Below are positions 1 through 64,000 of a stretch of DNA of 64,000 nucleotides, one piece after another; positions within the stretch are counted from its first letter, which is position 1, and the number at the start of each line of letters is the position of its first letter. The stretch is from an uncultured Candidatus Saccharibacteria bacterium (GTDB taxonomy: Bacteria > Patescibacteriota > UBA1384 > XYA2-FULL-43-10 > CAINNR01): the NCBI GenBank assembly GCA_964425445.1, contig CAYRLY010000001.1:5537-69536 (forward strand), in the 5' to 3' direction. The notes under the pieces were generated by a model, which was given only the letters and a program-made list of their open reading frames with translations, ran no database searches and had not been told where the DNA came from. The translations under genes and the position numbers were made by a program.

Positions 1-2016
1 TTTTTCCAAGCGATAAAGAAATTTTTTCTAGTCATTTTCTTTTTCTTTTTGCTTAATCTGTATTGGCTGCCGGCGATGCTCTTTTTTCCTGATCCTGGAG
101 TTTCTGGGAGCAACATGATTAATAGCACGATCAGTCTGGGAACATCATTGCGTTTAAGTGCTATAAATTTATTGCGTGGTTGGGGATCTTTATTTAATTT
201 CCAATTTGAATCATCATATCCGCCGGGATTCCCTATCGTCTCATTTGTTTTAATATTTTTGTCGCTAACAATTTTTCTTTGGAAGCGACAGGTAAATAAA
301 AATTGGCTTACTTTTTTAACTTTGTTACTAATTCCCATCGCTTTTTATAAAATCGATCGAGATTTATTAACATATCTGCCGTTTGCCAATCTAATCCGGG
401 ATCTGGCTAGATTTTCAGTTCTCTCAACCCTTTCGTTAGTAGTTCTCGGAGCTTTTGCTGTTGATCAATTATTTCTTATTAAAAATCTTTTTGCCAGACG
501 TTTTTTATTGATTTTTATTGTAGTAATCTTGATCTTAAATTCTTGGCCGACATTAAATTGGGAAATGTTTTCTTACTCCCGAGGCGAATCAGATTTCCGT
601 TTTCGCACTTATAAACAGTCAGCCGAACTTTCAGAATTTGAGGAGAAAATTAATCAGGAAGAAAATTTACGAGTTCTTTATCTACCAATTGGCGCACTAA
701 TAAATTTAGATGACAAGCGTTTTGATGGTGGCTTTGAAAAAATTTGGGATACTCAAGGGGCTTTTTCCAAAAACCCGGGAGCAATTACTGATTCTGACCG
801 TGGTCAGGGCGCGGCTTCAGGACTTGTGAGGTTATTAAATTTAGCAATTAAAAACCGCGATTTAGAGCGATTAAACTCGTTGGCAGAAATTGCCAAAATA
901 AACATGTTAGTTTTCCGCCGTGATGGCAAGTATTATGACTGGGGAGAGGAAGAAAAAAATGATTTTGAAAATAAGCTCGATGCATTAGTCACTGATGGCA
1001 AGGCCGACATTTATTTTGATCAAGGGGATGTTCTAGCTGTAAAATATAAAAACTCTGAAAGCCTGGTGCAAACAAGTCAAGATTATACACTAGTTGATTC
1101 CAGTCAGCTCCAAGTTGCAGAAGAAATTTATCCAGATATCTTTCCTCGCGGATTAGTTTCGGACGCTAGTTTTTCCAATGGTTCTTTACTGCTGGAAGTT
1201 AAAGAGCTCGTTAATCTTCCTTTAATTTATCAAAATGAGCAAAAATTACCCGATTTAAATTCAAAATATAAAATTTTTCTCTTTCATCAAAATCAAGATA
1301 TTTACAATCTGATTAGTAATAAAAAAGCTCTCTGTAAAAAAAATTCTCAAAATTATAAATTAAAAAAAAATTTATTGAATCAGGCTAAAGAGTGTTATCA
1401 AGTGCTGTCAGATATCAGTTGTGCTGATAGTGGTTGCGATGATTATTATACATTTTTGCCAAGTTCGATTCCTCCTTCTGCGGAAATAATTTTTATATCT
1501 GATCAAAATGAAACCGTCGTTTTTAATGGTAAATCGTACAGCCTTAATGAAGCAGAAAAAATGAGTAAATATTTTAAGCTCGAGGTTGATAATTTGCAAC
1601 CCGGTTTGAACCGGCTAGAACCGAAGAAATCAAGACCGATTTTTGTTCAAATGATTGGCAACCCAGTTGCTTCTGTTACCAATCTTGAATACCAGAAAAT
1701 TAATCCTGGTAAGTATAAAATTTATGTTGAGAAAGACGGTATAAAGTTACTGACTTTTAATCAGAATTTTGATCATTATTGGAGAATTTATCAAGATGAC
1801 AGTTTGTTTTTGAGAGCAGTTTCCAGCGATGATAAACATCTAATTGTTGATAGCTATGCTAACGGCTGGTTGATTGATACAGATAAATTTAATGGTGATT
1901 TGTATATTATTTATTGGCCGGATAGATTGCTGGTTATCGGTGGTTTCTTAACAATAATGACTTTAGCTTTGATGATTGTATTTTTAGCGATTAACCGAAG
2001 TGACTATGAAATTTAA
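1..2016 (+). CDS. polytopic membrane protein, hypothetical. The reading frame is open to the window start, so it is possibly 5'-truncated. An in-window TTG start is at 49.
   Basis: Long ORF with many hydrophobic helices at the N- and C-termini. No stop upstream in frame back to position 1. Confidence 0.45.
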   Translation, partial: FFQAIKKFFLVIFFFFLLNLYWLPAMLFFPDPGVSGSNMINSTISLGTSLRLSAINLLRGWGSLFNFQFESSYPPGFPIVSFVLIFLSLTIFLWKRQVNKNWLTFLTLLLIPIAFYKIDRDLLTYLPFANLIRDLARFSVLSTLSLVVLGAFAVDQLFLIKNLFARRFLLIFIVVILILNSWPTLNWEMFSYSRGESDFRFRTYKQSAELSEFEEKINQEENLRVLYLPIGALINLDDKRFDGGFEKIWDTQGAFSKNPGAITDSDRGQGAASGLVRLLNLAIKNRDLERLNSLAEIAKINMLVFRRDGKYYDWGEEEKNDFENKLDALVTDGKADIYFDQGDVLAVKYKNSESLVQTSQDYTLVDSSQLQVAEEIYPDIFPRGLVSDASFSNGSLLLEVKELVNLPLIYQNEQKLPDLNSKYKIFLFHQNQDIYNLISNKKALCKKNSQNYKLKKNLLNQAKECYQVLSDISCADSGCDDYYTFLPSSIPPSAEIIFISDQNETVVFNGKSYSLNEAEKMSKYFKLEVDNLQPGLNRLEPKKSRPIFVQMIGNPVASVTNLEYQKINPGKYKIYVEKDGIKLLTFNQNFDHYWRIYQDDSLFLRAVSSDDKHLIVDSYANGWLIDTDKFNGDLYIIYWPDRLLVIGGFLTIMTLALMIVFLAINRSDYEI

Positions 2017-3346
2017 AGCGCAGGTAATCACTATCGTTTTGCTTTTAATCTCTTCTTTGTCAGTGTTTTTTTTATTATTTTATTATTCAAGGCCTGAACC
2101 AGTCGAAATTTCTGATCGACCGCTGGTATTAGTATCTTTTCTTTACGAACATGGGGAAAAGGATTTAGCTAAAAATCAGAGAGAAAAAAATTTTCAGAGT
2201 GCCGAAAATCTCTACCGCATTATCACCGGTAATTCGGAAGTAATCGACCTGACTGAAGACATATCGGCTTCCAAATATGTAGACAGGTCATTTTCTTTTG
2301 CTTTCCCATTAGAACAATTTATCTCTACAGTTGATTTGTCACGAGAGGAAAACAATAATAATTTTAGTTACAGTCGAGCGCTAGAAGACAGTTCGGTGGA
2401 AAAGTTTGTATACGTTGACCAAGAAAAGAATTATGATATTTATTTTAAAACTAAAAATCATTCCGACACTTTGATAGTCAATGGAGAAAAAAAATCTGCG
2501 ATAAATTCATTCTCTGATTGGAGGATGGTTGGCAACTACTTGTCTGGAGAAAATAATACTATCACTTTCAAATCCGCTGATCAATATGATCAAGTAGTTG
2601 AAGTGGTTTTGGTTATTGACGAGGAAATCCAAAACAAAGACAATCAAAGAGAATATAGTCTAAATTATAAAAACGGAAGTTACTGTTTCAATTTAAGTGG
2701 TAAAAATTATGCGATTACTCATAATCCGAAAAACATATTTTTATCACCGATATCCTGCAATGACAATTGTGAAAATCCGAAATTTATCTCATATTATCCG
2801 GCAGATAATGGTAGAGTCTCTTTTGATAAGAAATCAATTAATATTATCACTAACTCGGGCTACTATCGATTAAATAACTACAACTTCTCCCGAAATTTAT
2901 TGGCATCGATTCTCATATTGTTTTTTGATCTCTTTATAATTTTATTGATCATAAATAAAGATTTCAAAAGGGGTGTTGTTCATTTTTTGAATGATTCGAA
3001 ATATGTTCTTAAAAAATTTTTTTCCGGAAACAAAATCCAAATTAGTAAAATAATAATATTAAATTTAATACTATTTATCTTGCGATTTATTTTGATATTT
3101 AGACCGTATCTCTCAATGACGCTAATTATTTTGATAAATGTTTTCTTGCTCTGGTGGTTTTTTCGATCAAAAAAATTGCTTTCGGTTGTGGCAATTTTGT
3201 TTTTGCTAATAGCTGCATCATTAAACAGTTTATTTCTGTTCGAGAATCTAGTTGAAAAACTTGCAACCGGTATTATTTTCCTGATAGTTTTTATAATACT
3301 CGAATCTCTAATTAATATAATTGACGATTCCCCTAACCAATATTGA
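2000..3346 (+). CDS. membrane protein, hypothetical (N-terminal TM anchor, Asn-rich extracytoplasmic middle, multi-TM C-terminus)
   Basis: ORF track; hydrophobicity pattern; overlaps the upstream gene stop, consistent with an operon. Confidence 0.4.
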   Translation: MTMKFKAQVITIVLLLISSLSVFFLLFYYSRPEPVEISDRPLVLVSFLYEHGEKDLAKNQREKNFQSAENLYRIITGNSEVIDLTEDISASKYVDRSFSFAFPLEQFISTVDLSREENNNNFSYSRALEDSSVEKFVYVDQEKNYDIYFKTKNHSDTLIVNGEKKSAINSFSDWRMVGNYLSGENNTITFKSADQYDQVVEVVLVIDEEIQNKDNQREYSLNYKNGSYCFNLSGKNYAITHNPKNIFLSPISCNDNCENPKFISYYPADNGRVSFDKKSINIITNSGYYRLNNYNFSRNLLASILILFFDLFIILLIINKDFKRGVVHFLNDSKYVLKKFFSGNKIQISKIIILNLILFILRFILIFRPYLSMTLIILINVFLLWWFFRSKKLLSVVAILFLLIAASLNSLFLFENLVEKLATGIIFLIVFIILESLINIIDDSPNQY

Positions 3347-3355
3347 TACATTAAG

Positions 3356-4312
3356 ATGAAAAAAGTAAACATATCGGTGATCATCCCGGTTTATAATGAA
3401 GCGGAGAATATCAATTCTCTTTATTCGGAGTTGAAGGAGGTTTTTGCTCTGACCGATCGCAAACACGAAATTATTTTTGTTAATGATGCCTCCAGAGATA
3501 AGACGTTGGCCGAATTAGAAAAAATTGCCGCCAAAGATAAGCAGGTTGTGGTCATTGATTTTATTCGCAACTTCGGCCAGACGGCGGCGCTTTCGGCCGG
3601 AATTGATAACTCTGTCGGCGAAATTATTATCCCGATGGATGGCGATGGCCAGAATGATCCAGCGGATATTCCGAAATTGGTGCAGAAGATCGACGAAGGA
3701 TTTGCAGTAGTTTCCGGTTGGCGCAAGAACAGGAAAGACGCCTTCATTCGAGTTTTACCCTCTCAAATCGCCAATTGGTTAATCAGGAAGATAACCGGAG
3801 TAAAAATTCATGACAACGGCTGTTCGCTCAAGGCCTATCGCCGCGAGGTAATTGATGGCGTTCAGCTTTATGGTGAGATGCACCGCTTTATCTCTGTCTA
3901 TGCCTCCTGGTCCGGTGGTAGGATCGCCGAGATTGTCGTCAACCACCGTCCGAGAACTTGCGGCAAAAGCAAATATGGTTTTTCCCGAATTTTTAAAGTT
4001 GTGCTTGACCTTCTGGTTATCCGCTTTCTCCATAAGTATATCTCCCGGCCGATTCACTTTTTCGGCAAATACGGGTTTTGGGCGATATTTGTTTCAATAG
4101 TTTTTTCTGCCTGGTCAATCTATCTAAAATTATTCCAAGATCTTTCAATCAATCGTACGCCGTTGCCGGTACTTTCATCGATGTTTTTAATCGTCGGACT
4201 TCAGTTAATATTAACCGGCGTTTTGGCCGAACTCCTGACTCGCACCTACTTCGAGTCACAGGGCAGAAAAGCATATAAAATAAAAAAGATAATTAATGGC
4301 AAAAAAAGCTAA
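3356..4312 (+). CDS. GT2 family polyprenol-phosphate glycosyltransferase (dolichyl-phosphate mannose synthase / ArnC / GtrB-like)
   Basis: N-terminal VSVIIPVYNEAENI motif, DGD(G) motif and two C-terminal TM helices typical of this family. Confidence 0.8.
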   Translation: MKKVNISVIIPVYNEAENINSLYSELKEVFALTDRKHEIIFVNDASRDKTLAELEKIAAKDKQVVVIDFIRNFGQTAALSAGIDNSVGEIIIPMDGDGQNDPADIPKLVQKIDEGFAVVSGWRKNRKDAFIRVLPSQIANWLIRKITGVKIHDNGCSLKAYRREVIDGVQLYGEMHRFISVYASWSGGRIAEIVVNHRPRTCGKSKYGFSRIFKVVLDLLVIRFLHKYISRPIHFFGKYGFWAIFVSIVFSAWSIYLKLFQDLSINRTPLPVLSSMFLIVGLQLILTGVLAELLTRTYFESQGRKAYKIKKIINGKKS

Positions 4313-5267
4313 AACAATTTTAGTTACCGGCTCTGCTGGCTTTATCGGCTTTCATTTAGCAAAGAAACTTCTTGAAGAAGGTGTGGATGTTGTTGGCATT
4401 GATAATTTAAATGATTATTATGATCCGAAATTAAAGACTGATCGTAACAAAATACTGAAAAGCCATGAAAACTATACTTTTCTTAAAGGCGATCTTGCTG
4501 ATGAAAAGTTTATTACTCAACTATTTAAAAAATTTAAATTTGACCAGATCTGTCACTTAGCGGCCCAAGCTGGTGTGCGCTACAGCATTGAAAATCCAGC
4601 CGTTTACATTCAATCAAATATAGTCGGCTTTGCTAATTTGATTGAAGCGACAAAAAACGCCGGCATTAGGAATTTTGTTTATGCTTCTTCAAGTTCAGTC
4701 TACGGCAATAGTGCAAAAGCGAAATTTTCAGTCAAAGATCGCACTGATGATCCGATCTCTCTCTATGCGGCGACGAAAAAAGCCGATGAGCTTATCGCCT
4801 ACACTTATAATCATTTATTTGGATTAAACTGCACGGGTTTGCGTTTTTTTACGGTTTATGGCCCTTGGGGCCGACCGGACATGGCGCCTTTTAAATTTAC
4901 TGGGCGGATTATTGCTGGCAAAGAGATTGAGGTTTACAACTTTGGTAAGATGAAAAGGGACTTCACCTACATCGACGACATTGTTTCCGGAATTATTGCC
5001 GCCCTAAGACGCCCCAGGGGCTTCAAGATTTATAATCTTGGCAATAACCGACCGGTGACCCTAAACCGTTTTATCAAATCTATAGAGGCTGCCTGTGGGC
5101 AAAAAGCGAAGATTAAATACTTGCCGCTACAACCGGGAGATGTTTTGAAAACCGCCGCTGATATTTCCGAATCAAAAAAGGATTTAAAGTTTTCGCCGAA
5201 GATAGATATCGAAGAGGGAATAAGAAAATTTGTTGATTGGTATAAAGAGTATTATGGCAAAAAATAA
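4296..5267 (+). CDS. NAD-dependent epimerase/dehydratase (UDP-glucuronate/UDP-glucose 4-epimerase-like)
   Basis: ILVTGSAGFIGFH Rossmann motif and YAATK catalytic motif (SDR extended family). Confidence 0.8.
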   Translation: MAKKAKTILVTGSAGFIGFHLAKKLLEEGVDVVGIDNLNDYYDPKLKTDRNKILKSHENYTFLKGDLADEKFITQLFKKFKFDQICHLAAQAGVRYSIENPAVYIQSNIVGFANLIEATKNAGIRNFVYASSSSVYGNSAKAKFSVKDRTDDPISLYAATKKADELIAYTYNHLFGLNCTGLRFFTVYGPWGRPDMAPFKFTGRIIAGKEIEVYNFGKMKRDFTYIDDIVSGIIAALRRPRGFKIYNLGNNRPVTLNRFIKSIEAACGQKAKIKYLPLQPGDVLKTAADISESKKDLKFSPKIDIEEGIRKFVDWYKEYYGKK

Positions 5268-6372
5268 AACCAAAATTTTATTTTTAAATTATGAATTCCC
5301 ACCGCTAGGAGGTGGAGCAGGTAATGCAACTAAATATTTATTTTTAGAATTTGCTAAACAAGAAGATCTAGAAATCGATCTAATCACCAGCTCGACCGAC
5401 AAGTTTAAAATTGAGAAATTTGCCAAAAATATTCGCGTCCATTATCTCGATATTGGGAAAAAGGGTAATATTCATTATCAAAGCAACAGTGATCTTTTAA
5501 AATATAGCTGGAAGGCTTATTTTTACGGAAAAGGTCTAATAAAAAAGAAAAAATTTGATTTGACCCACGCTTTTTTCGGTATCCCCTGTGGCTATATCGC
5601 GATGAAACTAGGACTGCCGTATATTGTTTCTCTTCGTGGCAGTGATGTGCCGTTTTATAATCCCAGATTTGCAAAACTAGACAAGCTGGTTTTTCATCGA
5701 TTGTCGCGACGGATCTGGCGGCGGGCGAGAGCGGTAATCGCCAACTCCGAAGATCTAAAAGGATTAGCGATGAAAACTTTCGCGGGTGGGATAGGCGTGA
5801 TTCCTAATGGTGTTGATACCAGCGAATTTAAGCCATTAAAAAACAAAAAAATATCAAACAAGATTCGTTTGATCTCCACCGGTCGTCTTATTGCGCGGAA
5901 AGGTTATCAATATTTGATTCCGGCGTTTAAAGGTTTGAAAAATGTCGAGTTAATTTTGGTTGGTGGTGGTGATCTGCGTAGTGAGCTTGATGAATTAGCG
6001 AGAAAAAATCAGGTAAAAGTCAATTTTGCTGGTGAAGTCAAACATGATGAAATCGTGAAATATCTCCAAAACTCGGATATTTTTGTTCTCCCTTCGCTCA
6101 ACGAGGGGATGAGCAACTCGATACTTGAAGCGATGTCCTGTGGCTTGCCGATAATTACCACTAACACTGGGGGCAGCAAAGAATTGATTGATGGGAATGG
6201 GTTTGTTTTTAAAAAAAGATCAATTGCTTCAATTAAAAAAACGCTGGAAAGATATTTAAAATCACGAGATTTAATTCGAAAACATGGCGAAAAATCACGG
6301 GGAATTGTCCAAGATATGAGCTGGGAAAATGTCTCAAATAAATATAAGAAAATTTATGATCAACTGGCGTAA
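5254..6372 (+). CDS. GT4 family glycosyltransferase
   Basis: C-terminal EGMSNSILEAMSCGLPIITT motif (GT4 E-x7-E region). The ORF track start at 5230 is also possible. Confidence 0.75.
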   Translation: MAKNKTKILFLNYEFPPLGGGAGNATKYLFLEFAKQEDLEIDLITSSTDKFKIEKFAKNIRVHYLDIGKKGNIHYQSNSDLLKYSWKAYFYGKGLIKKKKFDLTHAFFGIPCGYIAMKLGLPYIVSLRGSDVPFYNPRFAKLDKLVFHRLSRRIWRRARAVIANSEDLKGLAMKTFAGGIGVIPNGVDTSEFKPLKNKKISNKIRLISTGRLIARKGYQYLIPAFKGLKNVELILVGGGDLRSELDELARKNQVKVNFAGEVKHDEIVKYLQNSDIFVLPSLNEGMSNSILEAMSCGLPIITTNTGGSKELIDGNGFVFKKRSIASIKKTLERYLKSRDLIRKHGEKSRGIVQDMSWENVSNKYKKIYDQLA

Positions 6373-7699
6373 ACCAACAATACTGGCTTTGCTTTATATC
6401 TCCGGAAGTAAAATTCCGCGCAATCTTAAAATAATTCAAAAACTTGCCAAAAGCAGTAAAAGAGAGATAAGGAAATATCAAAAGGAAAAGCTAAAGAAAC
6501 TTCTATCCCATGCTTATGAAAATGTCCCTTACTATCAACGAGTGCTAAAAGAATCTGGTGTGATTACAAAATCAGGGGAAGTTGATCTGAAAAAATTCTC
6601 CAATATACCAATTCTAACAAAAGATATTATCCGCAAAGAGGGTAAAAATTTATACTCCAAAGATTATAAAAGAAGGGGATATTATAAAAATACCTCCGGT
6701 GGATCGACTGGCGAGCCGGTGGAATTTATACAGGACAAAAAATATTCCGATTGGAATGATGCGACAAAAATATTCTATTTTAATTCCCTAGGTCATGATT
6801 GGGGTGATCCGGAGATAAAATTATGGGGGTCGGATCGGGATATTATAAAAGGTAATTTATCTTTGAAAGATAGAGTGGCTAATTATCTTTATAATCGTCG
6901 TTTTTTTAATTGCTATAATTTCTCAAAAAATAATATGACCTCTTTATTGCGTTTGCATAACAGTTATAGACCAGTGGGATACTGGTCATATATGGAGGCT
7001 GTGAGTGAATTCGCTGATTTTATTGTCGAAAACAATTTGAAAGTGTTCAGCCCTAAATATATTGTATCGACCATTGGTCCATTGGAAGATAATGTCAGAA
7101 AAAAAATTTCCCAGACATTCTCTTGCCCTGTATTTGACCAATACGGGTCGCGAGAAGTGGGATTTATTGCGGCTGAGTTTCCCAAAAGTGAAGGGAAGTT
7201 ATTCTTTCCCTGGTTTAATTATGTTGAGAATACTAATGGGCTAGTAAAAAATGTCATTGTAACTAATTTGGCCAATTTTTCAATGCCACTTATTCGTTAT
7301 GACATTGGTGATGCCGCAATAATTAATTATGGGAAGATTAAACGATTGTGTGGTCGCACATTAGGTTTTTTTTACAAAAAAGATGGGTCATTGATCCACA
7401 CTCACTTTTTGGTTCAAACGTTGTTTTTTGTTGAATGGATAAAACGTTTTCAGATTATCCAGCCTAATTTTGGGTCTATTGAAATTAAAATAGAAAAAAA
7501 AGAAAATGTGTTAGCCAGCCGAAGGGGTCAGCAAGAAATACTGCAAAAGGTTAAAAAACTAACTGGGGATGAGATTGAATGTAAGATAAAATTTGTAAAA
7601 AGAATATGTTCGCAAAAAAATGGGAAATATACATATACAATTTGTAAAATACCTAAAGAAGATTTAAAGAAGCTAAAGGAAAAAATAGATGGAAGTTAA
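6329..7699 (+). CDS. CapK / PaaK-like adenylate-forming enzyme (coenzyme F390 synthetase family)
   Basis: TSGGSTGEPV adenylation motif with family-typical length; sits inside the glycan locus. The start may be an internal Met at about 6356. Confidence 0.65.
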   Translation: MSQINIRKFMINWRKPTILALLYISGSKIPRNLKIIQKLAKSSKREIRKYQKEKLKKLLSHAYENVPYYQRVLKESGVITKSGEVDLKKFSNIPILTKDIIRKEGKNLYSKDYKRRGYYKNTSGGSTGEPVEFIQDKKYSDWNDATKIFYFNSLGHDWGDPEIKLWGSDRDIIKGNLSLKDRVANYLYNRRFFNCYNFSKNNMTSLLRLHNSYRPVGYWSYMEAVSEFADFIVENNLKVFSPKYIVSTIGPLEDNVRKKISQTFSCPVFDQYGSREVGFIAAEFPKSEGKLFFPWFNYVENTNGLVKNVIVTNLANFSMPLIRYDIGDAAIINYGKIKRLCGRTLGFFYKKDGSLIHTHFLVQTLFFVEWIKRFQIIQPNFGSIEIKIEKKENVLASRRGQQEILQKVKKLTGDEIECKIKFVKRICSQKNGKYTYTICKIPKEDLKKLKEKIDGS

Positions 7700-9206
7700 A
7701 AAACTAAAAATTAATCCTGATTTTAAAAGCCATAAAATTGCTAAATCAGTAATTTACAAGCTAAAAAAATATCTTAAGCCCAAAAGTTCGGTGCTAGATA
7801 TTGGTGCAGGTGATGGTTGTCTCCTTGACCTAATTAGCAAAACATTTAAAAATGTTAATGTTTTTGGAATTGATCCCGAGCCAAAATCAAAGAAGATAAA
7901 GAAAGCTGGAATCGAAAAATTGCCGTTTCCTGATCAAAGCATTGATCTTGTGGTTTGTACCGATGTTATTGAACATCTAACTGATTCTCAACTGCACAAA
8001 GGTATCAAAGAGATTAGTCGGGTGCTAAAAGAGGGGGGCAGAGCAATTATTACCACAGTTGTGAATGAAAATTTCAACAGACAACTCTGCTTGTGCCCTA
8101 GATGCAGTAAAGTGTTTCACAAGATTGGCCATCAGCAGATCTTTGCTCCAGAAGAATTGGTTCAAATTTTTTCCTCAAATAACCTAAAAGTTATTGAGAC
8201 ATTTAATTTTAACTTAACATTATTCGCAAAATACCCGATGTTAATAAGACTGGCTGAAAGACTGAATTTCCATAAGTTATTTTCTGGTGAAATTAGATAT
8301 CGACTAAAAAAAGATTTCTTGTTAGTTGTCCAAAAGGAAGTAAATCACAAAGATTGTCCAGTTTGTGATTCCAAGAATTGCAATATTGAGCGAAAAATCG
8401 GTGGTTATTATTTTTTGCGCTGTATGGAATGCGGTTTTATTTATTCTAATCTATCCAGCGAAGAAATTGAAAAAGAGAATTTTTCGTATGACAAAGAAGC
8501 GATCAAAAAGTATAAAGACACTCAAACAAAATTTGATATTGTTTGGTTTGGTGAATTAGCAAAAAGAATTAATTCACGTTTTAAACAAGATAGCACTAAA
8601 AGAGTATTAGATATTGGCTGTGGGAACGGAATATTGTTAAACGAATTTAAAAAACTTGGCTGGGAGACTTGTGGACTTGATCCGTCGCCTTGGTCTGTAG
8701 GCTTTGCAAAAAAATATAATTTCAAGTTATACAGAAAAGTTATAGGTGAAGAAAAGTTGCCTCAAGAATACTTTGATGCAATTGTCTGTACTTCCACATT
8801 AGAGCACATTGAAGAACCAAAAAAATTCATTAGTCAAATATTGCCATTATTAAAGTCAAAAGGCGTGCTGTATTTTTCTGGAATGCCGAACTATAATTCA
8901 TTAGCAGTAATTTTGGGATTTTCAGATTTCTCTAAAAACGCTCCGCCGCAACATGTCAGTTTTTTCAAACGGCAGATTTTTAAAACATTAGTTTCAAATA
9001 GCGGGTATAAAATCACTGTTAGAAGCTACGGTTTTCCTGGGTTGTATGGTTTTTATCGCAAGATCAAAATAATTCGCCGATCGGGTGGTCGATCGTCTGG
9101 TAATCGTAATTCTTTATTGGCTAGATTGTCTGTTCTTATTAATTATTATTCAGGTCGACTTTTTGGTTTGGGCGATAAACTGGAGGTTATAATTGAAAAA
9201 AAATAA
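7689..9206 (+). CDS. tandem double class-I SAM-dependent methyltransferase with internal Cys4 zinc-ribbon
   Basis: Two glycine-rich SAM motifs (LDIGAGDGCLL and LDIGCGNGILL), each followed by a DVI/EHI motif; CPVC...CMEC zinc-ribbon between the halves. Confidence 0.7.
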   Translation: MEVKKLKINPDFKSHKIAKSVIYKLKKYLKPKSSVLDIGAGDGCLLDLISKTFKNVNVFGIDPEPKSKKIKKAGIEKLPFPDQSIDLVVCTDVIEHLTDSQLHKGIKEISRVLKEGGRAIITTVVNENFNRQLCLCPRCSKVFHKIGHQQIFAPEELVQIFSSNNLKVIETFNFNLTLFAKYPMLIRLAERLNFHKLFSGEIRYRLKKDFLLVVQKEVNHKDCPVCDSKNCNIERKIGGYYFLRCMECGFIYSNLSSEEIEKENFSYDKEAIKKYKDTQTKFDIVWFGELAKRINSRFKQDSTKRVLDIGCGNGILLNEFKKLGWETCGLDPSPWSVGFAKKYNFKLYRKVIGEEKLPQEYFDAIVCTSTLEHIEEPKKFISQILPLLKSKGVLYFSGMPNYNSLAVILGFSDFSKNAPPQHVSFFKRQIFKTLVSNSGYKITVRSYGFPGLYGFYRKIKIIRRSGGRSSGNRNSLLARLSVLINYYSGRLFGLGDKLEVIIEKK

Positions 9207-10140
9207 CCAGAAAGAAATCTTGTTCAGCATAGCCAAAGTTTTCATCGCAGCCGGGCTTATTTTTTGGATATTCAAGAAGATTGATTTGAATTCAGTTAAA
9301 AATTTGTTTGTATCAGCTAATTGGATTTATCTCGTGTTGCAATTGCTTGTGATCACTGTTGGTGTAATTGTTAGCTCTCTTAAATGGAAAGCAATATTGG
9401 ATTTTTATCATGTTTATTTCCGGCTATCAAAGCTAATTATTTCCTACTGGATAGGATTTTTTTTAAATTCATTTTTACCTACAAGTATTGGTGGAGACGT
9501 CTATAAATATCATGTTTTGGGCAGAAAAAAACCGGAAGAAAAATTAAAAATTGCCTCATCGGTCATCATAGAAAGGGGGATAGGCTTCCTCACTCTATTT
9601 TTTGTTATGGTAATATCTCTCTTTTTTCTTCCAAATTCATCAAACTTTATTTTTTTCCTCGCCTTGTTATTGTCGGTATTATCTATATCTGGCATTATCT
9701 ATTCTTCAATTTTGTCCAAAAGAAAATATAAGATTAAGAGAAATAGCCGCTTTAAACTTATTAATTACTTTTATCAATTCTGTAATCATATTTTAGAAAT
9801 TAGCGATAAAAATTTGCTGGCCTATACATTTTTTCTTTCCCTGGTTTTTGTTGGTTTATCTGTAATTTCAAACCAATTATCCTTCTTGATCGTCGGCTAT
9901 CGTATGCCGTTGATCTATTTTTTAATTGCAGTGCCGATAATTAATTTTTCAAAACTTATTCCTTTCTCGATTGACTCGATTGGAATCAGGGAAGCGACGG
10001 GCGTTATGATATTTTCCTTTTTCGGTGTACCAAGTGAAGTCACATTGACAGCTATGATTGTCGGTAGAGTTTCTAGTTATCTGTTTAGTCTGTCGGGTGG
10101 TATTATGTATTTGATTCGAAAATTTACTAAAATAATTTAA
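9193..10140 (+). CDS. flippase-like / lysylphosphatidylglycerol-synthase TM-domain family membrane protein
   Basis: About 8 TM helices with the GGDVYKYHVLG motif characteristic of the UPF0104 flippase-like family. Confidence 0.6.
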   Translation: MKKNNQKEILFSIAKVFIAAGLIFWIFKKIDLNSVKNLFVSANWIYLVLQLLVITVGVIVSSLKWKAILDFYHVYFRLSKLIISYWIGFFLNSFLPTSIGGDVYKYHVLGRKKPEEKLKIASSVIIERGIGFLTLFFVMVISLFFLPNSSNFIFFLALLLSVLSISGIIYSSILSKRKYKIKRNSRFKLINYFYQFCNHILEISDKNLLAYTFFLSLVFVGLSVISNQLSFLIVGYRMPLIYFLIAVPIINFSKLIPFSIDSIGIREATGVMIFSFFGVPSEVTLTAMIVGRVSSYLFSLSGGIMYLIRKFTKII

Positions 10141-10142
10141 AA

Positions 10143-11444
10143 ATGTTTTTAAAAGAATTTACTAAAAAATTATTAGAAAATCGCATACTGATAATTTTAA
10201 TTCTCGTGGGATTTTTTGTGCGCTTACTTTTTATGCCTAGTGCAACCTTTATCGATCTCTTGTCATCGACTTGGCGGGAGATGGTTTTTGTCAATGAAGG
10301 TCGAGCGATTGTTTCAAATATGAATGAGTTTATTGTCGCGATCTATATGAAGGCTTTTAGCCCGCTTTTTTTACCTCTCAATCAAATTATTGGGATTTTC
10401 CGCGAAACCGCCGAACCAAATCTTTTCAAAAATGCTTTGCCGACTTATGATGTTTTTGTCACTTTTCCTCACGCTCCGCGAATGCTTTTTTTGTTGAAAA
10501 TTCCTTATATTCTATTTGATCTAGGAGTTTTATACTTGTCACTTCGTTTTTTCTCCGAAGACAAAAAGAAGAAGTTACTCGTGGCGATTTGGGCTTTCGG
10601 CTTACCGCTTATTTTCGCTGCTTACATCTGGGGGCGATTTGAGACACTACCGATATTTTTTGCCTTTTTGGCTTTTTACTTTGCATACAAAAGGCCGAAG
10701 ATTTTTTGGCCAGCAATTTTATCGCTAGCTGTTGCCGTAGTTTTTCGTGGTGCATTTGCCTTTATGTTGCCGGCATTTTTGCTTTATTTCTTCTATCAAA
10801 ATCGCCAGCGCTTTTTGCCCCTAATCTCTTTCGTTTTTAGCTACCTAGTAGTCGGGAAAATATTTCAGTTAATAATTTCTGCATTTCGATCAACTCCTTC
10901 ATTTGCTACAAATTTATCGATTTCACATTTTTCACTTGGTTACATTGACGAATTTATCTTAACCGGGCGAATTGGTATTGGGCCAGGCGAGGTGTCGCTT
11001 TTTATTCTCCTAGTCGCCGCAATGATTTATCTCGCATATTCAGGTAGGAAGAAATTCAATTTTGAGCAGCTAGTCTATTTCTCTTCTTTGTTTATGCTCG
11101 CGTTCTTTCTTTCGTCTCGTGTCCACACACACTATGTTGTTTGGTTGGTGCCGGCACTCTCCCTCGCCAGCGTTTATCGGCCTAAAATAATCATTCCATC
11201 GATTGCAATGATAATATTCTATTATTTTTATTATTTTGTTCTTTTTGAGCCTCAGGTAATGCTCGAGCTTTTTGCACCACTAAATCCACAATTTTTTATG
11301 CACCTGGCGCCGATAAGTTCTCAACAGTTTTTTATGAATCACCGAATTGAAAATATTATCATAGTTGCGCGTTCGCTATTCTCAATTTTGGTTGTTTTTA
11401 TCATGTTTTTATTAATTAGAAAAAATGAGAATAAACTATCTTAG
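10143..11444 (+). CDS. polytopic membrane protein, putative GT-C-type glycosyltransferase (DUF2029-like)
   Basis: At least 10 TM helices throughout; placement in the glycan locus. The family assignment is an inference. Confidence 0.35.
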   Translation: MFLKEFTKKLLENRILIILILVGFFVRLLFMPSATFIDLLSSTWREMVFVNEGRAIVSNMNEFIVAIYMKAFSPLFLPLNQIIGIFRETAEPNLFKNALPTYDVFVTFPHAPRMLFLLKIPYILFDLGVLYLSLRFFSEDKKKKLLVAIWAFGLPLIFAAYIWGRFETLPIFFAFLAFYFAYKRPKIFWPAILSLAVAVVFRGAFAFMLPAFLLYFFYQNRQRFLPLISFVFSYLVVGKIFQLIISAFRSTPSFATNLSISHFSLGYIDEFILTGRIGIGPGEVSLFILLVAAMIYLAYSGRKKFNFEQLVYFSSLFMLAFFLSSRVHTHYVVWLVPALSLASVYRPKIIIPSIAMIIFYYFYYFVLFEPQVMLELFAPLNPQFFMHLAPISSQQFFMNHRIENIIIVARSLFSILVVFIMFLLIRKNENKLS

Positions 11445-12105
11445 ATTATTAATTATAATTGTCATTTTAGGAGCGGTTTTGCTGATTGTCCGTTTCGGCT
11501 CGCTTGAGCTTGTACTCTCGGAGAACAAAAATTTTATTTACAGTGATTACTATGTAGAGACTCGCAATCAAGAAGTTCTGAATAAAAAAGGGAACACTGT
11601 ATCATTCAAAATTCATTCAGTCCGCAACGGGTTGTCAAAAGTTACACTCTCAACGTTGCGGCCACACTACTTGTTTGAAGATGAAGATTTAAAAATAAAT
11701 CTTTCAATATACTATTTGGATCAGGACGAGGGGAGAGAGCAGAAATACTCAGCTGATTTCCCAGCTTCACGATTGCGCAATTTTACTACTTTCGATTTTC
11801 CAAATCTTGAAGACTCAAAAGATAAAGATATTCTGTTTGAGTTCACTGCCGTAGAGGATGCAGTTGATGAGCGTCATGTTATAGAAATAGTTGTTAATGA
11901 CACTGATCCAGACGAGAGAGTCACTACCGGTCCACGACTTTTTTACAACGTTAAACTCTACGATCTATGGAGTGAATATCTCGGAATAGCCAGCAAAGAT
12001 TTTAAATTTTTTAAATATTACTACTTATTGGTAGGGTTTGTCTCATTAGCAATTATTTTTCTTTTGATTATTGATTATAAAAAGATTGACAAGTCTCGAT
12101 GCTAG
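11425..12105 (+). CDS. hypothetical protein with N- and C-terminal TM helices
   Basis: ORF track; start overlaps the previous gene. Confidence 0.4.
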   Translation: MRINYLRLLIIIVILGAVLLIVRFGSLELVLSENKNFIYSDYYVETRNQEVLNKKGNTVSFKIHSVRNGLSKVTLSTLRPHYLFEDEDLKINLSIYYLDQDEGREQKYSADFPASRLRNFTTFDFPNLEDSKDKDILFEFTAVEDAVDERHVIEIVVNDTDPDERVTTGPRLFYNVKLYDLWSEYLGIASKDFKFFKYYYLLVGFVSLAIIFLLIIDYKKIDKSRC

Positions 12106-12121
12106 TCTGATACAATTTAAT

Positions 12122-12230
12122 CACATTATCAAGAGAGACGTTAGGGAATTGGCCCATTGAGCGTCCAGCAACCATCATTCACATAAGAGTGAACGGTGCT
12201 AAGTCCAAGCCGGATGGCAAGATAATTATT
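12122..12230 (+). promoter_or_regulatory. SAM-I (S-box) riboswitch in the metK leader
   Basis: Match to the SAM-I core: UAUCAAGAGAGACGUUAGGGAAUUGGCCCAUUGAGCGUCCAGCAACC ... GGUGCUAAGUCCAAGCC. The P1 3' strand GAUAAUUAUU pairs with the 5' AUUAUC. Confidence 0.8.
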
Positions 12231-12259
12231 TATCACGCTTTTCTTGGCGTGATATTTTT
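12231..12259 (+). terminator. intrinsic terminator, expression platform of the SAM riboswitch
   Basis: atcacgc-ttttcttg-gcgtgat hairpin followed by a TTTTT run. Confidence 0.7.
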
Positions 12260-12283
12260 AATAATTAATTTCTAGGAGGACAT

Positions 12284-13450
12284 ATGGAGAAAAGACTGTT
12301 CACCTCTGAATCGGTGACTGAGGGACATCCGGATAAGATGGCTGATCAAATTTCAGACGCCATTGTTGATGCGCTTTTGGAGCGCGACGAAAGAAGTCGA
12401 ATTGCAGTTGAAACGCTGCTTACAAATGGAGTTTGTGTAATTGCTGGTGAAGTTACAACAAGTGCCTATGTTGATATGGCAGAAATCGCCAGAGGGGTTA
12501 TCAAAGATATCGGATATAATGGTTGTGGTTTCCACCATGAAACTTCTGGGGTGATGACAGCAATAAAAGAGCAGTCATCAGATATTGCACAAGGTGTAGA
12601 CAGTTTTAAAAAGAGTGAAAGCGGGAAAATAGTTAAGGAAGATTTGGAACACTTAGGGGCTGGAGATCAGGGTTTAATGTTCGGTTATGCCTGTAACGAA
12701 ACACCGGAGCTGATGCCTCTGCCTATCGTTTTAGCTCATAAATTATGCCAACAATTAACAGAAGTTCGGAAGAAAAATATTGTGAAAGGCTTACGACCGG
12801 ACGGAAAGTCGCAGGTAACTGTCGAATATGTTGATGGTAGGCCAGAGAGGATTGACACCGTTTTAATCGCTGCACAACATGACCCAGATGTAAAAATTGC
12901 GACGATGAAAAAAGAAATTGAGAAAAATGTCATTGTGCCGATATTAAAAGAGCATGGTTATAAAATTGATTCGAAAACCAATGTTTATATAAATACTACT
13001 GGCAAATTTGTCATTGGTGGTCCGGAGGGCGACACAGGACTTACTGGTCGAAAAATAATAGTCGATACATATGGTGGATATGCTCGTCATGGTGGTGGTG
13101 CATTTTCTGGCAAGGACCCATCGAAGGTTGATCGCTCTGGTTCCTACATGGCCCGTTGGGTGGCGAAAAGCATTGTCAAGAGTGGATTAGCCGAAAAATG
13201 CGAAATCCAACTAGCTTATGCAATAGGGCGACCTGAACCATTATCAATTTATGTTGATACTTATGGTACCGGGAAGTTTTCGGAGGAGGAGATAGTAGAA
13301 AAAGTAAAGAAGAACTTTGATCTTCGACCTGGGATGATAATCAAAGAGTTGGGTTTGCGTAAACCGCTTTATCGACAGTGTGCTGCGTATGGACATTTTG
13401 GTAGAGATGATCTGAAACTTCCTTGGGAAAAAGCGAAGAAGATTAAATAA
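12284..13450 (+). CDS. metK: S-adenosylmethionine synthetase
   Basis: Bacterial MetK N-terminal signature [22 protein letters not shown]; [18 protein letters not shown]-terminal motif; RBS AGGAGG upstream. Confidence 0.92.
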
Positions 13451-13460
13451 TAATCACGGA

Positions 13461-13490
13461 AAAAGCCAACAGAACACTGTTGGCTTTTTT
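13461..13490 (+). terminator. intrinsic terminator after metK
   Basis: gccaacag-aaca-ctgttggc hairpin followed by a T6 run. Confidence 0.7.
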
Positions 13491-13492
13491 GA

Positions 13493-13527
13493 TTGACAAT
13501 TTAAAAAAAATAACATACGATAATATA
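13493..13527 (+). promoter_or_regulatory. sigma70-like promoter for the GC-rich GHMP kinase gene
   Basis: TTGACA, spacer of about 17 nt, then GATAAT/TATACG-like -10 immediately upstream. Confidence 0.4.
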
Positions 13528-13565
13528 CGATGTTCCGAGATTACCAACAAGGAGACTGATAACTG

Positions 13566-14675
13566 ATGCCTAGAGTGCAAATAGTACAGCCTATGATGAC
13601 ACCGACCTTCTTGGGTTGGGCGGCACTTCGGGGTATCGATTGGGGGAAGTGGAGCGATGTCAAGAAGTTCTTGGAGCTGATTGGCTACGGCATGGTCTGT
13701 AACCTGTCGATGGTTCTCTCACCGTGGGGATCCGGAGGCAGGATGAAGGGAGTGGAAGTCGCAGCCCGAGTAATGCCTATGGCTAGGCAGCAGGGCCGAG
13801 TCATCGTCAACGCTGGTAGTGATCCGTCCTACGATGCCCTTGTGAGTGCAGCCGACCTAGCTGGTGGCCAATTCAATGTCAAAGAGCTGGTACTCTGCAT
13901 TCTCTCAATGTTGGATCTTGATCCACTTCGAGAGAACGATCTACACATCGATCTTATCTCGCCTGCACTGCCGGGTGCCTCGCTTGGTACATCTGCCAGT
14001 GTACTAGTCGCAATCTTGAGCGCCTTCCTTGGCGACAGTTACACGGCGGACGAGATTTGGCTGATGGCCTTGCGGGCTGAGTACGAGATTGCTCGCCGTA
14101 ATACTGGCAACCAAGATCATATCGCCGCTATTATGGGAGCCAGAGAAGAAATAAAGACTCCAGCCAGACTAATCACCATCAACGATCTCTTCGATGTGGA
14201 GATCGAACACTTGGTGGTAGGCCCCATGATCTCTGCCGTCCTGCCAAATACTCTGGTGTCGGTCATCGGGGCCCATGACAGCTCCGATACTCACCAGAGG
14301 CTACAGGACGAGCTCGAGGGCGATCCGGAAATGGCGCGGGACAAACTCTGCGCAATGCGCAACACCGCCGTCATGGCCGCCAACGCTTTTCGTAGCGATT
14401 CACCAGATCAGCTATTTGCCTCGATTGACGCTTTGCTGGCTGCTCAGCAGTCTTTGAGTACTGGCCTGATAGGACCGTTCCACTGGAAGATAATTCAGGA
14501 CGCCAGGGCATACGGAGGCTATTCCGGTGTGCCTGGTGCCGGTGGCGACGGGGGGTCAGTGATCACTGTTTTTCAGGAAGCTGACTCCATGAGATGTTTC
14601 GCAGAGTCGATTCAGCTGGCTTTGCCGGACATCCGCCTTTTCCAGGCCGGCTACCCCGGCATCAACTTCGTGTAG
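13566..14675 (+). CDS. GHMP-family sugar/small-molecule kinase on a GC-rich islet
   Basis: GHMP ATP-binding motif LPGASLGTSASVLVA; RBS AAGGAG upstream; composition and codon use differ markedly from the neighbours. Confidence 0.65.
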   Translation: MPRVQIVQPMMTPTFLGWAALRGIDWGKWSDVKKFLELIGYGMVCNLSMVLSPWGSGGRMKGVEVAARVMPMARQQGRVIVNAGSDPSYDALVSAADLAGGQFNVKELVLCILSMLDLDPLRENDLHIDLISPALPGASLGTSASVLVAILSAFLGDSYTADEIWLMALRAEYEIARRNTGNQDHIAAIMGAREEIKTPARLITINDLFDVEIEHLVVGPMISAVLPNTLVSVIGAHDSSDTHQRLQDELEGDPEMARDKLCAMRNTAVMAANAFRSDSPDQLFASIDALLAAQQSLSTGLIGPFHWKIIQDARAYGGYSGVPGAGGDGGSVITVFQEADSMRCFAESIQLALPDIRLFQAGYPGINFV

Positions 14676-14702
14676 TGACCCGTTGGTCACTGCCTCTCTT
14701 TT

Positions 14703-14733
14703 GTCCCGACACCATGTCGGGACACTTTTTTTT
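14703..14733 (+). terminator. intrinsic terminator after the GHMP kinase gene
   Basis: gtcccgac-acca-tgtcgggac hairpin followed by a T8 run. Confidence 0.75.
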
Positions 14734-14764
14734 ACCCTGTAAATTTGCTAGTATCGAGGGAGTG

Positions 14765-16927
14765 ATGAAGGAATTTTCTATAAAAAGTTGGTTTAGAAAA
14801 TACTGGCCGCTTGTCGGCTATTTTTTGATTTCGATAATATTCCTCTATCCGGTTCTGATTCAAAGGGGAGTACCGTTTAAATATGATTGGCTTTGGCCCC
14901 TTTTTGATATGAATGAATATTGGCGGGTGATCGCCGACAAGAGTAGCTTTGGTCTGGTTTCATCACTTGGGAAATATGCCAATTCTTTCTTCGGCCTCTT
15001 TGGTTGGTTGCATATTTCGCCAAATATTGCCCTTAAAATATTTTTACTCCTGATCCATACTGCCTCTGGTTACGGTTTTTATCTCCTGGTTTCTAGAAGG
15101 ATCAAATCAGCCGCCGCTGCATTTATCGCCGGTATCGCCTACGCTTTTTCGCCCTATATATTTATTCGAACGATCGTCGGATTTATATATTCATTGATCG
15201 CTTATGCCTCATTGCCGTTTTTCTTAAATATCTTTATAAACCATAAGAAGAAAAAAATCCTTGATTTTCTGCTGATGGGTTTACTTTTTTCTTTGGTAGC
15301 TTCACAGATTCAGGCGGGGATACTTCTGGTGTTTCTGGTGATCGTCATCAGCTTCTCCGAGAGAAAGAAGATTGTATTTCGATTAAAAGAGCTTGTCCTA
15401 TTGTTAGCTTCTGTCTTGATCGTCGCTTTGCCTTGGATTATTTACCTTCTGTTTATCGGTGGCAATGTGCAACCCATTGATGGTGGGCAGGTGACGACGC
15501 TAAATTATATCGCCAATTTGCCTCATAGTTTGCGTAATGTATTGTTTTTCTCTGATCACATAATTACCAGGGATTACTTTTATTCATTTGCCAGAGAGCC
15601 GATAGTAATCATCGGTTTTGTTCTTTTTTATCTGGTTGCTCTATTTTCACTCTTCGATAAAAAGAACCGATCCCTCGTGCTCTCCCTGATAATTTCGACC
15701 TTGATAATAATTCCATTTTCTATCGGGCCGACCAAAATTTTCACCGGTTTTTACACCTTCGTCTTCAATCATCTTTCGCAGCTGGCTGTCTTTCGCGAAA
15801 CCTATCATTTCCAGTTTCTGCTCTCGTTTAACTTTATCGCCTTATTTGCCTTTGGCCTTTCGTATATTTTCAAAAATTTAAGCAACAAAAGACCCTTCTT
15901 CTGGCTGATAAAAGTAATTGCTGCCTCATCAATAATAATTGTGATTGCACCTTATTTGGGTCTTGATTATGCCGGCTATTTTCGCCTTCAAGAGATTCCA
16001 GATGAATACCATCAAGCAGATGAGTTTTTTCAAGAAAACGCCGACTATTGTAAAAAAGCTTATTACCCACCAAACTTGGGATTTGTCCGATTCGCTTCTG
16101 ACCCGACAGCAGAAACTAGTGCCTCAAACTCGGATATTATTGCTTGGGATTTTGGCTTGCCTCGAGTAACCGATGCCGCCTCAGTTTTGTCGATCGCCGG
16201 TGATGAAATGTATCAGCGCAATCATCTGACGTCACAATTTTTGGAATTTTCTGACAATGGTGAATTTGCCGCTCTGGCCAAGGAGCAGGGAGTTGACTGC
16301 GTCATCATCCGTGATGATCTTACTAGCTTATATTTTTTGGCGAATAATGTCTGGCGTGATCCGTCATTTGATGTTCGCTTGAAGTGGATGAATCAAGATA
16401 TGTTGTCATTGGCCGAAAGTAAGATCGGTCTTCGTCTTGATAAAAAATTCGGGGGCAAAATTTACCTTTATAAAGTTGAGTCAGATAAGAAATATGAGGC
16501 AAGTAGGTTGATCGATCAAGTTCCCGATGGCATAAAATTGCCAATTACTGATTGGGCGAATAATTATGATTGGTATACCGAGGGTTGGGCGAGGGGACGG
16601 TACAATTTTTGGCGCAAACACCTTTTTGCTCAACTTGCACAGGATTTTATTTATACAAACAAATCCGACTCCGAAGTTAGCGGAAAGATCGCCGAGAGCG
16701 GCTCCTATGACCTGGTAATTAGATATTTGGATGGAGGAGAGGAGGGGAAATTCGAAATCCGAATATCGAAATTCGAAACAATTATCGAGAAAAAATCGGG
16801 GGAAGAAAGACTTGTCGTCAAAAATCTTGGAGCGATTGATATCAAGAAAGGCGATACAATCACAATTAAAAATACATCTGGCGAGAACGCTATCGCCGAT
16901 CTGTTGTTGGTCGGGAGTAAGGAGTAA
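14765..16927 (+). CDS. large polytopic membrane protein with a C-terminal extracytoplasmic domain (YfhO/GT-C-like), hypothetical
   Basis: Start at ATG 14765 preceded by GAGGGAG. The ORF track start at 14594 lies inside the upstream GC-rich gene and terminator and is rejected. About 13 TM helices followed by a soluble domain of about 250 aa. Confidence 0.55.
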   Translation: MKEFSIKSWFRKYWPLVGYFLISIIFLYPVLIQRGVPFKYDWLWPLFDMNEYWRVIADKSSFGLVSSLGKYANSFFGLFGWLHISPNIALKIFLLLIHTASGYGFYLLVSRRIKSAAAAFIAGIAYAFSPYIFIRTIVGFIYSLIAYASLPFFLNIFINHKKKKILDFLLMGLLFSLVASQIQAGILLVFLVIVISFSERKKIVFRLKELVLLLASVLIVALPWIIYLLFIGGNVQPIDGGQVTTLNYIANLPHSLRNVLFFSDHIITRDYFYSFAREPIVIIGFVLFYLVALFSLFDKKNRSLVLSLIISTLIIIPFSIGPTKIFTGFYTFVFNHLSQLAVFRETYHFQFLLSFNFIALFAFGLSYIFKNLSNKRPFFWLIKVIAASSIIIVIAPYLGLDYAGYFRLQEIPDEYHQADEFFQENADYCKKAYYPPNLGFVRFASDPTAETSASNSDIIAWDFGLPRVTDAASVLSIAGDEMYQRNHLTSQFLEFSDNGEFAALAKEQGVDCVIIRDDLTSLYFLANNVWRDPSFDVRLKWMNQDMLSLAESKIGLRLDKKFGGKIYLYKVESDKKYEASRLIDQVPDGIKLPITDWANNYDWYTEGWARGRYNFWRKHLFAQLAQDFIYTNKSDSEVSGKIAESGSYDLVIRYLDGGEEGKFEIRISKFETIIEKKSGEERLVVKNLGAIDIKKGDTITIKNTSGENAIADLLLVGSKE
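16748..16778 (+). repeat. in-frame heptanucleotide tandem repeat (CGAAATC / CGAATAT / CGAAATT units) inside the membrane protein gene
   Basis: aaattcgaaatccgaatatcgaaattcgaaac, translated GKFEIRISKFETI. Confidence 0.6.
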
Positions 16928-16945
16928 GGAGTAGGGAGTGGGTGG
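16913..16945 (+). repeat. GGAGTAA heptamer tandem repeat straddling the stop codon of the membrane protein gene
   Basis: gggagtaaggagtaaggagtagggagtgggtgg; the TAA stop at 16925-16927 lies inside the repeat. Confidence 0.55.
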
Positions 16946-18193
16946 TTAGACTCTAGTTCTTTTTCTCCGTCGAATGAGGATTATGAGGACTGCAAGGAGC
17001 GCAAGAGCAAGCACTCCGGCAGCGATGGTTATTATCAGATTATAATTTTTACTATCTTTAACCGCTTCAGCAACGCTTTTTGGTGGGTTTATATCATCCT
17101 CAGTCAAAATATTTATCGATCCACCTTTGGCTTGTGAGATTTCGAAGATAATCTCATCACTAACGGGTGTCAATACCTTCTCTTTCTGCCCTTGGACACT
17201 GAGTTTATAATGGCCGGCGGGTATAAAATAATCCATCTCGAGAGTGAAATTGCCATCCTCGTCAGACTCAATCTCAAGTTTTTTACCCTCTGGGAGTGCT
17301 GGCGTTGGGGTTAGAGTGATTTTAGCTAAATAATTTGGCTCGATGATTCCGGAGATCTTCAGCCCAGAGACGGTGCCATCATCAATCTTGTTTATAAAAT
17401 TTTCCATCTTCTCGATCTTGATCGATCTTGGTTTACTTAGATTCTCATCTACTTTCGGATCAGGCTCTTTGATATTTATCTGAAAATGGGTTGTAGAGCC
17501 CCAACCGTCAGCATTTTGCGCTCGAATATGAAAATAATGAGTCCCAACCGGTTGATTGTCATAGCTTGCAGAGGTGTTGGCTGATGTCGATTTTGCCGGC
17601 GGGGTTGTCGTTGCGTTTTGATCGAGAAGATAAGAAAATGCGGTGACACCAGATGCTTTCGTCCATGAAAGGTCAATTTTGGTTGCTTCGTAGGATTCTG
17701 CTGGATTTGGATGAGATGATGAAGTCACATTTATTGCTCCCGGAGGCGTTGGTGCTCGGGTAATTGAATAGGAAGCGCTTCCTGCACCGGTACCAACTTC
17801 GGCACCGTCATTCGCCATCCGCACAGAGGATACTGTCACCGCTCCGCTACCGACTCCGGTCGCTTTTAGTCTTATTGTCGCCACCCTCATCGAAGAGACT
17901 GCCGGCACCAGCATCCCCTTGAAGTGGCCCCCGTTAGCTGGGATTGAAATCCAAGTTGCTCCGCCAGCGGCGAAAGAAACAATCGATACCGGCCCAGAGA
18001 CCGATATTGTTCCCTCGATGGCATTAAAAGTTGCCCCCGAAGCATCAACAGTGACAGTAAATGTCTGACCGACGGTCACGTTTCCGCCACCAGAAGCATA
18101 AATACCGGCTGCTGCTGCGTTCATTGGCAATATTAGAAAATAAAATACACTCGAAACAGTCAGCATTGTCGAAATCAGTCTTTTCATCAGCAT
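16946..18193 (-). CDS. cell-surface protein with signal peptide, Ig/FN3-like beta-rich domains and a C-terminal TM anchor with basic tail
   Basis: N-terminal hydrophobic leader; Thr/Ser-rich beta repeats; C-terminal IITIAAGVLALALLAVLIILIRRRKRTRV. Confidence 0.5.
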   Translation of the reverse strand: MLMKRLISTMLTVSSVFYFLILPMNAAAAGIYASGGGNVTVGQTFTVTVDASGATFNAIEGTISVSGPVSIVSFAAGGATWISIPANGGHFKGMLVPAVSSMRVATIRLKATGVGSGAVTVSSVRMANDGAEVGTGAGSASYSITRAPTPPGAINVTSSSHPNPAESYEATKIDLSWTKASGVTAFSYLLDQNATTTPPAKSTSANTSASYDNQPVGTHYFHIRAQNADGWGSTTHFQINIKEPDPKVDENLSKPRSIKIEKMENFINKIDDGTVSGLKISGIIEPNYLAKITLTPTPALPEGKKLEIESDEDGNFTLEMDYFIPAGHYKLSVQGQKEKVLTPVSDEIIFEISQAKGGSINILTEDDINPPKSVAEAVKDSKNYNLIITIAAGVLALALLAVLIILIRRRKRTRV

Positions 18194-18223
18194 GAAATTA
18201 TCCTCCCAAAATTATTTTTTATT

Positions 18224-19204
18224 TTAGCTTCCCCAAGCTCCAGCTAATATCGACAGATCAAGAAGGTCGACAGTACCATCAGAATTTAGATCAGCATCGG
18301 CGTTATTGCCACCCCAGTGAGTTGCAATCAAGGAGAGATCTAGTAGGTCGACATTCCCATCACGGTTTGCATCGCCAGTTTTTCTTTCTGCTGGTGGCGG
18401 TGTATCAGAGACCAAAACTGGATATGGGACAGAAATATATTCAGGTATGGTATAAGCTTTCATCCAGCTTCCCTTGGTGTTTAAGAAACTCTCAATTTCC
18501 GCTGCGCTTAATGGGTTAGCATTTCGGAAATTATTGTCAGAAATAATGTTTGTTGACGAATAATCCCCACCGTTTGGTGTCCCACCCCACCAGGATATCC
18601 AGTTGGTGTAGAAAGATGACCCGGTATTATAAGAAGAATAATGGGGGGTGTATTTATAAAGTGCACAAGATCCGGCGTTGGCAGTAGCAATTGTTCCGCC
18701 ATCAACAGAAACGGAGTTATTTCCTTCGCAATAGGTTCCATTTGCTGGGTTGCCATCGCCAGCAAGGTTTCGAAGCTGGGCGGTTGCGTAGGCGATCTGC
18801 TGACCGACGCCGCCATAATTTTCGGCGCGGTATGAGTAATCCGGCTTGTTGTATTTAGTATCAGTACAGTCTGTGCCCAAGAGCAAACAATTCGCCATTC
18901 TTTCATCGTAGTTGTAGAAAAGAGGCCAAGCCCTGGTGGTGTCTGAAGACGGTTCGGATCTAGTAATTGCTGAGCTCTCTTTTTGCAGCATAATCAAGAT
19001 AAGCCTGGGATTTATGTCGTGTTGTGCTGACTCGTCATAGATCAATTGTGCAACAGTCTTATTAAAAAAGGTATCAATATAGGCTTGTCTGGCGTTAACG
19101 TAACGAAGCTCGACATGGTCAGCTAGCACTTTTATCGGCGCAATCAAAAACACGACCAGCAAAATTGCTACAATTAGACTGTAATTTTTTGTTTTTGCCC
19201 TCAT
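18224..19204 (-). CDS. secreted protein with a C-terminal double dockerin-type repeat
   Basis: Signal/TM leader; C-terminal DANRDGNVDLLDLSLIATHW ... DLNSDGTVDLLDLSILAGAW, a dockerin type I calcium-binding repeat pair. Confidence 0.6.
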   Translation of the reverse strand: MRAKTKNYSLIVAILLVVFLIAPIKVLADHVELRYVNARQAYIDTFFNKTVAQLIYDESAQHDINPRLILIMLQKESSAITRSEPSSDTTRAWPLFYNYDERMANCLLLGTDCTDTKYNKPDYSYRAENYGGVGQQIAYATAQLRNLAGDGNPANGTYCEGNNSVSVDGGTIATANAGSCALYKYTPHYSSYNTGSSFYTNWISWWGGTPNGGDYSSTNIISDNNFRNANPLSAAEIESFLNTKGSWMKAYTIPEYISVPYPVLVSDTPPPAERKTGDANRDGNVDLLDLSLIATHWGGNNADADLNSDGTVDLLDLSILAGAWGS

Positions 19205-19205
19205 T

Positions 19206-19700
19206 TTACCCTCTCGTTGCCTCCTGATCTTCTGGAAAGAAATATTCTTTTTCTAGAGTATCAAGTTTGGAGTTTAATATTTCACTATCTGGATTGGCTG
19301 TGATCCCAGCCTCCAGAGTTTTTTTCGCTTCTTCTAGTTGACTTAATAATATCTCCGCTTCTGACTTGAGCGAATAGTAGCTACTGTTATTCGGATTCGC
19401 GGCAATTGCTTGATTCAGCTTGTTTATCGCTTCTTGATAATTTTTGTTTTCAAAATCTTCTACCGCAGAAACATAAAGGACTTGATCAGGGGACAGCCCA
19501 TCATCCTCGTCTTGATCTGACTGGTTCACGACATCTTCCTGGATCGGCGATTCCTCTGCTGGGGTATCTTCGCTATCTTTGGCGCCAGTTTCCGTTTTCT
19601 GTTCTTTTCCAATCAAGTAAAGCCCAGCGACAATGAAAATCACTGTAATCACCAAGAGGGTGATGAAATAATAAAGGGTTCGGAAGTTTTTCCCGTTCAT
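19206..19700 (-). CDS. membrane-anchored TPR-repeat protein
   Basis: N-terminal TM helix, acidic linker, TPR-like NKNYQEAINKLNQAIAANPNNSSYY. Confidence 0.5.
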   Translation of the reverse strand: MNGKNFRTLYYFITLLVITVIFIVAGLYLIGKEQKTETGAKDSEDTPAEESPIQEDVVNQSDQDEDDGLSPDQVLYVSAVEDFENKNYQEAINKLNQAIAANPNNSSYYSLKSEAEILLSQLEEAKKTLEAGITANPDSEILNSKLDTLEKEYFFPEDQEATRG

Positions 19701-19832
19701 ATTTACCTCAAAAAGTATTATATCATATTAAAATTCTACTTTGAATCTATGACAGAACACTCTATTTAAAAAAATATCAGCTCTGGTAAACGAAAAAATC
19801 TATACCGACAGCATACATTTAGTTTTTTTCTA

Positions 19833-19862
19833 TTGACACAGCATAGATTTATGGTATATAAT
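19833..19862 (+). promoter_or_regulatory. strong sigma70-like promoter in the 620-bp intergenic region
   Basis: TTGACA, 18-nt spacer, then TATAAT. Confidence 0.55.
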
Positions 19863-19868
19863 AAGGTC

Positions 19869-19966
19869 AACATTAACAACTTAATATGACTTTGATCGCG
19901 GAGGGGCGATAAGTGTTTCTGTTAGTTGTGTCGTATTGTGCAGCTCCTCTTGCGAGGAGTTTTTTT
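19869..19966 (+). ncRNA. candidate small transcript / structured 5' leader ending in a GAGGAG-containing hairpin plus T7 run
   Basis: Promoter at 19833; ctcctc-ttgc-gaggag hairpin at 19944-19959 followed by TTTTTTT. The hairpin sequesters a Shine-Dalgarno sequence placed 8 nt before ATG 19968. Confidence 0.3.
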
Positions 19967-19967
19967 A

Positions 19968-20123
19968 ATGTTTCGAGCCGTTGGCGAGAAGCTTTTGGAA
20001 AGTTGTTCTAAGGTGATTAGATCCAAAAGTTTCTCGCCAAAAAATGCCAAAACAAAAACAGAAAGATCTGAAGAAAAATTGGCGAGGAACCTGGGGAAGG
20101 CAATCATAGAGTATGTCTCTTGA
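19968..20123 (+). CDS. possible 51-aa basic small protein (MFRAVGEKLLES...)
   Basis: ATG preceded by GAGGAG; contains an 18-bp near-perfect inverted repeat (19981-19998 and 20023-20040), which argues for an RNA structure instead. Confidence 0.2.
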   Translation: MFRAVGEKLLESCSKVIRSKSFSPKNAKTKTERSEEKLARNLGKAIIEYVS

Positions 20124-20279
20124 TTGACTTCTATAAGTCAATTAAGGGATGCTACGAAGCGATTTCCAAGTCGTTTTCGCGACACCCCTCAAAGGCGTAA
20201 GTGACGCGACAGGGCAATAATTAAAAAATTTTGTTCCCTATAAGTCCGCAAATCCTTGCGCCTTTTTTAATTGATAAAA

Positions 20280-20312
20280 GTTCGACAGAAAAAATGTTCA
20301 CCTGTTATAATA
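20280..20312 (+). promoter_or_regulatory. extended -10 promoter (TGTTATAAT) for pcrA, near-leaderless
   Basis: TGnTATAAT at 20304-20312, 10 nt before the ATG at 20323. Confidence 0.35.
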
Positions 20313-20322
20313 CAAAAGCTCA

Positions 20323-22218
20323 ATGAAAGATTTACTAAAAGATTTAAATAGTGCGCAGCAAGAAGCGGTCCGAACTACCGAAGGGCCGGTTTTAATTTTA
20401 GCTGGGGCAGGGAGCGGTAAAACTCGGGCATTGACTCACCGCTTGGCTTATCTAATTTCTGAGAAAAAAGTTTCCCCGACGAACATTTTGGCAGTTACTT
20501 TCACCAATAAAGCAGCGGGAGAAATGAAACAGCGGACAGAAGCGCTGCTAGCCGAAAGCCCTAAGTCGAAAGTCGAAAGTGCGAGGAGTATTCTTCCGTG
20601 GCTGGGAACCTTTCATTCAATTTGTGTAAAAATTCTGCGCCGAGAGGCAAAGCATATCGGTTACCCCTCAGGCTTTACGATTTATGATAGTCAGGATCAG
20701 CTTTCGGTTGTCAAGAAAATTATGCAAGATAAGGGGATCGACCCCAAACATTACAACCCAAATGCCGTTCTTCATTTCATTTCTGGGGCAAAAAACGAAT
20801 TTATCTCTCCTGAGGGTTACGAAAAGTATGTTAACTCGCCGTTCGAAGAAGTAGTCTCGACTGTCTATAAGGAATATCAAAAGTATCTTAAAACTGCTTT
20901 TGGTATGGATTTTGATGATCTTTTGGTTTTGTGTCTTAAACTTCTGACTGAGAACAACGAGATTTTGCAGAAATACCAGAATATTTTTAAATATATTCTG
21001 ATTGATGAATATCAGGACACAAATCACGTTCAATATCTTTGGGCGAAGTTGTTGTCAGAAAAGAGCAAGAATATTTGTGTTGTGGGTGATGATTCACAAT
21101 CAATTTACGGTTTTCGCGGGGCAAATTTTCGCAACATTCTCAATTTTGAGCGTGATTTTCCAGGGGCGAAAGTAATAAAACTAGAACAAAATTATCGCTC
21201 GACCGGTAATATTTTACGAGCAGCTGATGAACTCATCAAATATAATAAACAGAAGACTGAGAAGACTCTGTGGACCGAAAATCCAGTAGGATCTCCACTT
21301 CTTGTATACCAGGCGTTGAATGAAAAAGATGAAGCCGAATTTGTGGCGATGGAGACCAGGGGGCTGGCGGCAGTTTCGGGTAAATGGTCGGATTTTGCCG
21401 TCCTCTACCGTACCAACGCTCAATCGCGAGCAGTAGAGGAAGCTTTCATTCGCTTTGGCATTCCATACCGAGTAGTTGGTGGAATCCGTTTTTATGAGCG
21501 TAAAGAGATAAAAGATATCTTGGCTTATCTTAAATTAATTGCCAATCCTAATGATCGAGTATCTTTTGAGAGGATCGTAAACGTTCCAGCAAGAGGGATT
21601 GGATCAAAAACCCTGATAAAATATTTCTCTGGCCTATCCGGTCTAAACCCTGAAGTTCCGGAAAAGATTCAAAATTTTTTAGATATGGTACATCTTATCA
21701 GGGACAAGGCAAAAGAGCTTTCTGTGGCTGATCTGATAGATTTGATAGCAGAAAATAGCAGCTACAAGGAGTATATTTTGGATGGTACTCCGGAGGGCGA
21801 GGGGCGCTACGAAAACATCATGGAGTTAAAATCTGTTGCCGCATATAACGATGCCTTGAGCCTCGAAAAACCGCTAGAAAACTTTCTGGAAAAAGTCGCG
21901 CTGTATCAAGATGCCGATGATTATGATTCCAATTCAAACGTTGTTACTCTGATGACATTGCATGCTGCAAAAGGCTTGGAATTTAAAAATGTTTTTTTGG
22001 TTGGTGTCGAAGAGGGAATTTTACCACATTCTAGAAGTGTCGGAGATCAGAGTGAGGTAGAGGAAGAGAGACGACTTTGTTATGTAGGCCTCACCAGGGC
22101 GATGAAGAAGCTTTACATCTTATATGCCTCCGAGAGAATCTATTTCGGCAATCCGCAGATTAACCAGCCTTCGAGGTTTATTTGTGAAATACCCGACGAT
22201 GTCAAAAAAGAGTTATGA
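20323..22218 (+). CDS. pcrA: ATP-dependent DNA helicase PcrA/UvrD (compact, 631 aa)
   Basis: LNSAQQEAV...AGAGSGKTRALTHRLAYLI Walker A and UvrD motifs throughout. Confidence 0.88.
   Translation: MKDLLKDLNSAQQEAVRTTEGPVLILAGAGSGKTRALTHRLAYLISEKKVSPTNILAVTFTNKAAGEMKQRTEALLAESPKSKVESARSILPWLGTFHSICVKILRREAKHIGYPSGFTIYDSQDQLSVVKKIMQDKGIDPKHYNPNAVLHFISGAKNEFISPEGYEKYVNSPFEEVVSTVYKEYQKYLKTAFGMDFDDLLVLCLKLLTENNEILQKYQNIFKYILIDEYQDTNHVQYLWAKLLSEKSKNICVVGDDSQSIYGFRGANFRNILNFERDFPGAKVIKLEQNYRSTGNILRAADELIKYNKQKTEKTLWTENPVGSPLLVYQALNEKDEAEFVAMETRGLAAVSGKWSDFAVLYRTNAQSRAVEEAFIRFGIPYRVVGGIRFYERKEIKDILAYLKLIANPNDRVSFERIVNVPARGIGSKTLIKYFSGLSGLNPEVPEKIQNFLDMVHLIRDKAKELSVADLIDLIAENSSYKEYILDGTPEGEGRYENIMELKSVAAYNDALSLEKPLENFLEKVALYQDADDYDSNSNVVTLMTLHAAKGLEFKNVFLVGVEEGILPHSRSVGDQSEVEEERRLCYVGLTRAMKKLYILYASERIYFGNPQINQPSRFICEIPDDVKKEL
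20551..20588 (+). repeat. GTCGAAA heptamer tandem repeat, in frame in pcrA
   Basis: ctaagtcgaaagtcgaaagtgcgagg, translated PKSKVESARS. Confidence 0.55.
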
Positions 22219-22249
22219 TATAATGTTTGTTGCTGATTAAAATTTTCAA

Positions 22250-23227
22250 ATGAAAAATTTTTTTTACTCGCTGGTTTTGGTGTCAATTATTGTCCTCGGT
22301 GTCTCGACGACCAAAAATAGCTTTGCAGAAAGTGATTCTTTATCTTTGTCTCCGAACTATCCTTACAAAATTGTTGAAGTTCAACCAAGCGGGGAGACGG
22401 GCGACTTCTCCGGTGAGAGTTCAAATTTTGACCCAAGAAAAGTGGTCGCTGATTTAGGCCTAACTGTTTATCCGGAAGATCGGGTTTCGGCCTTTCCCGA
22501 TCCGAAGATTGGTATCGGTTCGGTTATCAATCTGGAACGAGCACCGGTTATAAAATTGCGCGATGGTAAGAAGGAATTAGAGCTGCGCAGCTGGGTTACA
22601 ACTGCTGGTGAGCTTTTGGCAGAAAAGGGAATCGAGCTTGGTCTTGATGATAAAACAAACTTTCGCTCTGATAGTAGAATCTATGACGGTATCGAATTAT
22701 CAATAATTCGAGTTGCTATTACGAAAGTGGTTGAAAGTGAGGCAATAAATTTTAAAACAATCAAAAAAGAGGATCCGAAGCTAGATAAGGGTAAAACTCG
22801 AGTTGAAACTGCCGGTGTAAAAGGGGAAAGAGAGCTAACATATCAGGTCACGAGAGAGGATGGAGTCGAAGTCTCTAGGGTACTCGTTGGTAATGAAGTG
22901 GTAAAGGAGCCGGTCAATCAAGTCGAGTATTACGGGACAAAGCCAGTGATCACGGTTCGATGTCGTTATAATGACACTGTTTTGGCTGCTTCGATAAAAT
23001 ACAAACAGGATCCGAACACAATTTGCAGTTTGATGATGAAAGAAAGCAATGGTAACCCGGGTAGCATCAATCCAAACGGTTATTATGGGCTTTTTCAGTA
23101 TGAGCTTGGCTTATGGACATCTGCCTCCTCAAAAGCTGGTTATAGCGGTGCCGATTGGAGCAACCCGACGGCGCAAATCTATACCACCTGTTATTTGTTC
23201 TCAATCGGTCAATCCTGGCGCTGGTAA
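22250..23227 (+). CDS. secreted DUF348 / G5 / transglycosylase-like domain protein (RpfB/YabE-like)
   Basis: Signal peptide; G5 domain (KTRVETAGVKGERELTYQVTREDGVEV); C-terminal ESNGNPGSINPNGYYGLFQY resuscitation-promoting-factor-like transglycosylase motif. Confidence 0.7.
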   Translation: MKNFFYSLVLVSIIVLGVSTTKNSFAESDSLSLSPNYPYKIVEVQPSGETGDFSGESSNFDPRKVVADLGLTVYPEDRVSAFPDPKIGIGSVINLERAPVIKLRDGKKELELRSWVTTAGELLAEKGIELGLDDKTNFRSDSRIYDGIELSIIRVAITKVVESEAINFKTIKKEDPKLDKGKTRVETAGVKGERELTYQVTREDGVEVSRVLVGNEVVKEPVNQVEYYGTKPVITVRCRYNDTVLAASIKYKQDPNTICSLMMKESNGNPGSINPNGYYGLFQYELGLWTSASSKAGYSGADWSNPTAQIYTTCYLFSIGQSWRW

Positions 23228-23275
23228 ATTAGATAAATCTTAATTGATTAATTAGCTGTCGATCGCGTATAAGCG

Positions 23276-23304
23276 TTGACAGTCTTTTTTTAATCGTCTA
23301 AAAT
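23276..23304 (+). promoter_or_regulatory. near-consensus sigma70 promoter
   Basis: TTGACA, 17-nt spacer, then TAAAAT. Confidence 0.6.
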
Positions 23305-23310
23305 ACTTAT

Positions 23311-23527
23311 TTGGTGACAAGCATCAGCTGGAGGTGAAGAGTTTTGAGAAGGCCACATTCAGGCGAGCAGAGGGACATCGAAGATGATATGCGGTTGGAG
23401 TCACTGGCCGCTAATGGCGGTGATCAGCTAGCCTTGCAGGTATTGCAGGCTGATCGTGTCCGAGCTCCCCAACAGGAAGCTCAATCGAGTCGAGACCGGG
23501 CCAAATAGGTGCCGGTCTTTTTTTAAT
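23311..23527 (+). ncRNA. GC-rich transcript of about 210 nt of unknown identity bounded by promoter and terminator. Alternatively it is the mRNA of a 54-aa ORF (TTG 23344 to TAG 23508, SD GGAGG).
   Basis: Promoter at 23276; gaccgg-(gccaaataggtg)-ccggtc hairpin followed by T7 at 23494-23524; GC-rich unlike the flanks. Confidence 0.4.
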
Positions 23528-23563
23528 TGATAAATAATTACTAAAAAGCTAAATTAGATACAT

Positions 23564-24406
23564 ATGAATAGACAAGAGCTGATAGATTATTTGCGCGCAA
23601 ACCAGATCTGGGCCAAAAGAACCATGGGTCAGAATTTTTTGGTTGATGAGCAAGCGCTGGCGCAAATAGTTGCTGCTGCTGATATTCAGTCTACAGATAC
23701 AATTGTTGAGATCGGCCCTGGCCTGGGGGTATTAACAGCGGAATTATCTAAACGTGCTGGTAAAGTGATCGCGATTGAAAAAGATGACAAATTTGCTGAT
23801 GTTTTAAAAACTCAATATTTAAATTCAAATGTCGAGATAGTTCATCAGGATGCATTGAACTTTGAACCTAACACTTATGGACTCATAGCCGAGAGCTATA
23901 AACTAGTTGCAAATATTCCATATAATATTACCTCTTTAATTATTCGAAAATTTTTGGAGGAAGAGGATAAGCCGGAGATGATGATTTTATTAGTCCAGAA
24001 GGAAGTCGCCGAAAGAATTATCGCGGAACCGGGTGATATGTCGCTTCTCGCTGTGTCTGTTCAATTCTATGCAGAGGTAAAGATTGTAGCAATTGTACCC
24101 AAGGAATCGTTTTTTCCTATTCCGAAGGTCGATTCGGCGATTATTAAGCTGAAAGTCAAAAGCCAAAAGCACAAAGTACAAAGCAGGGAATTTTTTCGAA
24201 TCGTGAAGTTTGGTTTTGCCGCCAAGAGGAAAACTCTGGAAAATAATTTATCTGCTGGCATGCATATTAAAAAGGATGATGCCCGTGATATAATTAAAAA
24301 AGCTGGTTTTGCTCCGAATATCAGAGCTGAAGGCTTAAGTGTTTTAGATTGGTTAAAATTATTTGAAACTTTGAAGGAGGGGAAAAGTGGACAAAAGAAA
24401 GTATGA
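23564..24406 (+). CDS. rsmA: 16S rRNA (adenine1518-N6/adenine1519-N6)-dimethyltransferase
   Basis: MGQNFLVDEQAL...IVEIGPGLGVLT KsgA signature. Confidence 0.9.
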   Translation: MNRQELIDYLRANQIWAKRTMGQNFLVDEQALAQIVAAADIQSTDTIVEIGPGLGVLTAELSKRAGKVIAIEKDDKFADVLKTQYLNSNVEIVHQDALNFEPNTYGLIAESYKLVANIPYNITSLIIRKFLEEEDKPEMMILLVQKEVAERIIAEPGDMSLLAVSVQFYAEVKIVAIVPKESFFPIPKVDSAIIKLKVKSQKHKVQSREFFRIVKFGFAAKRKTLENNLSAGMHIKKDDARDIIKKAGFAPNIRAEGLSVLDWLKLFETLKEGKSGQKKV

Positions 24407-25829
24407 AAGCTTCGATGAGAAAATTAGCATCGAAGACCGGCCCGATAAAAAGACGGAAACAACAATAATTGAAAGAGTTGTTGAAACTCCGGCCAAAGTC
24501 TTGGACGAAACGATTGAAATAACCAAAACGGTTGAAAAAGCCATAACCGACAATACTTCGACTAAAAAAGCCAAAGAATATTGGGAGATACTTGGACCGG
24601 GTTTGACCACCGGTGCTTCCGATAATGACCCTTCGGGAGTCGCTACTTATTCTCAAACCGGCGCTGTTTACGGATACAAGTTTCTTTGGCTGTCTCCTCT
24701 GGCTTTTCCTTTGATGGCTACCATTTCGGAGATGTGTGCCAGAATCGGTTTGGTTACCGGCCGCGGTTTGGCGGCGAATATAAGACAATTCTTTCCTCGT
24801 TGGATATTAATTTTGTGCACGATTCTTTTATTTGTTGCTAACACTTTTAATATTGGAGCCGATCTTGGAGCGATGTCGGAGGCGGTTAGGCTTTTCCGTC
24901 CGGAATGGAACTATTTTAATTTGATAATCATTTTTGCGTTGGCAATAATGCTTTTGCAAATCTTTACCAGCTATAAAAAATATGCCAGCTATTTGAAGTG
25001 GATGTCTTTAGTGCTTCTAACCTATATTTTTTCCACTCTGATGATTGACGGTCTCCCGTGGAGATTGATCGGAATTTCGGCAATCACGCCGTCTTTTGGT
25101 TTTAGTCGTGATGAAATTTTTATTGTCACCGGTGTCTTGGGGACAACAATTTCACCGTATTTGTTTTTTTGGCAGACCTCTCAAGAAGTTGAAGCTGATA
25201 TTGAGCGTGGCTATGAAACTGTCGTCATGCGCCAAGAGGCGGTTAACAATAAGCAAATAAACGATATGAGGGTTGATGTTTGGTCGGGAATGTTTCTGGC
25301 TCACTTGGTGATGTTTTTTATTATCACCGCCTGTGGAGCAACTCTAAATACCATCGGAATCACTAATATCTCTTCGGCCGCGGAAGCCGCCAGCGCCCTT
25401 CGGCCGTTTGCCGGTGATTATTCCTATTTTTTATTTGCTCTCGGAATTATCGGGACGGGAGCCTTGGCGATACCGGTTTTGGCTGGCGCTTCGTCTTATG
25501 CTCTTGCCGAAACTTTCGGTTGGAAACAGGGGCTTCGCTATAAACTTCGCCAGGCTTATTCTTTTTACGGGATAGTGATAATTTCCATGGTGATCGGAGT
25601 ATTGATTAACGTGATCGGCCTCGACCCGATAAAGGCTTTAATCTATTCGGCGGTTTTAAACGGTTTGGTTGCGCCGATAATTTTAATTCTAATTCTGATT
25701 TTAGCTTCAAACGGGAGATTAATGGGTAAATACAAAAATGGCATTTGGTCAAAAATCATCGGTTTGGCGACCGTTGTTCTTATGATACTAGCCGGAGCGG
25801 CCACCGTTTGGCTATTAATTTTTGGGTAA
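24387..25829 (+). CDS. mntH: NRAMP-family divalent metal (Mn2+/Fe2+) transporter with an N-terminal extension of about 60 aa
   Basis: GPGLTTGASDNDPSGVATYSQ Nramp signature; about 11 TM helices. Confidence 0.85.
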   Translation: MDKRKYESFDEKISIEDRPDKKTETTIIERVVETPAKVLDETIEITKTVEKAITDNTSTKKAKEYWEILGPGLTTGASDNDPSGVATYSQTGAVYGYKFLWLSPLAFPLMATISEMCARIGLVTGRGLAANIRQFFPRWILILCTILLFVANTFNIGADLGAMSEAVRLFRPEWNYFNLIIIFALAIMLLQIFTSYKKYASYLKWMSLVLLTYIFSTLMIDGLPWRLIGISAITPSFGFSRDEIFIVTGVLGTTISPYLFFWQTSQEVEADIERGYETVVMRQEAVNNKQINDMRVDVWSGMFLAHLVMFFIITACGATLNTIGITNISSAAEAASALRPFAGDYSYFLFALGIIGTGALAIPVLAGASSYALAETFGWKQGLRYKLRQAYSFYGIVIISMVIGVLINVIGLDPIKALIYSAVLNGLVAPIILILILILASNGRLMGKYKNGIWSKIIGLATVVLMILAGAATVWLLIFG

Positions 25830-25834
25830 AAAAA

Positions 25835-25851
25835 CCGAGCCTAGGGCTCGG
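25835..25851. terminator. bidirectional terminator hairpin between mntH and the convergent GC-rich gene
   Basis: ccgagcc-tag-ggctcgg with an A-run before and a T-rich tract after. Confidence 0.55.
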
Positions 25852-26167
25852 GTGGGTGCGTTTTCGACTCCTTGCAGAGCTCGATGTAATGCCTCGCAGC
25901 ATCAGTCCGGTGGTAGTGGGCTGCCTCACCGCTTAGGTGGGCGATCACTCGGTTGTTCTGAATGATCTTCGGCAGTTCGCCGTCTCTCACGGTTAGGTCG
26001 ATCGTCGTTCCTTGTAGATCGGGAAACTCAAGCATCCTGGTTTCGATCACCCTGAACTCGATGATCAGGGCGAGCATGTTGTCTTGGTCTGCTTCTGCGA
26101 GAAAGACAATCCGCCCCATATCTTCTCGCTCTGGGCTGTAGACAGCGGTCCGGGCTGCAATCTGCAT
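25841..26167 (-). CDS. GC-rich small hypothetical protein (108 aa; alternative upstream start at 26200)
   Basis: ORF with AAGGAGGTG 7 nt before ATG 26167; composition differs sharply from the flanking mntH and rsmI. Confidence 0.45.
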   Translation of the reverse strand: MQIAARTAVYSPEREDMGRIVFLAEADQDNMLALIIEFRVIETRMLEFPDLQGTTIDLTVRDGELPKIIQNNRVIAHLSGEAAHYHRTDAARHYIELCKESKTHPPEP

Positions 26168-26232
26168 CCTGACCACCTCCTTATAGGCCGAGAATAGCAT
26201 AATGAGTAGATTTTTGCTACAATTTCTTCACA

Positions 26233-26907
26233 ATGAGTAATGGTAAAATATATTTTATTGCCACTCCGATAGGTAACCTCGGTGACATATCAGAGAGAAC
26301 CAGAGAAGTTCTTTTATCTGTGGATTTGGTTGTTTGTGAAGACACTCGTGTTAGTGGCCGTCTTTTAAAACATTTGAAATTAAAAAAGTCGTTACTTTCT
26401 CTGCACCAACACTCTGATGACGGAAAGATAAACCATATAATTCATGAAACAGAAATTGGAAAAAACATTGCATATCTATCAGATTCCGGTACTCCGGGAA
26501 TCTCTGATCCTGGGCAGAAATTAGCCCGTGTTGCTCGTGATCTCGGGGTAGAAATAATTCCAATACCCGGACCGTCAGCGCTAGCAGCGGCAATATCGGT
26601 ATCTGGCATGATCGAGAAAGAGTTCTATTTTGCCGGTTTTTTGCCAAAAAAGAAGGGGCGGGAAACGAAGTTCAAGGAGTTGGCAATGCTTAATATTCCG
26701 ATAATAATATATGAAGCTGCACCAAGAATCGAGAAAACATTGACGGGAATTTTGCGGTTTTTTGGTCCGAATATGGAGGTTTTTCTTGCTCGGGAGATAA
26801 GTAAAAAATTTGAAGAGTATTGGGGTGGTGAAATTGAAGTTGTAATTAATAGTTTAAGTACCCACATAATTAAGGGGGAATTCACCCTAATTATTAGTAA
26901 AAAATAA
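26233..26907 (+). CDS. rsmI: 16S rRNA (cytidine1402-2'-O)-methyltransferase
   Basis: KIYFIATPIGNLGDISERTREVL...VCEDTR tetrapyrrole-methylase-fold RsmI signature. Confidence 0.85.
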   Translation: MSNGKIYFIATPIGNLGDISERTREVLLSVDLVVCEDTRVSGRLLKHLKLKKSLLSLHQHSDDGKINHIIHETEIGKNIAYLSDSGTPGISDPGQKLARVARDLGVEIIPIPGPSALAAAISVSGMIEKEFYFAGFLPKKKGRETKFKELAMLNIPIIIYEAAPRIEKTLTGILRFFGPNMEVFLAREISKKFEEYWGGEIEVVINSLSTHIIKGEFTLIISKK

Positions 26908-27014
26908 TATTTTTTGAAATTACCCTTTACCCATCGGCGCCTCAGGCGCTTGTTTTTGTGTTGAAAATGGGGTTTAGTTAAATTAGTTCCCACTCTGTTT
27001 CGGAGGCGATCACC

Positions 27015-27626
27015 GTGAGAATCAGCTGCGCTTTGTGGGTTTTAGCTATTGCGGCGGTTTCCTCCGCTGCTGATAGTCAAGTGGAGTTTCGGGGTGAGTA
27101 CTTCTTCAATCGTGATAGTTTCGACTTCTTTGAGCTCACTAATGAGCATTGGCCGGCGACGATCGAAATGCGGTTTTGCTCGCCTGATTCCGGGGGGAAG
27201 AACCGGCTTGGTCTCGCCTTTTCTTTGGGGTCAACACCAAAGATACATGAGAAACTGCGATTGGGATTGGCTTTTGACATCGACCCCAGAACGGTTGACC
27301 CGCTAAACCCTCATCGGGTGGATCGGGACAACCGATTCTACATCTATGGGAGATCAGAGTTTGATTGGGCTACCTTTCATCTCCTCTACCCGTTAGCCCA
27401 GAACTCCAAAGGACATGATTGGCATTGGCGGGTCGAGATTGATGACCTTCGGTACCCGATTCTGTCATCCGGTGACTTTGTTTCCAGTGCTATTGCTGAT
27501 GCCAGCTACAGCCCGGATCCTGATCTTGGGCTCGATTACAACTGCGGTTTGCGTTTCCAATACAAAGAGTATTGGATTGATGCAACTACCGAATGTTTCT
27601 CGGTTGGTGCCACGATTATCAGGTAA
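27015..27626 (+). CDS. GC-rich secreted hypothetical protein (GTG start, signal peptide)
   Basis: GGAGG 8 nt before the GTG; N-terminal MRISCALWVLAIAAVSSAA leader; aromatic-rich beta-like body. Confidence 0.4.
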   Translation: MRISCALWVLAIAAVSSAADSQVEFRGEYFFNRDSFDFFELTNEHWPATIEMRFCSPDSGGKNRLGLAFSLGSTPKIHEKLRLGLAFDIDPRTVDPLNPHRVDRDNRFYIYGRSEFDWATFHLLYPLAQNSKGHDWHWRVEIDDLRYPILSSGDFVSSAIADASYSPDPDLGLDYNCGLRFQYKEYWIDATTECFSVGATIIR

Positions 27627-27649
27627 TTCTCACCGCGCCCGCACCATGC

Positions 27650-27679
27650 AGGCGCTTTTTTTCATGAAAAAAAGCGCCT
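27650..27679. terminator. perfect palindromic bidirectional terminator
   Basis: aggcgc-TTTTTTT-catg-AAAAAAA-gcgcct. Confidence 0.7.
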
Positions 27680-27716
27680 TGATACTGCTCCAAGGCGCAC
27701 GGCTTAGGGGTGATGT

Positions 27717-28028
27717 TCAGATAGGATACTCGAAGTGTATGAGGTTGGTTCTCCCTCCCTCACAATCTTCTCGACATATCCTCATGCCGATTCCCAAAAT
27801 CGGCTTTTCATACTCGGCGATGCGGGATGCCACCAGCCTCAATCTCGCTTCCTGAAAGCTGGGGTTGATTTTGATCTCCTCCCCGAGCCATCCGGGATCG
27901 CCGACGTCAATAAGGATCTGGATTCTTTCTATGTCTCTTGTCGACGTTGCCTCCAGTTCATAGAACAGTAGCTCGATTTTCCCAAATATGACTTGGCGAC
28001 GAGTGATCTGCTTAAGCACGAACATCAC
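27717..28028 (-). CDS. GC-rich small hypothetical protein (103 aa), convergent with the previous gene
   Basis: ORF track; GC-rich codon usage; no recognisable motif. Confidence 0.35.
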   Translation of the reverse strand: MMFVLKQITRRQVIFGKIELLFYELEATSTRDIERIQILIDVGDPGWLGEEIKINPSFQEARLRLVASRIAEYEKPILGIGMRICREDCEGGRTNLIHFEYPI

Positions 28029-28150
28029 CTCCAGATAGAAGCATACCGATTAGCCTTTTAAATATGACATATATTAATTAATACGTCAATAATTGTTAGA
28101 GCGCCTTTCTTTTGCTATTCTAGAATAAAGACAGGTTTTAAATATTTTTT

Positions 28151-29590
28151 ATGAAAAAAGTTTTTTACATCACAACCCCGATTTATTACATTAATGATGT
28201 ACCTCACATCGGTCATGCTTACACAACAGTTGCCGCTGACGTTCTTGCTCGTTATTACCGAGGCAAGGGAGAAGATGTCTTTTTTTTGACTGGTGTTGAC
28301 GAACACGGCGCGAAAATTTCCGAAGCGGCGAAGAAGGCCGGGTTGGAGCCAAAAGATTTTGCAGATACATTGGTGCCAAGATTTCAAGAAGCGTGGAAGA
28401 ATTTAAATATCGAATATTCGGAATTTTTTCGAACGACTGACCCGAAACACGAAGAAATTGTCAAAAAACTGATACTTGACCTCAAAGAGCGCGGTTACGT
28501 TGAAAAGAAAAAATATACAGGCCTTTATTGTACGGCCTGTGAAAAATTTCTGTTGCCAGATGAGCTCAAGGACGGGAAATGCCCGGATCATGGAACCGAA
28601 CCGGAGAAACATTCTGAAGAGAATTATTTCTTTCTGCTCTCAAAACTTACCGATAAATTATTGAAGGTCGTTGAATCCGGAGAGGTTGCAGTTTTACCAC
28701 AGTCACGTAAAAACGAGGTAATCGGAAAAATTAAATCCGGGCTTGAAGATGTTTCAATCTCGCGCGAAAAAGTTGAATGGGGGATACCGTTTCCGGGTGA
28801 TGATTCACAGACAATTTATGTTTGGATTGATGCGCTGATAAATTATTGGTCTGCGACCAAAATTTATCAAGTCGAAAGTCGCAAGTCGAAAGTCGCAAGT
28901 GATGGAATCTGGCCGCCGGACATTCATCTAATGGCCAAAGATATACTTTGGTTTCACGCAATCATTTGGCCGGCGATGCTGCTGGCGCTAGATATACCTC
29001 TACCCAAAAAAGTTTTTGCTCACGGATTTTTCACCGTTGGCGGGCAGAAGATGAGTAAAACTCGTGGCAATGTGCTTGACCCGAATAAATTGGTTGAGAA
29101 ATTTGGAGCTGACGCCGTTCGCTATGCTCTACTGCGCGAATTTCCTTTCGGCGAGGACGGCGATATTTCCGAAGAGAAAATTGCTCATCGTTATCAATCC
29201 GAGCTTTCAAATGGGTTAGGGAACCTGGTACAGAGAACAATAAGTATGGTTAATAAATACAATGTCGAAATCCGAAATCCGAATGACGAAAAAAATCCGA
29301 AATCCGAACTGGGAAAAATCGGGAAACTTGTTGAAGAATTGAAATTTGATCAAGCATTGCAAGAAGTTAATAGTGAAATTACAAGGTTAAATCAATATAT
29401 TGAAGAAAATAAACCCTGGGAACTGGCAAAGAAAAGCAAAGATGAACTTGTTTTAATTTTGACTAAAGTGTATCAAGCATTGGAATCTTTGGTCTTGCCA
29501 TTGTCGATATTTATGCCGCAGACGGCGGAGAAGATGAAAAAACAACTCGAAGTTCTTGAACCAGAGCCTTTGTTTCCAAGAATAGACTAA
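28151..29590 (+). CDS. metG: methionyl-tRNA synthetase (compact form)
   Basis: PIYYINDVPHIGHAYTTVAADVLARY (HIGH); KMSKTRGN (KMSKS); zinc knuckle CTACEKF...CPDHG. Confidence 0.92.
   Translation: MKKVFYITTPIYYINDVPHIGHAYTTVAADVLARYYRGKGEDVFFLTGVDEHGAKISEAAKKAGLEPKDFADTLVPRFQEAWKNLNIEYSEFFRTTDPKHEEIVKKLILDLKERGYVEKKKYTGLYCTACEKFLLPDELKDGKCPDHGTEPEKHSEENYFFLLSKLTDKLLKVVESGEVAVLPQSRKNEVIGKIKSGLEDVSISREKVEWGIPFPGDDSQTIYVWIDALINYWSATKIYQVESRKSKVASDGIWPPDIHLMAKDILWFHAIIWPAMLLALDIPLPKKVFAHGFFTVGGQKMSKTRGNVLDPNKLVEKFGADAVRYALLREFPFGEDGDISEEKIAHRYQSELSNGLGNLVQRTISMVNKYNVEIRNPNDEKNPKSELGKIGKLVEELKFDQALQEVNSEITRLNQYIEENKPWELAKKSKDELVLILTKVYQALESLVLPLSIFMPQTAEKMKKQLEVLEPEPLFPRID
28868..28900 (+). repeat. 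GTCGAAA/GTCGCAA heptamer tandem repeat (4 units), in frame in metG
   Basis: aagtcgaaagtcgcaagtcgaaagtcgcaagtg, translated QVESRKSKVASDG. Confidence 0.6.
29264..29308 (+). repeat. CGAAATC heptamer repeats (two pairs), in frame in metG
   Basis: gtcgaaatccgaaatccgaatgacgaaaaaaatccgaaatccgaa, translated NVEIRNPNDEKNPKSE. Confidence 0.55.
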
Positions 29591-29605
29591 ATTAATCGGA
29601 GGGCT

Positions 29606-30445
29606 ATGACTTTAGCTTTAATCGCTGCTATTGGTTATGCCGGCGGGATTGTTGTTGACAAGATCATACTTTCGCGATATCGGATCCCGGTTAAGCGTTT
29701 TGTCCCATTGCTTTTTATCTGGTTAGCGACAATCACTGCTTTTTTATTGCCAAAGTTTGGTGTTGTTGATTGGTCGGTTTTTGGAACAACGAAATATCTG
29801 CTTTTATTCTTAGCGATGTTTGCGGTAGCTATAACATGGAACTCTTTCTATTATCGAGGAATTCAAAACGAAGAGATTCATGAATTTGAGCTGGTGATGT
29901 TGTTGTCCCCACTGGTTACGATTGTTCTTTCGGAGATTTTTCTGCCAAGCGAGCGAAATATCGAGTTATTTATTGCCGGTGCTGTCGCTTCTATTGCACT
30001 TATTCTTTCTCGATTTAAACATCATCATCTGCAGATAACGAAGAACACTAGTATAATTTTTATCGCCATGTTCTTTATGTCTGCCGAGTCGATAATCATT
30101 AAAATGTTGCTTGATGTATTCTCGCCCGTTGCGCTCTATTTTATCCGGACTGCAATCATGGCAGTGATTTTTCTCATAATTTGGCGACCTAAGTTGCTCT
30201 CTGTGCCGGCCCGATGCTTCGCTTATACCATAATCTCTGCCGTTTTTGGTGTAATCCAAATGGTATTAAAGTTCTATGGTTTTGCCAAACTTGGCGTTGT
30301 TGAAACAACGATAATCTTGGTGCTTGGACCGTTTTTGGTTTACTTTTTCTCCGCCTTTTATTTTAAAGAGAATTTGAAAAAGCGTGATATAATTGCAGCA
30401 CTGATAGTTATCGCTAGCGTTTTATATGTAACTCTATTTAGGTAA
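29606..30445 (+). CDS. DMT-superfamily (EamA-like) membrane transporter
   Basis: 10 TM helices in two 5-TM halves. The family call is an inference from topology. Confidence 0.45.
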   Translation: MTLALIAAIGYAGGIVVDKIILSRYRIPVKRFVPLLFIWLATITAFLLPKFGVVDWSVFGTTKYLLLFLAMFAVAITWNSFYYRGIQNEEIHEFELVMLLSPLVTIVLSEIFLPSERNIELFIAGAVASIALILSRFKHHHLQITKNTSIIFIAMFFMSAESIIIKMLLDVFSPVALYFIRTAIMAVIFLIIWRPKLLSVPARCFAYTIISAVFGVIQMVLKFYGFAKLGVVETTIILVLGPFLVYFFSAFYFKENLKKRDIIAALIVIASVLYVTLFR

Positions 30446-30448
30446 ATT

Positions 30449-31237
30449 ATGTTTATTGATACTCATGCACACTTAGACTTTCCAGAGTTTAAAAATGAAG
30501 TTCACCAGGTCTTGGGCCGGGCGAACTCTGCTGAAGTCAAAAGAATTATAAATGTCGGCGTTGATGTCGATTCCTCGAAGAGATCCGTTGATTTAGCTCG
30601 CAAATATCCTGAAGTTTATGCCGCGTGTGGAGTACATCCTCATTCTGCTAATGATCTCGATATCGAAGCCAATCAGAAACTGCTCTCAATTACTAATCAT
30701 CCGAAGGTGGTGGCGATCGGTGAGATCGGTCTGGACTATTACTATCTCAAGCGTTCGTCACAATTTTCCAAATACCCTTCGCGCGAAAAACAAATTTTAT
30801 GTTTTGAACAAATGCTTGATCTCTCGGTTGAATTACGACTGCCGGTTATTATTCATTCACGTGAGGCTGATTCCGATGTTTATGCAATTTTAAAAAGCTA
30901 TCAAAAAGATATTCGGGGCGTGGTTCATTGCTTTTCCTCCGATTGGGATTTTGCAAAAAAAATCCTCGATTTAAATATGGCAATATCATTCACCGGTAAC
31001 ATCACTTATAAGCAGGGCACAGAGGTCGAGCGAATTATTAAAGAGCTTCCACTTGGATCGATGATGATCGAGACTGATTGTCCGTATCTTGCGCCGGAAC
31101 CGTTTCGAGGCAAGCGTAATGAGCCGGCTTACGTTGTCAAAGTTGCAGAGGAGATTGCTAGAATTAAAGATCTGCCTTTGTCTGAAGTCGAGCGCCAAAC
31201 GACTAAAAAAGCGATGACACTTTTTGGAATAAAATAA
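30449..31237 (+). CDS. tatD: TatD-family metal-dependent hydrolase/DNase
   Basis: MFIDTHAHLDF start plus conserved HxH and GEIGLD motifs. Confidence 0.85.
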   Translation: MFIDTHAHLDFPEFKNEVHQVLGRANSAEVKRIINVGVDVDSSKRSVDLARKYPEVYAACGVHPHSANDLDIEANQKLLSITNHPKVVAIGEIGLDYYYLKRSSQFSKYPSREKQILCFEQMLDLSVELRLPVIIHSREADSDVYAILKSYQKDIRGVVHCFSSDWDFAKKILDLNMAISFTGNITYKQGTEVERIIKELPLGSMMIETDCPYLAPEPFRGKRNEPAYVVKVAEEIARIKDLPLSEVERQTTKKAMTLFGIK

Positions 31238-31242
31238 TTTTG

Positions 31243-31298
31243 TTGACTCATTCGACCATGACCAGAGTCAACTCTGAATGGCCAACAACAGAGTTGAC
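31243..31298 (+). promoter_or_regulatory. operator-like array of three GTTGAC-containing motifs, including a self-palindrome AGAGTCAACTCT
   Basis: gttgactc (31243), gagtcaac within agagtcaactct (31264-31275), cagagttgaca (31288-31298); followed by TTTACA, 17 nt, TATATC and the ATG. Confidence 0.45.
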
Positions 31299-31355
31299 AA
31301 AAAGTTACCTAAAATGTTACCTTATTTACAGGTAATTCTTTAAATTTATATCATA

Positions 31356-31565
31356 ATGAAAAACATTAACGTAAATGAACTACAAAACACAATTTCACAG
31401 GTAATGCGCGAAGTTGAATCGGGTGAGGTTTTTGAAGTAAGTCGTTATTCCAAGCCGGTGGCTTATTTAGTGCCACAACGTGAGTATGAAGCAGCTGTTT
31501 CCGGCAGTGGCTGCAAGGCTTGTATGGCAGATTTACGAAAAATCGCAAAAGAAATTAAAAAATGA
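31356..31565 (+). CDS. Phd/YefM-fold antitoxin-like small protein (69 aa), translationally coupled (ATGA) to iscS
   Basis: INVNELQNTISQVMREVESGEVFEVSRYSKPVAYLVPQREYE matches the Phd/YefM N-terminal domain pattern; no cognate toxin gene adjacent. Confidence 0.6.
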   Translation: MKNINVNELQNTISQVMREVESGEVFEVSRYSKPVAYLVPQREYEAAVSGSGCKACMADLRKIAKEIKK

Positions 31566-32827
31566 AAAGAATATACTTAGATAATTCAGCTACTACTCCG
31601 ACCGATCCGGAGGTTTTAAAGGTAATGTTACCGTGTTTTTCTGATGATTTTGGTAATCCTTCGTCGATTCACAATTTTGGTCAAAGTGCTAGATCAGCAA
31701 TCGATGAGTCAAGGGTAACAATTGCCAAGTTTCTAAATTGCAAATCAACGGAAATAATTTTTACTTCCGGCGGTAGTGAATCGGATAATCTCGCCCTAAA
31801 GGGCGTAGTTGAAAGTCTAAAGCCTCAAGTTAAAAACCGAAAGCCTCATGTGATTACTAGTGCTTTTGAACATCATGCAGTTTTGGATACCATTAAAGAG
31901 TTGGAAAATGACGGAGTGGTTGAAGCCACATACATTAAGCCCAATTCTGACGGGATAATTAAAACTGGAAGTGTTGAAAAAGCGATCAAAAATAATACCG
32001 TTCTAATTTCAATTATGTATGTCAATAATGAAATCGGTACGCTCCAGCCGATTAGAGAGATCGGACAGATGATTGAAAGAATCAATGAAGCAAGGAGTAA
32101 GAAGCAAGGAGTAAAAAGTGGAAACAAAATCCTTACTTCTAACCCCATACTTCATACTTCTGAAAATTCGTCGCGGATTTTTTTTCATTCAGACGCGGTT
32201 CAGGCGGCAGAATATTTTGAGATGAATGTTGATTATTTACATGTTGATCTACTTTCGATGTCAGCACACAAAATTTATGGACCAAAAGGTATCGGCTTGC
32301 TTTATATTCGTTCTGGAACGCCGATAAAACATCAGATTGTCGGAGGCGGTCAAGAATACAAAAAAAGGGCGGGAACGGAAAATGTGCCGGGAATTGTTGG
32401 CTTTGCGAAAGCAGTAGAATTAATAAATTCTAAATCCGAATATCGAAATTCAAAATTCAATATTCAAGAACTTTGTGATAGATTAATTGATGGTTTGTTA
32501 GAAATTCCAAAATCAAGGTTAAATGGTAGTCGGGAGCAAAGAAGTCCGGCGAATGTAAATATCTCGTTTTTAAATGCCGAAGGAGAGTCGATTTTGCTGA
32601 ATCTGGATATGGAGGGCATTGCTGCTTCAACCGGCTCTGCCTGTACTTCCGGATCGCTCGAGCCGTCGCATGTGCTTTCCTCATTGGCTTTGCCGCCAGA
32701 GGAATGCCATGGTTCGGTTCGTTTCACACTTGGAAGACAAACTAGCGCTGAAGAAATTGATAAAGTTATTTTGGCAATGAAAAATATTGTTGAGAAATTA
32801 CGCAAAATGAGTCCATTAAAAATTTAA
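31562..32827 (+). CDS. iscS: cysteine desulfurase (IscS/NifS class)
   Basis: IYLDNSATTPTDPEVL start; PLP-lysine SAHKIYGPKG; C-terminal GSACTSGSLEPSHVL active-site Cys loop. Confidence 0.9.
   Translation: MKRIYLDNSATTPTDPEVLKVMLPCFSDDFGNPSSIHNFGQSARSAIDESRVTIAKFLNCKSTEIIFTSGGSESDNLALKGVVESLKPQVKNRKPHVITSAFEHHAVLDTIKELENDGVVEATYIKPNSDGIIKTGSVEKAIKNNTVLISIMYVNNEIGTLQPIREIGQMIERINEARSKKQGVKSGNKILTSNPILHTSENSSRIFFHSDAVQAAEYFEMNVDYLHVDLLSMSAHKIYGPKGIGLLYIRSGTPIKHQIVGGGQEYKKRAGTENVPGIVGFAKAVELINSKSEYRNSKFNIQELCDRLIDGLLEIPKSRLNGSREQRSPANVNISFLNAEGESILLNLDMEGIAASTGSACTSGSLEPSHVLSSLALPPEECHGSVRFTLGRQTSAEEIDKVILAMKNIVEKLRKMSPLKI
32088..32119 (+). repeat. GGAGTAA-containing 11-mer direct repeat, in frame in iscS
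   Basis: gcaaggagtaa-gaa-gcaaggagtaa-aaagtgg, translated EARSKKQGVKSGN, in a low-complexity insertion. Confidence 0.5.
32428..32468 (+). repeat. CGAATAT / CGAAATT / CAAAATT heptamer tandem repeat, in frame in iscS
   Basis: ttctaaatccgaatatcgaaattcaaaattcaatattcaag, translated NSKSEYRNSKFNIQE. Confidence 0.55.
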
Positions 32828-32865
32828 AATCCCGCCATGGGCGGGAGTCGGTCTTGCGGCATGAG

Positions 32866-33129
32866 TTACGCCGCAGGGAAGATAGTGCGGAAGCGCTCGA
32901 TGACCCGCTCGGTCATCTCAGTACCGTAGGTCTCGCGGTCGGTAGCGTCTCTGACCCCGTCAGTCTCGTGGTCCCAGCACTGGTCGAGGTATGAGGAACC
33001 GCAGGGGTTGGTCTCGCCGATATTCGAGCGAATATGCTCTTCGGTGAGCTCCCCCCCATCCTCTTCGGTGATCCTCTTCGCGCGTACGAGCATGCCGTCA
33101 ATCTGTTCGTCAGAAATACTGCTTCTCAT
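32866..33129 (-). CDS. GC-rich small acidic hypothetical protein (87 aa)
   Basis: ORF track; GC-rich; flanked by the cccgccatgggcggg and tgcggc-atgagttac-gccgca hairpins on the iscS side. Confidence 0.35.
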   Translation of the reverse strand: MRSSISDEQIDGMLVRAKRITEEDGGELTEEHIRSNIGETNPCGSSYLDQCWDHETDGVRDATDRETYGTEMTERVIERFRTIFPAA

Positions 33130-33207
33130 GGCGTTTCCTCCGATTTAGTTTTGGACGCTAAATATTTGTAACATAAAATAATAAATCTGTCAATAATAAG
33201 GAGTAAA

Positions 33208-33624
33208 ATGGAAAATATATATAGCGAAAAAATTATGGATCACTTTCGCAACCCGAGAAATCTTGGGGAAATTGCTGACGCCGATGGTGTTGGTGTTGTT
33301 GGCAACCCAAGGTGCGGTGATGTGATGAAAATGTATATTAAAGTCGAAAGTCGAAAGTCGCAAGTCGGAAAGACCGAGGAATTTATCAGAGATATTAGAT
33401 TCCAAACTTTGGGCTGCGGAGCGGCGATCGCTTCCTCGTCAATAGCGACCGAGATGGCAAAAGATAAAACTCTTGATGAAGCGCTAAAAATCTCCGGTAA
33501 GGACATTTCACGTGAAATGGGCAAATTCCCCCCGGCAAAATTTCATTGTTCGATCTTAGCTGAAGAAGGAATAAAAAAAGCCATCGCTGATTATAGAAAA
33601 AACGAAGTAAGGAGAAAAAAGTAG
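33208..33624 (+). CDS. iscU: Fe-S cluster assembly scaffold protein (IscU/NifU N-terminal domain type)
   Basis: MDHFRNPRNLGEI...GNPRCGDVMKMYIKV...FQTLGCGAAIASSS; all three conserved Cys present. Confidence 0.85.
   Translation: MENIYSEKIMDHFRNPRNLGEIADADGVGVVGNPRCGDVMKMYIKVESRKSQVGKTEEFIRDIRFQTLGCGAAIASSSIATEMAKDKTLDEALKISGKDISREMGKFPPAKFHCSILAEEGIKKAIADYRKNEVRRKK
33340..33372 (+). repeat. GTCGAAA/GTCGCAA heptamer tandem repeat, in frame in iscU
   Basis: aaagtcgaaagtcgaaagtcgcaagtcggaaag, translated KVESRKSQVGK. Confidence 0.6.
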
Positions 33625-33626
33625 GA

Positions 33627-34430
33627 ATGAAAGTTTTTGATGGCCGAAAAATTCAAAAAGAAATCCTGGCTAAGATTAAGAAACGGCTAGAAAAAATTGA
33701 TTACCAGCCAACACTAGCGGTGATTTGGGTTGGCAATGATCCGATCTCTGCTCGGTATGTGGCAATAAAACAACGAATTGCTGAAGATTTGGGGATACAT
33801 TTTGATATTTATAAATATTCGACCGATGTCGAAATCGAAGAGTTAATTTCAAAGATTAAGGAGTTAAATCTGGAGAAAAAAGTCGATGGGATAATGATCC
33901 AGATGCCACTTCCGAGTCGAGTTGATTCAATAAAAATAATTTCAGAAATTGACCCCAAAAAGGATGTTGACGGGCTTAGAATGTGTGCTGATCTTGTATG
34001 CGAGATAAGACCGCCGGTAATAAAATCGGTGCTTATGGCAATAAAATCATCCGGTGTGGATATCAGGAAAAGCAAGGTAGCAATTGTTGGTAAGGGTTTC
34101 TTGGTTGGTGCACCACTTATTAAAATCCTGCAACAATTGGCTCTCGAGCTTAATGTTGCCGATATAGAAACCCCATACATTGGCACTATGACTGCCGATG
34201 CTGATATTGTGATCTCAGCGACGGGCAAAGCCGGTCTCATCACTTCGGATATTGTCAAGGATGGAGTCGTGATAGTCGACGCTGGTACCTCGGAAGTTGG
34301 CGGAGAACTTAGGGGGGATGTCGATCCTGAAGTTTACAAAAAGGCCTCGCACTATACTCCAGTCCCCGGTGGAATTGGTCCGGTAACCGTGGCAATGTTA
34401 TTTAAGAATTTAATTGAAAAATTGAAGTAA
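33627..34430 (+). CDS. folD: bifunctional methylenetetrahydrofolate dehydrogenase/cyclohydrolase
   Basis: KIDYQPTLAVIWVGNDPISARYVAIKQR and the FolD-typical C-terminal TPVPGGIGPVTVAML. Confidence 0.9.
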   Translation: MKVFDGRKIQKEILAKIKKRLEKIDYQPTLAVIWVGNDPISARYVAIKQRIAEDLGIHFDIYKYSTDVEIEELISKIKELNLEKKVDGIMIQMPLPSRVDSIKIISEIDPKKDVDGLRMCADLVCEIRPPVIKSVLMAIKSSGVDIRKSKVAIVGKGFLVGAPLIKILQQLALELNVADIETPYIGTMTADADIVISATGKAGLITSDIVKDGVVIVDAGTSEVGGELRGDVDPEVYKKASHYTPVPGGIGPVTVAMLFKNLIEKLK

Positions 34431-35566
34431 TGAAGCTAGCTGTTGCGATGTCCGGAGGCGTTGATTCTTCGGTAGTAGCTAAAATTTTAAAAGATCAGGG
34501 CCACGATCTAGTCGGTTTATTTTTAAAGATGTGGTCTGACCCGACCTGCTCAGCTAAAAAGGAGAATCGTTGTTGTGACTACGAAGCGCTTGAGGATGCA
34601 AGAGTAGTAGCAAAAAGTCTTAATATTCCTTTTTATGTTATTAATGCTGAAAAAGAATTTAAGAAAATGGTTGTCGATTATTTCCTTGATGAATATAAGA
34701 ATTTACGGACTCCAAACCCCTGCGTTGTTTGTAATAAAAAAATCAAATTTGATCTTCTTTTGCGCAAAGCGCTAGGGATTGATTGTGACAAGTTGGCAAC
34801 CGGACACTACGCCAGAATTGTCGAGGACAATTCTGGAATTTCTAAATTCGAAATCCGAAGCACGAAACAAAAAAAATCAAATTTCAAACTATTAAAAGGA
34901 ATTGACGAAACAAAGGACCAATCCTATATGCTTTATTCTTTAAATCAGGATCAACTTGGGAAAATTATCTTCCCTATTGGAGGAATGAGGAAAAAAAATG
35001 TTCGGGATTTAGCGATTAAATGGAATCTCCCAGTTAAGGAAAAGCCGGAGAGCCAGGAGATCTGTTTTTTCGCTGATAGAGATTATCGCTTATTTTTAAA
35101 AAGATATTTGCCGAAGAAATATTTTCGATCAGGTGACATTGTTGATACTAATGGTAAAAAAATTGGAAAACATGAAGGCTTGATAAATTACACAATTGGA
35201 CAGCGGAAAAGGTTGGAGCAAGAAGTATGGAGCAAGAAGTATGGAGATAAAAAACCATTATATGTTATCGGATTTGATATCAGGAATAATCAGTTAATCG
35301 TTGGCGAGGACAAAGATGTTTATTCGGATAAAATGGTGGTGACAGATTTAAATTTTATCCATGATTCACAATTCATAATTCATTATTCTAATCTTACAGT
35401 GAAGATTCGCTATCAACATCCGGCTGTGGAGTGCCAGATTGAAAATATTTCTAACAAAGAACTAAAAGTAAAATTCAAAAAATCCCAGAGAGCAATAACC
35501 CCGGGTCAATCAGCAGTGTTTTATCTAGAGGACGAGGTCATTAGTGGCGGAGTAATTGAATCTTAG
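34430..35566 (+). CDS. mnmA: tRNA-specific 2-thiouridylase
   Basis: KLAVAMSGGVDSSVVA PP-loop; catalytic Cys residues; C-terminal beta-barrel. Confidence 0.9.
   Translation: MKLAVAMSGGVDSSVVAKILKDQGHDLVGLFLKMWSDPTCSAKKENRCCDYEALEDARVVAKSLNIPFYVINAEKEFKKMVVDYFLDEYKNLRTPNPCVVCNKKIKFDLLLRKALGIDCDKLATGHYARIVEDNSGISKFEIRSTKQKKSNFKLLKGIDETKDQSYMLYSLNQDQLGKIIFPIGGMRKKNVRDLAIKWNLPVKEKPESQEICFFADRDYRLFLKRYLPKKYFRSGDIVDTNGKKIGKHEGLINYTIGQRKRLEQEVWSKKYGDKKPLYVIGFDIRNNQLIVGEDKDVYSDKMVVTDLNFIHDSQFIIHYSNLTVKIRYQHPAVECQIENISNKELKVKFKKSQRAITPGQSAVFYLEDEVISGGVIES
34835..34868 (+). repeat. TTCTAAA/TTCGAAA/TCCGAAG heptamer-like repeat, in frame in mnmA
   Basis: ggaatttctaaattcgaaatccgaagcacgaaac, translated SGISKFEIRSTKQ. 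Confidence 0.5.
35214..35243 (+). repeat. tandem duplication of the 15-mer GGAGCAAGAAGTATG, in frame in mnmA
   Basis: ggagcaagaagtatg occurs twice, translated LEQEVWSKKYGD. Confidence 0.6.
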
Positions 35567-35639
35567 ATAGTTGCACATTCTACTTTATCTTTTTTTTAAT
35601 TTATTTAAAAACCCCGACGCAATGATCGGGGCGGGGCTG

Positions 35640-36206
35640 TCATCCGCTAGTGACCTTCTGGGCCAGGCGGATGATCTCTGATAGAGGGTGGTGCCGACGC
35701 ATCCTCAGCACCGACCATGGGAGACGTATGTCTCTGGGTTCAGGATTCGAGGAGGTGCTGACCACCGGTGTTCCATCATTGGTCTCTTCAGACTCAGGGC
35801 CAGGCTCTAGATATGGGAGGTCGATTACCGGCATGCCATCCTCGGCCTCCTCGGGCGTGGTAGCGAAGACGATCAGACGTTTCTTGATCTCCTCGATCGT
35901 CTCGCCGGTGATCTTGGCGATCTTATCAAAAGGAATCAGATCGGTGACGACACCCGCCGGTACCGGTCCGCCGGAGGCAATATCCCCGGCATTGTGTTGG
36001 AGAAATACAACATCGCCAACACCGAGCCGGAAGGTGATCCGACTGGCGGCTCGAATCGCCACGATCTCCTGTTCTTTGCCACTTATATCGGGGAATGGTA
36101 TGAACTCTACTCCACAGTCGGCGGTTCCGATTATGGGGCTATCCGACACAACGACGATTCTACCTTTGCCCATTCCAAAGACTCCCTTCGGGGGATTCAT
36201 GCTCAA
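35640..36206 (-). CDS. GC-rich hypothetical protein (188 aa)
   Basis: Protein-like minus-strand ORF (GVFGMGKGRIVVVSDSPIIGTADCGVEF...). The overlapping plus-strand ORF is Ser/Arg/Pro-rich, as expected for a wrong frame in GC-rich DNA. Confidence 0.4.
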   Translation of the reverse strand: MSMNPPKGVFGMGKGRIVVVSDSPIIGTADCGVEFIPFPDISGKEQEIVAIRAASRITFRLGVGDVVFLQHNAGDIASGGPVPAGVVTDLIPFDKIAKITGETIEEIKKRLIVFATTPEEAEDGMPVIDLPYLEPGPESEETNDGTPVVSTSSNPEPRDIRLPWSVLRMRRHHPLSEIIRLAQKVTSG

Positions 36207-36308
36207 GATTTTTATAACATAATACTAAAAAATAGTCAATGGTTTTTTCGGTAACTGCCCCCATTACTATCATTATTTAGAGGATCTCTCGACAAAGCTC
36301 GAAATGTA

Positions 36309-36345
36309 CACCTATTCCCACACCCCGTAGGTGTGGGAATAGGTG
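36309..36345. repeat. perfect 16-bp inverted repeat (hairpin / palindromic protein-binding site) upstream of recG
   Basis: cacctattcccacacc-ccgta-ggtgtgggaataggtg; no T-run follows. Confidence 0.55.
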
Positions 36346-36459
36346 TGAGAACCCCGTGCTTGAACAAGTCAAGAGATCCTTCACTATGTTCATGATGACA
36401 CAAGATCGAGTGAGCAGTTATTTTTGGTGCCAATTGTTGCTTTGTTGTACAATTAAGCC

Positions 36460-38511
36460 ATGGAAATAACTCTAAAAACCAAAGTCCAGTATCTCAAAGG
36501 CGTCGGGCCGAAAATGGCCTCGAGGTTAGATCGACTGGGGATTAAAACAATTTACGACCTCATCTTTTATTTTCCTAGGACATATTGTGATTATTCCAAA
36601 ATTACCAAAATAGCCGATCTAACAATTTCTAATTCCGAATTTCTAATTTCTAATGAATATCAAAACCCAAATGTTAAAACAATAAAGGCCAAAATCATCA
36701 ACATCGCTAATCGAAGAACATCTAGACGTAGATTCACGGTTACTGAAGCGGTAGTTGCCGACGAAACTGGCAGTATAAAAGTAGTTTGGTTCAATCAACC
36801 GTATCTGGAAAAAATGTTAAAAGCTGGCAGAGAGATTATTTTAAACGGGAAAGTTAGAAGAAGCAGTTATTCCGGTGAGTTGCAGATGGAGTCGCCAAAT
36901 AGGGCTGATAAACCAAAGATTGTGCCGGTTTATTCGGAAACTGTGGGCATATCGAGCTACTATATACAGAAGTTAGTAAAATCTGTCAGCTGTCAGCTTT
37001 TAGTTGTCAGAGAATACCTTCCGGAAGAAATTATTAAAAAAAATAATTTAGTAGGGATATCGGCTGCGATTTCCGAACTGCATCAGCCGACAAGTACGGA
37101 AAAATTAGGAGAGGCTAGAGATCGGATGGCTTTTGATGAACTTTTTCTTTTTTCTCTTCAGAAACAGCTGTTGAAAAAAGATATTTTAATTCACGGTTCA
37201 CCAAAGATTGAGATAGACGAGGATTTTTTAAAAAAGTTCACCAAATCTTTGCCTTTTGAACTCACCGGAGCGCAGAAAAAAACGGCGTGGGCTATAATAA
37301 AAGACTTAAACTCCGATAAGCCGATGAATCGGCTCTTGAACGGTGACGTTGGTTCAGGCAAAACTGTGGTCGCAGCGATGGCGGCGGCTTTAGTGGTTAA
37401 ATCTGGCCTGCGGGTGGCAGTGATGGCACCGACAGAAATTTTAACACTTCAACATTATGAGACCTTAAAGAAGATATTACCCTCATTCTCGATTTCAGTC
37501 GGTTTAGTTAGCGGAAGCAAAAAGGAGCTTGTGGATGCGGAGATTGTTGTTGGTACTCATGCACTGATTAGCGGAAAAACTATTCAAAAAAATCTTGGTT
37601 TAGTAATTATTGACGAGCAACATCGTTTTGGTGTCCAGCAGAGAGAAAAACTTTTGCAAACGAAAACTAGTCGACGTCCGCATTTTCTTTCAATGACGGC
37701 GACGCCGATCCCGAGGACAATGTCACTAGTATTATTTGCCGATTTAGATGTTTCAGTAATTGATGAAATGCCGAGAAACCGCAAAAAAATTATTACAAAA
37801 GTAATTGCTGGAGATCGTCGCAAATCAGCCTACAATTTTATTCGAAAAGAGATCGATGAGGGCCATCAGGCGTTTGTTATTTGTCCATTGATTGAGGAGC
37901 AAGAGAAAGTGAGCGGAAAGTTAGAGATTTTCGAAGAGGATAGAAAAGCAGTGCTCCATGAATACAAAAAACTGAATGAGGAGATTTTTCCCGGTGCCAA
38001 AATCGCCATGCTTCATGGGAAGATGAAGTCAGGGGAGAAGGAGAGAGTGATGGCAGATTTTCGGGAGAAAAAATTTGACATTTTGGTGTCTACATCGGTG
38101 GTCGAGGTTGGAGTCGATATTCCTGGAGCGACGATTATGATGATTGAAAACGCCGATCGTTTTGGGCTTGCCCAACTTCACCAATTCCGTGGTCGTGTCG
38201 GCCGATCTGATTTACAGTCGTATTGCCTTCTCTTCTCATCATCGATGAGCGAAAATGCTCGCAAGCGGCTGAAGTATATGGAAAATATTCATTCTGGTTT
38301 TGAGCTAGCAGAAAAGGATCTAAAACTGCGAGGCCCAGGGGTTTTGTATGGCTACAAGCAGTCTGGTTTCTGGGATTTCCAGTTCGCCAGTTTGAATGAT
38401 AAAATAATGATAGAGAAAGCGACAGAAGCGGCCAAGACAGTCATTGGCGAAATTGAAAAATATCCACTGATATTAAAGAAGATTAGTGATAGATCAAAAC
38501 ATCTTGAGTAA
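36460..38511 (+). CDS. recG: ATP-dependent DNA helicase RecG
   Basis: N-terminal wedge/OB domain; helicase motifs GDVGSGKTVVA and DEQHRFG; QFRGRVGR. Confidence 0.9.
   Translation: MEITLKTKVQYLKGVGPKMASRLDRLGIKTIYDLIFYFPRTYCDYSKITKIADLTISNSEFLISNEYQNPNVKTIKAKIINIANRRTSRRRFTVTEAVVADETGSIKVVWFNQPYLEKMLKAGREIILNGKVRRSSYSGELQMESPNRADKPKIVPVYSETVGISSYYIQKLVKSVSCQLLVVREYLPEEIIKKNNLVGISAAISELHQPTSTEKLGEARDRMAFDELFLFSLQKQLLKKDILIHGSPKIEIDEDFLKKFTKSLPFELTGAQKKTAWAIIKDLNSDKPMNRLLNGDVGSGKTVVAAMAAALVVKSGLRVAVMAPTEILTLQHYETLKKILPSFSISVGLVSGSKKELVDAEIVVGTHALISGKTIQKNLGLVIIDEQHRFGVQQREKLLQTKTSRRPHFLSMTATPIPRTMSLVLFADLDVSVIDEMPRNRKKIITKVIAGDRRKSAYNFIRKEIDEGHQAFVICPLIEEQEKVSGKLEIFEEDRKAVLHEYKKLNEEIFPGAKIAMLHGKMKSGEKERVMADFREKKFDILVSTSVVEVGVDIPGATIMMIENADRFGLAQLHQFRGRVGRSDLQSYCLLFSSSMSENARKRLKYMENIHSGFELAEKDLKLRGPGVLYGYKQSGFWDFQFASLNDKIMIEKATEAAKTVIGEIEKYPLILKKISDRSKHLE
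36624..36654 (+). repeat. AATTTCT heptamer tandem repeat (reverse complement of the CGAAATT family), in frame in recG
   Basis: aatttctaattccgaatttctaatttctaat, translated ISNSEFLISN. Confidence 0.55.
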
Positions 38512-38533
38512 CTTGAATCATAAATGATTTGAG

Positions 38534-39016
38534 ATGAAAGATTTATTTGAAAAATACAGCAATTGGATCGGACTGGGACTGATAATTTTATCGCTCATTG
38601 GTGGGACATTATTAATAATGAAAAAAGGTACTCTGGCGGGGGAATCGAACAAAAATTCGCTGATGGAAGAAAAAAATCAAAAAATCTCTGAACTTGAAAA
38701 TAAAATTACTGATTTAGAAGGCCAAATTGAACAGTTAAAATCTGCCACACCGTCTGCGGATTCACAACCGGCGACTTCCCCATCTCCGTCGGCATCTCTG
38801 ACGCCTACTCCAAGTCAAGCTGCCGGCAAGATTAATATTAATACTGCAACTGTCGTTCAGCTTGACTCACTGCCAGGTATTGGCCCGGTCTACGCCCAGC
38901 GGATAATTGATTACCGAACTGCTAATGGCCCTTTCACCTCAATAGACCAGGTACAGAATGTAAAAGGTATAGGCCCGAAGACTTTGGAAAAATTTCGTGA
39001 TCTAGTGACGATTTAG
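38534..39016 (+). CDS. comEA: ComEA-family helix-hairpin-helix DNA-binding / competence protein
   Basis: N-terminal TM helix; C-terminal INTATVVQLDSLPGIGPVYAQRIIDYRTANGPFTSIDQVQNVKGIGPKTLEK double HhH. Confidence 0.85.
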   Translation: MKDLFEKYSNWIGLGLIILSLIGGTLLIMKKGTLAGESNKNSLMEEKNQKISELENKITDLEGQIEQLKSATPSADSQPATSPSPSASLTPTPSQAAGKININTATVVQLDSLPGIGPVYAQRIIDYRTANGPFTSIDQVQNVKGIGPKTLEKFRDLVTI

Positions 39017-39057
39017 TCTGGACATTTTGGACAATAACGGGTACAATTTTGCTGTTT

Positions 39058-39144
39058 GGGCGTATGGTGGAATTGGTAGACACGCATGCCTTAGGAGCAT
39101 GTGGAGTAAAATCCATGGGGGTTCGAGTCCCTCTACGCCCACCA
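39058..39144 (+). tRNA. tRNA-Leu (anticodon TAG)
   Basis: 87-nt cloverleaf with acceptor gggcgta/tacgccc, anticodon loop cuUAGga, long variable arm, T-arm ggggg-ttcgagt-ccctc and encoded CCA. Confidence 0.85.
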
Positions 39145-39203
39145 AGCTGAGGAAGTAATTCGTTTAGTTTTTCGGCTTGGTGAGTGCAATATTTCGGGGA
39201 CGA

Positions 39204-39292
39204 GAAAGCCGGAGGCGCGACTGGCGCCGAGGCGGGGTCGAGCGAAATTTCAGCAGAAATTTACGCGTGACCGAGTCCCTCTACGCCCACCA
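39204..39292 (+). other. conserved GC-rich structured element (copy A) ending in a 21-nt direct repeat of the tRNA-Leu(TAG) 3' end. Possibly a miniature integrative element, an att remnant or a tRNA-linked small RNA.
   Basis: gaaagccggag + hairpin + gaggcggggtcga + hairpin with a CAGCAG loop + gtgacc + cgagtccctctacgcccacca. The last block is identical to 39124-39144. Confidence 0.6.
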
Positions 39293-39348
39293 ATTTGAGA
39301 AAAAAACTGGATTTATTCCAGTTTTTGTTATTTTGTTATAATAAATGC

Positions 39349-39537
39349 ATGGACGATAGTGTTTTGTCTGACAACGATCTCGATGAGATCGATGACGAAT
39401 ATTACGAAAAGCTGGAAGAAGAGCTACTGGAAGAAGCCGATAAATCAGACCACAAAGAGATGCCGGTTTCCGGCAGAAGTGTTTTTGAGATTGAACGCCT
39501 GAAAAGAAAGAAACAAGAGGACAGAGACAAGGATTAG
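39349..39537 (+). CDS. small highly acidic protein (62 aa), hypothetical
   Basis: ATG just after TTGTTATAAT; preceded by the terminator hairpin 39303-39330. The ORF track's upstream extension at 39295 overlaps the terminator and is rejected. Confidence 0.3.
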   Translation: MDDSVLSDNDLDEIDDEYYEKLEEELLEEADKSDHKEMPVSGRSVFEIERLKRKKQEDRDKD

Positions 39538-39635
39538 TAACCCATAATTATAATATATCTCGTACCTTTTTCTTCTAAATTTGTGAGCCGTGTGTTTCTG
39601 GCTCTTTTTATTTTGTCCCTTAGATGTTATAATTT

Positions 39636-40535
39636 TTGCCAATGAAAAAAGAGCGGAAAATCATTTGTATTGTTGGCCCGACGGCCAGCGGAAAAACTGG
39701 CTGGGGGGTTTCTGTTGCCAGGAAGTTCAATGGTGAGATTATTTCAGCTGATTCTAGGCAGGTTTACCGTGGTTTAGATATTGGCACAGGTAAAGATCTC
39801 GAGGACTATCGTGATGTCAAATATCATTTAATTGACATTTGTGAACCGGGTGTATATTTTACGATGTTTGATTGGCTTGAGCGCGCCAGAGAAATTATTG
39901 AAGATATTTTTACTCGTGGCAAAACACCTATTATTGTTGGAGGGACAGGGTTATATGTTCAAGCATTGATCGAAGGATTTGAGCTAAAAGTCGAAAGTCA
40001 AAAGTCGAAAGTCAAAAGATATCGGAGGGAGGAACTGGAATCTAAGTCGCTAGAAGAATTGCAAAAAATCATTTTTAAATTGAAAATTTTAAATTCTAAA
40101 TTGGATATGAATAATCCTCATCGAATAATCCGGGCAATTGAGAAAGTCCAGTCCGGTGAAATTGCTAATAAAAAGAAACCGGATTTTCAAGCATTGCAAA
40201 TTGCTATCGATCTACCACGCGATGTTTTATATGATCGAATAGATCAAAGAGTTGAAGAGCGTTTTGAACAGGGAATGCTGGAAGAGGTAAAAAGCTTGAT
40301 TGCCTCTGGAGTTGATAAAAAATGGTTGCTTGGATTGGGGCTTGAATATCGAATTATTGGTAGATTTGTGCTAGGTGAAAATAACCAAATCTTTGATGAG
40401 ATGAAACAGGAACTTAAATACAAAATTCATGCTTTTGCCCGACGCCAGCTAACTTGGTTTCGGCGTTTTCCGGAGATTGTTTGGTGTAACGATTTAAAAT
40501 CGGCTGAAGAAGAAATTAAAAAATTTCTGATATAA
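39636..40535 (+). CDS. miaA: tRNA dimethylallyltransferase
   Basis: IICIVGPTASGKTG P-loop and SADSRQVYRGLDIGTGK. Confidence 0.9.
   Translation: MPMKKERKIICIVGPTASGKTGWGVSVARKFNGEIISADSRQVYRGLDIGTGKDLEDYRDVKYHLIDICEPGVYFTMFDWLERAREIIEDIFTRGKTPIIVGGTGLYVQALIEGFELKVESQKSKVKRYRREELESKSLEELQKIIFKLKILNSKLDMNNPHRIIRAIEKVQSGEIANKKKPDFQALQIAIDLPRDVLYDRIDQRVEERFEQGMLEEVKSLIASGVDKKWLLGLGLEYRIIGRFVLGENNQIFDEMKQELKYKIHAFARRQLTWFRRFPEIVWCNDLKSAEEEIKKFLI
39987..40018 (+). repeat. GTCGAAA/GTCAAAA heptamer tandem repeat (4 units), in frame in miaA
   Basis: aaagtcgaaagtcaaaagtcgaaagtcaaaag, translated KVESQKSKVK. Confidence 0.6.
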
Positions 40536-40542
40536 TTGATTT

Positions 40543-41832
40543 GTGATATTTGCCAAAATAAATAATTGGCTGCTCTCAAGGGGCGTGAGTTTTAGCAAAA
40601 AAGGCCTAGCCATTAGAGGCTTGGTTTTTTCGTGGATTGTCATCGCCGGAATGTTTACCATCTGTGGTGCCAGTTTTTGGGTGGCAAACGAATACAAATC
40701 GCTGGATGATCAACCAGATGATCAAGAAGTGGCGCTTGATAGCTCGGAAGAGTCGCAAGATGAGGAACAAGTGTCAACTGAAGGCACTGGCCAAACTGCT
40801 ACAACTAAGAAAAAATCTACTACCAGTAGTGGCTCCGGTAGTACTCCGCCAGCAGCGCCGGTTCCGGGTCCTGGCGAGCCGGAAACTCCGACGGCGGTTA
40901 GCAAACAGGTAGCAGTTTATCTGCCCTATTGGGATATGGAAAACGCTTTTTCTTCACTCCAAGCCAATGCTGACAAGATTAGCGTTGCTCATCCAGTTTG
41001 GTATTATCCAAATAGTGCTGGTGGAATCGAGCAATTCACTGGCGCTGGCAACGGAGCAATAATCAACTTTAGCCGAAGTAATAATATTAAAATCATTCCT
41101 AGCTTAAATAATGAGTGTAATCCGACAGCGATCGAACAGGTGCTCTCCGATTCTGGTAAAACTGCGACCCATATTCAAAATATTATCTCCTTGGTTGGCA
41201 CTTATGGCTACGATGGGGTTGATATCGACTACGAATGCTTTACTAATGTTGGGTTGAAAGACAGCTATTCAAATTTTATCGGCAATTTAGCCAATGAGCT
41301 TCATTCTCGAGGCAAATATTTAACAACCGCAGTTCATGCCAAAACCTCAGATGCTGGTGGTTGGTCTGGCACAGCGGCCCAAGACTGGAGTGCAATCGGT
41401 AATTATGTTGATCAAATGCTAATTATGACATATGACTATCACTGGAATACATCTGCTGCTGGTGATATCGCACCACTTTCTTGGATGCAGTCAGTTCTTT
41501 CCTACGGCAAGACAAAGGTCAACGCAAGTAAGATTCTTTTGGGTATTCATTTCTACGGCTATGATTGGGTAGGGACCTCGGGCACTGATAAAACCTATAA
41601 TGAAATTCAAGCAATCATTGCTGCCCACTCTCCCAACGTTTCGATTTCTGGCGAAACAGAAAAATATTTTACATATAATGATGGCTCCCCCCACACTGTA
41701 TATTTTGCTGATCGCGATGTCGTTGCTCCCAGAGTAAATTTGGTTAACAGTTATTCTGTAGCGGGGATTGGGATTTGGCGAATTGGTCAGGAAGATAGTG
41801 AAAACTGGCAGAAGATTGATCAAGCATTTTAA
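40543..41832 (+). CDS. membrane-anchored secreted glycoside hydrolase family 18 (chitinase-like) protein
   Basis: N-terminal TM; low-complexity Ser/Thr/Pro linker; GH18 catalytic motif YGYDGVDIDYE (DxxDxDxE). Confidence 0.7.
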   Translation: MIFAKINNWLLSRGVSFSKKGLAIRGLVFSWIVIAGMFTICGASFWVANEYKSLDDQPDDQEVALDSSEESQDEEQVSTEGTGQTATTKKKSTTSSGSGSTPPAAPVPGPGEPETPTAVSKQVAVYLPYWDMENAFSSLQANADKISVAHPVWYYPNSAGGIEQFTGAGNGAIINFSRSNNIKIIPSLNNECNPTAIEQVLSDSGKTATHIQNIISLVGTYGYDGVDIDYECFTNVGLKDSYSNFIGNLANELHSRGKYLTTAVHAKTSDAGGWSGTAAQDWSAIGNYVDQMLIMTYDYHWNTSAAGDIAPLSWMQSVLSYGKTKVNASKILLGIHFYGYDWVGTSGTDKTYNEIQAIIAAHSPNVSISGETEKYFTYNDGSPHTVYFADRDVVAPRVNLVNSYSVAGIGIWRIGQEDSENWQKIDQAF

Positions 41833-41852
41833 ATATTTTCTGGAATGTTGGA

Positions 41853-43388
41853 ATGAAAATTGCCAAGGTAAAAAGTTGCGCAGTTTTTGGGCTGGATGCT
41901 TATCCAGTTGAAGTTGAAGTCGATATTGGACGGGGGCTCCCGTCTTTTTCAATAGTCGGGTTGCCCGACAAAGCAATTGACGAATCAAAGGATCGTGTTC
42001 GTAGTGCGATAAAAAACTCTGGCTTGTTTTTCCCCGACAAGCGCTTGACGGTCAACTTGGCCCCCGCGGATATTAAAAAAGAGGGCCCGACTTACGATCT
42101 GCCGATCGCTGTCTCGATTCTTTTGGCCGGTGAGCAAATTTCTGATGAGTCAATTAGCAGCGATGATATATTTATCGGCGAACTTTCTTTATCGGGCGAA
42201 TTGCGCGCGGTCTCTGGGATATTACCGATGATAATGGCAGCAAAGGAATGGAAAGTAAGGAGAGTTTTTATCCCAGTTGATAATTCAAAAGAAGCCGAGT
42301 TGATAAGTGGGCTGGACATCTATTCGGTTCGATCGCTTGAAGAGCTTGTTAATTTCTTGCGTGGCGAGATTGAAATCAAGCCGATCGAAAAAACCGGTAT
42401 TGTCGAATCAGAAGAAATAATTTCTGAATATGACTTCGCTTTTGTTGCTGGGCAGGAAAATGCCAAACGGGCGCTAGAAATTGCTGCTGCCGGTTCCCAT
42501 AATGTGCTTTTGTCTGGCCCGCCGGGTTCTGGCAAAACTCTTTTGGCCAGAAGTCTGCCGACAATCTTGCCACCGATGGAGGAAGACGAGATTCTGGAGA
42601 GCTCAAAAATTTACAGTGTTGCTGGGCTACTTCACCGCGGAGATCTGGGGATAGTGAGCAAAAGGCCGTTTCGGTCGCCACATCACACAACTTCTTCAGT
42701 TGCGATGGTTGGTGGAGGCACTTGGCCAAGACCGGGTGAGATCTCCCTGTCGCATCGCGGAGTTCTTTTTTTGGATGAATTCCCAGAATTTCCCCGAAGC
42801 GTTCTTGAAGCTTTGCGCCAACCGTTAGAAGATGGCTTGGTCACTGTTTCTCGCGCTCAAGGTTCAATAAGTTTTCCGGCGCAGTTTATATTACTCGCGG
42901 CTCAAAATCCTTGTCCGTGTGGTTATCTTGGCTCCGATTATCGTGAGTGTATCTGCAGCCCAACACAAATTATTAAATATCAAAAAAAAGTTTCCGGCCC
43001 TCTCCTGGATCGAATTGATATGTATGTTGAGGTTCCAAGGGTAAAGATTGAAAAATTATCGGCAACCGTCAAAGCGGAACCAAGCAAAACTGTGAGATCT
43101 AGAGTGATGATAGCAAAAAAAATACAACAAGAAAGATTTAAAGGGACTAAAATCAAGTCGAATTCTGAAATGAGAAATAATGATATCAAAAAATACTGTC
43201 AGGTTGATGAGCGAACAAAGAAACTTCTAAATTCAGCGGTTGAAAGACTCGGGCTCTCTGCTAGAGGTTATCACCGGATTTTAAAGCTGGCGCGCTCAAT
43301 ATCTGACTTAGCAAACGAAAAAAATATTTCTTCCACACATATTGCAGAGGCCTTGCAATATCGGCCAAAAGAGAAGAAAGAATATTAA
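41853..43388 (+). CDS. comM: YifB/ComM-family Mg-chelatase-like AAA+ ATPase
   Basis: N-terminal Lon-like domain; GPPGSGKTLLARSLPTILPPM Walker A; GVLFLDEFPEF Walker B. Confidence 0.88.
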   Translation: MKIAKVKSCAVFGLDAYPVEVEVDIGRGLPSFSIVGLPDKAIDESKDRVRSAIKNSGLFFPDKRLTVNLAPADIKKEGPTYDLPIAVSILLAGEQISDESISSDDIFIGELSLSGELRAVSGILPMIMAAKEWKVRRVFIPVDNSKEAELISGLDIYSVRSLEELVNFLRGEIEIKPIEKTGIVESEEIISEYDFAFVAGQENAKRALEIAAAGSHNVLLSGPPGSGKTLLARSLPTILPPMEEDEILESSKIYSVAGLLHRGDLGIVSKRPFRSPHHTTSSVAMVGGGTWPRPGEISLSHRGVLFLDEFPEFPRSVLEALRQPLEDGLVTVSRAQGSISFPAQFILLAAQNPCPCGYLGSDYRECICSPTQIIKYQKKVSGPLLDRIDMYVEVPRVKIEKLSATVKAEPSKTVRSRVMIAKKIQQERFKGTKIKSNSEMRNNDIKKYCQVDERTKKLLNSAVERLGLSARGYHRILKLARSISDLANEKNISSTHIAEALQYRPKEKKEY

Positions 43389-43389
43389 A

Positions 43390-43707
43390 CTAGCTGGTAC
43401 GAATATTTAGAACTTTGATCAGCCAATCACCAAGTTTGTCGATTAGATCAGTCTGATTTTGGAGTATTTTCACACCAGCGAGAATGAGAACTAGAACAAA
43501 AACTGTGATTAAAATCATTTTAATATCTCTAGAGATCAATTTCTTAGTTGACGCATCAATAGTACTTGCGCTTATCGTCTCGTTTGTTTTTCCCTCATCT
43601 TTAGTATCTATCTCTTGAAAATCTAAATTTTTCTCAGGTGCAGAATACTGCTGGACTTTCTTTTGAATCTTTTCTTTTCTTTTCTTATTGCGATTTCTTT
43701 TGCTCAT
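43390..43707 (-). CDS. small Lys-rich membrane protein, hypothetical
   Basis: ORF track; basic N-terminus and a single TM helix. Confidence 0.35.
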   Translation of the reverse strand: MSKRNRNKKRKEKIQKKVQQYSAPEKNLDFQEIDTKDEGKTNETISASTIDASTKKLISRDIKMILITVFVLVLILAGVKILQNQTDLIDKLGDWLIKVLNIRTS

Positions 43708-43727
43708 AATTATTATATAAATTTATA

Positions 43728-43802
43728 TGGAGCGGGAAACGGGACTTGAACCCGCGACCTCATCCTTGGCAAGGACGCGCTCTACCACTGAGCTACTCCC
43801 GC
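43728..43802 (-). tRNA. tRNA-Gly (anticodon GCC)
   Basis: The reverse complement gcgggagtagctcagtggtagagcgcgtccttGCCaaggatgaggtcgcgggttcaagtcccgtttcccgctcca folds as a cloverleaf. Confidence 0.85.
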
Positions 43803-43894
43803 GTAATTACACTAAAAAATTTATCATTTTTTTACCTTGTTGTAAAGAATTGATTCTTGTTGATTGACTAAATTTTAATTTTAAAACCCGCGGT

Positions 43895-44485
43895 CTAGTA
43901 GACGCGGGTCGGTGCTTCGGGTATCTCTCCAAGTGCCCGGAGCCGGCGCTGGTTGATCACCTCAAGAGTGATCCTTTTCCAAAGCGGAATCGGCTCAATT
44001 GATGGCACCCAAATGGAAGGGATTCCGAGTCGATTGGCTCCGAGGATGTCGGTGCCGAATTGGTCACCAACCATCAGCGTGTTATCTAGGGTAGCGCCAT
44101 CCATCTCTGACATCGCTATCTCCAGCGCTCGTGGGTTCGGTTTCGTTGGATGTGGCCAGTAGTGGGCGACATACTGACACTCAAGGGCTTCGGCTAGCTT
44201 CTCGATCCGTCTGGCCATGAACCACAATTGAGCGTTTGAGGTCAGGCAGATCTCCCAGCCGTTGTCTTGGGCAGCTCGCAGGTTTTGTGCGATCTCTTCC
44301 GGCACAACCATCTTGCAGATCTGTGTGATTGTGCCATCGACATCGAGCAGCAGCTTAGAAAGTCCTTGTTCTCGCAGCGCTTCGAAGTCAATCGAGGCGA
44401 CGCTGCGAGCCTGGTAAGTCGGGCGGAACCTTTCGATGCTTTGAGCCAACAGAATCACCCCTTCTGGGTTTTTGTTGTGCTGCAA
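43895..44485 (-). CDS. GC-rich HAD-superfamily hydrolase (YqeG-like phosphatase)
   Basis: LLDVDGTI motif I and MVGDQFGTDI motif IV; GC-rich, unlike the neighbours. Confidence 0.6.
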   Translation of the reverse strand: MQHNKNPEGVILLAQSIERFRPTYQARSVASIDFEALREQGLSKLLLDVDGTITQICKMVVPEEIAQNLRAAQDNGWEICLTSNAQLWFMARRIEKLAEALECQYVAHYWPHPTKPNPRALEIAMSEMDGATLDNTLMVGDQFGTDILGANRLGIPSIWVPSIEPIPLWKRITLEVINQRRLRALGEIPEAPTRVY

Positions 44486-44589
44486 GGAATAATATTAACA
44501 GATTTAGGTCATTTTGTAAACGCTTTTCAGCTACTAACATTTACAAATTCTTCACATTAGGGTAGTATTTTCATATGACTGTGGCTTCC

Positions 44590-44663
44590 GGCCTCGTGGC
44601 GGAGTGGTTACGCAGCGGTCTGCAAAACCGCGTACGCCGGTTCAATTCCGGCCGAGGCCTCCA
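44590..44663 (+). tRNA. tRNA-Cys (anticodon GCA)
   Basis: ggcctcgtggcggagtggttacgcagcggtctGCAaaaccgcgtacgccggttcaattccggccgaggcctcca cloverleaf. Confidence 0.85.
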
Positions 44664-44719
44664 CTCATCAATTAGATTAATTTGGTGTAAACTCTCGTTT
44701 ACTCTGAGTGCAGTAAAAA

Positions 44720-44794
44720 GCCGATGTAGCTCAGTGGTAGAGCAGTGGACTGAAAATCCTCGTGTCGCCAGTTCGATTCTGGCCATCGGCACCA
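44720..44794 (+). tRNA. tRNA-Phe (anticodon GAA)
   Basis: gccgatgtagctcagtggtagagcagtggactGAAaatcctcgtgtcgccagttcgattctggccatcggcacca cloverleaf. Confidence 0.8.
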
Positions 44795-44817
44795 TTACCA
44801 TTTTTTAAAAATTAAAA

Positions 44818-45039
44818 ATGACTGAGAGCTATTTTCAAATTTTACAAATTATTTTCGCGATTTTGGTGGTAATTTTAATATTATTGCAACAGCAAGGAAG
44901 CGGACTCGGTTCTGCTTTTGGTGGCGAGGGGAATTACTATCGTTCGAAAAGAGGATTAGAAAAGGTATTTTTTTACTTAACCATAGTGTTAATTGTGCTT
45001 TTTGCGGCCTCGGTCATAGTCCCCCTGTTTTTGAACTAA
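44818..45039 (+). CDS. secG: preprotein translocase subunit SecG
   Basis: Two TM helices flanking LLQQQGSGLGSAFGG. Confidence 0.8.
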   Translation: MTESYFQILQIIFAILVVILILLQQQGSGLGSAFGGEGNYYRSKRGLEKVFFYLTIVLIVLFAASVIVPLFLN

Positions 45040-45054
45040 TCTCCAGAGGAGAAA

Positions 45055-46629
45055 ATGTCTAACATCAACGATTTTTGGGGGTCGGCAAAAGAGAGATTGA
45101 AGCCGAAAAGAAAAATTTCAATTCGACCGAAAATAGATTACAAAAATAAAATTCTCCCTGTTTTAAGCCGATTTTCCAGCTGGTTAAAATCTTTTATTGT
45201 TCGCATTTCCCGCTTACCGTTTGTTCTTAGTCGCAGGGATAGGTTGATAGTTTTAGTGTTATTTGTTGTGCTTTCAGGATTGATTGGCTATCGTTTTTAT
45301 CGGGAGTATCTAATTAAAACTGAAATTGTGCCAGCTATTGGCGGAACATTTGAAGAAATTCTTATTGGCGAAGCAAACTATTTAAACCCGATTTTGGCGA
45401 AAAATGACACCGACAGAATTATTAATGGTTTGATTTACTCTGGCCTAACGAAAATTGATAGCTCGGGGAGCATTGCACCGGATTTGGCTACTAAATGGGA
45501 AATTACTGATGAGAATAAAACTTATACTTTTCATCTTCGCGATGATGTAAACTGGCATGACGGGATGAAGCTTTCAGCAAACGATGTGGCCTATACAATC
45601 GAGGAAATTAAAGATCAAAATATTAAAAGTCCTTATTTTCAAGCCTGGGAAGACGTGAAAGTTGAAATACCTGATGATCTAACGGTGGTTTTTCGTTTAG
45701 AGAATCCATATGGACCATTTATTTATAATACTCTGGTTGGAATCATTCCCGCGCACATTGATAGCTCAACAATTTCATCATCCCCCGTTGGCACTGGTCC
45801 ATTTAAATTTTCGAAAGCGGTTTCTGATAAAAACAAAAAAATCCAAGAAGTGTTATTGGCGAGGAATGATAATTATTGGTTGGATAAGTATTATATAAAA
45901 AATATTAAATTTCATATCGTTTCTGATGAGAAAAATGCTGAAAAGAAATTTCGGTCAAAAAATATCTCTGCAGTTGCAAATTTACGAATAGAGAGAGAAG
46001 GGACTAAAGATTATTCTTTCCCGACCTCGCGTCATTTTGCTTTGTTATTTAACCTGACTTCCGAAAAATTTAAAGATGAAGCTTTGAGAAAAAAAATCAA
46101 ATCTGAGGAAAACTTTGATCCAAAATTTGAAATGACTTTAACAATACTCGATAGGCCGCTCTATGCGGCTCAAGCCGAGAAGATTAAAAATGACTTTCTT
46201 GACCGAGGTATTGAAATTAATATTGATAAACGCTCGCCGATCGAGTTTCAAACCGTGATTGAGAAAAGACAGTTTGAATCTATGCTTTACGGTTTTGATC
46301 CTGGCTATGACCGCGATCCGTATCCGTTTTGGCATACAAGCGAGATAAATGGCGGGATGAATTATTCCGGTTTTTCAGAGAAAAATGCTGATATCCTTCT
46401 TGAAGATGCGAGAATGACTGTTGACCCAGCGATTAGAAATCAAAAATATGATGAATTTATGAATATTATCAACGAGAAAGTACCGGCGATTTTTTATCAG
46501 AATCAAGACTTTATTTTTTCCGTCAAAGATACGGTAAAAGGAATCGAAAAAATTGACGGTGACGAACCCTGGGATCATCTAAATTCAATTCGAGACTGGT
46601 ATATTAAAACCAAGAGAGTAAAACCATAA
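45055..46629 (+). CDS. ABC transporter substrate-binding protein, family 5 (oligopeptide/nickel type), membrane-anchored
   Basis: N-terminal TM anchor; SBP_bac_5-like architecture. Homology is judged by eye. Confidence 0.55.
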   Translation: MSNINDFWGSAKERLKPKRKISIRPKIDYKNKILPVLSRFSSWLKSFIVRISRLPFVLSRRDRLIVLVLFVVLSGLIGYRFYREYLIKTEIVPAIGGTFEEILIGEANYLNPILAKNDTDRIINGLIYSGLTKIDSSGSIAPDLATKWEITDENKTYTFHLRDDVNWHDGMKLSANDVAYTIEEIKDQNIKSPYFQAWEDVKVEIPDDLTVVFRLENPYGPFIYNTLVGIIPAHIDSSTISSSPVGTGPFKFSKAVSDKNKKIQEVLLARNDNYWLDKYYIKNIKFHIVSDEKNAEKKFRSKNISAVANLRIEREGTKDYSFPTSRHFALLFNLTSEKFKDEALRKKIKSEENFDPKFEMTLTILDRPLYAAQAEKIKNDFLDRGIEINIDKRSPIEFQTVIEKRQFESMLYGFDPGYDRDPYPFWHTSEINGGMNYSGFSEKNADILLEDARMTVDPAIRNQKYDEFMNIINEKVPAIFYQNQDFIFSVKDTVKGIEKIDGDEPWDHLNSIRDWYIKTKRVKP

Positions 46630-46647
46630 TTTATTTTGTGGAAATAG

Positions 46648-46734
46648 GGGCGAATGGTGGAATTGGTAGACACGCAGCGTTCAGAACGCTGTGGCCGCAA
46701 GGTCGTGGAGGTTCAAGTCCTCTTTCGCCCACCA
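46648..46734 (+). tRNA. tRNA-Leu (anticodon CAG)
   Basis: 87-nt cloverleaf with acceptor gggcgaa/ttcgccc, anticodon loop uuCAGaa and long variable arm. Confidence 0.85.
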
Positions 46735-46758
46735 AATTTTAGAAAAGTAATAGGACTT

Positions 46759-46848
46759 GAAAGCCGGAGTCCGCCATGGCGGACGAGGCGGGGTCGACGA
46801 ATTCGCCAGCAGACGAATATCGGTGACCAAGTCCTCTTTCGCCCACCA
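46759..46848 (+). other. conserved GC-rich structured element (copy B) ending in a 21-nt direct repeat of the tRNA-Leu(CAG) 3' end
   Basis: gaaagccggag + tccgccatggcgga hairpin + gaggcggggtcga + hairpin with a CAGCAG loop + gtgacc + caagtcctctttcgcccacca (identical to 46714-46734). Shares its core and hairpin architecture with copy A at 39204-39292. Confidence 0.6.
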
Positions 46849-46955
46849 AGCTTTACATTTAAATTGAATTTTGTTAAGATACAGACAATAAAATCATTAA
46901 ACTAGCTTGAATAAGAATAATTATTATCTCGGGCTAGTTCCGGGATTTTTTGTTC

Positions 46956-47032
46956 GGGCGATTAGCTCAGCTGGTTAGAGCGCCTCGTTTACACCGAGGA
47001 GGTCGCGGGTTCGATCCCCCCATCGCCCACCA
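46956..47032 (+). tRNA. tRNA-Val (anticodon TAC)
   Basis: gggcgattagctcagctggttagagcgcctcgtttTACaccgaggaggtcgcgggttcgatcccccatcgcccacca. Confidence 0.85.
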
Positions 47033-47033
47033 T

Positions 47034-47120
47034 GCCGAGGTGGTGGAATTGGTAGACACGCAGCCTTGAGGTGGCTGTGCCCGCAAGGGCGTGGAGGTTC
47101 AAGTCCTCTCTTCGGCACCA
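47034..47120 (+). tRNA. tRNA-Leu (anticodon GAG)
   Basis: 87-nt cloverleaf, 1 nt after tRNA-Val, with acceptor gccgagg/cttcggc and anticodon loop uuGAGgu. Confidence 0.85.
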
Positions 47121-47163
47121 TTCAACTCGCACTGCTCGCTCATGGCAGGCCAAAAATTTATTT

Positions 47164-47556
47164 ATGCCAGATAACTTTTTTACAACTGAATATCTTTTTG
47201 CAACAGTTGCACCGACAAACAAAGTCACTTTTTTTGTTCTTCTTGGTGCCTACGTTATTTTTATTGTTTTGGCATATTTGACCAGCATCAATAAAAAAAT
47301 GCACAAACAGCTCAAAGCCTGGGTTTTTAACTATTTTTTAACTCTTGGCACAGTCGGTGTAATAATTTCATTTTTCCGTTCACAAAGTATACCTTATCTT
47401 GGAAGCAGATTCGCGATGTTGGTAGTTATTTTCACGGCGATTATCTGGTATTTTGCGATTGTTTTTTACACACTGTTTAAAATGCCCAACGAAGTAAAAA
47501 TGACTAAAAACGAAGAAACTTATCAGAAATATTTACCGAAGAAAAAAAATAAATGA
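47164..47556 (+). CDS. small membrane protein (130 aa), hypothetical
   Basis: Start at ATG 47164. The ORF track start at 47071 lies inside tRNA-Leu and is rejected. Three or four TM helices. Confidence 0.4.
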   Translation: MPDNFFTTEYLFATVAPTNKVTFFVLLGAYVIFIVLAYLTSINKKMHKQLKAWVFNYFLTLGTVGVIISFFRSQSIPYLGSRFAMLVVIFTAIIWYFAIVFYTLFKMPNEVKMTKNEETYQKYLPKKKNK

Positions 47557-47580
47557 TTTTTTTAGAAAGGAATAATTAAG

Positions 47581-48843
47581 ATGGCAGAAGAAAAGAAAAA
47601 GGCAGTTAAAAAGATTGAAGAAACCGAACAAAAAGAGGAAATGGTAAAAAAAGAGAAAACAAAAAAAGAAAATGTTGATTCGATGGAGAGTCTGATTGAA
47701 AAGGCTGGTGATTCTCTGCTCCCGTATCGCGAGGGCGAGATTGTCGATGCCAAAGTTTTGTCCGTGAGTCGTAACAAAATTTGGGTTGATGTCCAAGGAT
47801 TATCTTTGGGTTATGTGCCGGAAAAAGAGATAACGCTAAACTCTGATATAAAAGTTGGCGATACGATAACTTCCTATGTTATCTTGCTCGAAGACGAAGA
47901 TGGTAATGTGGTCTTGTCTTTGAAGCGGGCTGATCGAGAAAAATACTGGAAAGATATGGAAGAGCGATACAAAACTGGTGAGCCAGTCGAGATTACTGTA
48001 AACGAGGCTAATAAAGGTGGCTTGATTTCAGAGATCGGTGGAATACCAGGATTTTTGCCTGTTTCTCAGCTCTCTCCTGAACACTATCCAAGAGTCAGTG
48101 GTGGTGATCGCGAAGAGATTCTTTCCAGGCTCTCTAAATTGATTGGTGAAAAAATTTATGTCAAAGTAATAAATTGCGATAAAGCAAGCAATAAGTTGAT
48201 CTTTTCGGAAAAAGCCGTTGACGCTGAAAAATTAGCTTCAAAGATAGAAAAATATAAAGTTGGGGATGCAGTAGAGGGCAAAATTTCTGGTATCGTTGAT
48301 TTTGGTCTCTTTGTAAAAATTGATCCTTTGGTTGAAGGTTTAGTCCATATTTCTGAGGTTTCTTGGTCAAGAATTTCCGACCTAAATAAGGAATTTAAGG
48401 TTGGCGATTCTGTCAAAGTTATGGTGATCGCTATTGATGACGGTCGTCTTTCTTTATCATTGAAAAAATTAACTCCAGATCCTTGGGTGAAAGCTGCCGG
48501 CAAATATAAAGTCGGGGATTTAGTTAAGGGCGAAATCACTAAAATTACTCCATATGGCGCTTTTGTTTCTTTGGATGATCAAATTGATGGTCTTGTTCAC
48601 GTTTCCGAGCTTTCTGATCAGCACGTGATTGATCCTGGACAGGTTGTTGAGCTGGGCAAAACCTATGAATTTAAAATAATTTCCATCGAGCCAGATATTC
48701 ATCGTCTGGGCTTAAGCCTCAAAGCGCTTTCTGGCAAAAGTAAGGAAGAAAAAAAGGGAAAAGAAGAAGTAATTGTTGAGCCGGAAGCTAAAACCGAGAA
48801 CAAAAAAGCTAAAAAAGAAACAAAAAAGAGTATTAAAAAATAA
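47581..48843 (+). CDS. rpsA: 30S ribosomal protein S1 (four S1 domains) with Lys/Glu-rich N- and C-terminal extensions
   Basis: Repeated S1 OB-fold motifs (GEIVDAKVLSV..., GDAVEGKISGIVDFGLFVKI..., GDLVKGEITKITPYGAFVSL...). Confidence 0.8.
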   Translation: MAEEKKKAVKKIEETEQKEEMVKKEKTKKENVDSMESLIEKAGDSLLPYREGEIVDAKVLSVSRNKIWVDVQGLSLGYVPEKEITLNSDIKVGDTITSYVILLEDEDGNVVLSLKRADREKYWKDMEERYKTGEPVEITVNEANKGGLISEIGGIPGFLPVSQLSPEHYPRVSGGDREEILSRLSKLIGEKIYVKVINCDKASNKLIFSEKAVDAEKLASKIEKYKVGDAVEGKISGIVDFGLFVKIDPLVEGLVHISEVSWSRISDLNKEFKVGDSVKVMVIAIDDGRLSLSLKKLTPDPWVKAAGKYKVGDLVKGEITKITPYGAFVSLDDQIDGLVHVSELSDQHVIDPGQVVELGKTYEFKIISIEPDIHRLGLSLKALSGKSKEEKKGKEEVIVEPEAKTENKKAKKETKKSIKK

Positions 48844-48856
48844 GTGAGGAATAAAA

Positions 48857-49339
48857 ATGATAATAAGTTATCTGGGTAGTGAAAAATTTAAAATCAAGAC
48901 TAAAGATGCAGAGATTTTATTAAGCGATGGAAAGATAGAGATCGACGGCTTTGTCATCGATTGCCCTGGCGAATATGAAAGGAAAAACATCTTCGTTGAA
49001 TCGCCGATAGATAAACCAGCATACAAACTTTTTGTCGAAGAGGTCAAAATGTTGTATCTGGGGAAGGTAAAAAGTTTGACTGATCGTGAGGTGGAAGAAA
49101 TTGACGGAATTGATCTAATTTTTCTTCCAGGCGGTTCTGAGAATTCTATGGATTTGAAAAATGCTCTCGACCTTGCTGCTACACTTGAACCGGGGATAAT
49201 AATTCCAATGCTTTATGAAAGCATGGAATCTTTGCAAAAAGAAGGAATTGAAGGGGAAATTGTTAAATCAGCAAAGATTGGTAAATCTTCTATACCCGAA
49301 GAAGGCAAAATGGTTGTTATTCTCGAGAAGAATAATTAA
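48857..49339 (+). CDS. hypothetical protein (160 aa)
   Basis: ORF track; no confident motif. Confidence 0.35.
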   Translation: MIISYLGSEKFKIKTKDAEILLSDGKIEIDGFVIDCPGEYERKNIFVESPIDKPAYKLFVEEVKMLYLGKVKSLTDREVEEIDGIDLIFLPGGSENSMDLKNALDLAATLEPGIIIPMLYESMESLQKEGIEGEIVKSAKIGKSSIPEEGKMVVILEKNN

Positions 49340-49357
49340 GACTAGCTTTAAACTTAA

Positions 49358-50323
49358 ATGTCTTCTATCAACAAGTTCATTTCTCACATAAAAGAGGAAA
49401 AAAACGACAATTTTCTTTTGATCGCTCATGAACGTCCCGACGGCGATACAATATCTGCTGTTCTATCTTTAAGGTCGATGATCCTTTCTTATAAAAAGAA
49501 AGTTCATCCCGCATCTTCGCAAGGTGTGCCTGAAGTTTTCCGTTTTCTTGACGGCTGGAATCATATCAAGGAAGATTTTTTAACTGGTGATTTTCAAACG
49601 ATTGTTTTGGTTGATAATGGTGATCTGAAAAGGACCGGCTATATGAGTCGAATTATAGCTGCCAAAAAGAGCGGGGCAACGATCGTAAATATTGATCATC
49701 ATCCAAAAAATGACATCTGGAAATTGGCAAATATTAATATTGTCGATGAAAAAGCTTCTTCTACCTGCGAGATTGTTTATAATATTTTTAAGCATGCTGG
49801 TATGCAAATAAGTCACCAGGTGGCGACTGCTCTTCTAACGGGAATTTACACTGACACTGGTGGTTTCCAGCATGCGACAACAACGGCAAAAACGCTTGGA
49901 ATTGCTTCGGATCTTATGAGTCTGGGGGCAAAATTAAAAAAAATTTCTGGCAACATCAGCAATTTTAAAAGTGTCTCGATGCTTAAACTTTGGGGCGTCG
50001 TATTAAATCGCATGGTATCCAGGTCAGACCTCGGACTAATATATTCGGTTATCACTAGAGATGACATTCAAAAATGCCAGGCCAAAGAGGAGGATTTAGC
50101 CGGAGTTGTAAATTTAATTGCAGCTATACCTGATGAGAGGGCTTCGCTCTTGCTATACGAGCTTCCAAATGGTAAAATCAAGGGTAGTTTACGCACAGAA
50201 AATAACGAGGTTGATGTTTCTCAAATTGCCTCGCTTTTTGGTGGCGGTGGTCACAAGCGAGCCTCAGGATTTGAGATTGATGGACGATTGCGACAGACAA
50301 AAGATGGTTGGGAAGTAGTTTAA
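49358..50323 (+). CDS. nrnA: DHH/DHHA1-family phosphoesterase (NrnA-like nanoRNase / pAp phosphatase)
   Basis: HERPDGDTISA, LVDNGD and DHHP motifs plus the C-terminal GGGH motif of DHHA1. Confidence 0.8.
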   Translation: MSSINKFISHIKEEKNDNFLLIAHERPDGDTISAVLSLRSMILSYKKKVHPASSQGVPEVFRFLDGWNHIKEDFLTGDFQTIVLVDNGDLKRTGYMSRIIAAKKSGATIVNIDHHPKNDIWKLANINIVDEKASSTCEIVYNIFKHAGMQISHQVATALLTGIYTDTGGFQHATTTAKTLGIASDLMSLGAKLKKISGNISNFKSVSMLKLWGVVLNRMVSRSDLGLIYSVITRDDIQKCQAKEEDLAGVVNLIAAIPDERASLLLYELPNGKIKGSLRTENNEVDVSQIASLFGGGGHKRASGFEIDGRLRQTKDGWEVV

Positions 50324-50337
50324 ACAATAACAATTAT

Positions 50338-50425
50338 GCCCGAGTGGTGGAATTGGTAGACACGAAGGACTTAAAATCCTTTGGCCTAAAAAACCGTATC
50401 GGTTCGACTCCGGTCTCGGGCACCA
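50338..50425 (+). tRNA. tRNA-Leu (anticodon TAA)
   Basis: gcccgagtggtggaattggtagacacgaaggactTAAaatcctttggcctaaaaaaccgtatcggttcgactccggtctcgggcacca, followed by the aaaaaacagaagaaattctgttttttt terminator. Confidence 0.85.
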
Positions 50426-50480
50426 AAAAAAACAGAAGAAATTCTGTTTTTTTGTTTTTTATTATGTTACAATTATCTCA

Positions 50481-51161
50481 ATGATAAAAATTAGATCTGC
50501 GATAAAAACTCTAATTGTTTCTTTTGTTTTAGTTGTGGTAGTTGTCGCCGGCTATTTTTATTTACCGGGGGTTTTAGGTGATTCTGTCTTTCCGCTTGAA
50601 TATGAGGATACGATTAAAAAATGGTGCAAGAAATACAACGAAGACCCGTTTTTGGTCGCTGGTATAATTATGCAGGAATCTGGGTTTAACCCACAAGCCA
50701 AGTCTTATGCTGGTGCAATGGGAATTATGCAAATAATGCCGACTACTGGAATGAGTATCGCCAAGGGTGTCGGGATAACAAATTTTTCAACTGATATGCT
50801 TTATAATCCGGAAATTGCGATACAAATGGGGACTTGGCATATCCATGTTTTGAAAGAAAAATATGGTGGTAGCGTGCCGGCTGTACTAGCTGCTTATAAT
50901 GCCGGAACTGGTAATGCTGACAAGTGGATTAGAATGGGAATTTTGAATGATCTTCCTTACGGCGAAACTCGAAAATATGTTGCTAATGTTCAGGAATATA
51001 TGCAAGTTTATCACAAACTTTATCAGGATCGCTTGGAGTTGACTGATGAACCAGTGGGCGAACCGGTGCCAATTGTTAAAAAACAGGAAGAACCATCGAC
51101 TGCTGTTGTTTGGGGGCGAATGTTGAAAGAATTGGTAAACGTCTTTTATAACGTTGAATAG
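50481..51161 (+). CDS. lytic transglycosylase (SLT domain), membrane-anchored
   Basis: N-terminal TM; SLT motifs AGIIMQESGFNPQAKSYAGAMGIMQIMP and AYNAG. Confidence 0.8.
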   Translation: MIKIRSAIKTLIVSFVLVVVVVAGYFYLPGVLGDSVFPLEYEDTIKKWCKKYNEDPFLVAGIIMQESGFNPQAKSYAGAMGIMQIMPTTGMSIAKGVGITNFSTDMLYNPEIAIQMGTWHIHVLKEKYGGSVPAVLAAYNAGTGNADKWIRMGILNDLPYGETRKYVANVQEYMQVYHKLYQDRLELTDEPVGEPVPIVKKQEEPSTAVVWGRMLKELVNVFYNVE

Positions 51162-51163
51162 AG

Positions 51164-53056
51164 ATGAAATCGGGTGAATTAAGAGAAAAATTTCTGAAAT
51201 TCTTTGAGGAGCGGGGTCACAAGGTGATCCCTTCTGCTTCTTTAGTGCCGGAAAACGATCCTTCGGTTCTTTTTACAACCGCCGGAATGCACCCACTAGT
51301 TCCATATCTTCTGGGCGAAAAACATCCTTTGGGCAATAAACTTTGTAATGTCCAGAAATGTTTGCGAACAGACGACATTGATGAAGTCGGAGATATGCAA
51401 CACTGTACATACTTTGAAATGCTAGGTTATTGGTCGCTCGGCGATTATTTTAAGAAAGAATCAATCCACTATACTTTTGATTTTTATACTCAAATACTCG
51501 GGTTCAATAAGGATGACATTTCCGTCACCGTTTTCGCAGGTGACGATGACGCGCCTTTTGATCAAGAATCATTTGATACTTGGAAAAACGAAATTGAAAT
51601 TCCAGAAGATAGGATTTACAAATATAATCGGAAAGATAACTGGTGGGGCCCTGTTGGCAATACTGGCCCATGCGGACCTTGCACAGAAATGTTTGTTGAT
51701 ACTGGCATAGATGCGTGTGGTCCAGATTGTGGGCCAAGTTGTAACTGCGATAAATTCGTTGAGATTGGCAACAATGTTTTTATGGAGTACAACAAAACTG
51801 CAGATGGCAATTTTGAGCCACTGACACAAAAAAATGTTGATGTTGGACTTGGCTTAGAGCGTTTAGCGATGTTTTCGCAAAAAAAGGATGATGTTTTTCA
51901 GATTGATACTTTTGAACCAATTATAAAGAAAATAGAGGAGCTATCAGGAAAAACATATAAGGGCAACGAAAAGGCTTTTCGAATAATTGCAGATCATTCT
52001 CGAGCCGCTGTTTTCGCAATTGGAGACGGGGCAGTTCCATCAAATAAGGGTACGGGTTACATTGTCCGCAGGCTGATCCGCCGAGCGATTAGATATTCTT
52101 GGCTCTTGGGATATGAGGGTTCTTTAGCATCAATATTGGAACTGATTATTTCTGGAAGCTCGTATGAAATGCGAGAGGGAAAAACTATTAAAGATAAATT
52201 CAAAACAGAAGAGGAGCAGTTTTCAAAGATCATTGATAGTGGCTTAAAACAGGTTGAAAAGGTTTTTGCCAGCAAAACGCCGATTCCACAGAATGAATAT
52301 TCCAAGGTAATGCAGTTTCCAAATAGAAGAAATATACTCCGAGAGATTCACAGTCAGGAACCAAATGACCAAATCCATCCAGAATTCAAAAAAGCCGGAA
52401 TCAACATGACCAATCGGCAGATGCACGATGCTTACATTAGTGGGAAAGAAGGATTTGATCTTTATCAGACTTATGGTTTGCCGCATGAAATCTTGCTTGA
52501 TCTGGGTCAGAAAAGGCATTTATTTATTAGCATAAGAAACTTTGAAGCAGAACTAAAGAAACATCAGGATCTTTCTCGCACTGCTTCAGCCGGAATGTTT
52601 AAAGGTGGATTAGCTGATAATAAAGTTGAAACAATGCGACTACATACTGCGGCACATCTACTTTTAGCAGCGTTGCGTCAAGTTTTATCACCGGAGGTTT
52701 CGCAAAAAGGCTCAAACATTACCGAAGAGCGATTGCGGTTTGATTTTAATTGGCCTGAAAAATTATCGGTTGAACAAATCTCTGAAGTTGAAAAAATTGT
52801 CAATGAAAAAATTAGTGATGATTTGCCGGTTAAAATGGAAGAGATGAGTCTGGAAGAAGCGAAACAATCTGGAGCGACCGGCGTTTTTGATGATCGATAT
52901 GGCGAGAAAGTAAAAGTATACAGTATAGATAAATTCTCCTGCGAAATTTGCGGTGGTCCTCATGTCGAGGGAACTGGCGAGCTTGGTCATTTCAAAATTA
53001 TCAAAGAGGAATCTTCCTCTGCTGGTGTTCGCAGAATCAAGGCGATATTGGAATAG
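51164..53056 (+). CDS. alaS: alanyl-tRNA synthetase (compact, 630 aa, lacks the C-terminal C-Ala/oligomerisation region)
   Basis: FFEERGHKVIPSASLVP...FTTAGM...HCTYFEMLGYWSLGDYFK catalytic core; HTAAHLL / CGGPHV editing-domain zinc motifs. Confidence 0.88.
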   Translation: MKSGELREKFLKFFEERGHKVIPSASLVPENDPSVLFTTAGMHPLVPYLLGEKHPLGNKLCNVQKCLRTDDIDEVGDMQHCTYFEMLGYWSLGDYFKKESIHYTFDFYTQILGFNKDDISVTVFAGDDDAPFDQESFDTWKNEIEIPEDRIYKYNRKDNWWGPVGNTGPCGPCTEMFVDTGIDACGPDCGPSCNCDKFVEIGNNVFMEYNKTADGNFEPLTQKNVDVGLGLERLAMFSQKKDDVFQIDTFEPIIKKIEELSGKTYKGNEKAFRIIADHSRAAVFAIGDGAVPSNKGTGYIVRRLIRRAIRYSWLLGYEGSLASILELIISGSSYEMREGKTIKDKFKTEEEQFSKIIDSGLKQVEKVFASKTPIPQNEYSKVMQFPNRRNILREIHSQEPNDQIHPEFKKAGINMTNRQMHDAYISGKEGFDLYQTYGLPHEILLDLGQKRHLFISIRNFEAELKKHQDLSRTASAGMFKGGLADNKVETMRLHTAAHLLLAALRQVLSPEVSQKGSNITEERLRFDFNWPEKLSVEQISEVEKIVNEKISDDLPVKMEEMSLEEAKQSGATGVFDDRYGEKVKVYSIDKFSCEICGGPHVEGTGELGHFKIIKEESSSAGVRRIKAILE

Positions 53057-53107
53057 TTCTAAAATTTGCTATAATTTAATAAATGTCTGTTTTTGTAGTG
53101 GAGGGAT

Positions 53108-54352
53108 ATGGGACTCTGGAATTTTCGCAAAAAAAATAATTACGCACTTGCGCTCGATGTTGGGACTGAGTTTGTGAAGGCTTTGATATTTCGCATTGAC
53201 GACGATCAAGCTTCGGTTATCGGTGTTGGTCGCCAGCGTCAGCGATTATCCGACATGCAGGGCGGACGAGTAACTGATATCACTGGGGTGATTTCGAATT
53301 GTGAAAAAGCGCTAGATCAGGCAGCCGAGGAGGCTGGTGTTGCGCCGACACAGTGCGTCGTTGGCATTGCCGGAGAGCTGGTAAAAGGAACGACAACAAC
53401 GGTTCACTATCAGCGCCCAGCGCCGAAGTCAAAAGTCACTGTGGCGGAATTGAAAACAATAATTACTGAAGTTCAAAAGAAAGCTTTCGAAAAAACTAGA
53501 GCTAATCTGGTCTGGGAGACAGGATATTCAGAGATTGATGTTCGACTTGTTAATAGCGCAGTAGTTGATGTTAAAATCGATGGCTATAAGGTTACAAATC
53601 CAGTTGGTTTCCAAGGCCGCGATGTTTCTGTTGGGATATTTAATGCTTTTGCACCAGTTGTTCATTTAGGAGCGCTCCAAACCATTACTGAAGGACTGGG
53701 TCTTGATCTCCTAGGAGTAGTTGCTGAGCCATATGCAGTTGCTAGGAGTATGGGTATGGAAGAGTCGGTAGAATTTTCAGCAGTATTTATTGACATTGGT
53801 GGCGGAACAACTGATATTGCTGTTGTCAGCAACGGTGGAGTTGAGGGAACAAAGATGTTTGCTCTTGGTGGCCGAGTTTTCACTAAGCGGATTGCCAATG
53901 ATTTTGGCTTGTCATTCCAAGAAGCTGAGAAAATGAAGCTTATGTATTCAAATGAAGAAATTGATAAAAAACAACAAGAAAAAATTGTCAAATCTTTGGA
54001 TGGAGATTGCCAGGTTTGGCTCTCCGGGGTACAATTAGCACTGGAGGAGTTTTCAGGGATTGATCTTTTGCCATCAAGAATTCTTCTTTGTGGTGGTGGT
54101 TCAATGTTGCCGGATATTAAAAAATTACTTGAAGACTCTGATTGGGTGGAAGATCTGCCTTTTGCCAAGAAGCCGAAGGTCAGTTTTATCCACCCCAGAG
54201 ACGTTGCCAATGTTATTGACGAAACGCAAAGTCTTGATGATGCTCAGGACATCACTCCGATGGCCCTTGCTAATATGGCAATCGATCTCGCCGGTACTCC
54301 GTCTGTGATCACTGGTGCAATGGACAAAATAGTTGATTCTTTAAAGGAATAG
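53108..54352 (+). CDS. ftsA: cell division protein FtsA (actin-like ATPase)
   Basis: ALDVGTEFVKALIF (phosphate 1) and VFIDIGGGTTDIAVVSNGG (phosphate 2); SHS2-type insert. Confidence 0.8.
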   Translation: MGLWNFRKKNNYALALDVGTEFVKALIFRIDDDQASVIGVGRQRQRLSDMQGGRVTDITGVISNCEKALDQAAEEAGVAPTQCVVGIAGELVKGTTTTVHYQRPAPKSKVTVAELKTIITEVQKKAFEKTRANLVWETGYSEIDVRLVNSAVVDVKIDGYKVTNPVGFQGRDVSVGIFNAFAPVVHLGALQTITEGLGLDLLGVVAEPYAVARSMGMEESVEFSAVFIDIGGGTTDIAVVSNGGVEGTKMFALGGRVFTKRIANDFGLSFQEAEKMKLMYSNEEIDKKQQEKIVKSLDGDCQVWLSGVQLALEEFSGIDLLPSRILLCGGGSMLPDIKKLLEDSDWVEDLPFAKKPKVSFIHPRDVANVIDETQSLDDAQDITPMALANMAIDLAGTPSVITGAMDKIVDSLKE

Positions 54353-54356
54353 AAAT

Positions 54357-56198
54357 ATGTCGAAGTTGATTTATCTTGAACCCGATGAAGAGATAACTGA
54401 TGTTATCGACAAGATAAGTAAAGCGGACAGCGACGCCGTTTCCTTAGTCATTCCAAGAGGTTCAACTTTAGCTAACAGTATCGTAAATCTGAAACTATTG
54501 GGTAAACGTAGCAAGAAGCTAAAAAAAGATGTGTTTTTGGTTACCAATGACAAGATTGCCCGAAACTTGGCTTCTCAAATTGGGCTTCCGGTTTTTGCTT
54601 CGGTAAACGAGGCAAAATCTGGAGTAGCGGCCAAAGTGCCGGAAGAAAAGAAACCGGAAAAAGTGTTAGAACCTCAAAGCTCAGAAACCGATAATATTGA
54701 AGAAATTGATGGAATTAAAGTCCACAAATATGATAAGGATGCTGAAGATAAATTAGAAGATAGCGCGCCAGAGGTTGAAGAACCAATAATAGAAGATACC
54801 GTGACAACTGACCATGATTCTGGTGTTGAACCTGAAGTGATAGAAGCAGTTCAGGATTTAGAAAAAGATGAGCCAGAAGAGCCAAAAGTAGAAAGAAAAG
54901 AGATGAGCACAGAAACAATTAAACCAAATGATTACAAGCTAGAAAAGAAAAAGACAGAAAGAAACGGAATTGCTGGTGATGTTGGCCGTCCTGGTGGCTC
55001 ACTGTTTGGAGAAATTAGAGATAAAAAAACTCGAAGAAAAAAGAAAATTATTATTACAGCGGCAATTGCCTTTGTGGTATTAGCTTTTGCTCTATATATT
55101 CTAATACCCACCGCAAAGATTGTAATCGCTGTGGTCTCTGAACCTTTTTCTTCCGAGGCTAATATAAATGTAAGCAAAGATAGCAGTGAAATTGATTCCG
55201 AGAATTCTACCATTCCGGGTAATTTTATTGAAAAAGAGGAGGAACTTTCAAAGACCTTCTCCGCTACTGGCGAAAAAAATGTTGGAGCGAAGTCTAAAGG
55301 AAAAATCACCGTTTACAATAATTGGGACCAGCAACCAATAAGTCTGGCTGCCGGTACGACATTTGCTTCTTCCGGCGGAATAAATTTTGTCTCAACATCA
55401 GCTGTTACTGTGCCGGGGGCTCAGGTTGGTTTGCAGGGGGGTCAGTTTGTGATCACCGCTTCCGGTACTGCCGATGTCAATGTCGAAGCAGTGGAAGTTG
55501 GCGAACAAGGTAATATTGGGCCGTCAGATTTTACTATTACCTCAATTCCCAAAATTCAACAATCAAAGATTTATGGTAAAAGCGCAAATTCAATGTCAGG
55601 TGGCACTAACCAGATAGTAAAGGTTGTTGCTAAAAGTGACATATCTGACGCTAAAACTGCCACCGAGAACGAACTTAAAGAAACAGCAACGAACAAAATT
55701 AATGAGGAGCTGGGAGATAACTATAAACTCTTAGAATCTGCCCTGACATTTGAAGTGCTCTCTGAAAATTCTGACAGGAAAGAGGGTGATCAAGCAGATA
55801 CCTTTAATTATGAGTTAAAATTCAAAGTTAGAGCGTTAGCATTTTCAGAGGAAGACTTTAGAAATATGTTAGTTAAAAATGCAGAGGAACAATTACCCGA
55901 GGATCAGGAGATTGTTTCTGATGAAGTCGAGGATATAAATTACGAAGTTGTCAGCAGTGATATCGCTAGTGGGAAAATCGAATTAAAAGGCAAGTTTGAG
56001 GGATATATTGCTAATAAGTATGATAATGACATTATAAAGAGTGATACAAGAGGAAAATCAATAACGGCAGCGAGGAAAAAAATAACTTCCTATGACAAGG
56101 TATTGTCTGTTGACATAAATACCTTCCCTCGTTTTATCCATTCGATTCCCTATATTACGCGAAATATTACGATCGAATATAACTATGGTAAAGAGTGA
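54357..56198 (+). CDS. hypothetical bitopic membrane protein (cytoplasmic N-domain, acidic linker, TM, beta-rich exodomain) immediately downstream of ftsA
   Basis: ORF track; TM helix IIITAAIAFVVLAFALYILIP; no FtsZ motifs (no GGGTGTG). Confidence 0.4.
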   Translation: MSKLIYLEPDEEITDVIDKISKADSDAVSLVIPRGSTLANSIVNLKLLGKRSKKLKKDVFLVTNDKIARNLASQIGLPVFASVNEAKSGVAAKVPEEKKPEKVLEPQSSETDNIEEIDGIKVHKYDKDAEDKLEDSAPEVEEPIIEDTVTTDHDSGVEPEVIEAVQDLEKDEPEEPKVERKEMSTETIKPNDYKLEKKKTERNGIAGDVGRPGGSLFGEIRDKKTRRKKKIIITAAIAFVVLAFALYILIPTAKIVIAVVSEPFSSEANINVSKDSSEIDSENSTIPGNFIEKEEELSKTFSATGEKNVGAKSKGKITVYNNWDQQPISLAAGTTFASSGGINFVSTSAVTVPGAQVGLQGGQFVITASGTADVNVEAVEVGEQGNIGPSDFTITSIPKIQQSKIYGKSANSMSGGTNQIVKVVAKSDISDAKTATENELKETATNKINEELGDNYKLLESALTFEVLSENSDRKEGDQADTFNYELKFKVRALAFSEEDFRNMLVKNAEEQLPEDQEIVSDEVEDINYEVVSSDIASGKIELKGKFEGYIANKYDNDIIKSDTRGKSITAARKKITSYDKVLSVDINTFPRFIHSIPYITRNITIEYNYGKE

Positions 56199-56614
56199 TG
56201 TACCTAGGAGTTGATTGGGGTAGTAAGATGATTGGCCTAGCCGTTGGCAGTGAGATACCCTACGAATTGGCGACGATTAGAAATGACAAAGAAGCAATTG
56301 AAAAGATTGCTAAACTTTGTGCTGAGGAGAAAATTGAAAGAATTGTTATTGGTATGCCGGTACTGGAAAGTGGCGACAAGGGGAACCTGGCCGACAAAGT
56401 TGAAGATTTTGGTCGCCAGCTAAAAGAGAAAACAAATTTGCCAGTCTATTTTGAGCCGGAAAATTTGACTACACAGACTGCCCTAGAGCTTCTTAGAGAG
56501 GAGGGCATGAAACCGGATGATATTGGAAAGAAAGTTGATCAAACTGCAGCAAGATTGATCTTGGAGCAGTATATCGCAAATATTGAGGAGGATATATCGC
56601 AAGAGGCACTATAA
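56195..56614 (+). CDS. ruvX: Holliday-junction resolvase-like / pre-16S rRNA nuclease YqgF
   Basis: YLGVDWGSKMIGLAVG RNase H-like N-terminal motif; family-typical size. Confidence 0.85.
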   Translation: MMYLGVDWGSKMIGLAVGSEIPYELATIRNDKEAIEKIAKLCAEEKIERIVIGMPVLESGDKGNLADKVEDFGRQLKEKTNLPVYFEPENLTTQTALELLREEGMKPDDIGKKVDQTAARLILEQYIANIEEDISQEAL

Positions 56615-56640
56615 AAACAGTACTGCTTATACTTCTCCTT

Positions 56641-57561
56641 TTGTTTATCTTTTCTATTAGCGGGTTTTTATATTATTTCAAAAACGAGGTAAGAAAAGCT
56701 ACCGGAAGTGGTAAAATTGTTCAGATCGAAATCGAAAAAGGCGAAAGCGTTTCAAATATCTCCAAAAAATTAGAATCTAAGGGTCTGGTAAATTCCTCGA
56801 TAATTTTTTACCTGTACGAACGGATAAAAGATAAAAAAATTGTTGCCGGTAAATATCTGATTCCTGATAATTTGACCCTGGTTGAGATCGCAAACGTTTT
56901 GGAGAAAGGTGAGAGACAAGTTCGCAGAATTACGATTCCTGAAGGCTGGAGGATGGAGCAGATTGCTACTTATTTGGAAGCAAATACCGGTATTTTAGCC
57001 CTGGATTTTTTACAGGAGGCCCGAGGAAAAGAGGGTAAACTTTTTCCTGATACTTATGAATTAATGGATCAGCCCACCGCCAAGGAAGTAATTCAAAAGA
57101 TGGATGACAATTATCTTTTTAGAATTTCAGAATTGTCGCCGACAGATGATCAACTTGTGCTAGCCTCGATAATTGAGCGTGAAGCAGCCAGTGACTCTGA
57201 AAGAGCCGATATCGCTGGAGTTTTTGCCAACAGATTAAAAATTGGCATGAAACTAGAAGCTGACCCGACGGTCCAATACCAAAAAGATTCTAATAATTAT
57301 CCTCAAATCGGTTTGATTTCTTATACTTTCTGGCAAAAATTAATTCCAGGTGACCTGCGTGGGGTACAGGGGCCGCATAATACCTATCTGCGTTCTGGTT
57401 TGCCGTCGAGCCCAATTTGCAACCCTGGTCTAAAAAGCATTGAAGCAGCAGTCAAACCCGCTAGCCATGATTATTATTTTTTCTTGCATGGCTCTGATGG
57501 CAATATTTATTTCTCAAAAAACGAGGAAGAACATAATAGAAAAAAGGCTTTATATTTATAA
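56641..57561 (+). CDS. mltG: endolytic murein transglycosylase MltG (YceG family)
   Basis: N-terminal TM; YceG motifs ITIPEGWRMEQIATYLE and ASIIEREA. Confidence 0.8.
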   Translation: MFIFSISGFLYYFKNEVRKATGSGKIVQIEIEKGESVSNISKKLESKGLVNSSIIFYLYERIKDKKIVAGKYLIPDNLTLVEIANVLEKGERQVRRITIPEGWRMEQIATYLEANTGILALDFLQEARGKEGKLFPDTYELMDQPTAKEVIQKMDDNYLFRISELSPTDDQLVLASIIEREAASDSERADIAGVFANRLKIGMKLEADPTVQYQKDSNNYPQIGLISYTFWQKLIPGDLRGVQGPHNTYLRSGLPSSPICNPGLKSIEAAVKPASHDYYFFLHGSDGNIYFSKNEEEHNRKKALYL

Positions 57562-57565
57562 AAAA

Positions 57566-58443
57566 ATGTCTGAAGTAATTCAAGTTAAAGGTTTAAAAAA
57601 ATATTTTGGCAAAACCCGTGCGGTTGATGGTGTTGATATCGATGTTAAAAAAGGCGAGATTTTTGGTTTTTTGGGACCAAATGGCGCCGGAAAAACTACT
57701 CTAATCCGTTGCTTAATGGATTTCATTCGTCCTACTGCCGGGCAAATTACAATTCTCGGTAAAAATTCAATTATAAATTCTTCAGAACTAAAAAAAGATA
57801 TCGGTTTTCTGCCTGGAAATGTCCGTTTGTATGATTCTTGGACCGGAAAAGAACATATCTCTTTTTTCAATCATTTGGCGCCGATAAAAAAATTGCCGAC
57901 GAGCTTTCCTCAAAGCTTGATTTTGATCAAAATAAAAAATTTAAAAATCTTTCATCAGGAAATAAGCAAAAGCTTGGGGTTATTCTTGCATTAATGAAAA
58001 AGCCTAAAATTCTTATTATGGATGAGCCGACAAATGCTCTCGATCCTTTGCTACAAAATCAAGTTCATGAGCTTCTGAAAGAAGAGAAAAATAGAGGGAC
58101 AACTGTGTTTATTTCGTCGCATAATTTATCGGAGGTTGATCGTATCTGTGATCGTGTGGCAATAATTAAAGATGGAAAAATTATTGCGACTGAAAATATT
58201 AGAAGCTTGAAAGAGAAGCGAATACATACAACAACGATTTATTTTGTCGACAAAGTTAAGAAGACCGAGTTTGAAATTCCTGGAGTTGAAAATGTTGAGG
58301 AAATTGTCGACGGTCTAGTTATTAGATCAAAAGGAGATATCGGACCATTGCTGAAGAGAATCGCTGGCTATAGATTAAAAGATATAGAGATCGCTCATGC
58401 CAGCTTGGAAGAGATATTTCTAGAGTTTTATAATAACAAATAA
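57566..58443 (+). pseudogene. ABC transporter ATP-binding protein interrupted by a -1 frameshift at a T6 tract near 57862-57868
   Basis: Walker A GPNGAGKTT in the first frame (ORF 57440..57994). ABC signature LSSGNKQKL, Walker B ILIMDEPTNALD and the H-loop are in the second frame (57838..58443). One extra T in cttttttcaatc would restore ...HISFFQSFGADKKIADELSS... Confidence 0.7.
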
Positions 58444-58444
58444 A

Positions 58445-59248
58445 ATGTGGCCAATTATTAAAAGAACAATCAACGATCGCAAAACTGTAATTATGATTTA
58501 CATCATCGTTGCGCTTGCTTTTCTTCTGATGTATGTTTCGATGTTCCCATCGTTTGCCGATCAAACACAGCAGTGGGACGAGTTGATGAAAACAGTGCCG
58601 GAAGGTGTGATGAAAGCCTTCAATCTTGAGGATTACAGCTTTGCTCGCTTGGAGAATTTCTTATCTGGGGAGCTGTATTCAATAACCTGGCCATTGCTTC
58701 TAATTATTCTAGCTGTTTCAACTGCTGGAGCGGCAATTGCTAATGAAGTCGAGAAAGGCACAATTGAAATTATTCTTTCCCAACCAATTACCAGGGCAAA
58801 ATTTTATCTATCGCGTTATATTGCTGGTATAGCAGTTATTTTTGCCTTCGTCGTTATTACCATTTATCCAGCAATTCCAATGGCAAAGATTTTTGATATC
58901 TCGATTACTACTGCCAACTATTCTACACTGGCACTTTCAGCGTTTTTGTTTGGTGTGGCTGTTTTTAGTATCGGCTACGCTTTGTCAGCGGTTTTTTCTG
59001 ATCGCGGCAAAGTTTATTTTTTAACCGCTGGTCTGATGGTTTTGATGTATGTGTTTAATATCGTTGCCCTTTTGAAAGAGAATTTTTCTGATCTTAAATA
59101 CCTATCCTTTTTCCACTATTTTAATCCGGTGGATAATCTGGTTCGCAACCAAATAAGCGACACCGGCGCTATAGTATTCATTTCAACAACTATAATTACT
59201 TTTATTATTGGAATGATTGTTTATAACAAAAGAGATATCGCAACCTAA
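58445..59248 (+). CDS. ABC-2 family transporter permease
   Basis: Six TM helices. The start overlaps the ATPase stop (ATAAAATG), which is typical ABC-2 operon coupling. Confidence 0.7.
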   Translation: MWPIIKRTINDRKTVIMIYIIVALAFLLMYVSMFPSFADQTQQWDELMKTVPEGVMKAFNLEDYSFARLENFLSGELYSITWPLLLIILAVSTAGAAIANEVEKGTIEIILSQPITRAKFYLSRYIAGIAVIFAFVVITIYPAIPMAKIFDISITTANYSTLALSAFLFGVAVFSIGYALSAVFSDRGKVYFLTAGLMVLMYVFNIVALLKENFSDLKYLSFFHYFNPVDNLVRNQISDTGAIVFISTTIITFIIGMIVYNKRDIAT

Positions 59249-59263
59249 ATAATTAAAGGAGGA

Positions 59264-59869
59264 TTGATGTCTACAGTTTGGAAGATTGTTATTGCGATAG
59301 TAGTAACTTTAGCCGTAGTCGGTGGTGGCACCTACTACTATATGAATCAAAAAGCCACTAGTGAAAAAGATGAATTGCAGTCTCAGATTGACGAGTTGAA
59401 CAATCAGGTCGAGGATTTACAGGCTAAAAACACAACAGCAGCTTCCAATGAATCTTCTTCCCCCGTAACAAACTCGCCAACAACTGCAACAACTTCTGAT
59501 TGGAAAAATTATTCAAATACGAAGTATGGTTTCTCACTGACGTTCAATGATTTGTGGAAAAATTACGAGATAGTTGAAAAAAGTCCTGATGATTCGACAG
59601 CCACTGCTTACTTGTATACCTGTGTCCCGACGACTTCTTCCAGCTGGTCAGACCAGAAATCTGGAATGTTCTGTCCTTTTTCCATCACAGTCGTATCGCT
59701 ATCTGGCAAAAGTGCTTTTGAGCAAGCGAACGACCCCATGATTCCAAAATATCTTGGTGCCAATTCTTCTTATGCTTTTTATACTGGATCAGCACAAGAT
59801 CGACCAGATGATGGCGTTACTGTAATGAATGATTCGCAAAATATTATTGTAACCTTCAAAGCTAACTAA
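59264..59869 (+). CDS. membrane-anchored secreted hypothetical protein with a coiled-coil
   Basis: RBS AAGGAGG; N-terminal TM; ELQSQIDELNNQVEDLQAKN coiled coil. Confidence 0.4.
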   Translation: MMSTVWKIVIAIVVTLAVVGGGTYYYMNQKATSEKDELQSQIDELNNQVEDLQAKNTTAASNESSSPVTNSPTTATTSDWKNYSNTKYGFSLTFNDLWKNYEIVEKSPDDSTATAYLYTCVPTTSSSWSDQKSGMFCPFSITVVSLSGKSAFEQANDPMIPKYLGANSSYAFYTGSAQDRPDDGVTVMNDSQNIIVTFKAN

Positions 59870-59987
59870 TAAATAAAAAATCAATCTCTTCTGGGATTGA
59901 TTTTTTATATTCTTTGATCTAGTGTTAGTTTATAACCAGGGGAGGTAGACTCTGGCTTTTTTGTCGCATTAATTTATAATCAGCAAT

Positions 59988-61046
59988 ATGAAGTCACCGT
60001 TTAATTTTATTTTTAATCGCCTGTCTCATGATATCGGTATCGATCTCGGTACCGCTAACTCTTTGGTCTATGTAAAAGGTAAAGGAATTGTTATCACCGA
60101 GCCGTCAGTGGTGGCGATAAACAAAAAAACCAAAGAAATTTTAGCGATCGGAGAAGAGGCCAAAAGAATGGTTGGTCGCACTCCCGCACATATAGTTGCA
60201 GTTAGGCCTTTGGTTGATGGCGTAATCTCTGATTTTGAAGTAACAGAACAGATGCTAAAATATTTTTTTGACAAGGTTCATCGAGAGAAATTTTCCTTAT
60301 TTCCACACCCAAGGGTGGTGATCGGTATACCCTACGGGGTTACCGAGGTAGAAAAAAGAGCAGCGGAGGAAGGGGCAATTAACGCTGGTGCCAGGGAGAT
60401 TTATCTTATCGAAGAGCCGATCGCTGCAGCGATCGGCGCCCGACTTCCGGTTCAAGACGCATCCGGAAATATGATTGTTGATATTGGTGGGGGAACGACT
60501 GAGGTGGCAATTATCTCTCTTGGTGGCATTGTTTCCTCCCGGTCGCTACGAATTGCTGGTGATGAAATGAATACTGATATAATTCAGTATGCGAGAGATA
60601 ATTTTAATCTTTTGTTAGGTGAGAGAACGGCAGAAGAAATTAAAATTAAAGTTGGGGCAGCGATACCAATTAAAGAGAAATTAGAAACACCGATGCGAGG
60701 AAGGGATTTGGTGACCGGTTTACCAAAAGAAATAATTGTTAATAACGAACAGATTCGTCAAGCGATACAGAAATCGGTCAATGCTATTATTGATAGCATC
60801 AAAGTTACGATGGAAGAATCACCTCCTGAGCTCCTGGCCGATATAATGGATCGAGGCATCGTTCTTGCTGGTGGTGGGGCCTTGCTCCGGGGTCTTGATA
60901 AACTGATTGCTGTAGAAACTAGAACGATAGTGCATATTGCCGATGATCCATTAACCTGTGTTGTTCGTGGGACAGGTATAGTTCTTGAAGATATTGATCT
61001 ATTGTCAGATGTTCTTGTTCCTAATCGATTTAAATTGAGGGCGTAG
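59988..61046 (+). CDS. mreB: rod shape-determining protein MreB
   Basis: IGIDLGTANSLVYVKGKGIVITEPSVVAI and DIGGGTTEVAIISLGG actin-fold motifs. Confidence 0.92.
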   Translation: MKSPFNFIFNRLSHDIGIDLGTANSLVYVKGKGIVITEPSVVAINKKTKEILAIGEEAKRMVGRTPAHIVAVRPLVDGVISDFEVTEQMLKYFFDKVHREKFSLFPHPRVVIGIPYGVTEVEKRAAEEGAINAGAREIYLIEEPIAAAIGARLPVQDASGNMIVDIGGGTTEVAIISLGGIVSSRSLRIAGDEMNTDIIQYARDNFNLLLGERTAEEIKIKVGAAIPIKEKLETPMRGRDLVTGLPKEIIVNNEQIRQAIQKSVNAIIDSIKVTMEESPPELLADIMDRGIVLAGGGALLRGLDKLIAVETRTIVHIADDPLTCVVRGTGIVLEDIDLLSDVLVPNRFKLRA

Positions 61047-61049
61047 TTA

Positions 61050-61838
61050 ATGACTAGGAGGAATTTATTTTTGTTTTTTTTCATTGTAGTGCTGATTTTG
61101 ATATTGCTGGTACCATCGAAGATAAGCCAAACGACCAACAATTTTATTTTGAAAGTGAGTCAACCTTTGACTTCTGGAATGGTTAAAGCTGGAAAAAGTA
61201 TCGCTGGCACACTGTCAATATTTGGAGAAATCAGCAACCTGCGCAAGGAAAACCGTCGTTTAGCCGAGGATATAATCAAGGCGAAAGTTGACAGCACTAA
61301 ACTTGAGGAGCTTGAACAAGAAAATACTAGCTTGAAGGAAGCTCTTGAGTATAAAGAAGCCCATCCGGAAATGAAGCTACTTCTTGCGGAAATAATCGGT
61401 CTGGACCCGACAAATTTTTATGATTCTTTGGTTTTAAACAAGGGTTCAAATGATGGAGTGTCTGACGGTATGGCAGTGGTTTATCTTGGTGTGTTGGTCG
61501 GGAAAATTGATCAGGTGACTCCTGACACTTCGCGAGTCGTGCTTATAACCAGTAGAGACTCAATTGTTCAGGTGATGCTTGAGAGCTCAAGAACTACCGG
61601 GATTTTAAAAGGTGGAATTTCAGGTATGACTTTAGAAAATATTCCGCTAGATACGCCGATAGCTGAGTCAGAGAGTATTATTACATCTGGTCTTGGTGGC
61701 AAATTGCCAAAAGGTATATTCGTTGGAAGCGCTGGAAGTGAAGTATCAGCAAAATCAGATATTTTCAAGACAATTGAGGTAAAATCTCCGATAAACTTCT
61801 CGAAACTGGAGAACTTGTTTATTATTATTGGGATTTGA
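61050..61838 (+). CDS. mreC: rod shape-determining protein MreC
   Basis: N-terminal TM; coiled-coil LRKENRRLAEDIIKAKVDSTKLEELEQEN; beta-rich C-terminal domain; position after mreB. Confidence 0.75.
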   Translation: MTRRNLFLFFFIVVLILILLVPSKISQTTNNFILKVSQPLTSGMVKAGKSIAGTLSIFGEISNLRKENRRLAEDIIKAKVDSTKLEELEQENTSLKEALEYKEAHPEMKLLLAEIIGLDPTNFYDSLVLNKGSNDGVSDGMAVVYLGVLVGKIDQVTPDTSRVVLITSRDSIVQVMLESSRTTGILKGGISGMTLENIPLDTPIAESESIITSGLGGKLPKGIFVGSAGSEVSAKSDIFKTIEVKSPINFSKLENLFIIIGI

Positions 61839-62343
61839 TATGTGGTTATTTATGCTTCTGATTTCATTATTCGTTGCTATTCTCGATGCAACTGTTGCCC
61901 CATCTTTATCAATTTATGGTGGAATTTTCAGTTTCACTACTTCTATAATTTTAGTTTTCCTAGTAAAAAAATCTTTTCAGAATGCAAGTATGCTACTTAT
62001 ATTTTCGACGATATTTTTAGTAATATTTAGTCAAATCCCCGTTGTCTATATTCTCCTACCGAATTTTTTTCTATTTATCACAATAATTTTTGCCATCAAC
62101 AAGAGGTTAATTGATCGACCGTCAACGATGTTATCGGTTCCAATTTATGCTATTGCTTTTCTGTTTTTCGGATTGTTCAGATTGTTAATTATGAGTGAGT
62201 TCTCTCTGGCAAATTTACTCGTAACACTCGAGGGGGCAATTTATTCAACGATCATCACAGTGGCATTATATTTTATAATCAATAAAATAAATTATCTCTT
62301 AAACCCACAAGCAGGTAGAGAACAGATAAAAATTAACATTTAA
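61828..62343 (+). CDS. mreD: rod shape-determining protein MreD
   Basis: Small polytopic membrane protein following mreC in synteny. Confidence 0.6.
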   Translation: MGFDMWLFMLLISLFVAILDATVAPSLSIYGGIFSFTTSIILVFLVKKSFQNASMLLIFSTIFLVIFSQIPVVYILLPNFFLFITIIFAINKRLIDRPSTMLSVPIYAIAFLFFGLFRLLIMSEFSLANLLVTLEGAIYSTIITVALYFIINKINYLLNPQAGREQIKINI

Positions 62344-62345
62344 TT

Positions 62346-64000
62346 ATGGATATTTTTGGGAATTTTTCCGCTTTAATTGGAGAAAAGAGAAAAAGAAAAG
62401 TCTCTCTGAATGAAGAGAGCGATTTTCAATATCAGGATGTCACACTGGAGGGTCAATCTCGGATTGAGGAGACTCAAACAAGCAGACTATCAATATATCT
62501 CAAATTAATAATATTAATCATATTTATCGCTATTGGTTCCAAGTTGTTTTATTTGCAGGTAATAAACGCCTCAAAAAGTTTCAATTTGGCTGAGGGTAAC
62601 AGGATACGTCCTAGGAGTATTCTCTCAAGCCGCGGGGTGATTACTGATTCAAAAGGGGTTTGGCTGGCGCGGAATAAACCGAGTTTTGCTCTCGGAGTTT
62701 ACCCCTCAGATTTACCAAGAAAAAAAACGGAGAGGGAAGATCTACTCAATAAAATATCAGCCTTGGCTAAAATCCCAAAAGACGAGATCAAACAAAAGAT
62801 CGAAGCTAACGGCGAGTTTTCAATTGATTTGACAATTTTAAAGGCAAATTTACCACGGGAAGAAGCTTTAATTTTAGAGGAAGAGGTAGCTGGTCTACCG
62901 GGAGTTGTCGTCAGCAAAAGAGCGATTAGGGAGTACAAAAGCGATTCAGGCCTGGCCCACATAATGGGCTACACCGGCATTATATCAAGCGATGAATTGG
63001 CAAAAAATCCTAATTATCTGATGAGCGAGGAGTTTGGTAAGGCAGGAATCGAAAAGTATTATCAAACTGAACTTCGTGGTGATCCTGGAATTGAACAGGT
63101 TGAAGTTGATTCGCGTGGAAGAATTATTCAGGTGCTTAAGGATTTTAATAACTTGCAGCCGATTGGTGGCAACAACTTGGTATTAAATATCAACTATGAT
63201 CTGCAACAAAAAATGACGGAGAAACTTGTTTCCGGCATACAAAGTGCTGGTCCGGAGGTAAATTCCGGAGTAGCGGTTGCAATGAATCCTCAAACGGGTG
63301 CTGTTCTGGGTATGGTTTCTGTGCCGTTTTATGACAATAATATTTTTCAAGGCGAGATTAACAAAAGTGAATACAGCCGGTTGCTTAAAGACCCGTCTTT
63401 GCCACTTTTAAATCGAGCAACAATGGGGACTTACCCCCCTGGTTCGATAATAAAGATTGTTACAGCGGCAGCCGGTCTCCAAGAGGGAATAATCACTAAA
63501 AATACCTCAATCGAGACACCACAAGAAATTATTATCGGAGAATGGAAGTTCCCTGATTGGAAATATCATGCTGGCATGTCAAATGTTACGAGAGCAATAG
63601 CAGAATCAAATAATATTTTCTTTTATGCTGTTGGCGGTGGTTGGGACAAAATTAAAGGCCTTGGCCCTGATGTTTTGCGAAATTATCTTTCGATGTTTGG
63701 TTTCGGTGCAAAGAGCGGAGTGGATTTATCCTCTGAGGCTTCGGGTTTAGTTCCGGGTCCCGAATGGAAGAAAAATTACAAGGGCGAGAATTGGTATTTG
63801 GGTGACACCTATCATGTTGCTATCGGTCAAGGCGATCTTTTGGTCACTCCGATCCAAATGGTAAAGGCATTATCAGCGGTTGCTAACGGAGGGCGGTTAC
63901 TCAGGCCTCAGATTCTAAAAGAGATAACCGATGTCGACGGGAATGTGGTTAGAAATTATTCAACTGAGGTTGAGCGAGACAATTTTATTTCGGCCGAAAA
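62346..64000 (+). CDS. mrdA: penicillin-binding protein 2 (elongation-specific transpeptidase), 3'-truncated by the window end
   Basis: Open frame from ATG 62346 to the window end. N-terminal TM; PBP dimerisation domain; transpeptidase motifs (TYPPGSIIK is SxxK; SNN-like). Absent from the ORF track because no stop lies in the window. Confidence 0.8.
   Translation, partial: MDIFGNFSALIGEKRKRKVSLNEESDFQYQDVTLEGQSRIEETQTSRLSIYLKLIILIIFIAIGSKLFYLQVINASKSFNLAEGNRIRPRSILSSRGVITDSKGVWLARNKPSFALGVYPSDLPRKKTEREDLLNKISALAKIPKDEIKQKIEANGEFSIDLTILKANLPREEALILEEEVAGLPGVVVSKRAIREYKSDSGLAHIMGYTGIISSDELAKNPNYLMSEEFGKAGIEKYYQTELRGDPGIEQVEVDSRGRIIQVLKDFNNLQPIGGNNLVLNINYDLQQKMTEKLVSGIQSAGPEVNSGVAVAMNPQTGAVLGMVSVPFYDNNIFQGEINKSEYSRLLKDPSLPLLNRATMGTYPPGSIIKIVTAAAGLQEGIITKNTSIETPQEIIIGEWKFPDWKYHAGMSNVTRAIAESNNIFFYAVGGGWDKIKGLGPDVLRNYLSMFGFGAKSGVDLSSEASGLVPGPEWKKNYKGENWYLGDTYHVAIGQGDLLVTPIQMVKALSAVANGGRLLRPQILKEITDVDGNVVRNYSTEVERDNFISAE

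Follow-up and report, generated by a model that had tools for sequence, protein, structure and literature searches.

The gene at 18224..19204 on the minus strand encodes an exported protein that ends in a dockerin, from which a preliminary description of the locus had deduced a cohesin-like partner. This raises two questions, namely where such a partner is encoded in a tiny, uncultured CPR bacterium (Candidatus Berkelbacteria, Patescibacteria) and what their docking would hold in place. The analysis covered a window of 64 kb, that is, the whole stretch of DNA in which the gene lies. We consider it probable that this gene and its two neighbours constitute one operon for the surface display of a glycan-cleaving enzyme via cohesin–dockerin docking. 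Knowledge of how CPR/Patescibacteria assemble and remodel the envelope is scant, and our search of full-text literature found no paper on cohesin–dockerin systems in CPR bacteria, Berkelbacteria included.

The exported enzyme and its dockerin

The open reading frame starts with ATG and encodes 326 amino acids, arranged from the N-terminus as follows:

19121..19204, minus strand: signal peptide, residues 1-28, MRAKTKNYSLIVAILLVVFLIAPIKVLA followed by D, from sequence and hydropathy
18401..19120, minus strand: lysozyme-like catalytic domain, residues 29-268, of an unclassified family
18377..18400, minus strand: Pro-rich linker, residues 269-276, PPPAERKT, from sequence and a fall of pLDDT to ~85-88 in the AF2 model
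18227..18376, minus strand: dockerin module, residues 277-326, two 12-residue Ca2+ loops with a helix after each

The signal peptide is of the Sec type, with a hydrophobic core at residues ~9-24 and a predicted cut after VLA at residue 28. The AF2 model of this N-terminus shows a helix at residues 8-21 and then a low-confidence linker.

The preliminary description had called the product a secreted protein with a C-terminal dockerin double repeat, and this was confirmed. The frame lies on the minus strand behind a signal peptide, and both quoted repeats were found, DANRDGNVDLLDLSLIATHW at residues 279-298 and DLNSDGTVDLLDLSILAGAW at residues 306-325. The Pfam Dockerin_1 profile (PF00404), named there as the check on which the assignment would stand or fall, matches residues 277-320 with 30.9 bits (E=3.1e-7) against a gathering cutoff of 22.9, and it also matches 59 of the 73 members of the enzyme family. 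With the NCBIfam dockerin_GC model the score was 19.7, under the cutoff of 29, so the module is not of this subtype. Searching the PDB with the family profile returned solved dockerins (2y3n_B, E=8e-8; 4fl4_A; 2yik_A; 1daq_A), on which the module also superposed in a fold search with the predicted structure. Its two tandem Ca2+ loops, DANRDGNVDLLD and DLNSDGTVDLLD, are followed in the AF2 model by helices at residues 287-295 and 314-322, and the ligand positions 1, 3, 5, 9 and 12 (Asp/Asn) are kept in 42-48 of 48 non-redundant members in both repeats. At recognition positions 10/11, Leu-Leu occurs in both repeats, making the dockerin internally symmetric. Since the recognition residues are the same in the two repeats, the dockerin can probably bind in either of two orientations (the 'dual binding mode'); internal symmetry of this kind has been described in connection with the dual binding of type I dockerins (PMC12484212).

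Weak EF-hand Pfam matches overlap the repeats, as would be expected if the C-terminus were a mere EF-hand-like Ca2+-binding stabiliser with no role in cohesin binding. We regard this as highly improbable: the EF-hand models stay far below their cutoffs whereas Dockerin_1 exceeds its own, the structural matches are to dockerins, and the module is strictly coupled to, and co-evolves with, the cohesin-fold neighbour described below.

The N-terminal domain had been tentatively read as 'possibly lysozyme/SLT-like', with the motif LIMLQKESSA. The motif is present and its glutamate, Glu76 (nt 18977-18979, in QKESS), is invariant family-wide. The lysozyme-like part of the reading stood: the predicted fold is alpha-helical, and Glu76, the predicted catalytic residue, ends a cleft-lining helix (residues 66-77), as in the lysozyme-like superfamily (GH23, GH73, GH19, g-type lysozyme, GH124). 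The SLT part did not, as the SLT HMM (PF01464), which includes the conserved motifs after the catalytic Glu-Ser, matched none of the 73 close or 131 remote members; the close set gave one SLT_4 match at E=0.074. Membership of the GH23/SLT lytic transglycosylases was thus rejected, and so was GH73 N-acetylglucosaminidase, whose Glucosaminidase HMM (PF01832) gave no match. Aligned by hhalign with the window's own SLT domain, the enzyme domain places QKES on KES, at a non-significant probability of 1.7% (E=0.03). Other invariant or near-invariant residues are Trp93, Tyr97, the GGxGQQxAY stretch (residues 131-139) and Tyr185-Thr186-Pro187; four cysteines are found at positions 106, 113, 159 and 180.

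Pfam and NCBIfam gave no match to this domain in the window protein or in the 73 close and 131 remote members, and a domain-only profile gave no match at E<=10 against PDB sequences. The best fold matches were peptidoglycan glucosaminidases and lytic transglycosylases, and the T6SS muramidase effector Tse3 was also among them. At 50% identity, the family comprises about 400 clusters in a set of 1.84 billion representative proteins. From these sequence and fold comparisons, the catalytic domain is best placed in a lysozyme-like family that has no Pfam model and lies outside the described GH families.

The anchor protein and its hidden cohesin

The probable partner of the dockerin was located in the next gene downstream (16946..18193, minus strand), whose product, a 415-residue beta-rich surface protein, had been noted as a 'surface Ig-like protein':

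18113..18193, minus strand: signal peptide, residues 1-27, ...LILPMNAA followed by AAGIY, with a predicted cleavage; homologues share a junction of ...LA followed by AGG
17753..18112, minus strand: cohesin module, residues 28-147, a beta-sandwich by predicted fold
17465..17752, minus strand: FN3-like stalk domain, residues ~148-243
17096..17464, minus strand: third beta-sandwich of the stalk (Ig-like), residues ~244-366, with AF2 strands at 256-363 and pLDDT >92
16949..17044, minus strand: C-terminal membrane anchor, a TM helix at residues ~384-408 and a cytoplasmic basic tail RRRKRTRV, from the AF2 helix 384-414 and hydropathy

In the predicted structure, the N-terminal domain is structurally a clear cohesin, of the ~120-140-residue beta-sandwich type that superposes on solved cohesins. 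This relationship escaped the sequence models. The Pfam Cohesin family (PF00963) gave no match at E<=1 for the window anchor protein and is absent from the top 25 Pfam families across 58 anchor homologues, and profile searches of the anchor protein against the PDB found no cohesin. The present case indicates that cohesins missed by sequence models can be recovered through fold and gene context, a point also made in a 2026 study of ruminococcal cellulosomes (PMC13463774). A 26-residue resemblance to framework 1 of antibody VH domains (E 0.005-0.3) was taken as chance similarity of beta-strands. The third stalk domain shows weak Big_13, CarboxypepD_reg or SdrD_B matches in homologues.

Sorting by a sortase or exosortase was considered for the anchor and rejected. 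The LPXTG, PVV-CTERM and MYXO-CTERM models remained below their cutoffs, and an alignment of 30 homologue C-termini showed variable pre-TM sequence and tails of variable length, with no conserved motif preceding the TM helix. The preliminary description had proposed that the enzyme is anchored either to its own surface or to a host-cell scaffold. The C-terminal TM helix, predicted to sit in the bacterium's own membrane, argues for the first option, and the evidence does not point toward the second.

Pairing and covariation of the two modules

A cohesin gene lies directly downstream and on the same strand in all 28 dereplicated loci whose enzyme carries a terminal dockerin, against 0 of 10 loci without it (Fisher p=2e-9, uncorrected for phylogeny). 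This pairing persists down to 34% identity although the surroundings change.

Dockerin divergence follows the neighbour's cohesin and not the enzyme's own catalytic domain. Over 48 non-redundant pairs, 31 of which were matched by identical size of the source contig without contig inspection, the correlation of dockerin with cohesin was 0.76, versus 0.46 with its own catalytic domain. The partial Mantel coefficient between dockerin and cohesin, given the lysozyme-like domain and the stalk, was 0.56 (p<=0.0005), whereas the corresponding values for dockerin with stalk (0.07) and dockerin with lysozyme-like domain (0.06) were not significant. Two dockerin classes could be distinguished by the residues at positions 10/11, Leu-Leu (LL) or Ser-Thr (ST), the latter being the type I pair of C. 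thermocellum. The classes differ at positions 10, 11, 18, 19 and 22 in both repeats, which are the classical specificity positions. Class-specific columns amount to 19 of 121 in the cohesin, 0 of 223 in the stalk and 2 of 253 in the enzyme. In the cohesin, the co-varying residues are 57-60, 62, 84, 90-102, 123, 125, 127 and 132; they are patchy with an i/i+2 periodicity, and none falls in residues 28-56, 63-83, 103-122 or 133-147. By DSSP strand order, the patches at residues 57-62, 90-102 and 123-127 correspond to strands 3, 6 and 8, a numbering that is inferred and not taken from a superposition; in cohesins, the dockerin is bound on the 8-3-6-5 sheet face.

Adjacency and covariation could also reflect genetic linkage without binding: the dockerin would then pair with another cohesin, encoded at a different site of the genome or carried by another cell, and the cohesin-fold domain of the neighbour would have some other ligand. 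The dockerin- and cohesin-coding segments are contiguous, about 600 bp in all, so joint recombination could contribute to the covariation, by co-inheritance or joint swapping. In addition, our cohesin scan covered only 64 kb of this genome, and further dockerin-bearing proteins occur in metagenomes (P0118-P0120). Four observations nevertheless make pure linkage very unlikely. First, presence and absence of the two modules are perfectly coupled in the loci counted above. Secondly, a single swapped DNA tract is an unlikely cause, because the class-specific cohesin columns are patchy and no class signal is seen in the stretch of DNA that separates the two modules, which encodes the anchor signal peptide and the first ~29 residues of the cohesin. 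Thirdly, the residues that change in the dockerin are those at the canonical recognition positions. Finally, the background domains are interleaved between the classes, with the same class in only 29 of 40 nearest neighbours and an identity of 0.64 within versus 0.62 between classes. Judging from these patterns, dockerin and cohesin probably bind each other, and would do so in a Ca2+-dependent manner.

Organisation and possible role of the cassette

The third gene lies upstream of the enzyme gene, and signals resembling a promoter and a terminator flank the block:

19206..19700, minus strand: gene 1, TM+TPR protein of 164 residues, TPR_19 at E=2e-8 and TPR_2 at its cutoff
19717..19745, minus strand: candidate operon promoter, TTCAAA, a 17-nt spacer and a TG-extended TATAAT, matching the consensus at 10/12 positions with an extended -10
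16880..16897, minus strand: hairpin resembling a terminator, past the end of the anchor gene, a weak consensus match

The two minus-strand neighbours named in the preliminary description, encoding the beta-rich surface protein and the TPR protein, are thus both present, and the 'small surface-protein block' that it had seen there looks like a three-gene operon in the order TPR, enzyme-dockerin and cohesin anchor. From spacing and consensus signals, the genes at 19206..19700, 18224..19204 and 16946..18193 appear to form one operon and would be co-transcribed: a single nucleotide separates the stop of gene 1 from the start of gene 2, the promoter-like site precedes the start of the TPR gene by 17 nt, and the terminator-like hairpin falls within the 3' end of a convergent GT-C gene. 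By hydropathy and Pfam matches, the TPR protein is made of an N-terminal TM helix (residues ~9-29), an acidic linker and an extracytoplasmic TPR domain (residues ~75-145). Of 44 dereplicated loci, 39 have a homologue of it as the gene next upstream of the enzyme, whether or not the dockerin is present.

As read from the sequences, the three genes of this CPR bacterium make up a cohesin–dockerin tethering cassette that is monovalent and non-cellulosomal, with a putative binding step. The enzyme, composed of the lysozyme-like domain, the Pro linker and the dockerin, would leave the cell by the Sec pathway. The anchor protein would be exported too, but its C-terminal TM helix would keep it in the membrane, with the single cohesin at the tip of the stalk above the FN3 and one further beta-sandwich. 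The dockerin, folded round two Ca2+ ions, would insert into this cohesin. Through this docking, the secreted enzyme would stay attached, non-covalently and at a fixed distance from the membrane, to the surface of the cell that makes it. There, Glu76 could act as general acid, most likely on a beta-1,4-linked wall glycan, and the upstream membrane TPR protein may be an adaptor or regulator of the enzyme.

The substrate is ambiguous, since fusions suggest peptidoglycan and genomic context suggests a surface polysaccharide; peptidoglycan strands would be the first candidate and the glycopolymer of the flanking genes the second. The enzyme gene lies in surface-glycan loci in 6 of 6 contexts examined and in the window. 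With the same tethering, the enzyme could trim or release the surface glycopolymer of the neighbouring glycosyltransferase, Wzy and flippase genes, like the glycoside hydrolases of exopolysaccharide operons, a real possibility although less than probable. Against it, the modules fused to remote relatives (a PcsB coiled-coil in 5, SH3b, LysM, M23 and S11) are typical of peptidoglycan hydrolases, and peptidoglycan-active enzymes head the structural matches.

An offensive use of the enzyme, displayed on its stalk to attack the wall of a host or prey bacterium in episymbiosis and not to remodel its own, seems unlikely. The lineage lends itself to such a reading, as do the three beta-sandwich domains of the stalk, which would push the enzyme outward, and the presence of Tse3 among the fold matches. 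The few cultivated Patescibacteria, mostly Saccharibacteria, live as epibionts, and in one of them an essential dockerin-domain envelope protein has been speculated to target host glycans (PMC10633639). However, no immunity-like gene is conserved beside the enzyme; the genes that are conserved there encode the TPR protein, the cohesin anchor and functions of glycan biosynthesis. The data fit a self and a non-self target alike. If a host wall were the target, the cassette would be a molecular tool of episymbiosis.

The cassette proposed here does not overturn the known cohesin–dockerin paradigm. It shares with cellulosomes and amylosomes the two module folds and the Ca2+-loop architecture of the dockerin. 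It is not a cellulosome, because each anchor bears one cohesin for a single cognate client, the 64-kb window holds one dockerin and one cohesin, the predicted cargo is a lysozyme-like wall-glycan hydrolase, and no CBM or plant-polysaccharide CAZyme was found there. The closest parallels are OlpA and OlpC of Clostridium (Acetivibrio) thermocellum, monovalent anchoring scaffoldins in which a single type I cohesin on a surface anchor binds dockerin enzymes directly. Both attach to the surface via SLH domains and take up many different cellulosomal enzymes, whose genes lie at other sites. Here, a C-terminal TM helix that follows the FN3/Ig stalk does the anchoring, the client is the lysozyme-like product of the gene next upstream, in a 1:1 cassette, and the window of this CPR bacterium shows no cellulosome genes. 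Non-cellulosomal cohesin–dockerin pairs are known from glycoside hydrolases of Clostridium perfringens (the cohesin-FN3 of NagJ/GH84C and the cohesin of the GH33 sialidase) and from Archaeoglobus fulgidus. The C. perfringens modules join secreted toxin-like glycosidases enzyme to enzyme, while the cohesin here belongs to a protein dedicated to membrane anchoring; sequence identity is only 8-16%, and the Pfam Cohesin model is blind to the present module.

Surface-retained autolysins also keep a potentially lethal wall hydrolase at the producer's surface through a non-catalytic module (LysM, SH3b, GW, SLH or choline-binding repeats), and remote relatives of the enzyme carry LysM, SH3b or a PcsB coiled-coil in place of the dockerin. 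In contrast to wall-binding autolysins, retention here would be protein to protein on a dedicated membrane stalk and not on a wall polymer. The cassette offers a testable idea of how a reduced genome confines such an enzyme. The TPR lipoprotein NlpI of E. coli scaffolds hydrolases, and here too the gene of the enzyme is linked to that of a TPR protein of the envelope. A bolder and rather doubtful proposal is that the TPR protein, dockerin-enzyme and cohesin stalk form an undescribed three-part system of wall-hydrolase control in CPR, in which docking replaces wall-binding repeats as the means of restraining an autolysin, or a lysin aimed at the host, and lineages repeatedly re-key plug and socket (LL, ST and others) into orthogonal minimal pairs. 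The compact dockerins (about 50 residues), each with one cognate cohesin and in at least two apparently non-cross-reacting classes, may be of use as orthogonal tethering parts. In some relatives, extra ORFs separate the enzyme and anchor genes; they were identified as unrelated insertions (four-helix-bundle/IVP-like or GIY-YIG) and not as components of the system.

The dockerin of the enzyme and the cohesin of its neighbour

The genes considered here, which form a proposed operon, and their flanking signals are as follows.
18224..19204, minus strand: enzyme ORF, 326 aa
16946..18193, minus strand: anchor gene, 415 aa, 30 nt downstream of the enzyme gene
19206..19700, minus strand: TPR gene, encoding an N-terminal TM helix, an acidic linker and a TPR domain
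19745->19717: promoter-like site with extended -10, just upstream of the TPR gene, by consensus match only
16897->16880: weak hairpin after the anchor gene, by consensus match only

The final 50 residues of the enzyme comprise two Asp/Asn-rich 12-residue loops, each followed by a helix. Pfam Dockerin_1 matched residues 277-320 with 30.9 bits (gathering cutoff 22.9, E=3.1e-7), and the Pfam EF-hand models scored far under their cutoffs. Given this HMM support, the dockerin double repeat that the preliminary description had read at this C-terminus stands. The family profile matched solved dockerins in the PDB (2y3n_B with E=8e-8, then 4fl4_A, 2yik_A, 1daq_A and 2vn5_B), and Asp or Asn occupied loop positions 1, 3, 5, 9 and 12 of both repeats in 42-48 of 48 non-redundant relatives. 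Every membership test that could be run identified the module as a dockerin.

The cohesin-like partner that this dockerin had been said to imply was found as a cohesin-fold domain in the product of the adjoining downstream gene. The AF2 model of this anchor protein is confident (mean pLDDT 90.9) and displays a signal peptide, three beta-sandwich domains and a C-terminal helix (384-414) followed by RRRKRTRV. An independent Foldseek search returned 2w1n as the top match (E=1.2e-8). The anchor protein had no above-threshold match to any Pfam or NCBIfam model and no Pfam Cohesin match at all, and two PDB profile searches likewise returned no cohesin; the domain is a cohesin by its modelled fold, but not by sequence model. 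The protein ends in a plain TM helix and a basic tail. A sortase-type signal at this end is unlikely, since no pre-helix motif is common to 30 homologues, whose cytoplasmic tails differ in length.

The first strands of the cohesin (window 18020-18100, residues ~32-57, 'YASGGGxxTVGQTFTVTVxASGATF') resemble antibody VH framework 1, leading to dozens of weak nanobody/Fab matches in the PDB profile searches (E 0.005-0.3); this was judged a chance similarity between beta-strands.

In its mode of action, such a cassette would resemble the monovalent cohesin anchors OlpA and OlpC, as well as the non-cellulosomal cohesin-dockerin pairs of C. perfringens. With one cohesin, no CBM and no plant-polysaccharide enzyme, it differs from a cellulosome, and that identity was ruled out. 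No publication on a cohesin-dockerin system of Berkelbacteria or other CPR bacteria came up in our literature search; an essential dockerin-domain protein has been reported in a Saccharibacterium, its partner not being named (PMC10633639).

Pairing and covariation of dockerin and cohesin

Homologues of the enzyme and of the anchor number more than 100 each, almost all of them unnamed proteins from metagenome bins of Candidatus Berkelbacteria and other Patescibacteria. Sixty-six related loci were fetched, the first 63 being scanned with HMMs from our own alignments of the lysozyme-like (lyz), dockerin, cohesin and stalk modules, and pairing was counted in dereplicated loci with at least 700 bp of downstream sequence. 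The cohesin gene followed, on the same strand, after 28 of 28 enzymes ending in a dockerin and after 0 of 10 relatives whose C-terminal module is another one (DUF5648 or an unnamed domain of ~250 aa), with a Fisher p=2e-9 that ignores phylogeny. This pairing is kept at 34-43% identity despite different surrounding genes (loci L003, L004 and L064), and the scan detected exactly one dockerin and one cohesin in the 64-kb window. Locus L014 carries two tandem enzyme-dockerin paralogues (503-1576 and 1622-2602, both of the ST class described below) ahead of a single cohesin-anchor gene, so that a single socket could take two plugs there.

A few loci carry an unrelated small ORF exactly between the dockerin and cohesin genes, an intergenic position into which small selfish genes appear to have inserted repeatedly.
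L006:6976-7311: four-helix-bundle / 23S-rRNA-IVP-like ORF
L007:6952-7320: same type
L025:2061-2396: same type
L011:6992-7306: GIY-YIG nuclease-like ORF
L033:1984-2574: ORF for a 197-aa protein

Dockerin-less relatives of ~535-600 aa (L016, L019-L021, L061-L063, L065) end in repeated ~60-aa units with the pattern 'G..VY.I.NG.KR.I.S...F...GF.W.DV..VS...L...P.G', matched by no Pfam model, which may be an alternative wall-retention repeat.

Covariation was analyzed on 48 non-redundant enzyme/anchor pairs, 17 from inspected loci and 31 matched heuristically across two homologue tables by equal-sized parent contigs; wrong matches among the latter would lower a correlation, not produce one.

Table. 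Correlation of dockerin distances with those of other modules
Pairwise distances, dockerin vs neighbour's cohesin: r=0.76
Pairwise distances, dockerin vs own catalytic domain: r=0.46
Pairwise distances, dockerin vs stalk: r=0.61
Partial Mantel, dockerin-cohesin given lyz and stalk: r=0.56, p≤0.0005
Partial Mantel, dockerin-stalk given lyz and cohesin: r=0.07, not significant
Partial Mantel, dockerin-lyz given cohesin and stalk: r=0.06, not significant

According to positions 10/11 of both repeats, the dockerins are Leu-Leu (LL, n=23, including the window), Ser-Thr (ST, n=17) or others (n=8). LL and ST differ at positions 10, 11, 18, 19 and 22 of both repeats, which we take to be the classical specificity positions, and in linker length. 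Class-specific columns amount to 19 of 121 in the cohesin, 0 of 223 in the stalk and 2 of 253 in the enzyme. Those of the cohesin (window residues 57-60, 62, 84, 90, 92, 94-96, 98-100, 102, 123, 125, 127 and 132) form patches with the i/i+2 spacing expected for one sheet face, on strands 3, 6 and 8 as numbered from strand order in the DSSP string, not from superposition. Cohesin identity is 0.75 within classes versus 0.64 between them; the background domains, at 0.64 versus 0.62 and with a same-class nearest neighbour in only 29 of 40, do not split LL from ST.

Because the dockerin- and cohesin-coding segments are contiguous in DNA, joint recombination could contribute to this covariation. The signal peptide and cohesin N-terminus, encoded between the class-specific parts, are class-neutral, and together with the patchy columns they argue, at the sequence level, for selection on an interface over joint recombination.

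The catalytic domain and its possible substrate

For residues 29-268 of the enzyme, neither Pfam nor NCBIfam gave a family in the window protein, Pfam gave none in 73 close or 131 remote relatives, and a domain-only profile found no match among PDB sequences. Glu76, the Glu of LQKESS where helix 66-77 ends, does not vary, and across the 73-member alignment neither do Gln136 and Tyr185-Thr186-Pro187; Trp93, Tyr97 and the GGxGQQxAY motif are invariant among the 35 sequences of a domain-only alignment and reach at least 90% conservation in the 73-member one. Using hhalign, LQKESS fell over the catalytic KES of the window's own SLT domain, a non-significant alignment (probability 1.7%). By modelled fold, the enzyme is placed in the lysozyme-like superfamily, outside every described family.

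When 1.84 billion representative proteins were searched exhaustively with phmmer, 404 relatives reached E<=1e-3 and 57 reached E<=1e-10. Additional modules carried by these relatives include the PcsB coiled-coil (5), SH3b (2-3), LysM, Peptidase_M23 and Peptidase_S11, besides Ig-like, lectin, DUF5648 and dockerin modules, a repertoire characteristic of peptidoglycan hydrolases and of the modules that retain them. In six of six contexts examined, and in the window, the gene for the enzyme belongs to a surface-glycan biosynthesis locus (GT2, GT4, Wzy_C, flippase, epimerase/rml, GT9, GT-C). Taken together, these observations leave peptidoglycan and the locus-encoded glycopolymer as candidate substrates. 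We lean towards peptidoglycan.

The segment '..MSAxEINxFLxxKGSWLxxYxIPEYxSVPYP' (window 18401-18530, residues ~226-266) ends the catalytic domain in the window protein and its close relatives and stands N-terminal, ahead of the core, in distant ones (compared: proteins P0058, P0073 and P0075-P0117, loci L003 and L015). Strands 30-39 and 256-265 pair in the AF2 model, so the two ends of the domain are adjacent; the domain is apparently circularly permuted between close and distant relatives.

Proposed tethering and genomic setting

Alongside the module identities, topology signals, conditional gene pairing and module-specific co-evolution established in this analysis, we propose a mechanism in which the Sec pathway would export enzyme and anchor, the latter staying membrane-bound with its cohesin distal. 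The Ca2+-loaded dockerin would dock on this cohesin, possibly in two orientations, since the recognition residues are the same in both repeats (type I dual binding mode, PMC12484212). The tethered enzyme would then cleave wall glycan with Glu76 as general acid, and the TPR protein may act as adaptor or regulator. Binding between the enzyme's dockerin and the neighbouring anchor's cohesin is highly probable, and the mechanism in full is likely.

The TPR-gene stop codon is 1 nt from the enzyme-gene start, and 39 of 44 dereplicated loci have a TPR homologue immediately ahead of the enzyme gene. As this arrangement occurs with or without a dockerin, gene content makes TPR-enzyme the older unit, the cohesin anchor occurring only with the dockerin variant.

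The glycan block at window 1-12000 (GT2, epimerase/dehydratase, GT4, double methyltransferase, LPG_synthase_TM and several family-less ORFs) has a clearly lower GC (0.33-0.39 versus 0.40-0.46 in the remaining window) and may represent a surface-glycan island that is variable or was acquired horizontally. A second predicted wall-lytic protein (22250-23227, plus strand), with DUF348, G5 and SLT/transglycosylase domains in an Rpf/YabE-like architecture, is encoded after a UvrD-type helicase gene; this helicase/G5-protein neighbourhood also flanks the cassette in L001 and L002. Convergent with the cohesin gene, their stop codons 18 nt apart, is a plus-strand gene (14594-16927) for a 777-aa polytopic GT-C glycosyltransferase with an AftD-like N-terminal domain (E=1.6e-10). 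Its ORF overlaps the preceding one (13566..14675) over the first ~57 codons, which look non-coding, and the true start is probably the Met of 'MKEFSIKSW'.

Follow-up and report, generated by a model that had tools for sequence, protein, structure and literature searches.

The gap upstream of pcrA probably contains one transcription unit

In the 64,000-nt stretch of DNA analysed here (the window), a gene for a TPR membrane protein on the minus strand (19206-19700) and pcrA on the plus strand (20323-22218) are separated by an intergenic gap of 622 nt (19701-20322). An initial annotation, made from the letters of the DNA, had described in it a promoter, hairpins and palindromes, every one of which was found in place, and had proposed one or two small RNAs or a regulated small protein. 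Comparison with relatives favours a single gene, independent of its neighbours, whose product would be a large, structured, non-coding RNA of a family not in Rfam, a sequence-based reading to which we assign a probability of roughly 60%.

A plus-strand promoter (19833-19862) made of a -35 box TTGACA (19833-19838), an 18-nt spacer and a -10 box TATAAT (19857-19862) agrees with the consensus at 12/12 positions, in keeping with the earlier claim that a strong promoter drives the region. Both hexamers are retained in seven aligned orthologous regions, in which the bases from the -10 to the transcript start are variable, and the promoter of the distant member L123 is also a 12/12 match. The predicted RNA gene occupies 19868-20268 on the plus strand (401 nt). 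Its putative 5' end is placed at the onset of conservation, 6-7 nt past the -10, its putative 3' end at the U-run behind the last hairpin, Hc, and any short isoform would likewise be a prediction. Beyond it lies a promoter belonging to pcrA itself (20282-20311, plus strand; TCGACA-18-TATAAT with TG), as the initial annotation had recognised. This promoter is outside the RNA, which it bounds, and ends 11 nt upstream of the pcrA ATG; the extended -10 immediately 5' of this ATG is retained in relatives. The RNA gene is present in one copy per locus with a consensus promoter and a predicted terminator of its own.

Folding of the transcript 19868-20322 gave an energy z-score of -6.7, none of 100 shuffled sequences being as good. 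Since the minus strand folds nearly equally well (z = -6.4), energy alone is insufficient to assign the strand; the gene is placed on the plus strand by its promoter, its U-runs and its abundant G-U pairs, which could function on that strand only, and all RNA features below are given on it. A repeated or mobile element (REP, MITE) was considered and rejected: copies of the hairpin arm occur at this locus only in the 64-kb window, the covariance model finds one copy of the RNA in the window, and the locus is syntenic in relatives.

Conservation and genomic neighbourhood of the RNA

The RNA was found in 24 distinct sequences, in which it measures 400-640 nt, and in 12/12 relatives reached through PcrA (55-92% identical), the named ones being Candidatus Berkelbacteria. 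Its conservation from end to end in the 24 sequences bears out the view that the region codes for RNA and is not unconserved junk. Relatives with PcrA 66-92% identical can be aligned from the promoter to the final U-run; invariant blocks alternate along this alignment with insertions that fall exactly in hairpin tips or in a variable region, VR1. The order of the blocks is fixed: an AU-rich 5' segment, hairpin H1 with a GGAGGG loop, a U/G-rich expansion, hairpin H2 with a U-run, hairpin H3, a purine-rich linker and the hairpins Ha, Hb and Hc. The former choice between one and two small RNAs thereby gives way to one unit of about 400 nt (up to 640 nt in relatives).

The more distant relatives looked up through PcrA (55-64% identical) all carry the RNA, with scores of 141.7 (L122), 99 (L123), 96 (L126), 55 (L125) and 18.8 bits (L124), and a metagenome scan with a 19-nt motif returned 31 loci, 22 of which contain it. 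No copy lies around pcrA in 79 genomes from other phyla, and an unfiltered search of 11 pcrA loci of other candidate-phyla classes with the broader covariance model R2 gave noise only, up to 14 bits. So far, all members of the family come from Candidatus Berkelbacteria and its close relatives. Berkelbacteria and their relatives are uncultured and have genomes of about 1 Mb; one complete Berkelbacteria genome has 872,881 bp.

The RNA always lies on the pcrA strand, at most 10 kb upstream, and is directly adjacent to pcrA in the window. Together with the two terminator-like hairpins that it contains, this arrangement could be taken for a long regulatory 5' leader of pcrA, either a riboswitch or an attenuator. 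Such a role is scarcely credible in view of the conserved extended -10 that pcrA has for itself and of the unrelated genes, some on the opposite strand, that intervene in L083, L086, L090, L103 and L123-L126; moreover, no known riboswitch aptamer family was matched in Rfam. The intervening genes are foreign high-GC ORFs in L083, L086, L090 and L103, the L103 group also having a different upstream neighbour, and in L123 a distance of 6.5 kb separates the RNA from pcrA, with the next gene on the opposite strand. No conserved neighbouring gene hinting at a role was present at the loci examined.

The 5' domain and its terminator-like hairpin

The AU-rich 5' segment AACAUUAACAACUUAAUAU (19869-19887) is near-invariant in the main group of members. 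Its use as an antisense seed was considered and dropped: four sites at up to two mismatches, the segment itself included, occur in the window against 1.2 expected, and no convincing complementary sites are found elsewhere in the window. Its first bases (19869-19876) may pair with 19965-19972 (UUAAUGUU), directly 3' of the internal U-run, in a tentative helix P1 that is present in the predicted minimum-free-energy fold. Other relatives have a possible counterpart in a shifted register (AUUAACAA with UUGUUAAU), and P1 is not evident in L125.

Hairpin H1 (19895-19910) consists of the stem AUCGC/GCGAU and the loop GGAGGG (19900-19905). Its stem covaries, being UUCGC/GCGAA in most members, UGCC/GGCA in L123 and CUCG/CGAG in L124, and 24/24 members have the GGAGGG motif, even L126, in which no clear H1 stem is seen. 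A sponge for a CsrA-type GGA-binding protein was considered and rejected, the GGA count having been estimated at about what composition predicts. Between H1 and H2 lies the U/G-rich VR1 (19911-19941). It is 33 nt long here when delimited at 19910-19942, which shares one base with the end of H1 and one with the start of H2, and 33-125 nt in relatives; its sequence is variable, with a mean composition of 49% U, 23% G, 19% A and 8% C.

Hairpin H2 and its U7 (19942-19966; AGCUCCUC-UUGC-GAGGAGUU) form an internal terminator-like element in the terminator scan; the DNA reads AGCTCCTC-TTGC-GAGGAGTT at 19942-19961, with T7 at 19960-19966. H2 is kept in the main group and in L122, L123, L124 and L125, with differing stem sequences. 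The 5' arm of H2, GCUCCUC(U), can pair with GGAGGGGC in the H1 loop and 3' stem, and this complementarity is kept across the main group and L122-L125 as GGAGGGGC:GCUCCUCC, UGGAGG:CCUCCA, GGAGGG:CCCUUC and GGAGGGAA:UUCCUUCC, a covariation carried by the four outlying lineages and judged by eye, GGAGGGGC and GCUCCUC being invariant in the main group. The 3' arm of H2 varies (GAGGAGU, GGGAGU or GGGGAGU) next to the invariant 5' arm, which fits a strand having two partners. Consistent with this, minimum-free-energy folds contain the long-range GGAGGGGC:GCUCCUCC pairing in several members and local hairpins in others. As an alternative, the same covariation may reflect a static loop-helix or kissing contact.

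Neither H2 nor the internal U-run was found in L126, in which GGAGGGGC is fused to H3 and the 3' domain, so that a conditional terminator is not essential to the RNA family. The search for an attenuator thus gave a hairpin with U7, an upstream partner for it in the folds and complementarity in L122-L125, with none in L126.

H2 and U7 have the form of a canonical intrinsic terminator, are retained in most lineages, and the 101-nt piece alone folds well (z = -2.7). These features could mean that termination is constitutive, an sRNA of about 100 nt (19868-19966) being the main product and the downstream 300 nt arising by read-through or processing. This division into two RNAs is unlikely, given that the space from the U-run to the next conserved block leaves no room for a promoter, such as the second RNA of the initial annotation would need, and that the two halves are always found side by side, in one order. 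In addition, conservation is strongest in the 3' domain, whose synthesis would need read-through in any case; L126 joins GGAGGGGC to H3 and the 3' domain with no terminator in between; and pairing of the 5' end with sequence past the U-run is possible in many members.

The same stretch had been read as translational control, with GAGGAG as the sequestered Shine-Dalgarno sequence of a basic 51-aa ORF starting at ATG 19968. GAGGAG does stand upstream of this ATG and the frame does exist, inside a 65-aa ORF with a TTG start (19926-20123), but it is not conserved: most relatives lack the ATG and have GUUAAU in its place, and no member outside the window group has a start codon for this ORF. GAGGAG is better described as an arm of H2, the other arm of which, GCUCCUC, is complementary to the GGAGGGGC loop and covaries with it. 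A second candidate, a hydrophobic 32-aa ORF, has GGAGGGG 5 nt upstream of its GUG 19913, and several relatives have AUG, UUG or GUG at similar spacing, VR1 encoding hydrophobic peptides; its start codon is missing in L083, L088, L090 and L092, and the open frames in VR1 are explained by its low content of A. Across the invariant H2 block the reading frame differs among members (AAPLARSFF, LLLRGVFL, CSS*), indicating that conservation is at the nucleotide level. Indels among orthologues are not multiples of three, and Pfam returned nothing for the ORFs of the region. An mRNA for a small protein, with the hairpins controlling translation as in a leader peptide or a type I toxin, is consequently very improbable, and the regulated small protein of the initial annotation finds no support in relatives.

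H3, the linker and the near-invariant 3' domain

Hairpin H3 (19981-20040) has arms of 19 nt (19981-19999 and 20022-20040), 95% complementary with a single mismatch that is a G-U on the plus strand, and a 22-nt apical part. Matches to the arm number two in the whole window against 0.03 expected. H3 is at the same position in all members, measures 59-155 nt and has a variable apical part. In an alignment made by hand, fitted to the structure and hence biased towards it, 93.8% of the cells of the 14 basal pairs can pair and 6/14 pairs show double changes. The 18-bp stem noted earlier, for which covariation in relatives had been proposed as a check, is thus the base of a position-conserved, sequence-variable hairpin and a feature of RNA, not of coding sequence.

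The linker that follows (20041-20114) is purine-rich (49% A, 24% G) and includes GCCAAAA repeats as well as, at 20079-20097, a small element that contains GAGGA; it is 74-128 nt long among members and has no reading frame conserved across them. VR1 and the linker are complementary in composition, and long-range duplexes between them have large predicted energies, yet these are no better than those of shuffles of the same composition (z mostly -1.7 to +0.9). A specific VR1:linker helix was therefore rejected.

The 3' domain, near-invariant and the most conserved part of the RNA, is composed of three hairpins. Ha (20120-20145; UUGAUUGACUU-CUAU-AAGUCAAUUAA) corresponds to one of the palindromes of the initial annotation, recovered as a hairpin at 20116-20149 in the inverted-repeat search, and shows compensatory changes at 4/8 pairs; the tcgcgac/gacgcga palindrome falls in further helices. 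Hb (20146-20188; GGGAUGCUACGAAGCGAUU...GUCGUUUUCGCGACACCCC) is an irregular, almost invariant rod in which 99% of cells pair (16 sequences) and 10 pairs have double changes after adding distant members. Hc (20193-20263) has an apical part, CAGGGCAAUAAUUAAAAAAUUUUGUUCCCUAUAAG, that is invariant, and is followed by a U-run (20263-20268), the whole element spanning 20193-20268; 100% of its cells pair, with double changes in 8 pairs. Hc and its U-run are the predicted terminator in this genome. In L123, L124, L125 and L126, Hc is followed by a separate terminator hairpin, indicating that Hc is more than a terminator.

For the 3' domain as a whole, 97.0% of cells pair in 16 sequences, with double changes in 13/51 pairs; 0/500 shuffles reach the observed values and slid controls pair at 40-50%. 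With 20 sequences the corresponding values are 97.8% and 28/50 pairs, in an alignment fitted to the structure and biased towards it. An all-against-all scan of the conserved blocks for single-column covariation was swamped by phylogenetic correlations. A contact between the 5' UUA and the UAA of the Hc internal loop (UUG:CAA in L109) was dropped, as it was backed by one event only.

Comparison with known RNA families

A full-text literature search found no description of the RNA. Rfam 15 at gathering thresholds gave no family match to it in the window, so that the Rfam scan suggested by the initial annotation identified no known family. Relaxing the cut-off to E values of up to 5-10, for the window region and for L125, L126 and six metagenomic members, brought up only chance matches of hairpins to microRNA and plastid models.

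The consensus promoter, the single copy, the stand-alone position and the presence in every relative examined would also suit a housekeeping RNA diverged beyond recognition, and such RNAs are known to escape models in candidate-phyla bacteria. Diverged RNase P RNAs fell under the Rfam thresholds in 10/35 complete genomes of the host's bacterial radiation (Lui et al. 2021, PMC8172020); the RNA described here resembles them in size, lineage, expansion segments in helices and escape from default Rfam thresholds. However, RF00010 still recovered RNase P RNA in all genomes of that study, including one Berkelbacteria genome (PMC8172020), whereas neither RF00010 nor RF00011 matches the RNA here at Rfam E values up to 10. 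By regular-expression search, the RNase P P4 motifs GGAAAGUC / GGAAAGUCC (5') and ACAGAA..GGCUUA (3') were each found in 0/24 members. An RNase P-type P1 is also lacking, as the 5' and 3' ends are not paired with each other: the 3' end is the self-contained hairpin Hc, and the 5' end pairs, if at all, with sequence past the internal U-run.

As for tmRNA, ARAGORN detected none, the T-loop (GGUUCRAnUCC) was found in 0/24 members by motif search, and no ORF that could be a tag reading frame is conserved in position or frame among members. The SRP helix 8 GGAA/AGCA motif (GNAR tetraloop context) was likewise found in 0/24, with no Rfam SRP match. 6S RNA (SsrS) forms a rod of some 180 nt that opens into a large central bubble mimicking an open promoter. 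The present RNA is like it in standing alone behind a consensus sigma-70-type promoter, in being clade-wide and in the poor sequence conservation between clades, but differs in its 400-640 nt, in its multi-hairpin layout with at least six separate helices and in its long single-stranded U/G-rich and A-rich tracts, and it has no Rfam 6S match. None of these families was listed for five sets of members at Rfam E values up to 10. The chance that the RNA is a known type diverged beyond recognition is small; 6S is excluded least firmly, followed by RNase P RNA, tmRNA and SRP RNA. The preferred reading is a new RNA family without assignable relative.

A possible mechanism and its significance

Few structured RNAs in bacteria are both large and highly conserved. 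The nearest in kind are OLE RNA (for 'ornate, large, extremophilic'; RF01071), ROOL, GOLLD and the raiA motif, which likewise measure hundreds of nucleotides, have many covariation-backed helices and near-invariant stretches, stand alone within one lineage and have a role that is not deducible from sequence; the RNA described here is present in one copy in every locus examined. It differs from them in having no sequence or structure match to them (Rfam E up to 10), in its host, candidate-phyla bacteria with genomes of about 1 Mb, and in its variable expansion segments and internal terminator-like hairpin. Moreover, OLE RNA has oapA, oapB and oapC nearby, whereas no conserved partner genes accompany the RNA here. 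A further likeness is to non-coding RNAs gated by an attenuator or a riboswitch, such as EutX/Rli55, located downstream of a B12 riboswitch: a terminator-like hairpin lies inside the transcript, and a sequence upstream offers its 5' arm a second possible partner, so that full-length RNA could be made conditionally. In contrast to these RNAs, no known aptamer is found here, the segment between the competing strands is variable and L126 has no terminator.

As a best guess, the RNA would act on its own as a scaffold and carry an inbuilt conditional terminator. The working part would be the invariant 3' domain together with H3, to which a protein or another macromolecule would bind, in the manner of other large RNAs that serve bacteria as ribonucleoprotein scaffolds, and the 5' domain would control the amount of full-length RNA, a division of roles that is tentative and that we hold to be rather doubtful. 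During transcription of H2, GGAGGGGC of the H1 loop would pair with the H2 5' arm GCUCCUCC, thereby blocking the terminator and allowing RNA polymerase to continue into the 3' domain. If the GGAGG loop were occupied, or if H1 and H2 folded locally, transcription would stop at U7 (about 19966) and yield an RNA of about 100 nt. It is possible, at odds somewhat short of even, that the family represents a new class of large RNA, universal and single-copy in Berkelbacteria, with an essential ribonucleoprotein or catalytic 3' core and a co-transcriptional GGAGG:CCUCC switch setting its dosage.

To our knowledge, each characterised large structured RNA (RNase P, tmRNA, 6S, OLE) has revealed distinct biology. 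The retention of 400-640 nt of RNA in 12/12 small-genome relatives, with a near-invariant 3' domain, argues for an important function, a role that is invisible to protein-based annotation. The covariance model R2 derived from the family is applicable to all genomes of the group, and the family is well suited to testing whether an RNA controls its own synthesis by way of contact between a loop and a terminator.

Extent and conservation of the RNA

In this low-GC genome (~0.40), a 622-nt gap separates pcrA from a divergently oriented gene for a TPR membrane protein (Pfam TPR_19; 19206-19700, minus strand). The PcrA helicase (20323-22218) shares 74% identity with the one encoded in L001, a locus in a Candidatus Berkelbacteria genome. 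The features described here by the initial annotation were all found in place, namely a promoter, TTGACA-18-TATAAT (19833-19862, plus strand, 12/12 consensus match), a hairpin followed by T7, an ATG at 19968 opening 51 codons, an inverted repeat, a hairpin at 20116-20149 and a second promoter-like site. Its interpretation stood in part: the region corresponds to RNA and not to protein, the conserved unit being one large RNA running from the promoter to a U-run at 20263-20268 instead of one or two small RNAs or a regulated ORF.

Orthologous regions were obtained through PcrA homologues and their contigs. In relatives with PcrA 66-92% identical, the promoter through the U-run is kept whole, with near-invariant blocks interleaved with insertions of widely differing length at fixed sites (401 nt here, 400-577 nt in these relatives), a pattern indicating a structured RNA. 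The conserved part opens with (C/U)AACAUUAACAA, 6-7 nt past the -10 hexamer, and is preceded by a few variable bases, which places the putative transcript start at ~19868-19869.

The RNA was observed in 12/12 PcrA-anchored relatives, each with a single copy within 10 kb upstream of pcrA. A metagenome scan with the invariant 19-mer GGGATGCYACGAARCGATT recovered the RNA in 22 of 31 loci, the remaining nine being chance matches within coding DNA, and brought the distinct full-length sequences to 19. With R1, a covariance model built on the 3' domain, the RNA was detected in the five more distant of these 12 relatives: L122 (141.7 bits; PcrA 64%), L123 (99 bits; 61%), L126 (96 bits; 57%), L125 (55 bits; 58%) and L124 (18.8 bits, E about 0.002-0.004; 55%). 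R1 gave no match at 79 pcrA loci of other phyla and no second copy elsewhere in the 64-kb window, and a broader model (R2), run with filters off, gave none at 11 loci of other candidate-phyla classes.

Coding and pcrA leader readings

The proposed regulated 51-aa protein did not hold. At the position of its ATG (19968) most relatives have GUUAAU, ORFs across the family vary in position and frame, and a 4-nt indel distinguishes the 3' end of the frame in the window from that in L001 and L083. The invariant block of hairpin H2 translates as AAPLARSFF, LLLRGVFL or CSS-stop depending on the member, while frames stay open in the variable region VR1 because of its low A content. No Pfam match was found for the 51-, 32- or 61-aa ORFs, and on these comparisons the region is judged to be non-coding.

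A leader of pcrA was likewise rejected. pcrA carries its own extended -10 promoter (20282-20311, plus strand, ending 11 nt ahead of the ATG), which is preserved in relatives, and unrelated high-GC ORFs separate the RNA from pcrA in L083, L086, L090 and the L103 group, the last also differing in the upstream neighbour. In L123 the RNA lies 6.5 kb from pcrA and is followed by a gene on the opposite strand, and in L124 and L125 it is placed after a dnaX-dnaB block.

The -10 element of pcrA (TG-n-TATAAT) leaves no room for a Shine-Dalgarno sequence before the ATG (20282-20325), and relatives likewise show TGnTAnnAT followed after ~8-10 nt by ATG; given this short gap, the mRNA from which pcrA is translated may be leaderless or nearly so.

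The foreign-looking ORFs sit exactly between the RNA 3' end and pcrA (L083, 3534-4000; L086, 7597-8000; L090, 7018-8000; L103, oriented copy, ~2580-4350); among them are small hydrophobic proteins and a high-GC ORF of 347 aa, by its sequence a putative oxidoreductase, and no integrase was seen. Their position suggests a candidate insertion hotspot 3' of the RNA gene. tRNA and tmRNA genes are known insertion hotspots.

Upstream of the RNA is a conserved block of genes on the minus strand (16946-19700), whose products are a secreted or anchored protein of 415 aa, one of 326 aa whose weak match is dockerin-like, and the TPR membrane protein (164 aa). The block is syntenic in most relatives and gives way in the L103 group to a 738-aa membrane protein. 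Elsewhere in the window are a SAM riboswitch (S-box, RF00162; 12123-12228, plus strand; 52.2 bits, above the gathering threshold), eight tRNA genes within ~11 kb (39058-50422; closely spaced at 44590-44791 and 46648-47117), and 1-kb bins of GC 0.47-0.51 against ~0.40 for the genome (13001-15000 and 27001-28000), which may be rRNA-like or foreign segments.

Secondary structure and covariation

The plus strand was assigned from numerous G-U pairs with G on that strand (C-A on the opposite one) together with the promoter and U-runs. On it, an AU-rich segment (19869-19887) is followed by hairpin H1 (19895-19910; stem AUCGC/GCGAU, loop GGAGGG), the U/G-rich VR1 (~19910-19942; 33-125 nt in the family), H2 (AGCTCCTC-TTGC-GAGGAGTT, 19942-19961) with its U7 (19960-19966), a short conserved joint, H3 (19981-20040), a purine-rich linker (20041-20114) and a 3' domain of hairpins Ha (20120-20145), Hb (20146-20188) and Hc (20193-20263), the last running into the terminal U-run. 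VR1 averages 49% U, 23% G and 8% C, and across the family it mirrors the composition of the A/G-rich linker (A 49%, U 15%). Together they might make a long, imperfect duplex, or each might be a separate tract for single-strand-binding proteins; the predicted duplex energy was no better than that of composition-matched shuffles.

The putative transcript folds far more stably than its shuffles (z = -6.7). For the 3' domain, RNAalifold on 16 sequences gave 51 pairs, 13 of them with double compensatory changes, and 97.0% of cells paired in standard fashion compared with 92.4% when shuffled and 40-50% with partners slid; 0/500 shuffles reached the observed values. With distant members included (20 sequences), double changes occur in 28/50 pairs and 97.8% of cells are paired, in an alignment fitted to the model and favouring it. 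Individual cases are as follows: where most members have GCG/CGC in the Hc internal helix, L089 has ACU/AGU and the group of L091 and L109 has ACAG/CUUGU; the Hc apical stem changes from GGG/CCC to CGGA/UCCG in L123; and the Hb apical part is swapped for CUCCGUC-GAAA-GACGGAU in L126. Since L123-L126 have a separate terminator hairpin 3' of Hc, Hc is itself a functional element, its terminator role in the window being secondary.

H3, the long stem of the initial annotation, has 19-nt arms (19981-19999 with 20022-20040) in an inverted repeat occurring once in the window. Its position is constant in all members, its length ranges from 59 to 155 nt and its tip is variable. Covariation was seen here, with 93.8% pairing and double changes in 6 of the 14 basal pairs in a hand-assembled alignment.

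Proposed contact between H1 and H2

H2 is built like an intrinsic terminator and is complementary, through its 5' arm GCUCCUC(C), to GGAGGGGC, a stretch made up of the H1 loop and two bases of the H1 stem. In L083, L086, L088, L099 and L110 the minimum-free-energy fold has long-range H1:H2 pairing, in other members two local hairpins. Neither strand varies inside the main group; outlying lineages have a wholly different H2 stem and still maintain complementarity to the H1 loop: UGGAGG with CCUCCA in L123, GGAGGG with CCCUUC in L124 (H2 loop) and L122 (5'-arm end and loop), and GGAGGGAA with UUCCUUCC in L125. On this pattern we read the contact as real; it could act as a switch between anti-terminator and terminator, or it could be static, of the kissing or loop-helix kind. 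Both H2 and the internal U-run are missing from L126, so the H1/H2 module is dispensable to the family.

Relation to known RNAs and proposed function

Rfam 15 assigned no family to the RNA at gathering thresholds (E up to 10 gave chance hairpin matches only), and ARAGORN found no tmRNA. As RNase P RNAs of candidate-phyla bacteria can fall below Rfam thresholds (PMC8172020), universal motifs were checked directly: RNase P P4 motifs, a tRNA-like T-loop and the SRP helix-8 motif were each found in 0/24 members. The 5' and 3' ends do not pair mutually. For 6S RNA the motif check is not discriminating, but neither size nor architecture agrees with it. OLE and similar lineage-restricted large structured RNAs are the closest analogues in kind, with no evidence of homology, and full-text literature searches turned up no description of the RNA. 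The family appears new, with about one chance in ten that it is a known type of RNA too diverged to be recognised.

By comparative sequence analysis, the locus was shown to be a stand-alone, single-copy, conserved, structured RNA gene. No conserved neighbour gene in the neighbourhoods of relatives indicates a partner. As a tentative model, to which we give a probability of roughly 0.3, the invariant 3' domain and H3 would form a platform binding a protein or other macromolecule, while the H1:H2 contact would gate read-through at the internal terminator, giving a regulated ratio of a short form (~100 nt) to the full-length RNA.

Follow-up and report, generated by a model that had tools for sequence, protein, structure and literature searches.

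Introduction

Conserved bacterial small proteins of about 50 amino acids or fewer have reportedly been brought to light by comparative genomics and ribosome profiling, a field that the reviews of Storz et al. and the 2019 study of Sberro et al. are said to cover. Genome annotation systematically misses small proteins, and those of the Candidate Phyla Radiation (CPR), whose genomes are tiny and hold many genes annotated without a function, are almost wholly unexplored. Sda of Bacillus, a protein of 46 aa, is a helical-hairpin inhibitor of the histidine kinase KinA. Erm methyltransferases, which are homologs of KsgA, are classically controlled by leader peptides, and KsgA itself completes the 30S subunit and reportedly influences the fidelity of initiation. 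In Mycobacterium tuberculosis, the genes rpfB, ksgA, and ispE form an operon and are co-transcribed, with an RNA switch located 5' of rpfB (PMC6009663).

Here, we analyzed a small open reading frame (sORF) in a stretch of DNA of 64,000 nt, hereafter the window, from an uncultured Candidatus Saccharibacteria bacterium. As in M. tuberculosis, the gene of an RpfB-like muralytic protein with G5/DUF348 domains is followed by ksgA; unlike in M. tuberculosis, the two are separated by a small gene that has a promoter and a terminator of its own (PMC6009663). The RpfB-like/ksgA neighborhood is ancient and has been described in M. tuberculosis (PMC6009663), but the small gene inserted into it has not. 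A reading of this region from the sequence alone had left open whether it holds a small RNA or a gene for a 54-aa peptide. Our results indicate that the sORF is a conserved bacterial small-protein gene of no described family, and that it is neither a small RNA nor a demonstrable attenuator. As judged from the sequence comparisons, it is probably a monocistronic, lineage-restricted gene that has its own promoter, Shine–Dalgarno (SD) sequence, TTG start codon, 54 codons, and a UAG set into a conserved terminator.

How does this gene compare with the described systems? It falls into the size class of the conserved bacterial small proteins, has its own promoter, SD, and terminator as they do, lies below the usual annotation cut-offs, and is recognizable only by purifying selection and conserved synteny. 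Unlike them, it has no sequence or fold relative in the libraries searched and occurs in one narrow Patescibacteria clade, and its product, predicted to be soluble and charged, differs from the commonest class of small proteins, which consist of a single transmembrane helix. Like the ermCL and ermBL leaders and trpL, it combines a short ORF with a terminator hairpin, and it lies directly 5' of a gene of the RrnaAD (KsgA/Erm) family; unlike these leaders, it lacks alternative hairpins, is conserved over its full length, and has 54 codons rather than 8–36. The downstream gene also differs from that of the erm systems, being ksgA with a promoter-like element of its own. Finally, a promoter-to-terminator transcript of ~200 nt that holds a small ORF is also seen in SgrS/SgrT, RNAIII/delta-haemolysin (hld), and SR1/SR1P; unlike in those, the sORF here fills three quarters of the transcript, and extra structure is only weakly indicated.

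Organization of the Small Gene

The sequence-only reading had described, between the RpfB-like gene and ksgA, a near-consensus promoter, a GC-rich stretch in which GGAGG is followed 9 nt later by a TTG that opens a 54-aa frame, and a stem-loop terminator ending in seven Ts. All of these elements are present (Table 1), and both the promoter and the terminator are conserved across eight alleles, the latter with compensatory changes.

Table 1. Coordinates of the small gene and its flanking signals, counted from the first letter of the window.
Feature	Position	Strand	Details	Source
Terminator of the upstream RpfB-like gene	23255..23291	+	hairpin GCTGTCGATCGCGTATAAGCGTTGACAGT and T-run; dG −14.9 kcal/mol	hairpin/T-run scan
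Predicted sigma-70-type promoter of the sORF	23276..23304	+	−35 TTGACA (23276–23281), 17-nt T-rich spacer, −10 TAAAAT (23299–23304); 11/12 match	promoter scan
Putative 5' UTR of the sORF	23310..23343	+	~30–36 nt; predicted transcription start	sequence
5' motif, presumed 5' end of the transcript	23310..23318	+	TTTGGTGAC	
Extended SD	23330..23337	+	GGAGGTGA (8 nt); GGAGG at 23330–23334, 9 nt to the start codon	
sORF	23344..23508	+	54 codons; TTG start (23344–23346), TAG stop (23506–23508); product MRRPHSGEQRDIEDDMRLESLAANGGDQLALQVLQADRVRAPQQEAQSSRDRAK	ORF list
Intrinsic terminator of the sORF	23494..23524	+	5' arm GACCGGGCC (23494–23502), loop AAATA (23503–23507), 3' arm GGTGCCGGTC (23508–23517, one bulged G), T7 (23518–23524)	
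ksgA promoter-like element	23527..23566	+	TTGATA, 17 nt, TAAATT; 9/12 match; no SD	promoter scan

In the promoter scan, only two 11/12 matches were found in the region 20000–27000, and the sORF promoter is one of them. TTGA of the −35 box is invariant in the eight alleles, six of which have the full TTGACA (L016 has TTGACT and L017 TTGATT), and the −10 box reads TA(A/C/G)AAT in all of them, with the spacing unchanged. The DNA immediately 5' of the −35 box is 92% variable, and homology between the strains restarts at 23267–23276 (at exactly 23276 in L010, L018, L019, and L020). The rearranged locus L010, which has a divergently oriented sortase gene in the upstream position, nevertheless retains the promoter, and the unit is intact from the −35 box onwards; the unit must therefore carry its own promoter. 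It is conservation, rather than the match to a consensus, that marks the unit as more than a product of chance: all eight distinct alleles preserve the −35 and −10 boxes, the SD, the TTG, the reading frame, and the TAG, and the hairpin as well.

The promoter overlaps the terminator of the RpfB-like gene. The 3' arm of that terminator (GTTGACAGT) includes the −35 box, and the spacer of the promoter coincides with the terminator's T-run. In L015, L018, and L016, equivalent hairpins can be read that are built with different 5' partners. Further downstream, the 5' motif is identical in five of the eight alleles, the variants being TTTAGTGAC in L013, TTTGTGAAC in L016, and TTTGGCTGAC in L017.

Every allele has an SD of the GGAGG type ~6–9 nt 5' of the TTG, which in the window is the first start codon after an in-frame stop. 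An internal ATG at 23389 (codon 16), noted earlier as an alternative start that would shorten the peptide, does exist. Its use as the start was rejected, since L017 has TGG (Trp) at this position and it is the TTG that follows the SD in every allele. Gene calls for the sORF exist on contigs from several public (Logan) assemblies. The GC content of the sORF is 56% compared with 40% in the window, and this richness comes mainly from the amino-acid composition, as the sequence suggests (GC1 0.72), together with a moderately raised GC3 (0.52, compared with 0.36–0.45 in the neighboring genes) and the GC-rich terminator.

The terminator was overlooked by a simple terminator scan. RNAfold gives it −16.4 kcal/mol in the window, and the hairpin is found in all eight alleles with −14 to −19.4 kcal/mol. 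It is followed by a tract of T5–T7 in the seven alleles that reach it, the contig of L017 stopping at the last base of the hairpin. Compensatory changes convert a G.U pair of the stem into G-C, A-U, or C-G in other alleles. The UAG stop codon spans the junction of the loop and the 3' arm, alike in 8/8 alleles.

In the mechanism that we propose, the near-consensus sigma-70-type promoter, part of which lies within the terminator of the RpfB-like gene, would drive a transcript of ~215 nt. This transcript would consist of a short 5' UTR with the 8-nt SD, the TTG, the 54 codons, and the UAG in the terminator loop.

Evidence for Coding

The comparison set consists of eight distinct alleles from one narrow clade, and the coding statistics thus rest on few independent lineages. 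In the alignment of the eight alleles, the variable columns of the sORF are distributed as 15, 10, and 32 over codon positions 1, 2, and 3, respectively. By the Nei–Gojobori method, the in-frame dN/dS is 0.08–0.19 for gap-free close pairs and 0.1–0.44 for distant pairs, at which dS is saturated; for the three most distant alleles, the alignment was made on the protein sequences, a procedure that biases dN towards lower values. In the shifted frames, the ratio is broadly ~1–2, with values of ~0.3–0.6 for the two closest pairs, which have too few substitutions to judge, and ~0.6–2.9 for all others. All indels are multiples of three (−3, −6, +6, and +24 nt), and all eight alleles have intact ORFs of 52–62 aa with no in-frame stops. 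None of the eight alleles has lost the TTG start, the SD, or the TAG stop.

The position-3 bias, the low in-frame dN/dS, the restriction to in-frame indels, and the kept SD, TTG, and TAG together strongly support, at the level of sequence comparison, that the sORF is a translated gene under purifying selection on its amino acids. Consequently, of the two alternatives left by the sequence-only reading, the 54-aa peptide gene is the one that agrees with the data. Part of the conservation at the C-terminal end may have another origin: the codons of D51 and R52 fall within the terminator stem GACCGG, which explains their conservation, so that the constraint on these two residues may be on the nucleotides rather than on the protein.

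Distribution and Population Structure

The search for homologs of the peptide that the sequence-only reading had proposed was productive. The family comprises six 90%-identity clusters among 5.8 billion proteins; the five further clusters, found in relatives by word-indexed and exhaustive profile searches, have products of 52–62 aa with 94% to ~47% identity. A profile search of 1.84 billion cluster representatives yielded no extra true members, its other matches being two Sel1-repeat proteins only. No paralogs of the sORF were found by tblastn within the window or in the distant ksgA loci L002–L006, and a DNA-pattern scan of metagenomes with the conserved spacer of the ksgA promoter returned three known loci and one chance match (L026). 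The metagenome-assembled genome L001, labeled "Patescibacteria group bacterium", has a KsgA with 86% identity to that of the window. On the other hand, distant loci whose KsgA is 31–52% identical, two of them labeled Saccharibacteria, are without the sORF unit. According to these searches, the family is confined to a narrow group of Patescibacteria.

On sufficiently long contigs, the gene order is UvrD, G5/RpfB-like, sORF, ksgA, Nramp, a minus-strand ORF of 108 aa, and TP_methylase. The position between a cell-wall gene (RpfB-like) and one for ribosome maturation (KsgA) gives a faint hint to the role of the sORF, faint because the whole neighborhood is collinear in all members.

The alleles show an unusual pattern of divergence. 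In L018 and L020, ksgA is 100% identical to that of the window over long stretches, whereas the sORF is 52–62% identical. When 22793–23520 and 24056–24235 are compared with L018, L019, L020, L001, and L015, stretches of 100% identity alternate with patches of 52–80%, and the sORF is one such divergent patch in L018, L019, and L020. The scatter of divergent patches among identical stretches indicates that the locus is a recombination mosaic. For the same reason, a comparison of synonymous rates between the sORF and ksgA, considered as a test for RNA constraint, is uninformative and was set aside. Nevertheless, the sORF is intact as a 57%-identical allele in strains with 100% identity in ksgA over hundreds of bases, and the occurrence of very divergent yet intact alleles in nearly identical backgrounds supports a function. 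Together with the strong promoter and the strong SD, these intact alleles in a recombining population suggest that the sORF is probably well expressed and useful to the cell.

The neighboring RpfB-like gene (22250–23227) also varies between strains. Compared with L018 (1939–2886) and L019, its DUF348/G5 part is kept and its C-terminal catalytic domain is swapped: Pfam assigns an SLT/transglycosylase-like domain in the window and a DPBB_1 (RlpA-like) domain in L018 and L019. The C-terminus in L014 differs from that in the window and looks DPBB-like by eye.

The Predicted Product

The AF2 model, built with seven sequences, contains helices at residues 12–25 and 28–40, with a pLDDT of 86–87 in the core and low confidence in the tails. 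Twelve positions are invariant in the family (R10, D11, R17, L18, L21, G26, D27, A30, A36, D37, D51, and R52), and the core motif is RD-x(4)-[MW]RL-x-[SA]LA-x(2,3)-GD-x-[LI]A-x(5)-AD. The sORF thereby adds one orphan family with a defined core motif. Signal peptide, transmembrane segment, and cysteine motif are all absent from the product, and one of its tryptic peptides is LESLAANGGDQLALQVLQADR. These features point to a soluble cytoplasmic mini-protein with charged, disordered tails, in which a conserved amphipathic helix-turn-helix core would span roughly residues 11–40.

What could such a small protein do? Searches of Pfam, NCBIfam, PHROGs, and the PDB by sequence gave no significant match to the product, the best being the N-terminus of AcpS at E=0.15, and a Foldseek comparison of the AF2 model with the PDB gave nothing at E≤0.001. 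Because the predicted domain is so small, the product most likely acts by binding a larger partner or by self-associating, and an enzymatic role is unlikely. A shape analogy is offered by Sda: the product is likewise predicted to form a pair of short amphipathic helices, antiparallel or kinked, flanked by flexible tails, and by this analogy it would bind a larger protein, although it is unlike Sda in sequence.

Two further assignments were considered and rejected. The core, RLxSLAAxxGDxxAxxxL, resembles the junction of two Sel1 repeats (PF08238), and the family profile finds two proteins with repeated matches, one of which (P0008) is a Pfam-confirmed Sel1-repeat protein. Unlike Sel1-repeat proteins, the product holds at most one helix-turn-helix unit; five members scanned against Pfam gave no Sel1 match even at E≤10, and hhalign gave a probability of 26% over 24 columns. 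A double-glycine leader peptide, as in precursors of bacteriocins or pheromones, was also discarded: the residue before G26 is G or S (SG in three alleles), and no C39-peptidase ABC exporter is found among the neighbors UvrD, the G5 protein, KsgA, Nramp, and TP_methylase.

Relation to ksgA and Alternative Explanations

The downstream gene is that of KsgA/RsmA, as shown by a score of 245 bits against TIGR00755 (cut-off 171), with the Erm model staying below its cut-off. With 19% variable columns, the 55-nt spacer between the sORF and ksgA is better conserved than any other part of the region. It carries the promoter-like element, whose −10 box ends 8 nt before the ksgA ATG (23564). The same layout, a −10-like box ending 5–10 nt before the start codon and no SD, is found in about 10 of the 52 genes of the window. 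These genes (starting at 22250, 26233, 36460, 50481, 59988, and others) show almost no overlap with the 21 SD-bearing genes. TAAATT of ksgA itself falls under the 5/6 threshold of the −10-box scan. The pattern suggests that leaderless mRNAs are widespread in this Patescibacteria genome, and from the position of its −10 box, the missing SD, and the shared layout, ksgA probably gives rise to a leaderless mRNA from a promoter of its own, which the terminator of the sORF insulates.

Could the small gene nevertheless be a leader that attenuates ksgA according to translation? A ribosome following closely behind the polymerase would melt the 5' arm of the terminator and either permit read-through into ksgA or occlude the leaderless promoter, and the supply of KsgA would thereby be coupled to translational capacity. 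A stop codon placed at the loop/3'-arm junction, as seen in 8/8 alleles, and 55 nt upstream of the ksgA ATG fits such a device, as does the fact that the unit stayed with ksgA in L010 after the upstream gene had been replaced. Leader-peptide control is classical for the KsgA-homologous Erm enzymes. A study on E. coli further describes a Rho-independent terminator a few bp after a translated gene as almost completely repressed (PMC4824070), which would favor the attenuator. However, ksgA needs no read-through, as the conserved spacer provides its own promoter-like element with the layout of ~10 other genes, and read-through would poorly serve an internal AUG without an SD. Furthermore, neither single nor consensus folds contain a conserved antiterminator pairing with either terminator arm, the sORF has no run of regulatory codons, and purifying selection acts along the whole peptide, unlike in typical leader peptides; the downstream gene is also KsgA and not Erm. 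The stop-in-terminator layout recurs at the ORF 25841–26200 on the minus strand, where it faces a convergent gene, and therefore looks like genome compaction. We accordingly regard an attenuator as unlikely, and the same low likelihood attaches to a combined version, in which the unit would be a gene and a translation-sensing device at once, with initiation at the TTG and the pace of the ribosome setting the read-through into or over the ksgA promoter. If true, the latter would be a CPR-specific feedback loop that links the quality of ribosomes to the supply of KsgA. The conserved peptide itself might act on KsgA or on the small subunit. Unless a link of the sORF to KsgA or the ribosome is shown, the general picture is unchanged.

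The remaining explanations place the function in the RNA. A purely non-coding small RNA, 6S-like, SRP-like, or of another kind, in which the open frame would be accidental, could be suspected from a GC-rich islet of ~215 nt that runs from promoter to terminator in an AT-rich genome, and the reverse strand folds with z=−2.1. At the gathering threshold, however, the matches of Rfam 15 in the whole window are limited to tRNAs and a SAM riboswitch, with none on the sORF unit. Even at E≤10 over 23200–23600, the sole match listed is a chance AT-rich one downstream (E=5). The scan suggested in the sequence-only reading thus yields no known RNA that would explain the unit. The excess of changes at position 3, the low in-frame dN/dS, and the exclusively in-frame indels would be unexpected for such an RNA, and the strong SD and the start codon are conserved. 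Folding of the transcript, which had also been suggested, gave a divided result: the terminator hairpin is conserved, but the overall stability of the plus strand is ordinary (z=−0.61 against dinucleotide shuffles). AGGAAGC, which had been likened to helix 8 of SRP, was rejected as evidence, since no SRP model matches and the motif is lost in divergent alleles (L014, L016, and L018). The small RNA that had been offered as one alternative therefore finds no backing in Rfam, folding, or motif conservation, and we consider this reading highly improbable. Somewhat less remote, though still doubtful, is a dual-function RNA, in which the transcript would encode the peptide and also act as a structured or base-pairing regulatory RNA. 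The RNAalifold helices within the ORF, which pair in 88% of cells, show nine pairs changed on both sides, compared with 4.0 ± 1.5 in column shuffles (1/500), and slid controls are far lower. The structure was, however, derived from the same alignment, pairing between invariant Ala GCN codons adds apparent covariation, and the covariation term of RNAalifold (+0.67) gives no net support. The pairs of the minimum-free-energy (MFE) structure of the window are kept in four distant alleles at 33/46, 27/46, 26/46, and 27/44, where synonymous recodings lead one to expect ~28, 25, 22, and 24. Summed by us over the three most distant alleles, this amounts to 80 pairs kept compared with ~72 expected, or roughly z=2. 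The conserved 5' motif without an obvious role and the raised GC3 also agree with an RNA function. Against it, the fold energy is ordinary compared with synonymous recodings in seven of eight alleles (z=+0.17 for the window sORF; significant in one), as it is compared with dinucleotide shuffles, the sORF takes up 165 of the ~215 nt and leaves little space for a seed region, and the transcript has no Rfam relative. Local mRNA structure inside the sORF and some constraint at the RNA level are thus weakly and non-decisively indicated by the alignment, alongside the small-protein gene that we prefer.

Two other candidate RNA elements were dropped. A hairpin that would sequester the SD (CUGGA/UUCAG) has a compensatory change in L001 but is lost from the distant alleles, and the likeness of GCGGUGAUCAGCU to the 16S 3' end/h45 was treated as chance, as other alleles are without it.

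The region also illustrates the compact signals of this lineage: a terminator that overlaps a promoter, a stop codon in a terminator loop, and neighboring genes that are apparently leaderless.

Other Features of the Window

A second GC-rich islet, at 25841–26200 on the minus strand, contains an ORF of 119 codons (called as 108 aa in related loci) that has a GC3 of 0.70 and belongs to no Pfam family. The ORF is conserved wherever a related locus reaches this region, and its TAG lies at the loop/3'-arm junction of a terminator hairpin (25851–25835). An ORF of 161 codons that starts with GTG (47071–47556) begins within a tRNA gene (47034–47117), which makes it unlikely to be a real gene, at least with this start. 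The SAM riboswitch of the window belongs to SAM-I (RF00162, 52.2 bits) and is located at 12123–12228, upstream of a gene that starts at 12284.
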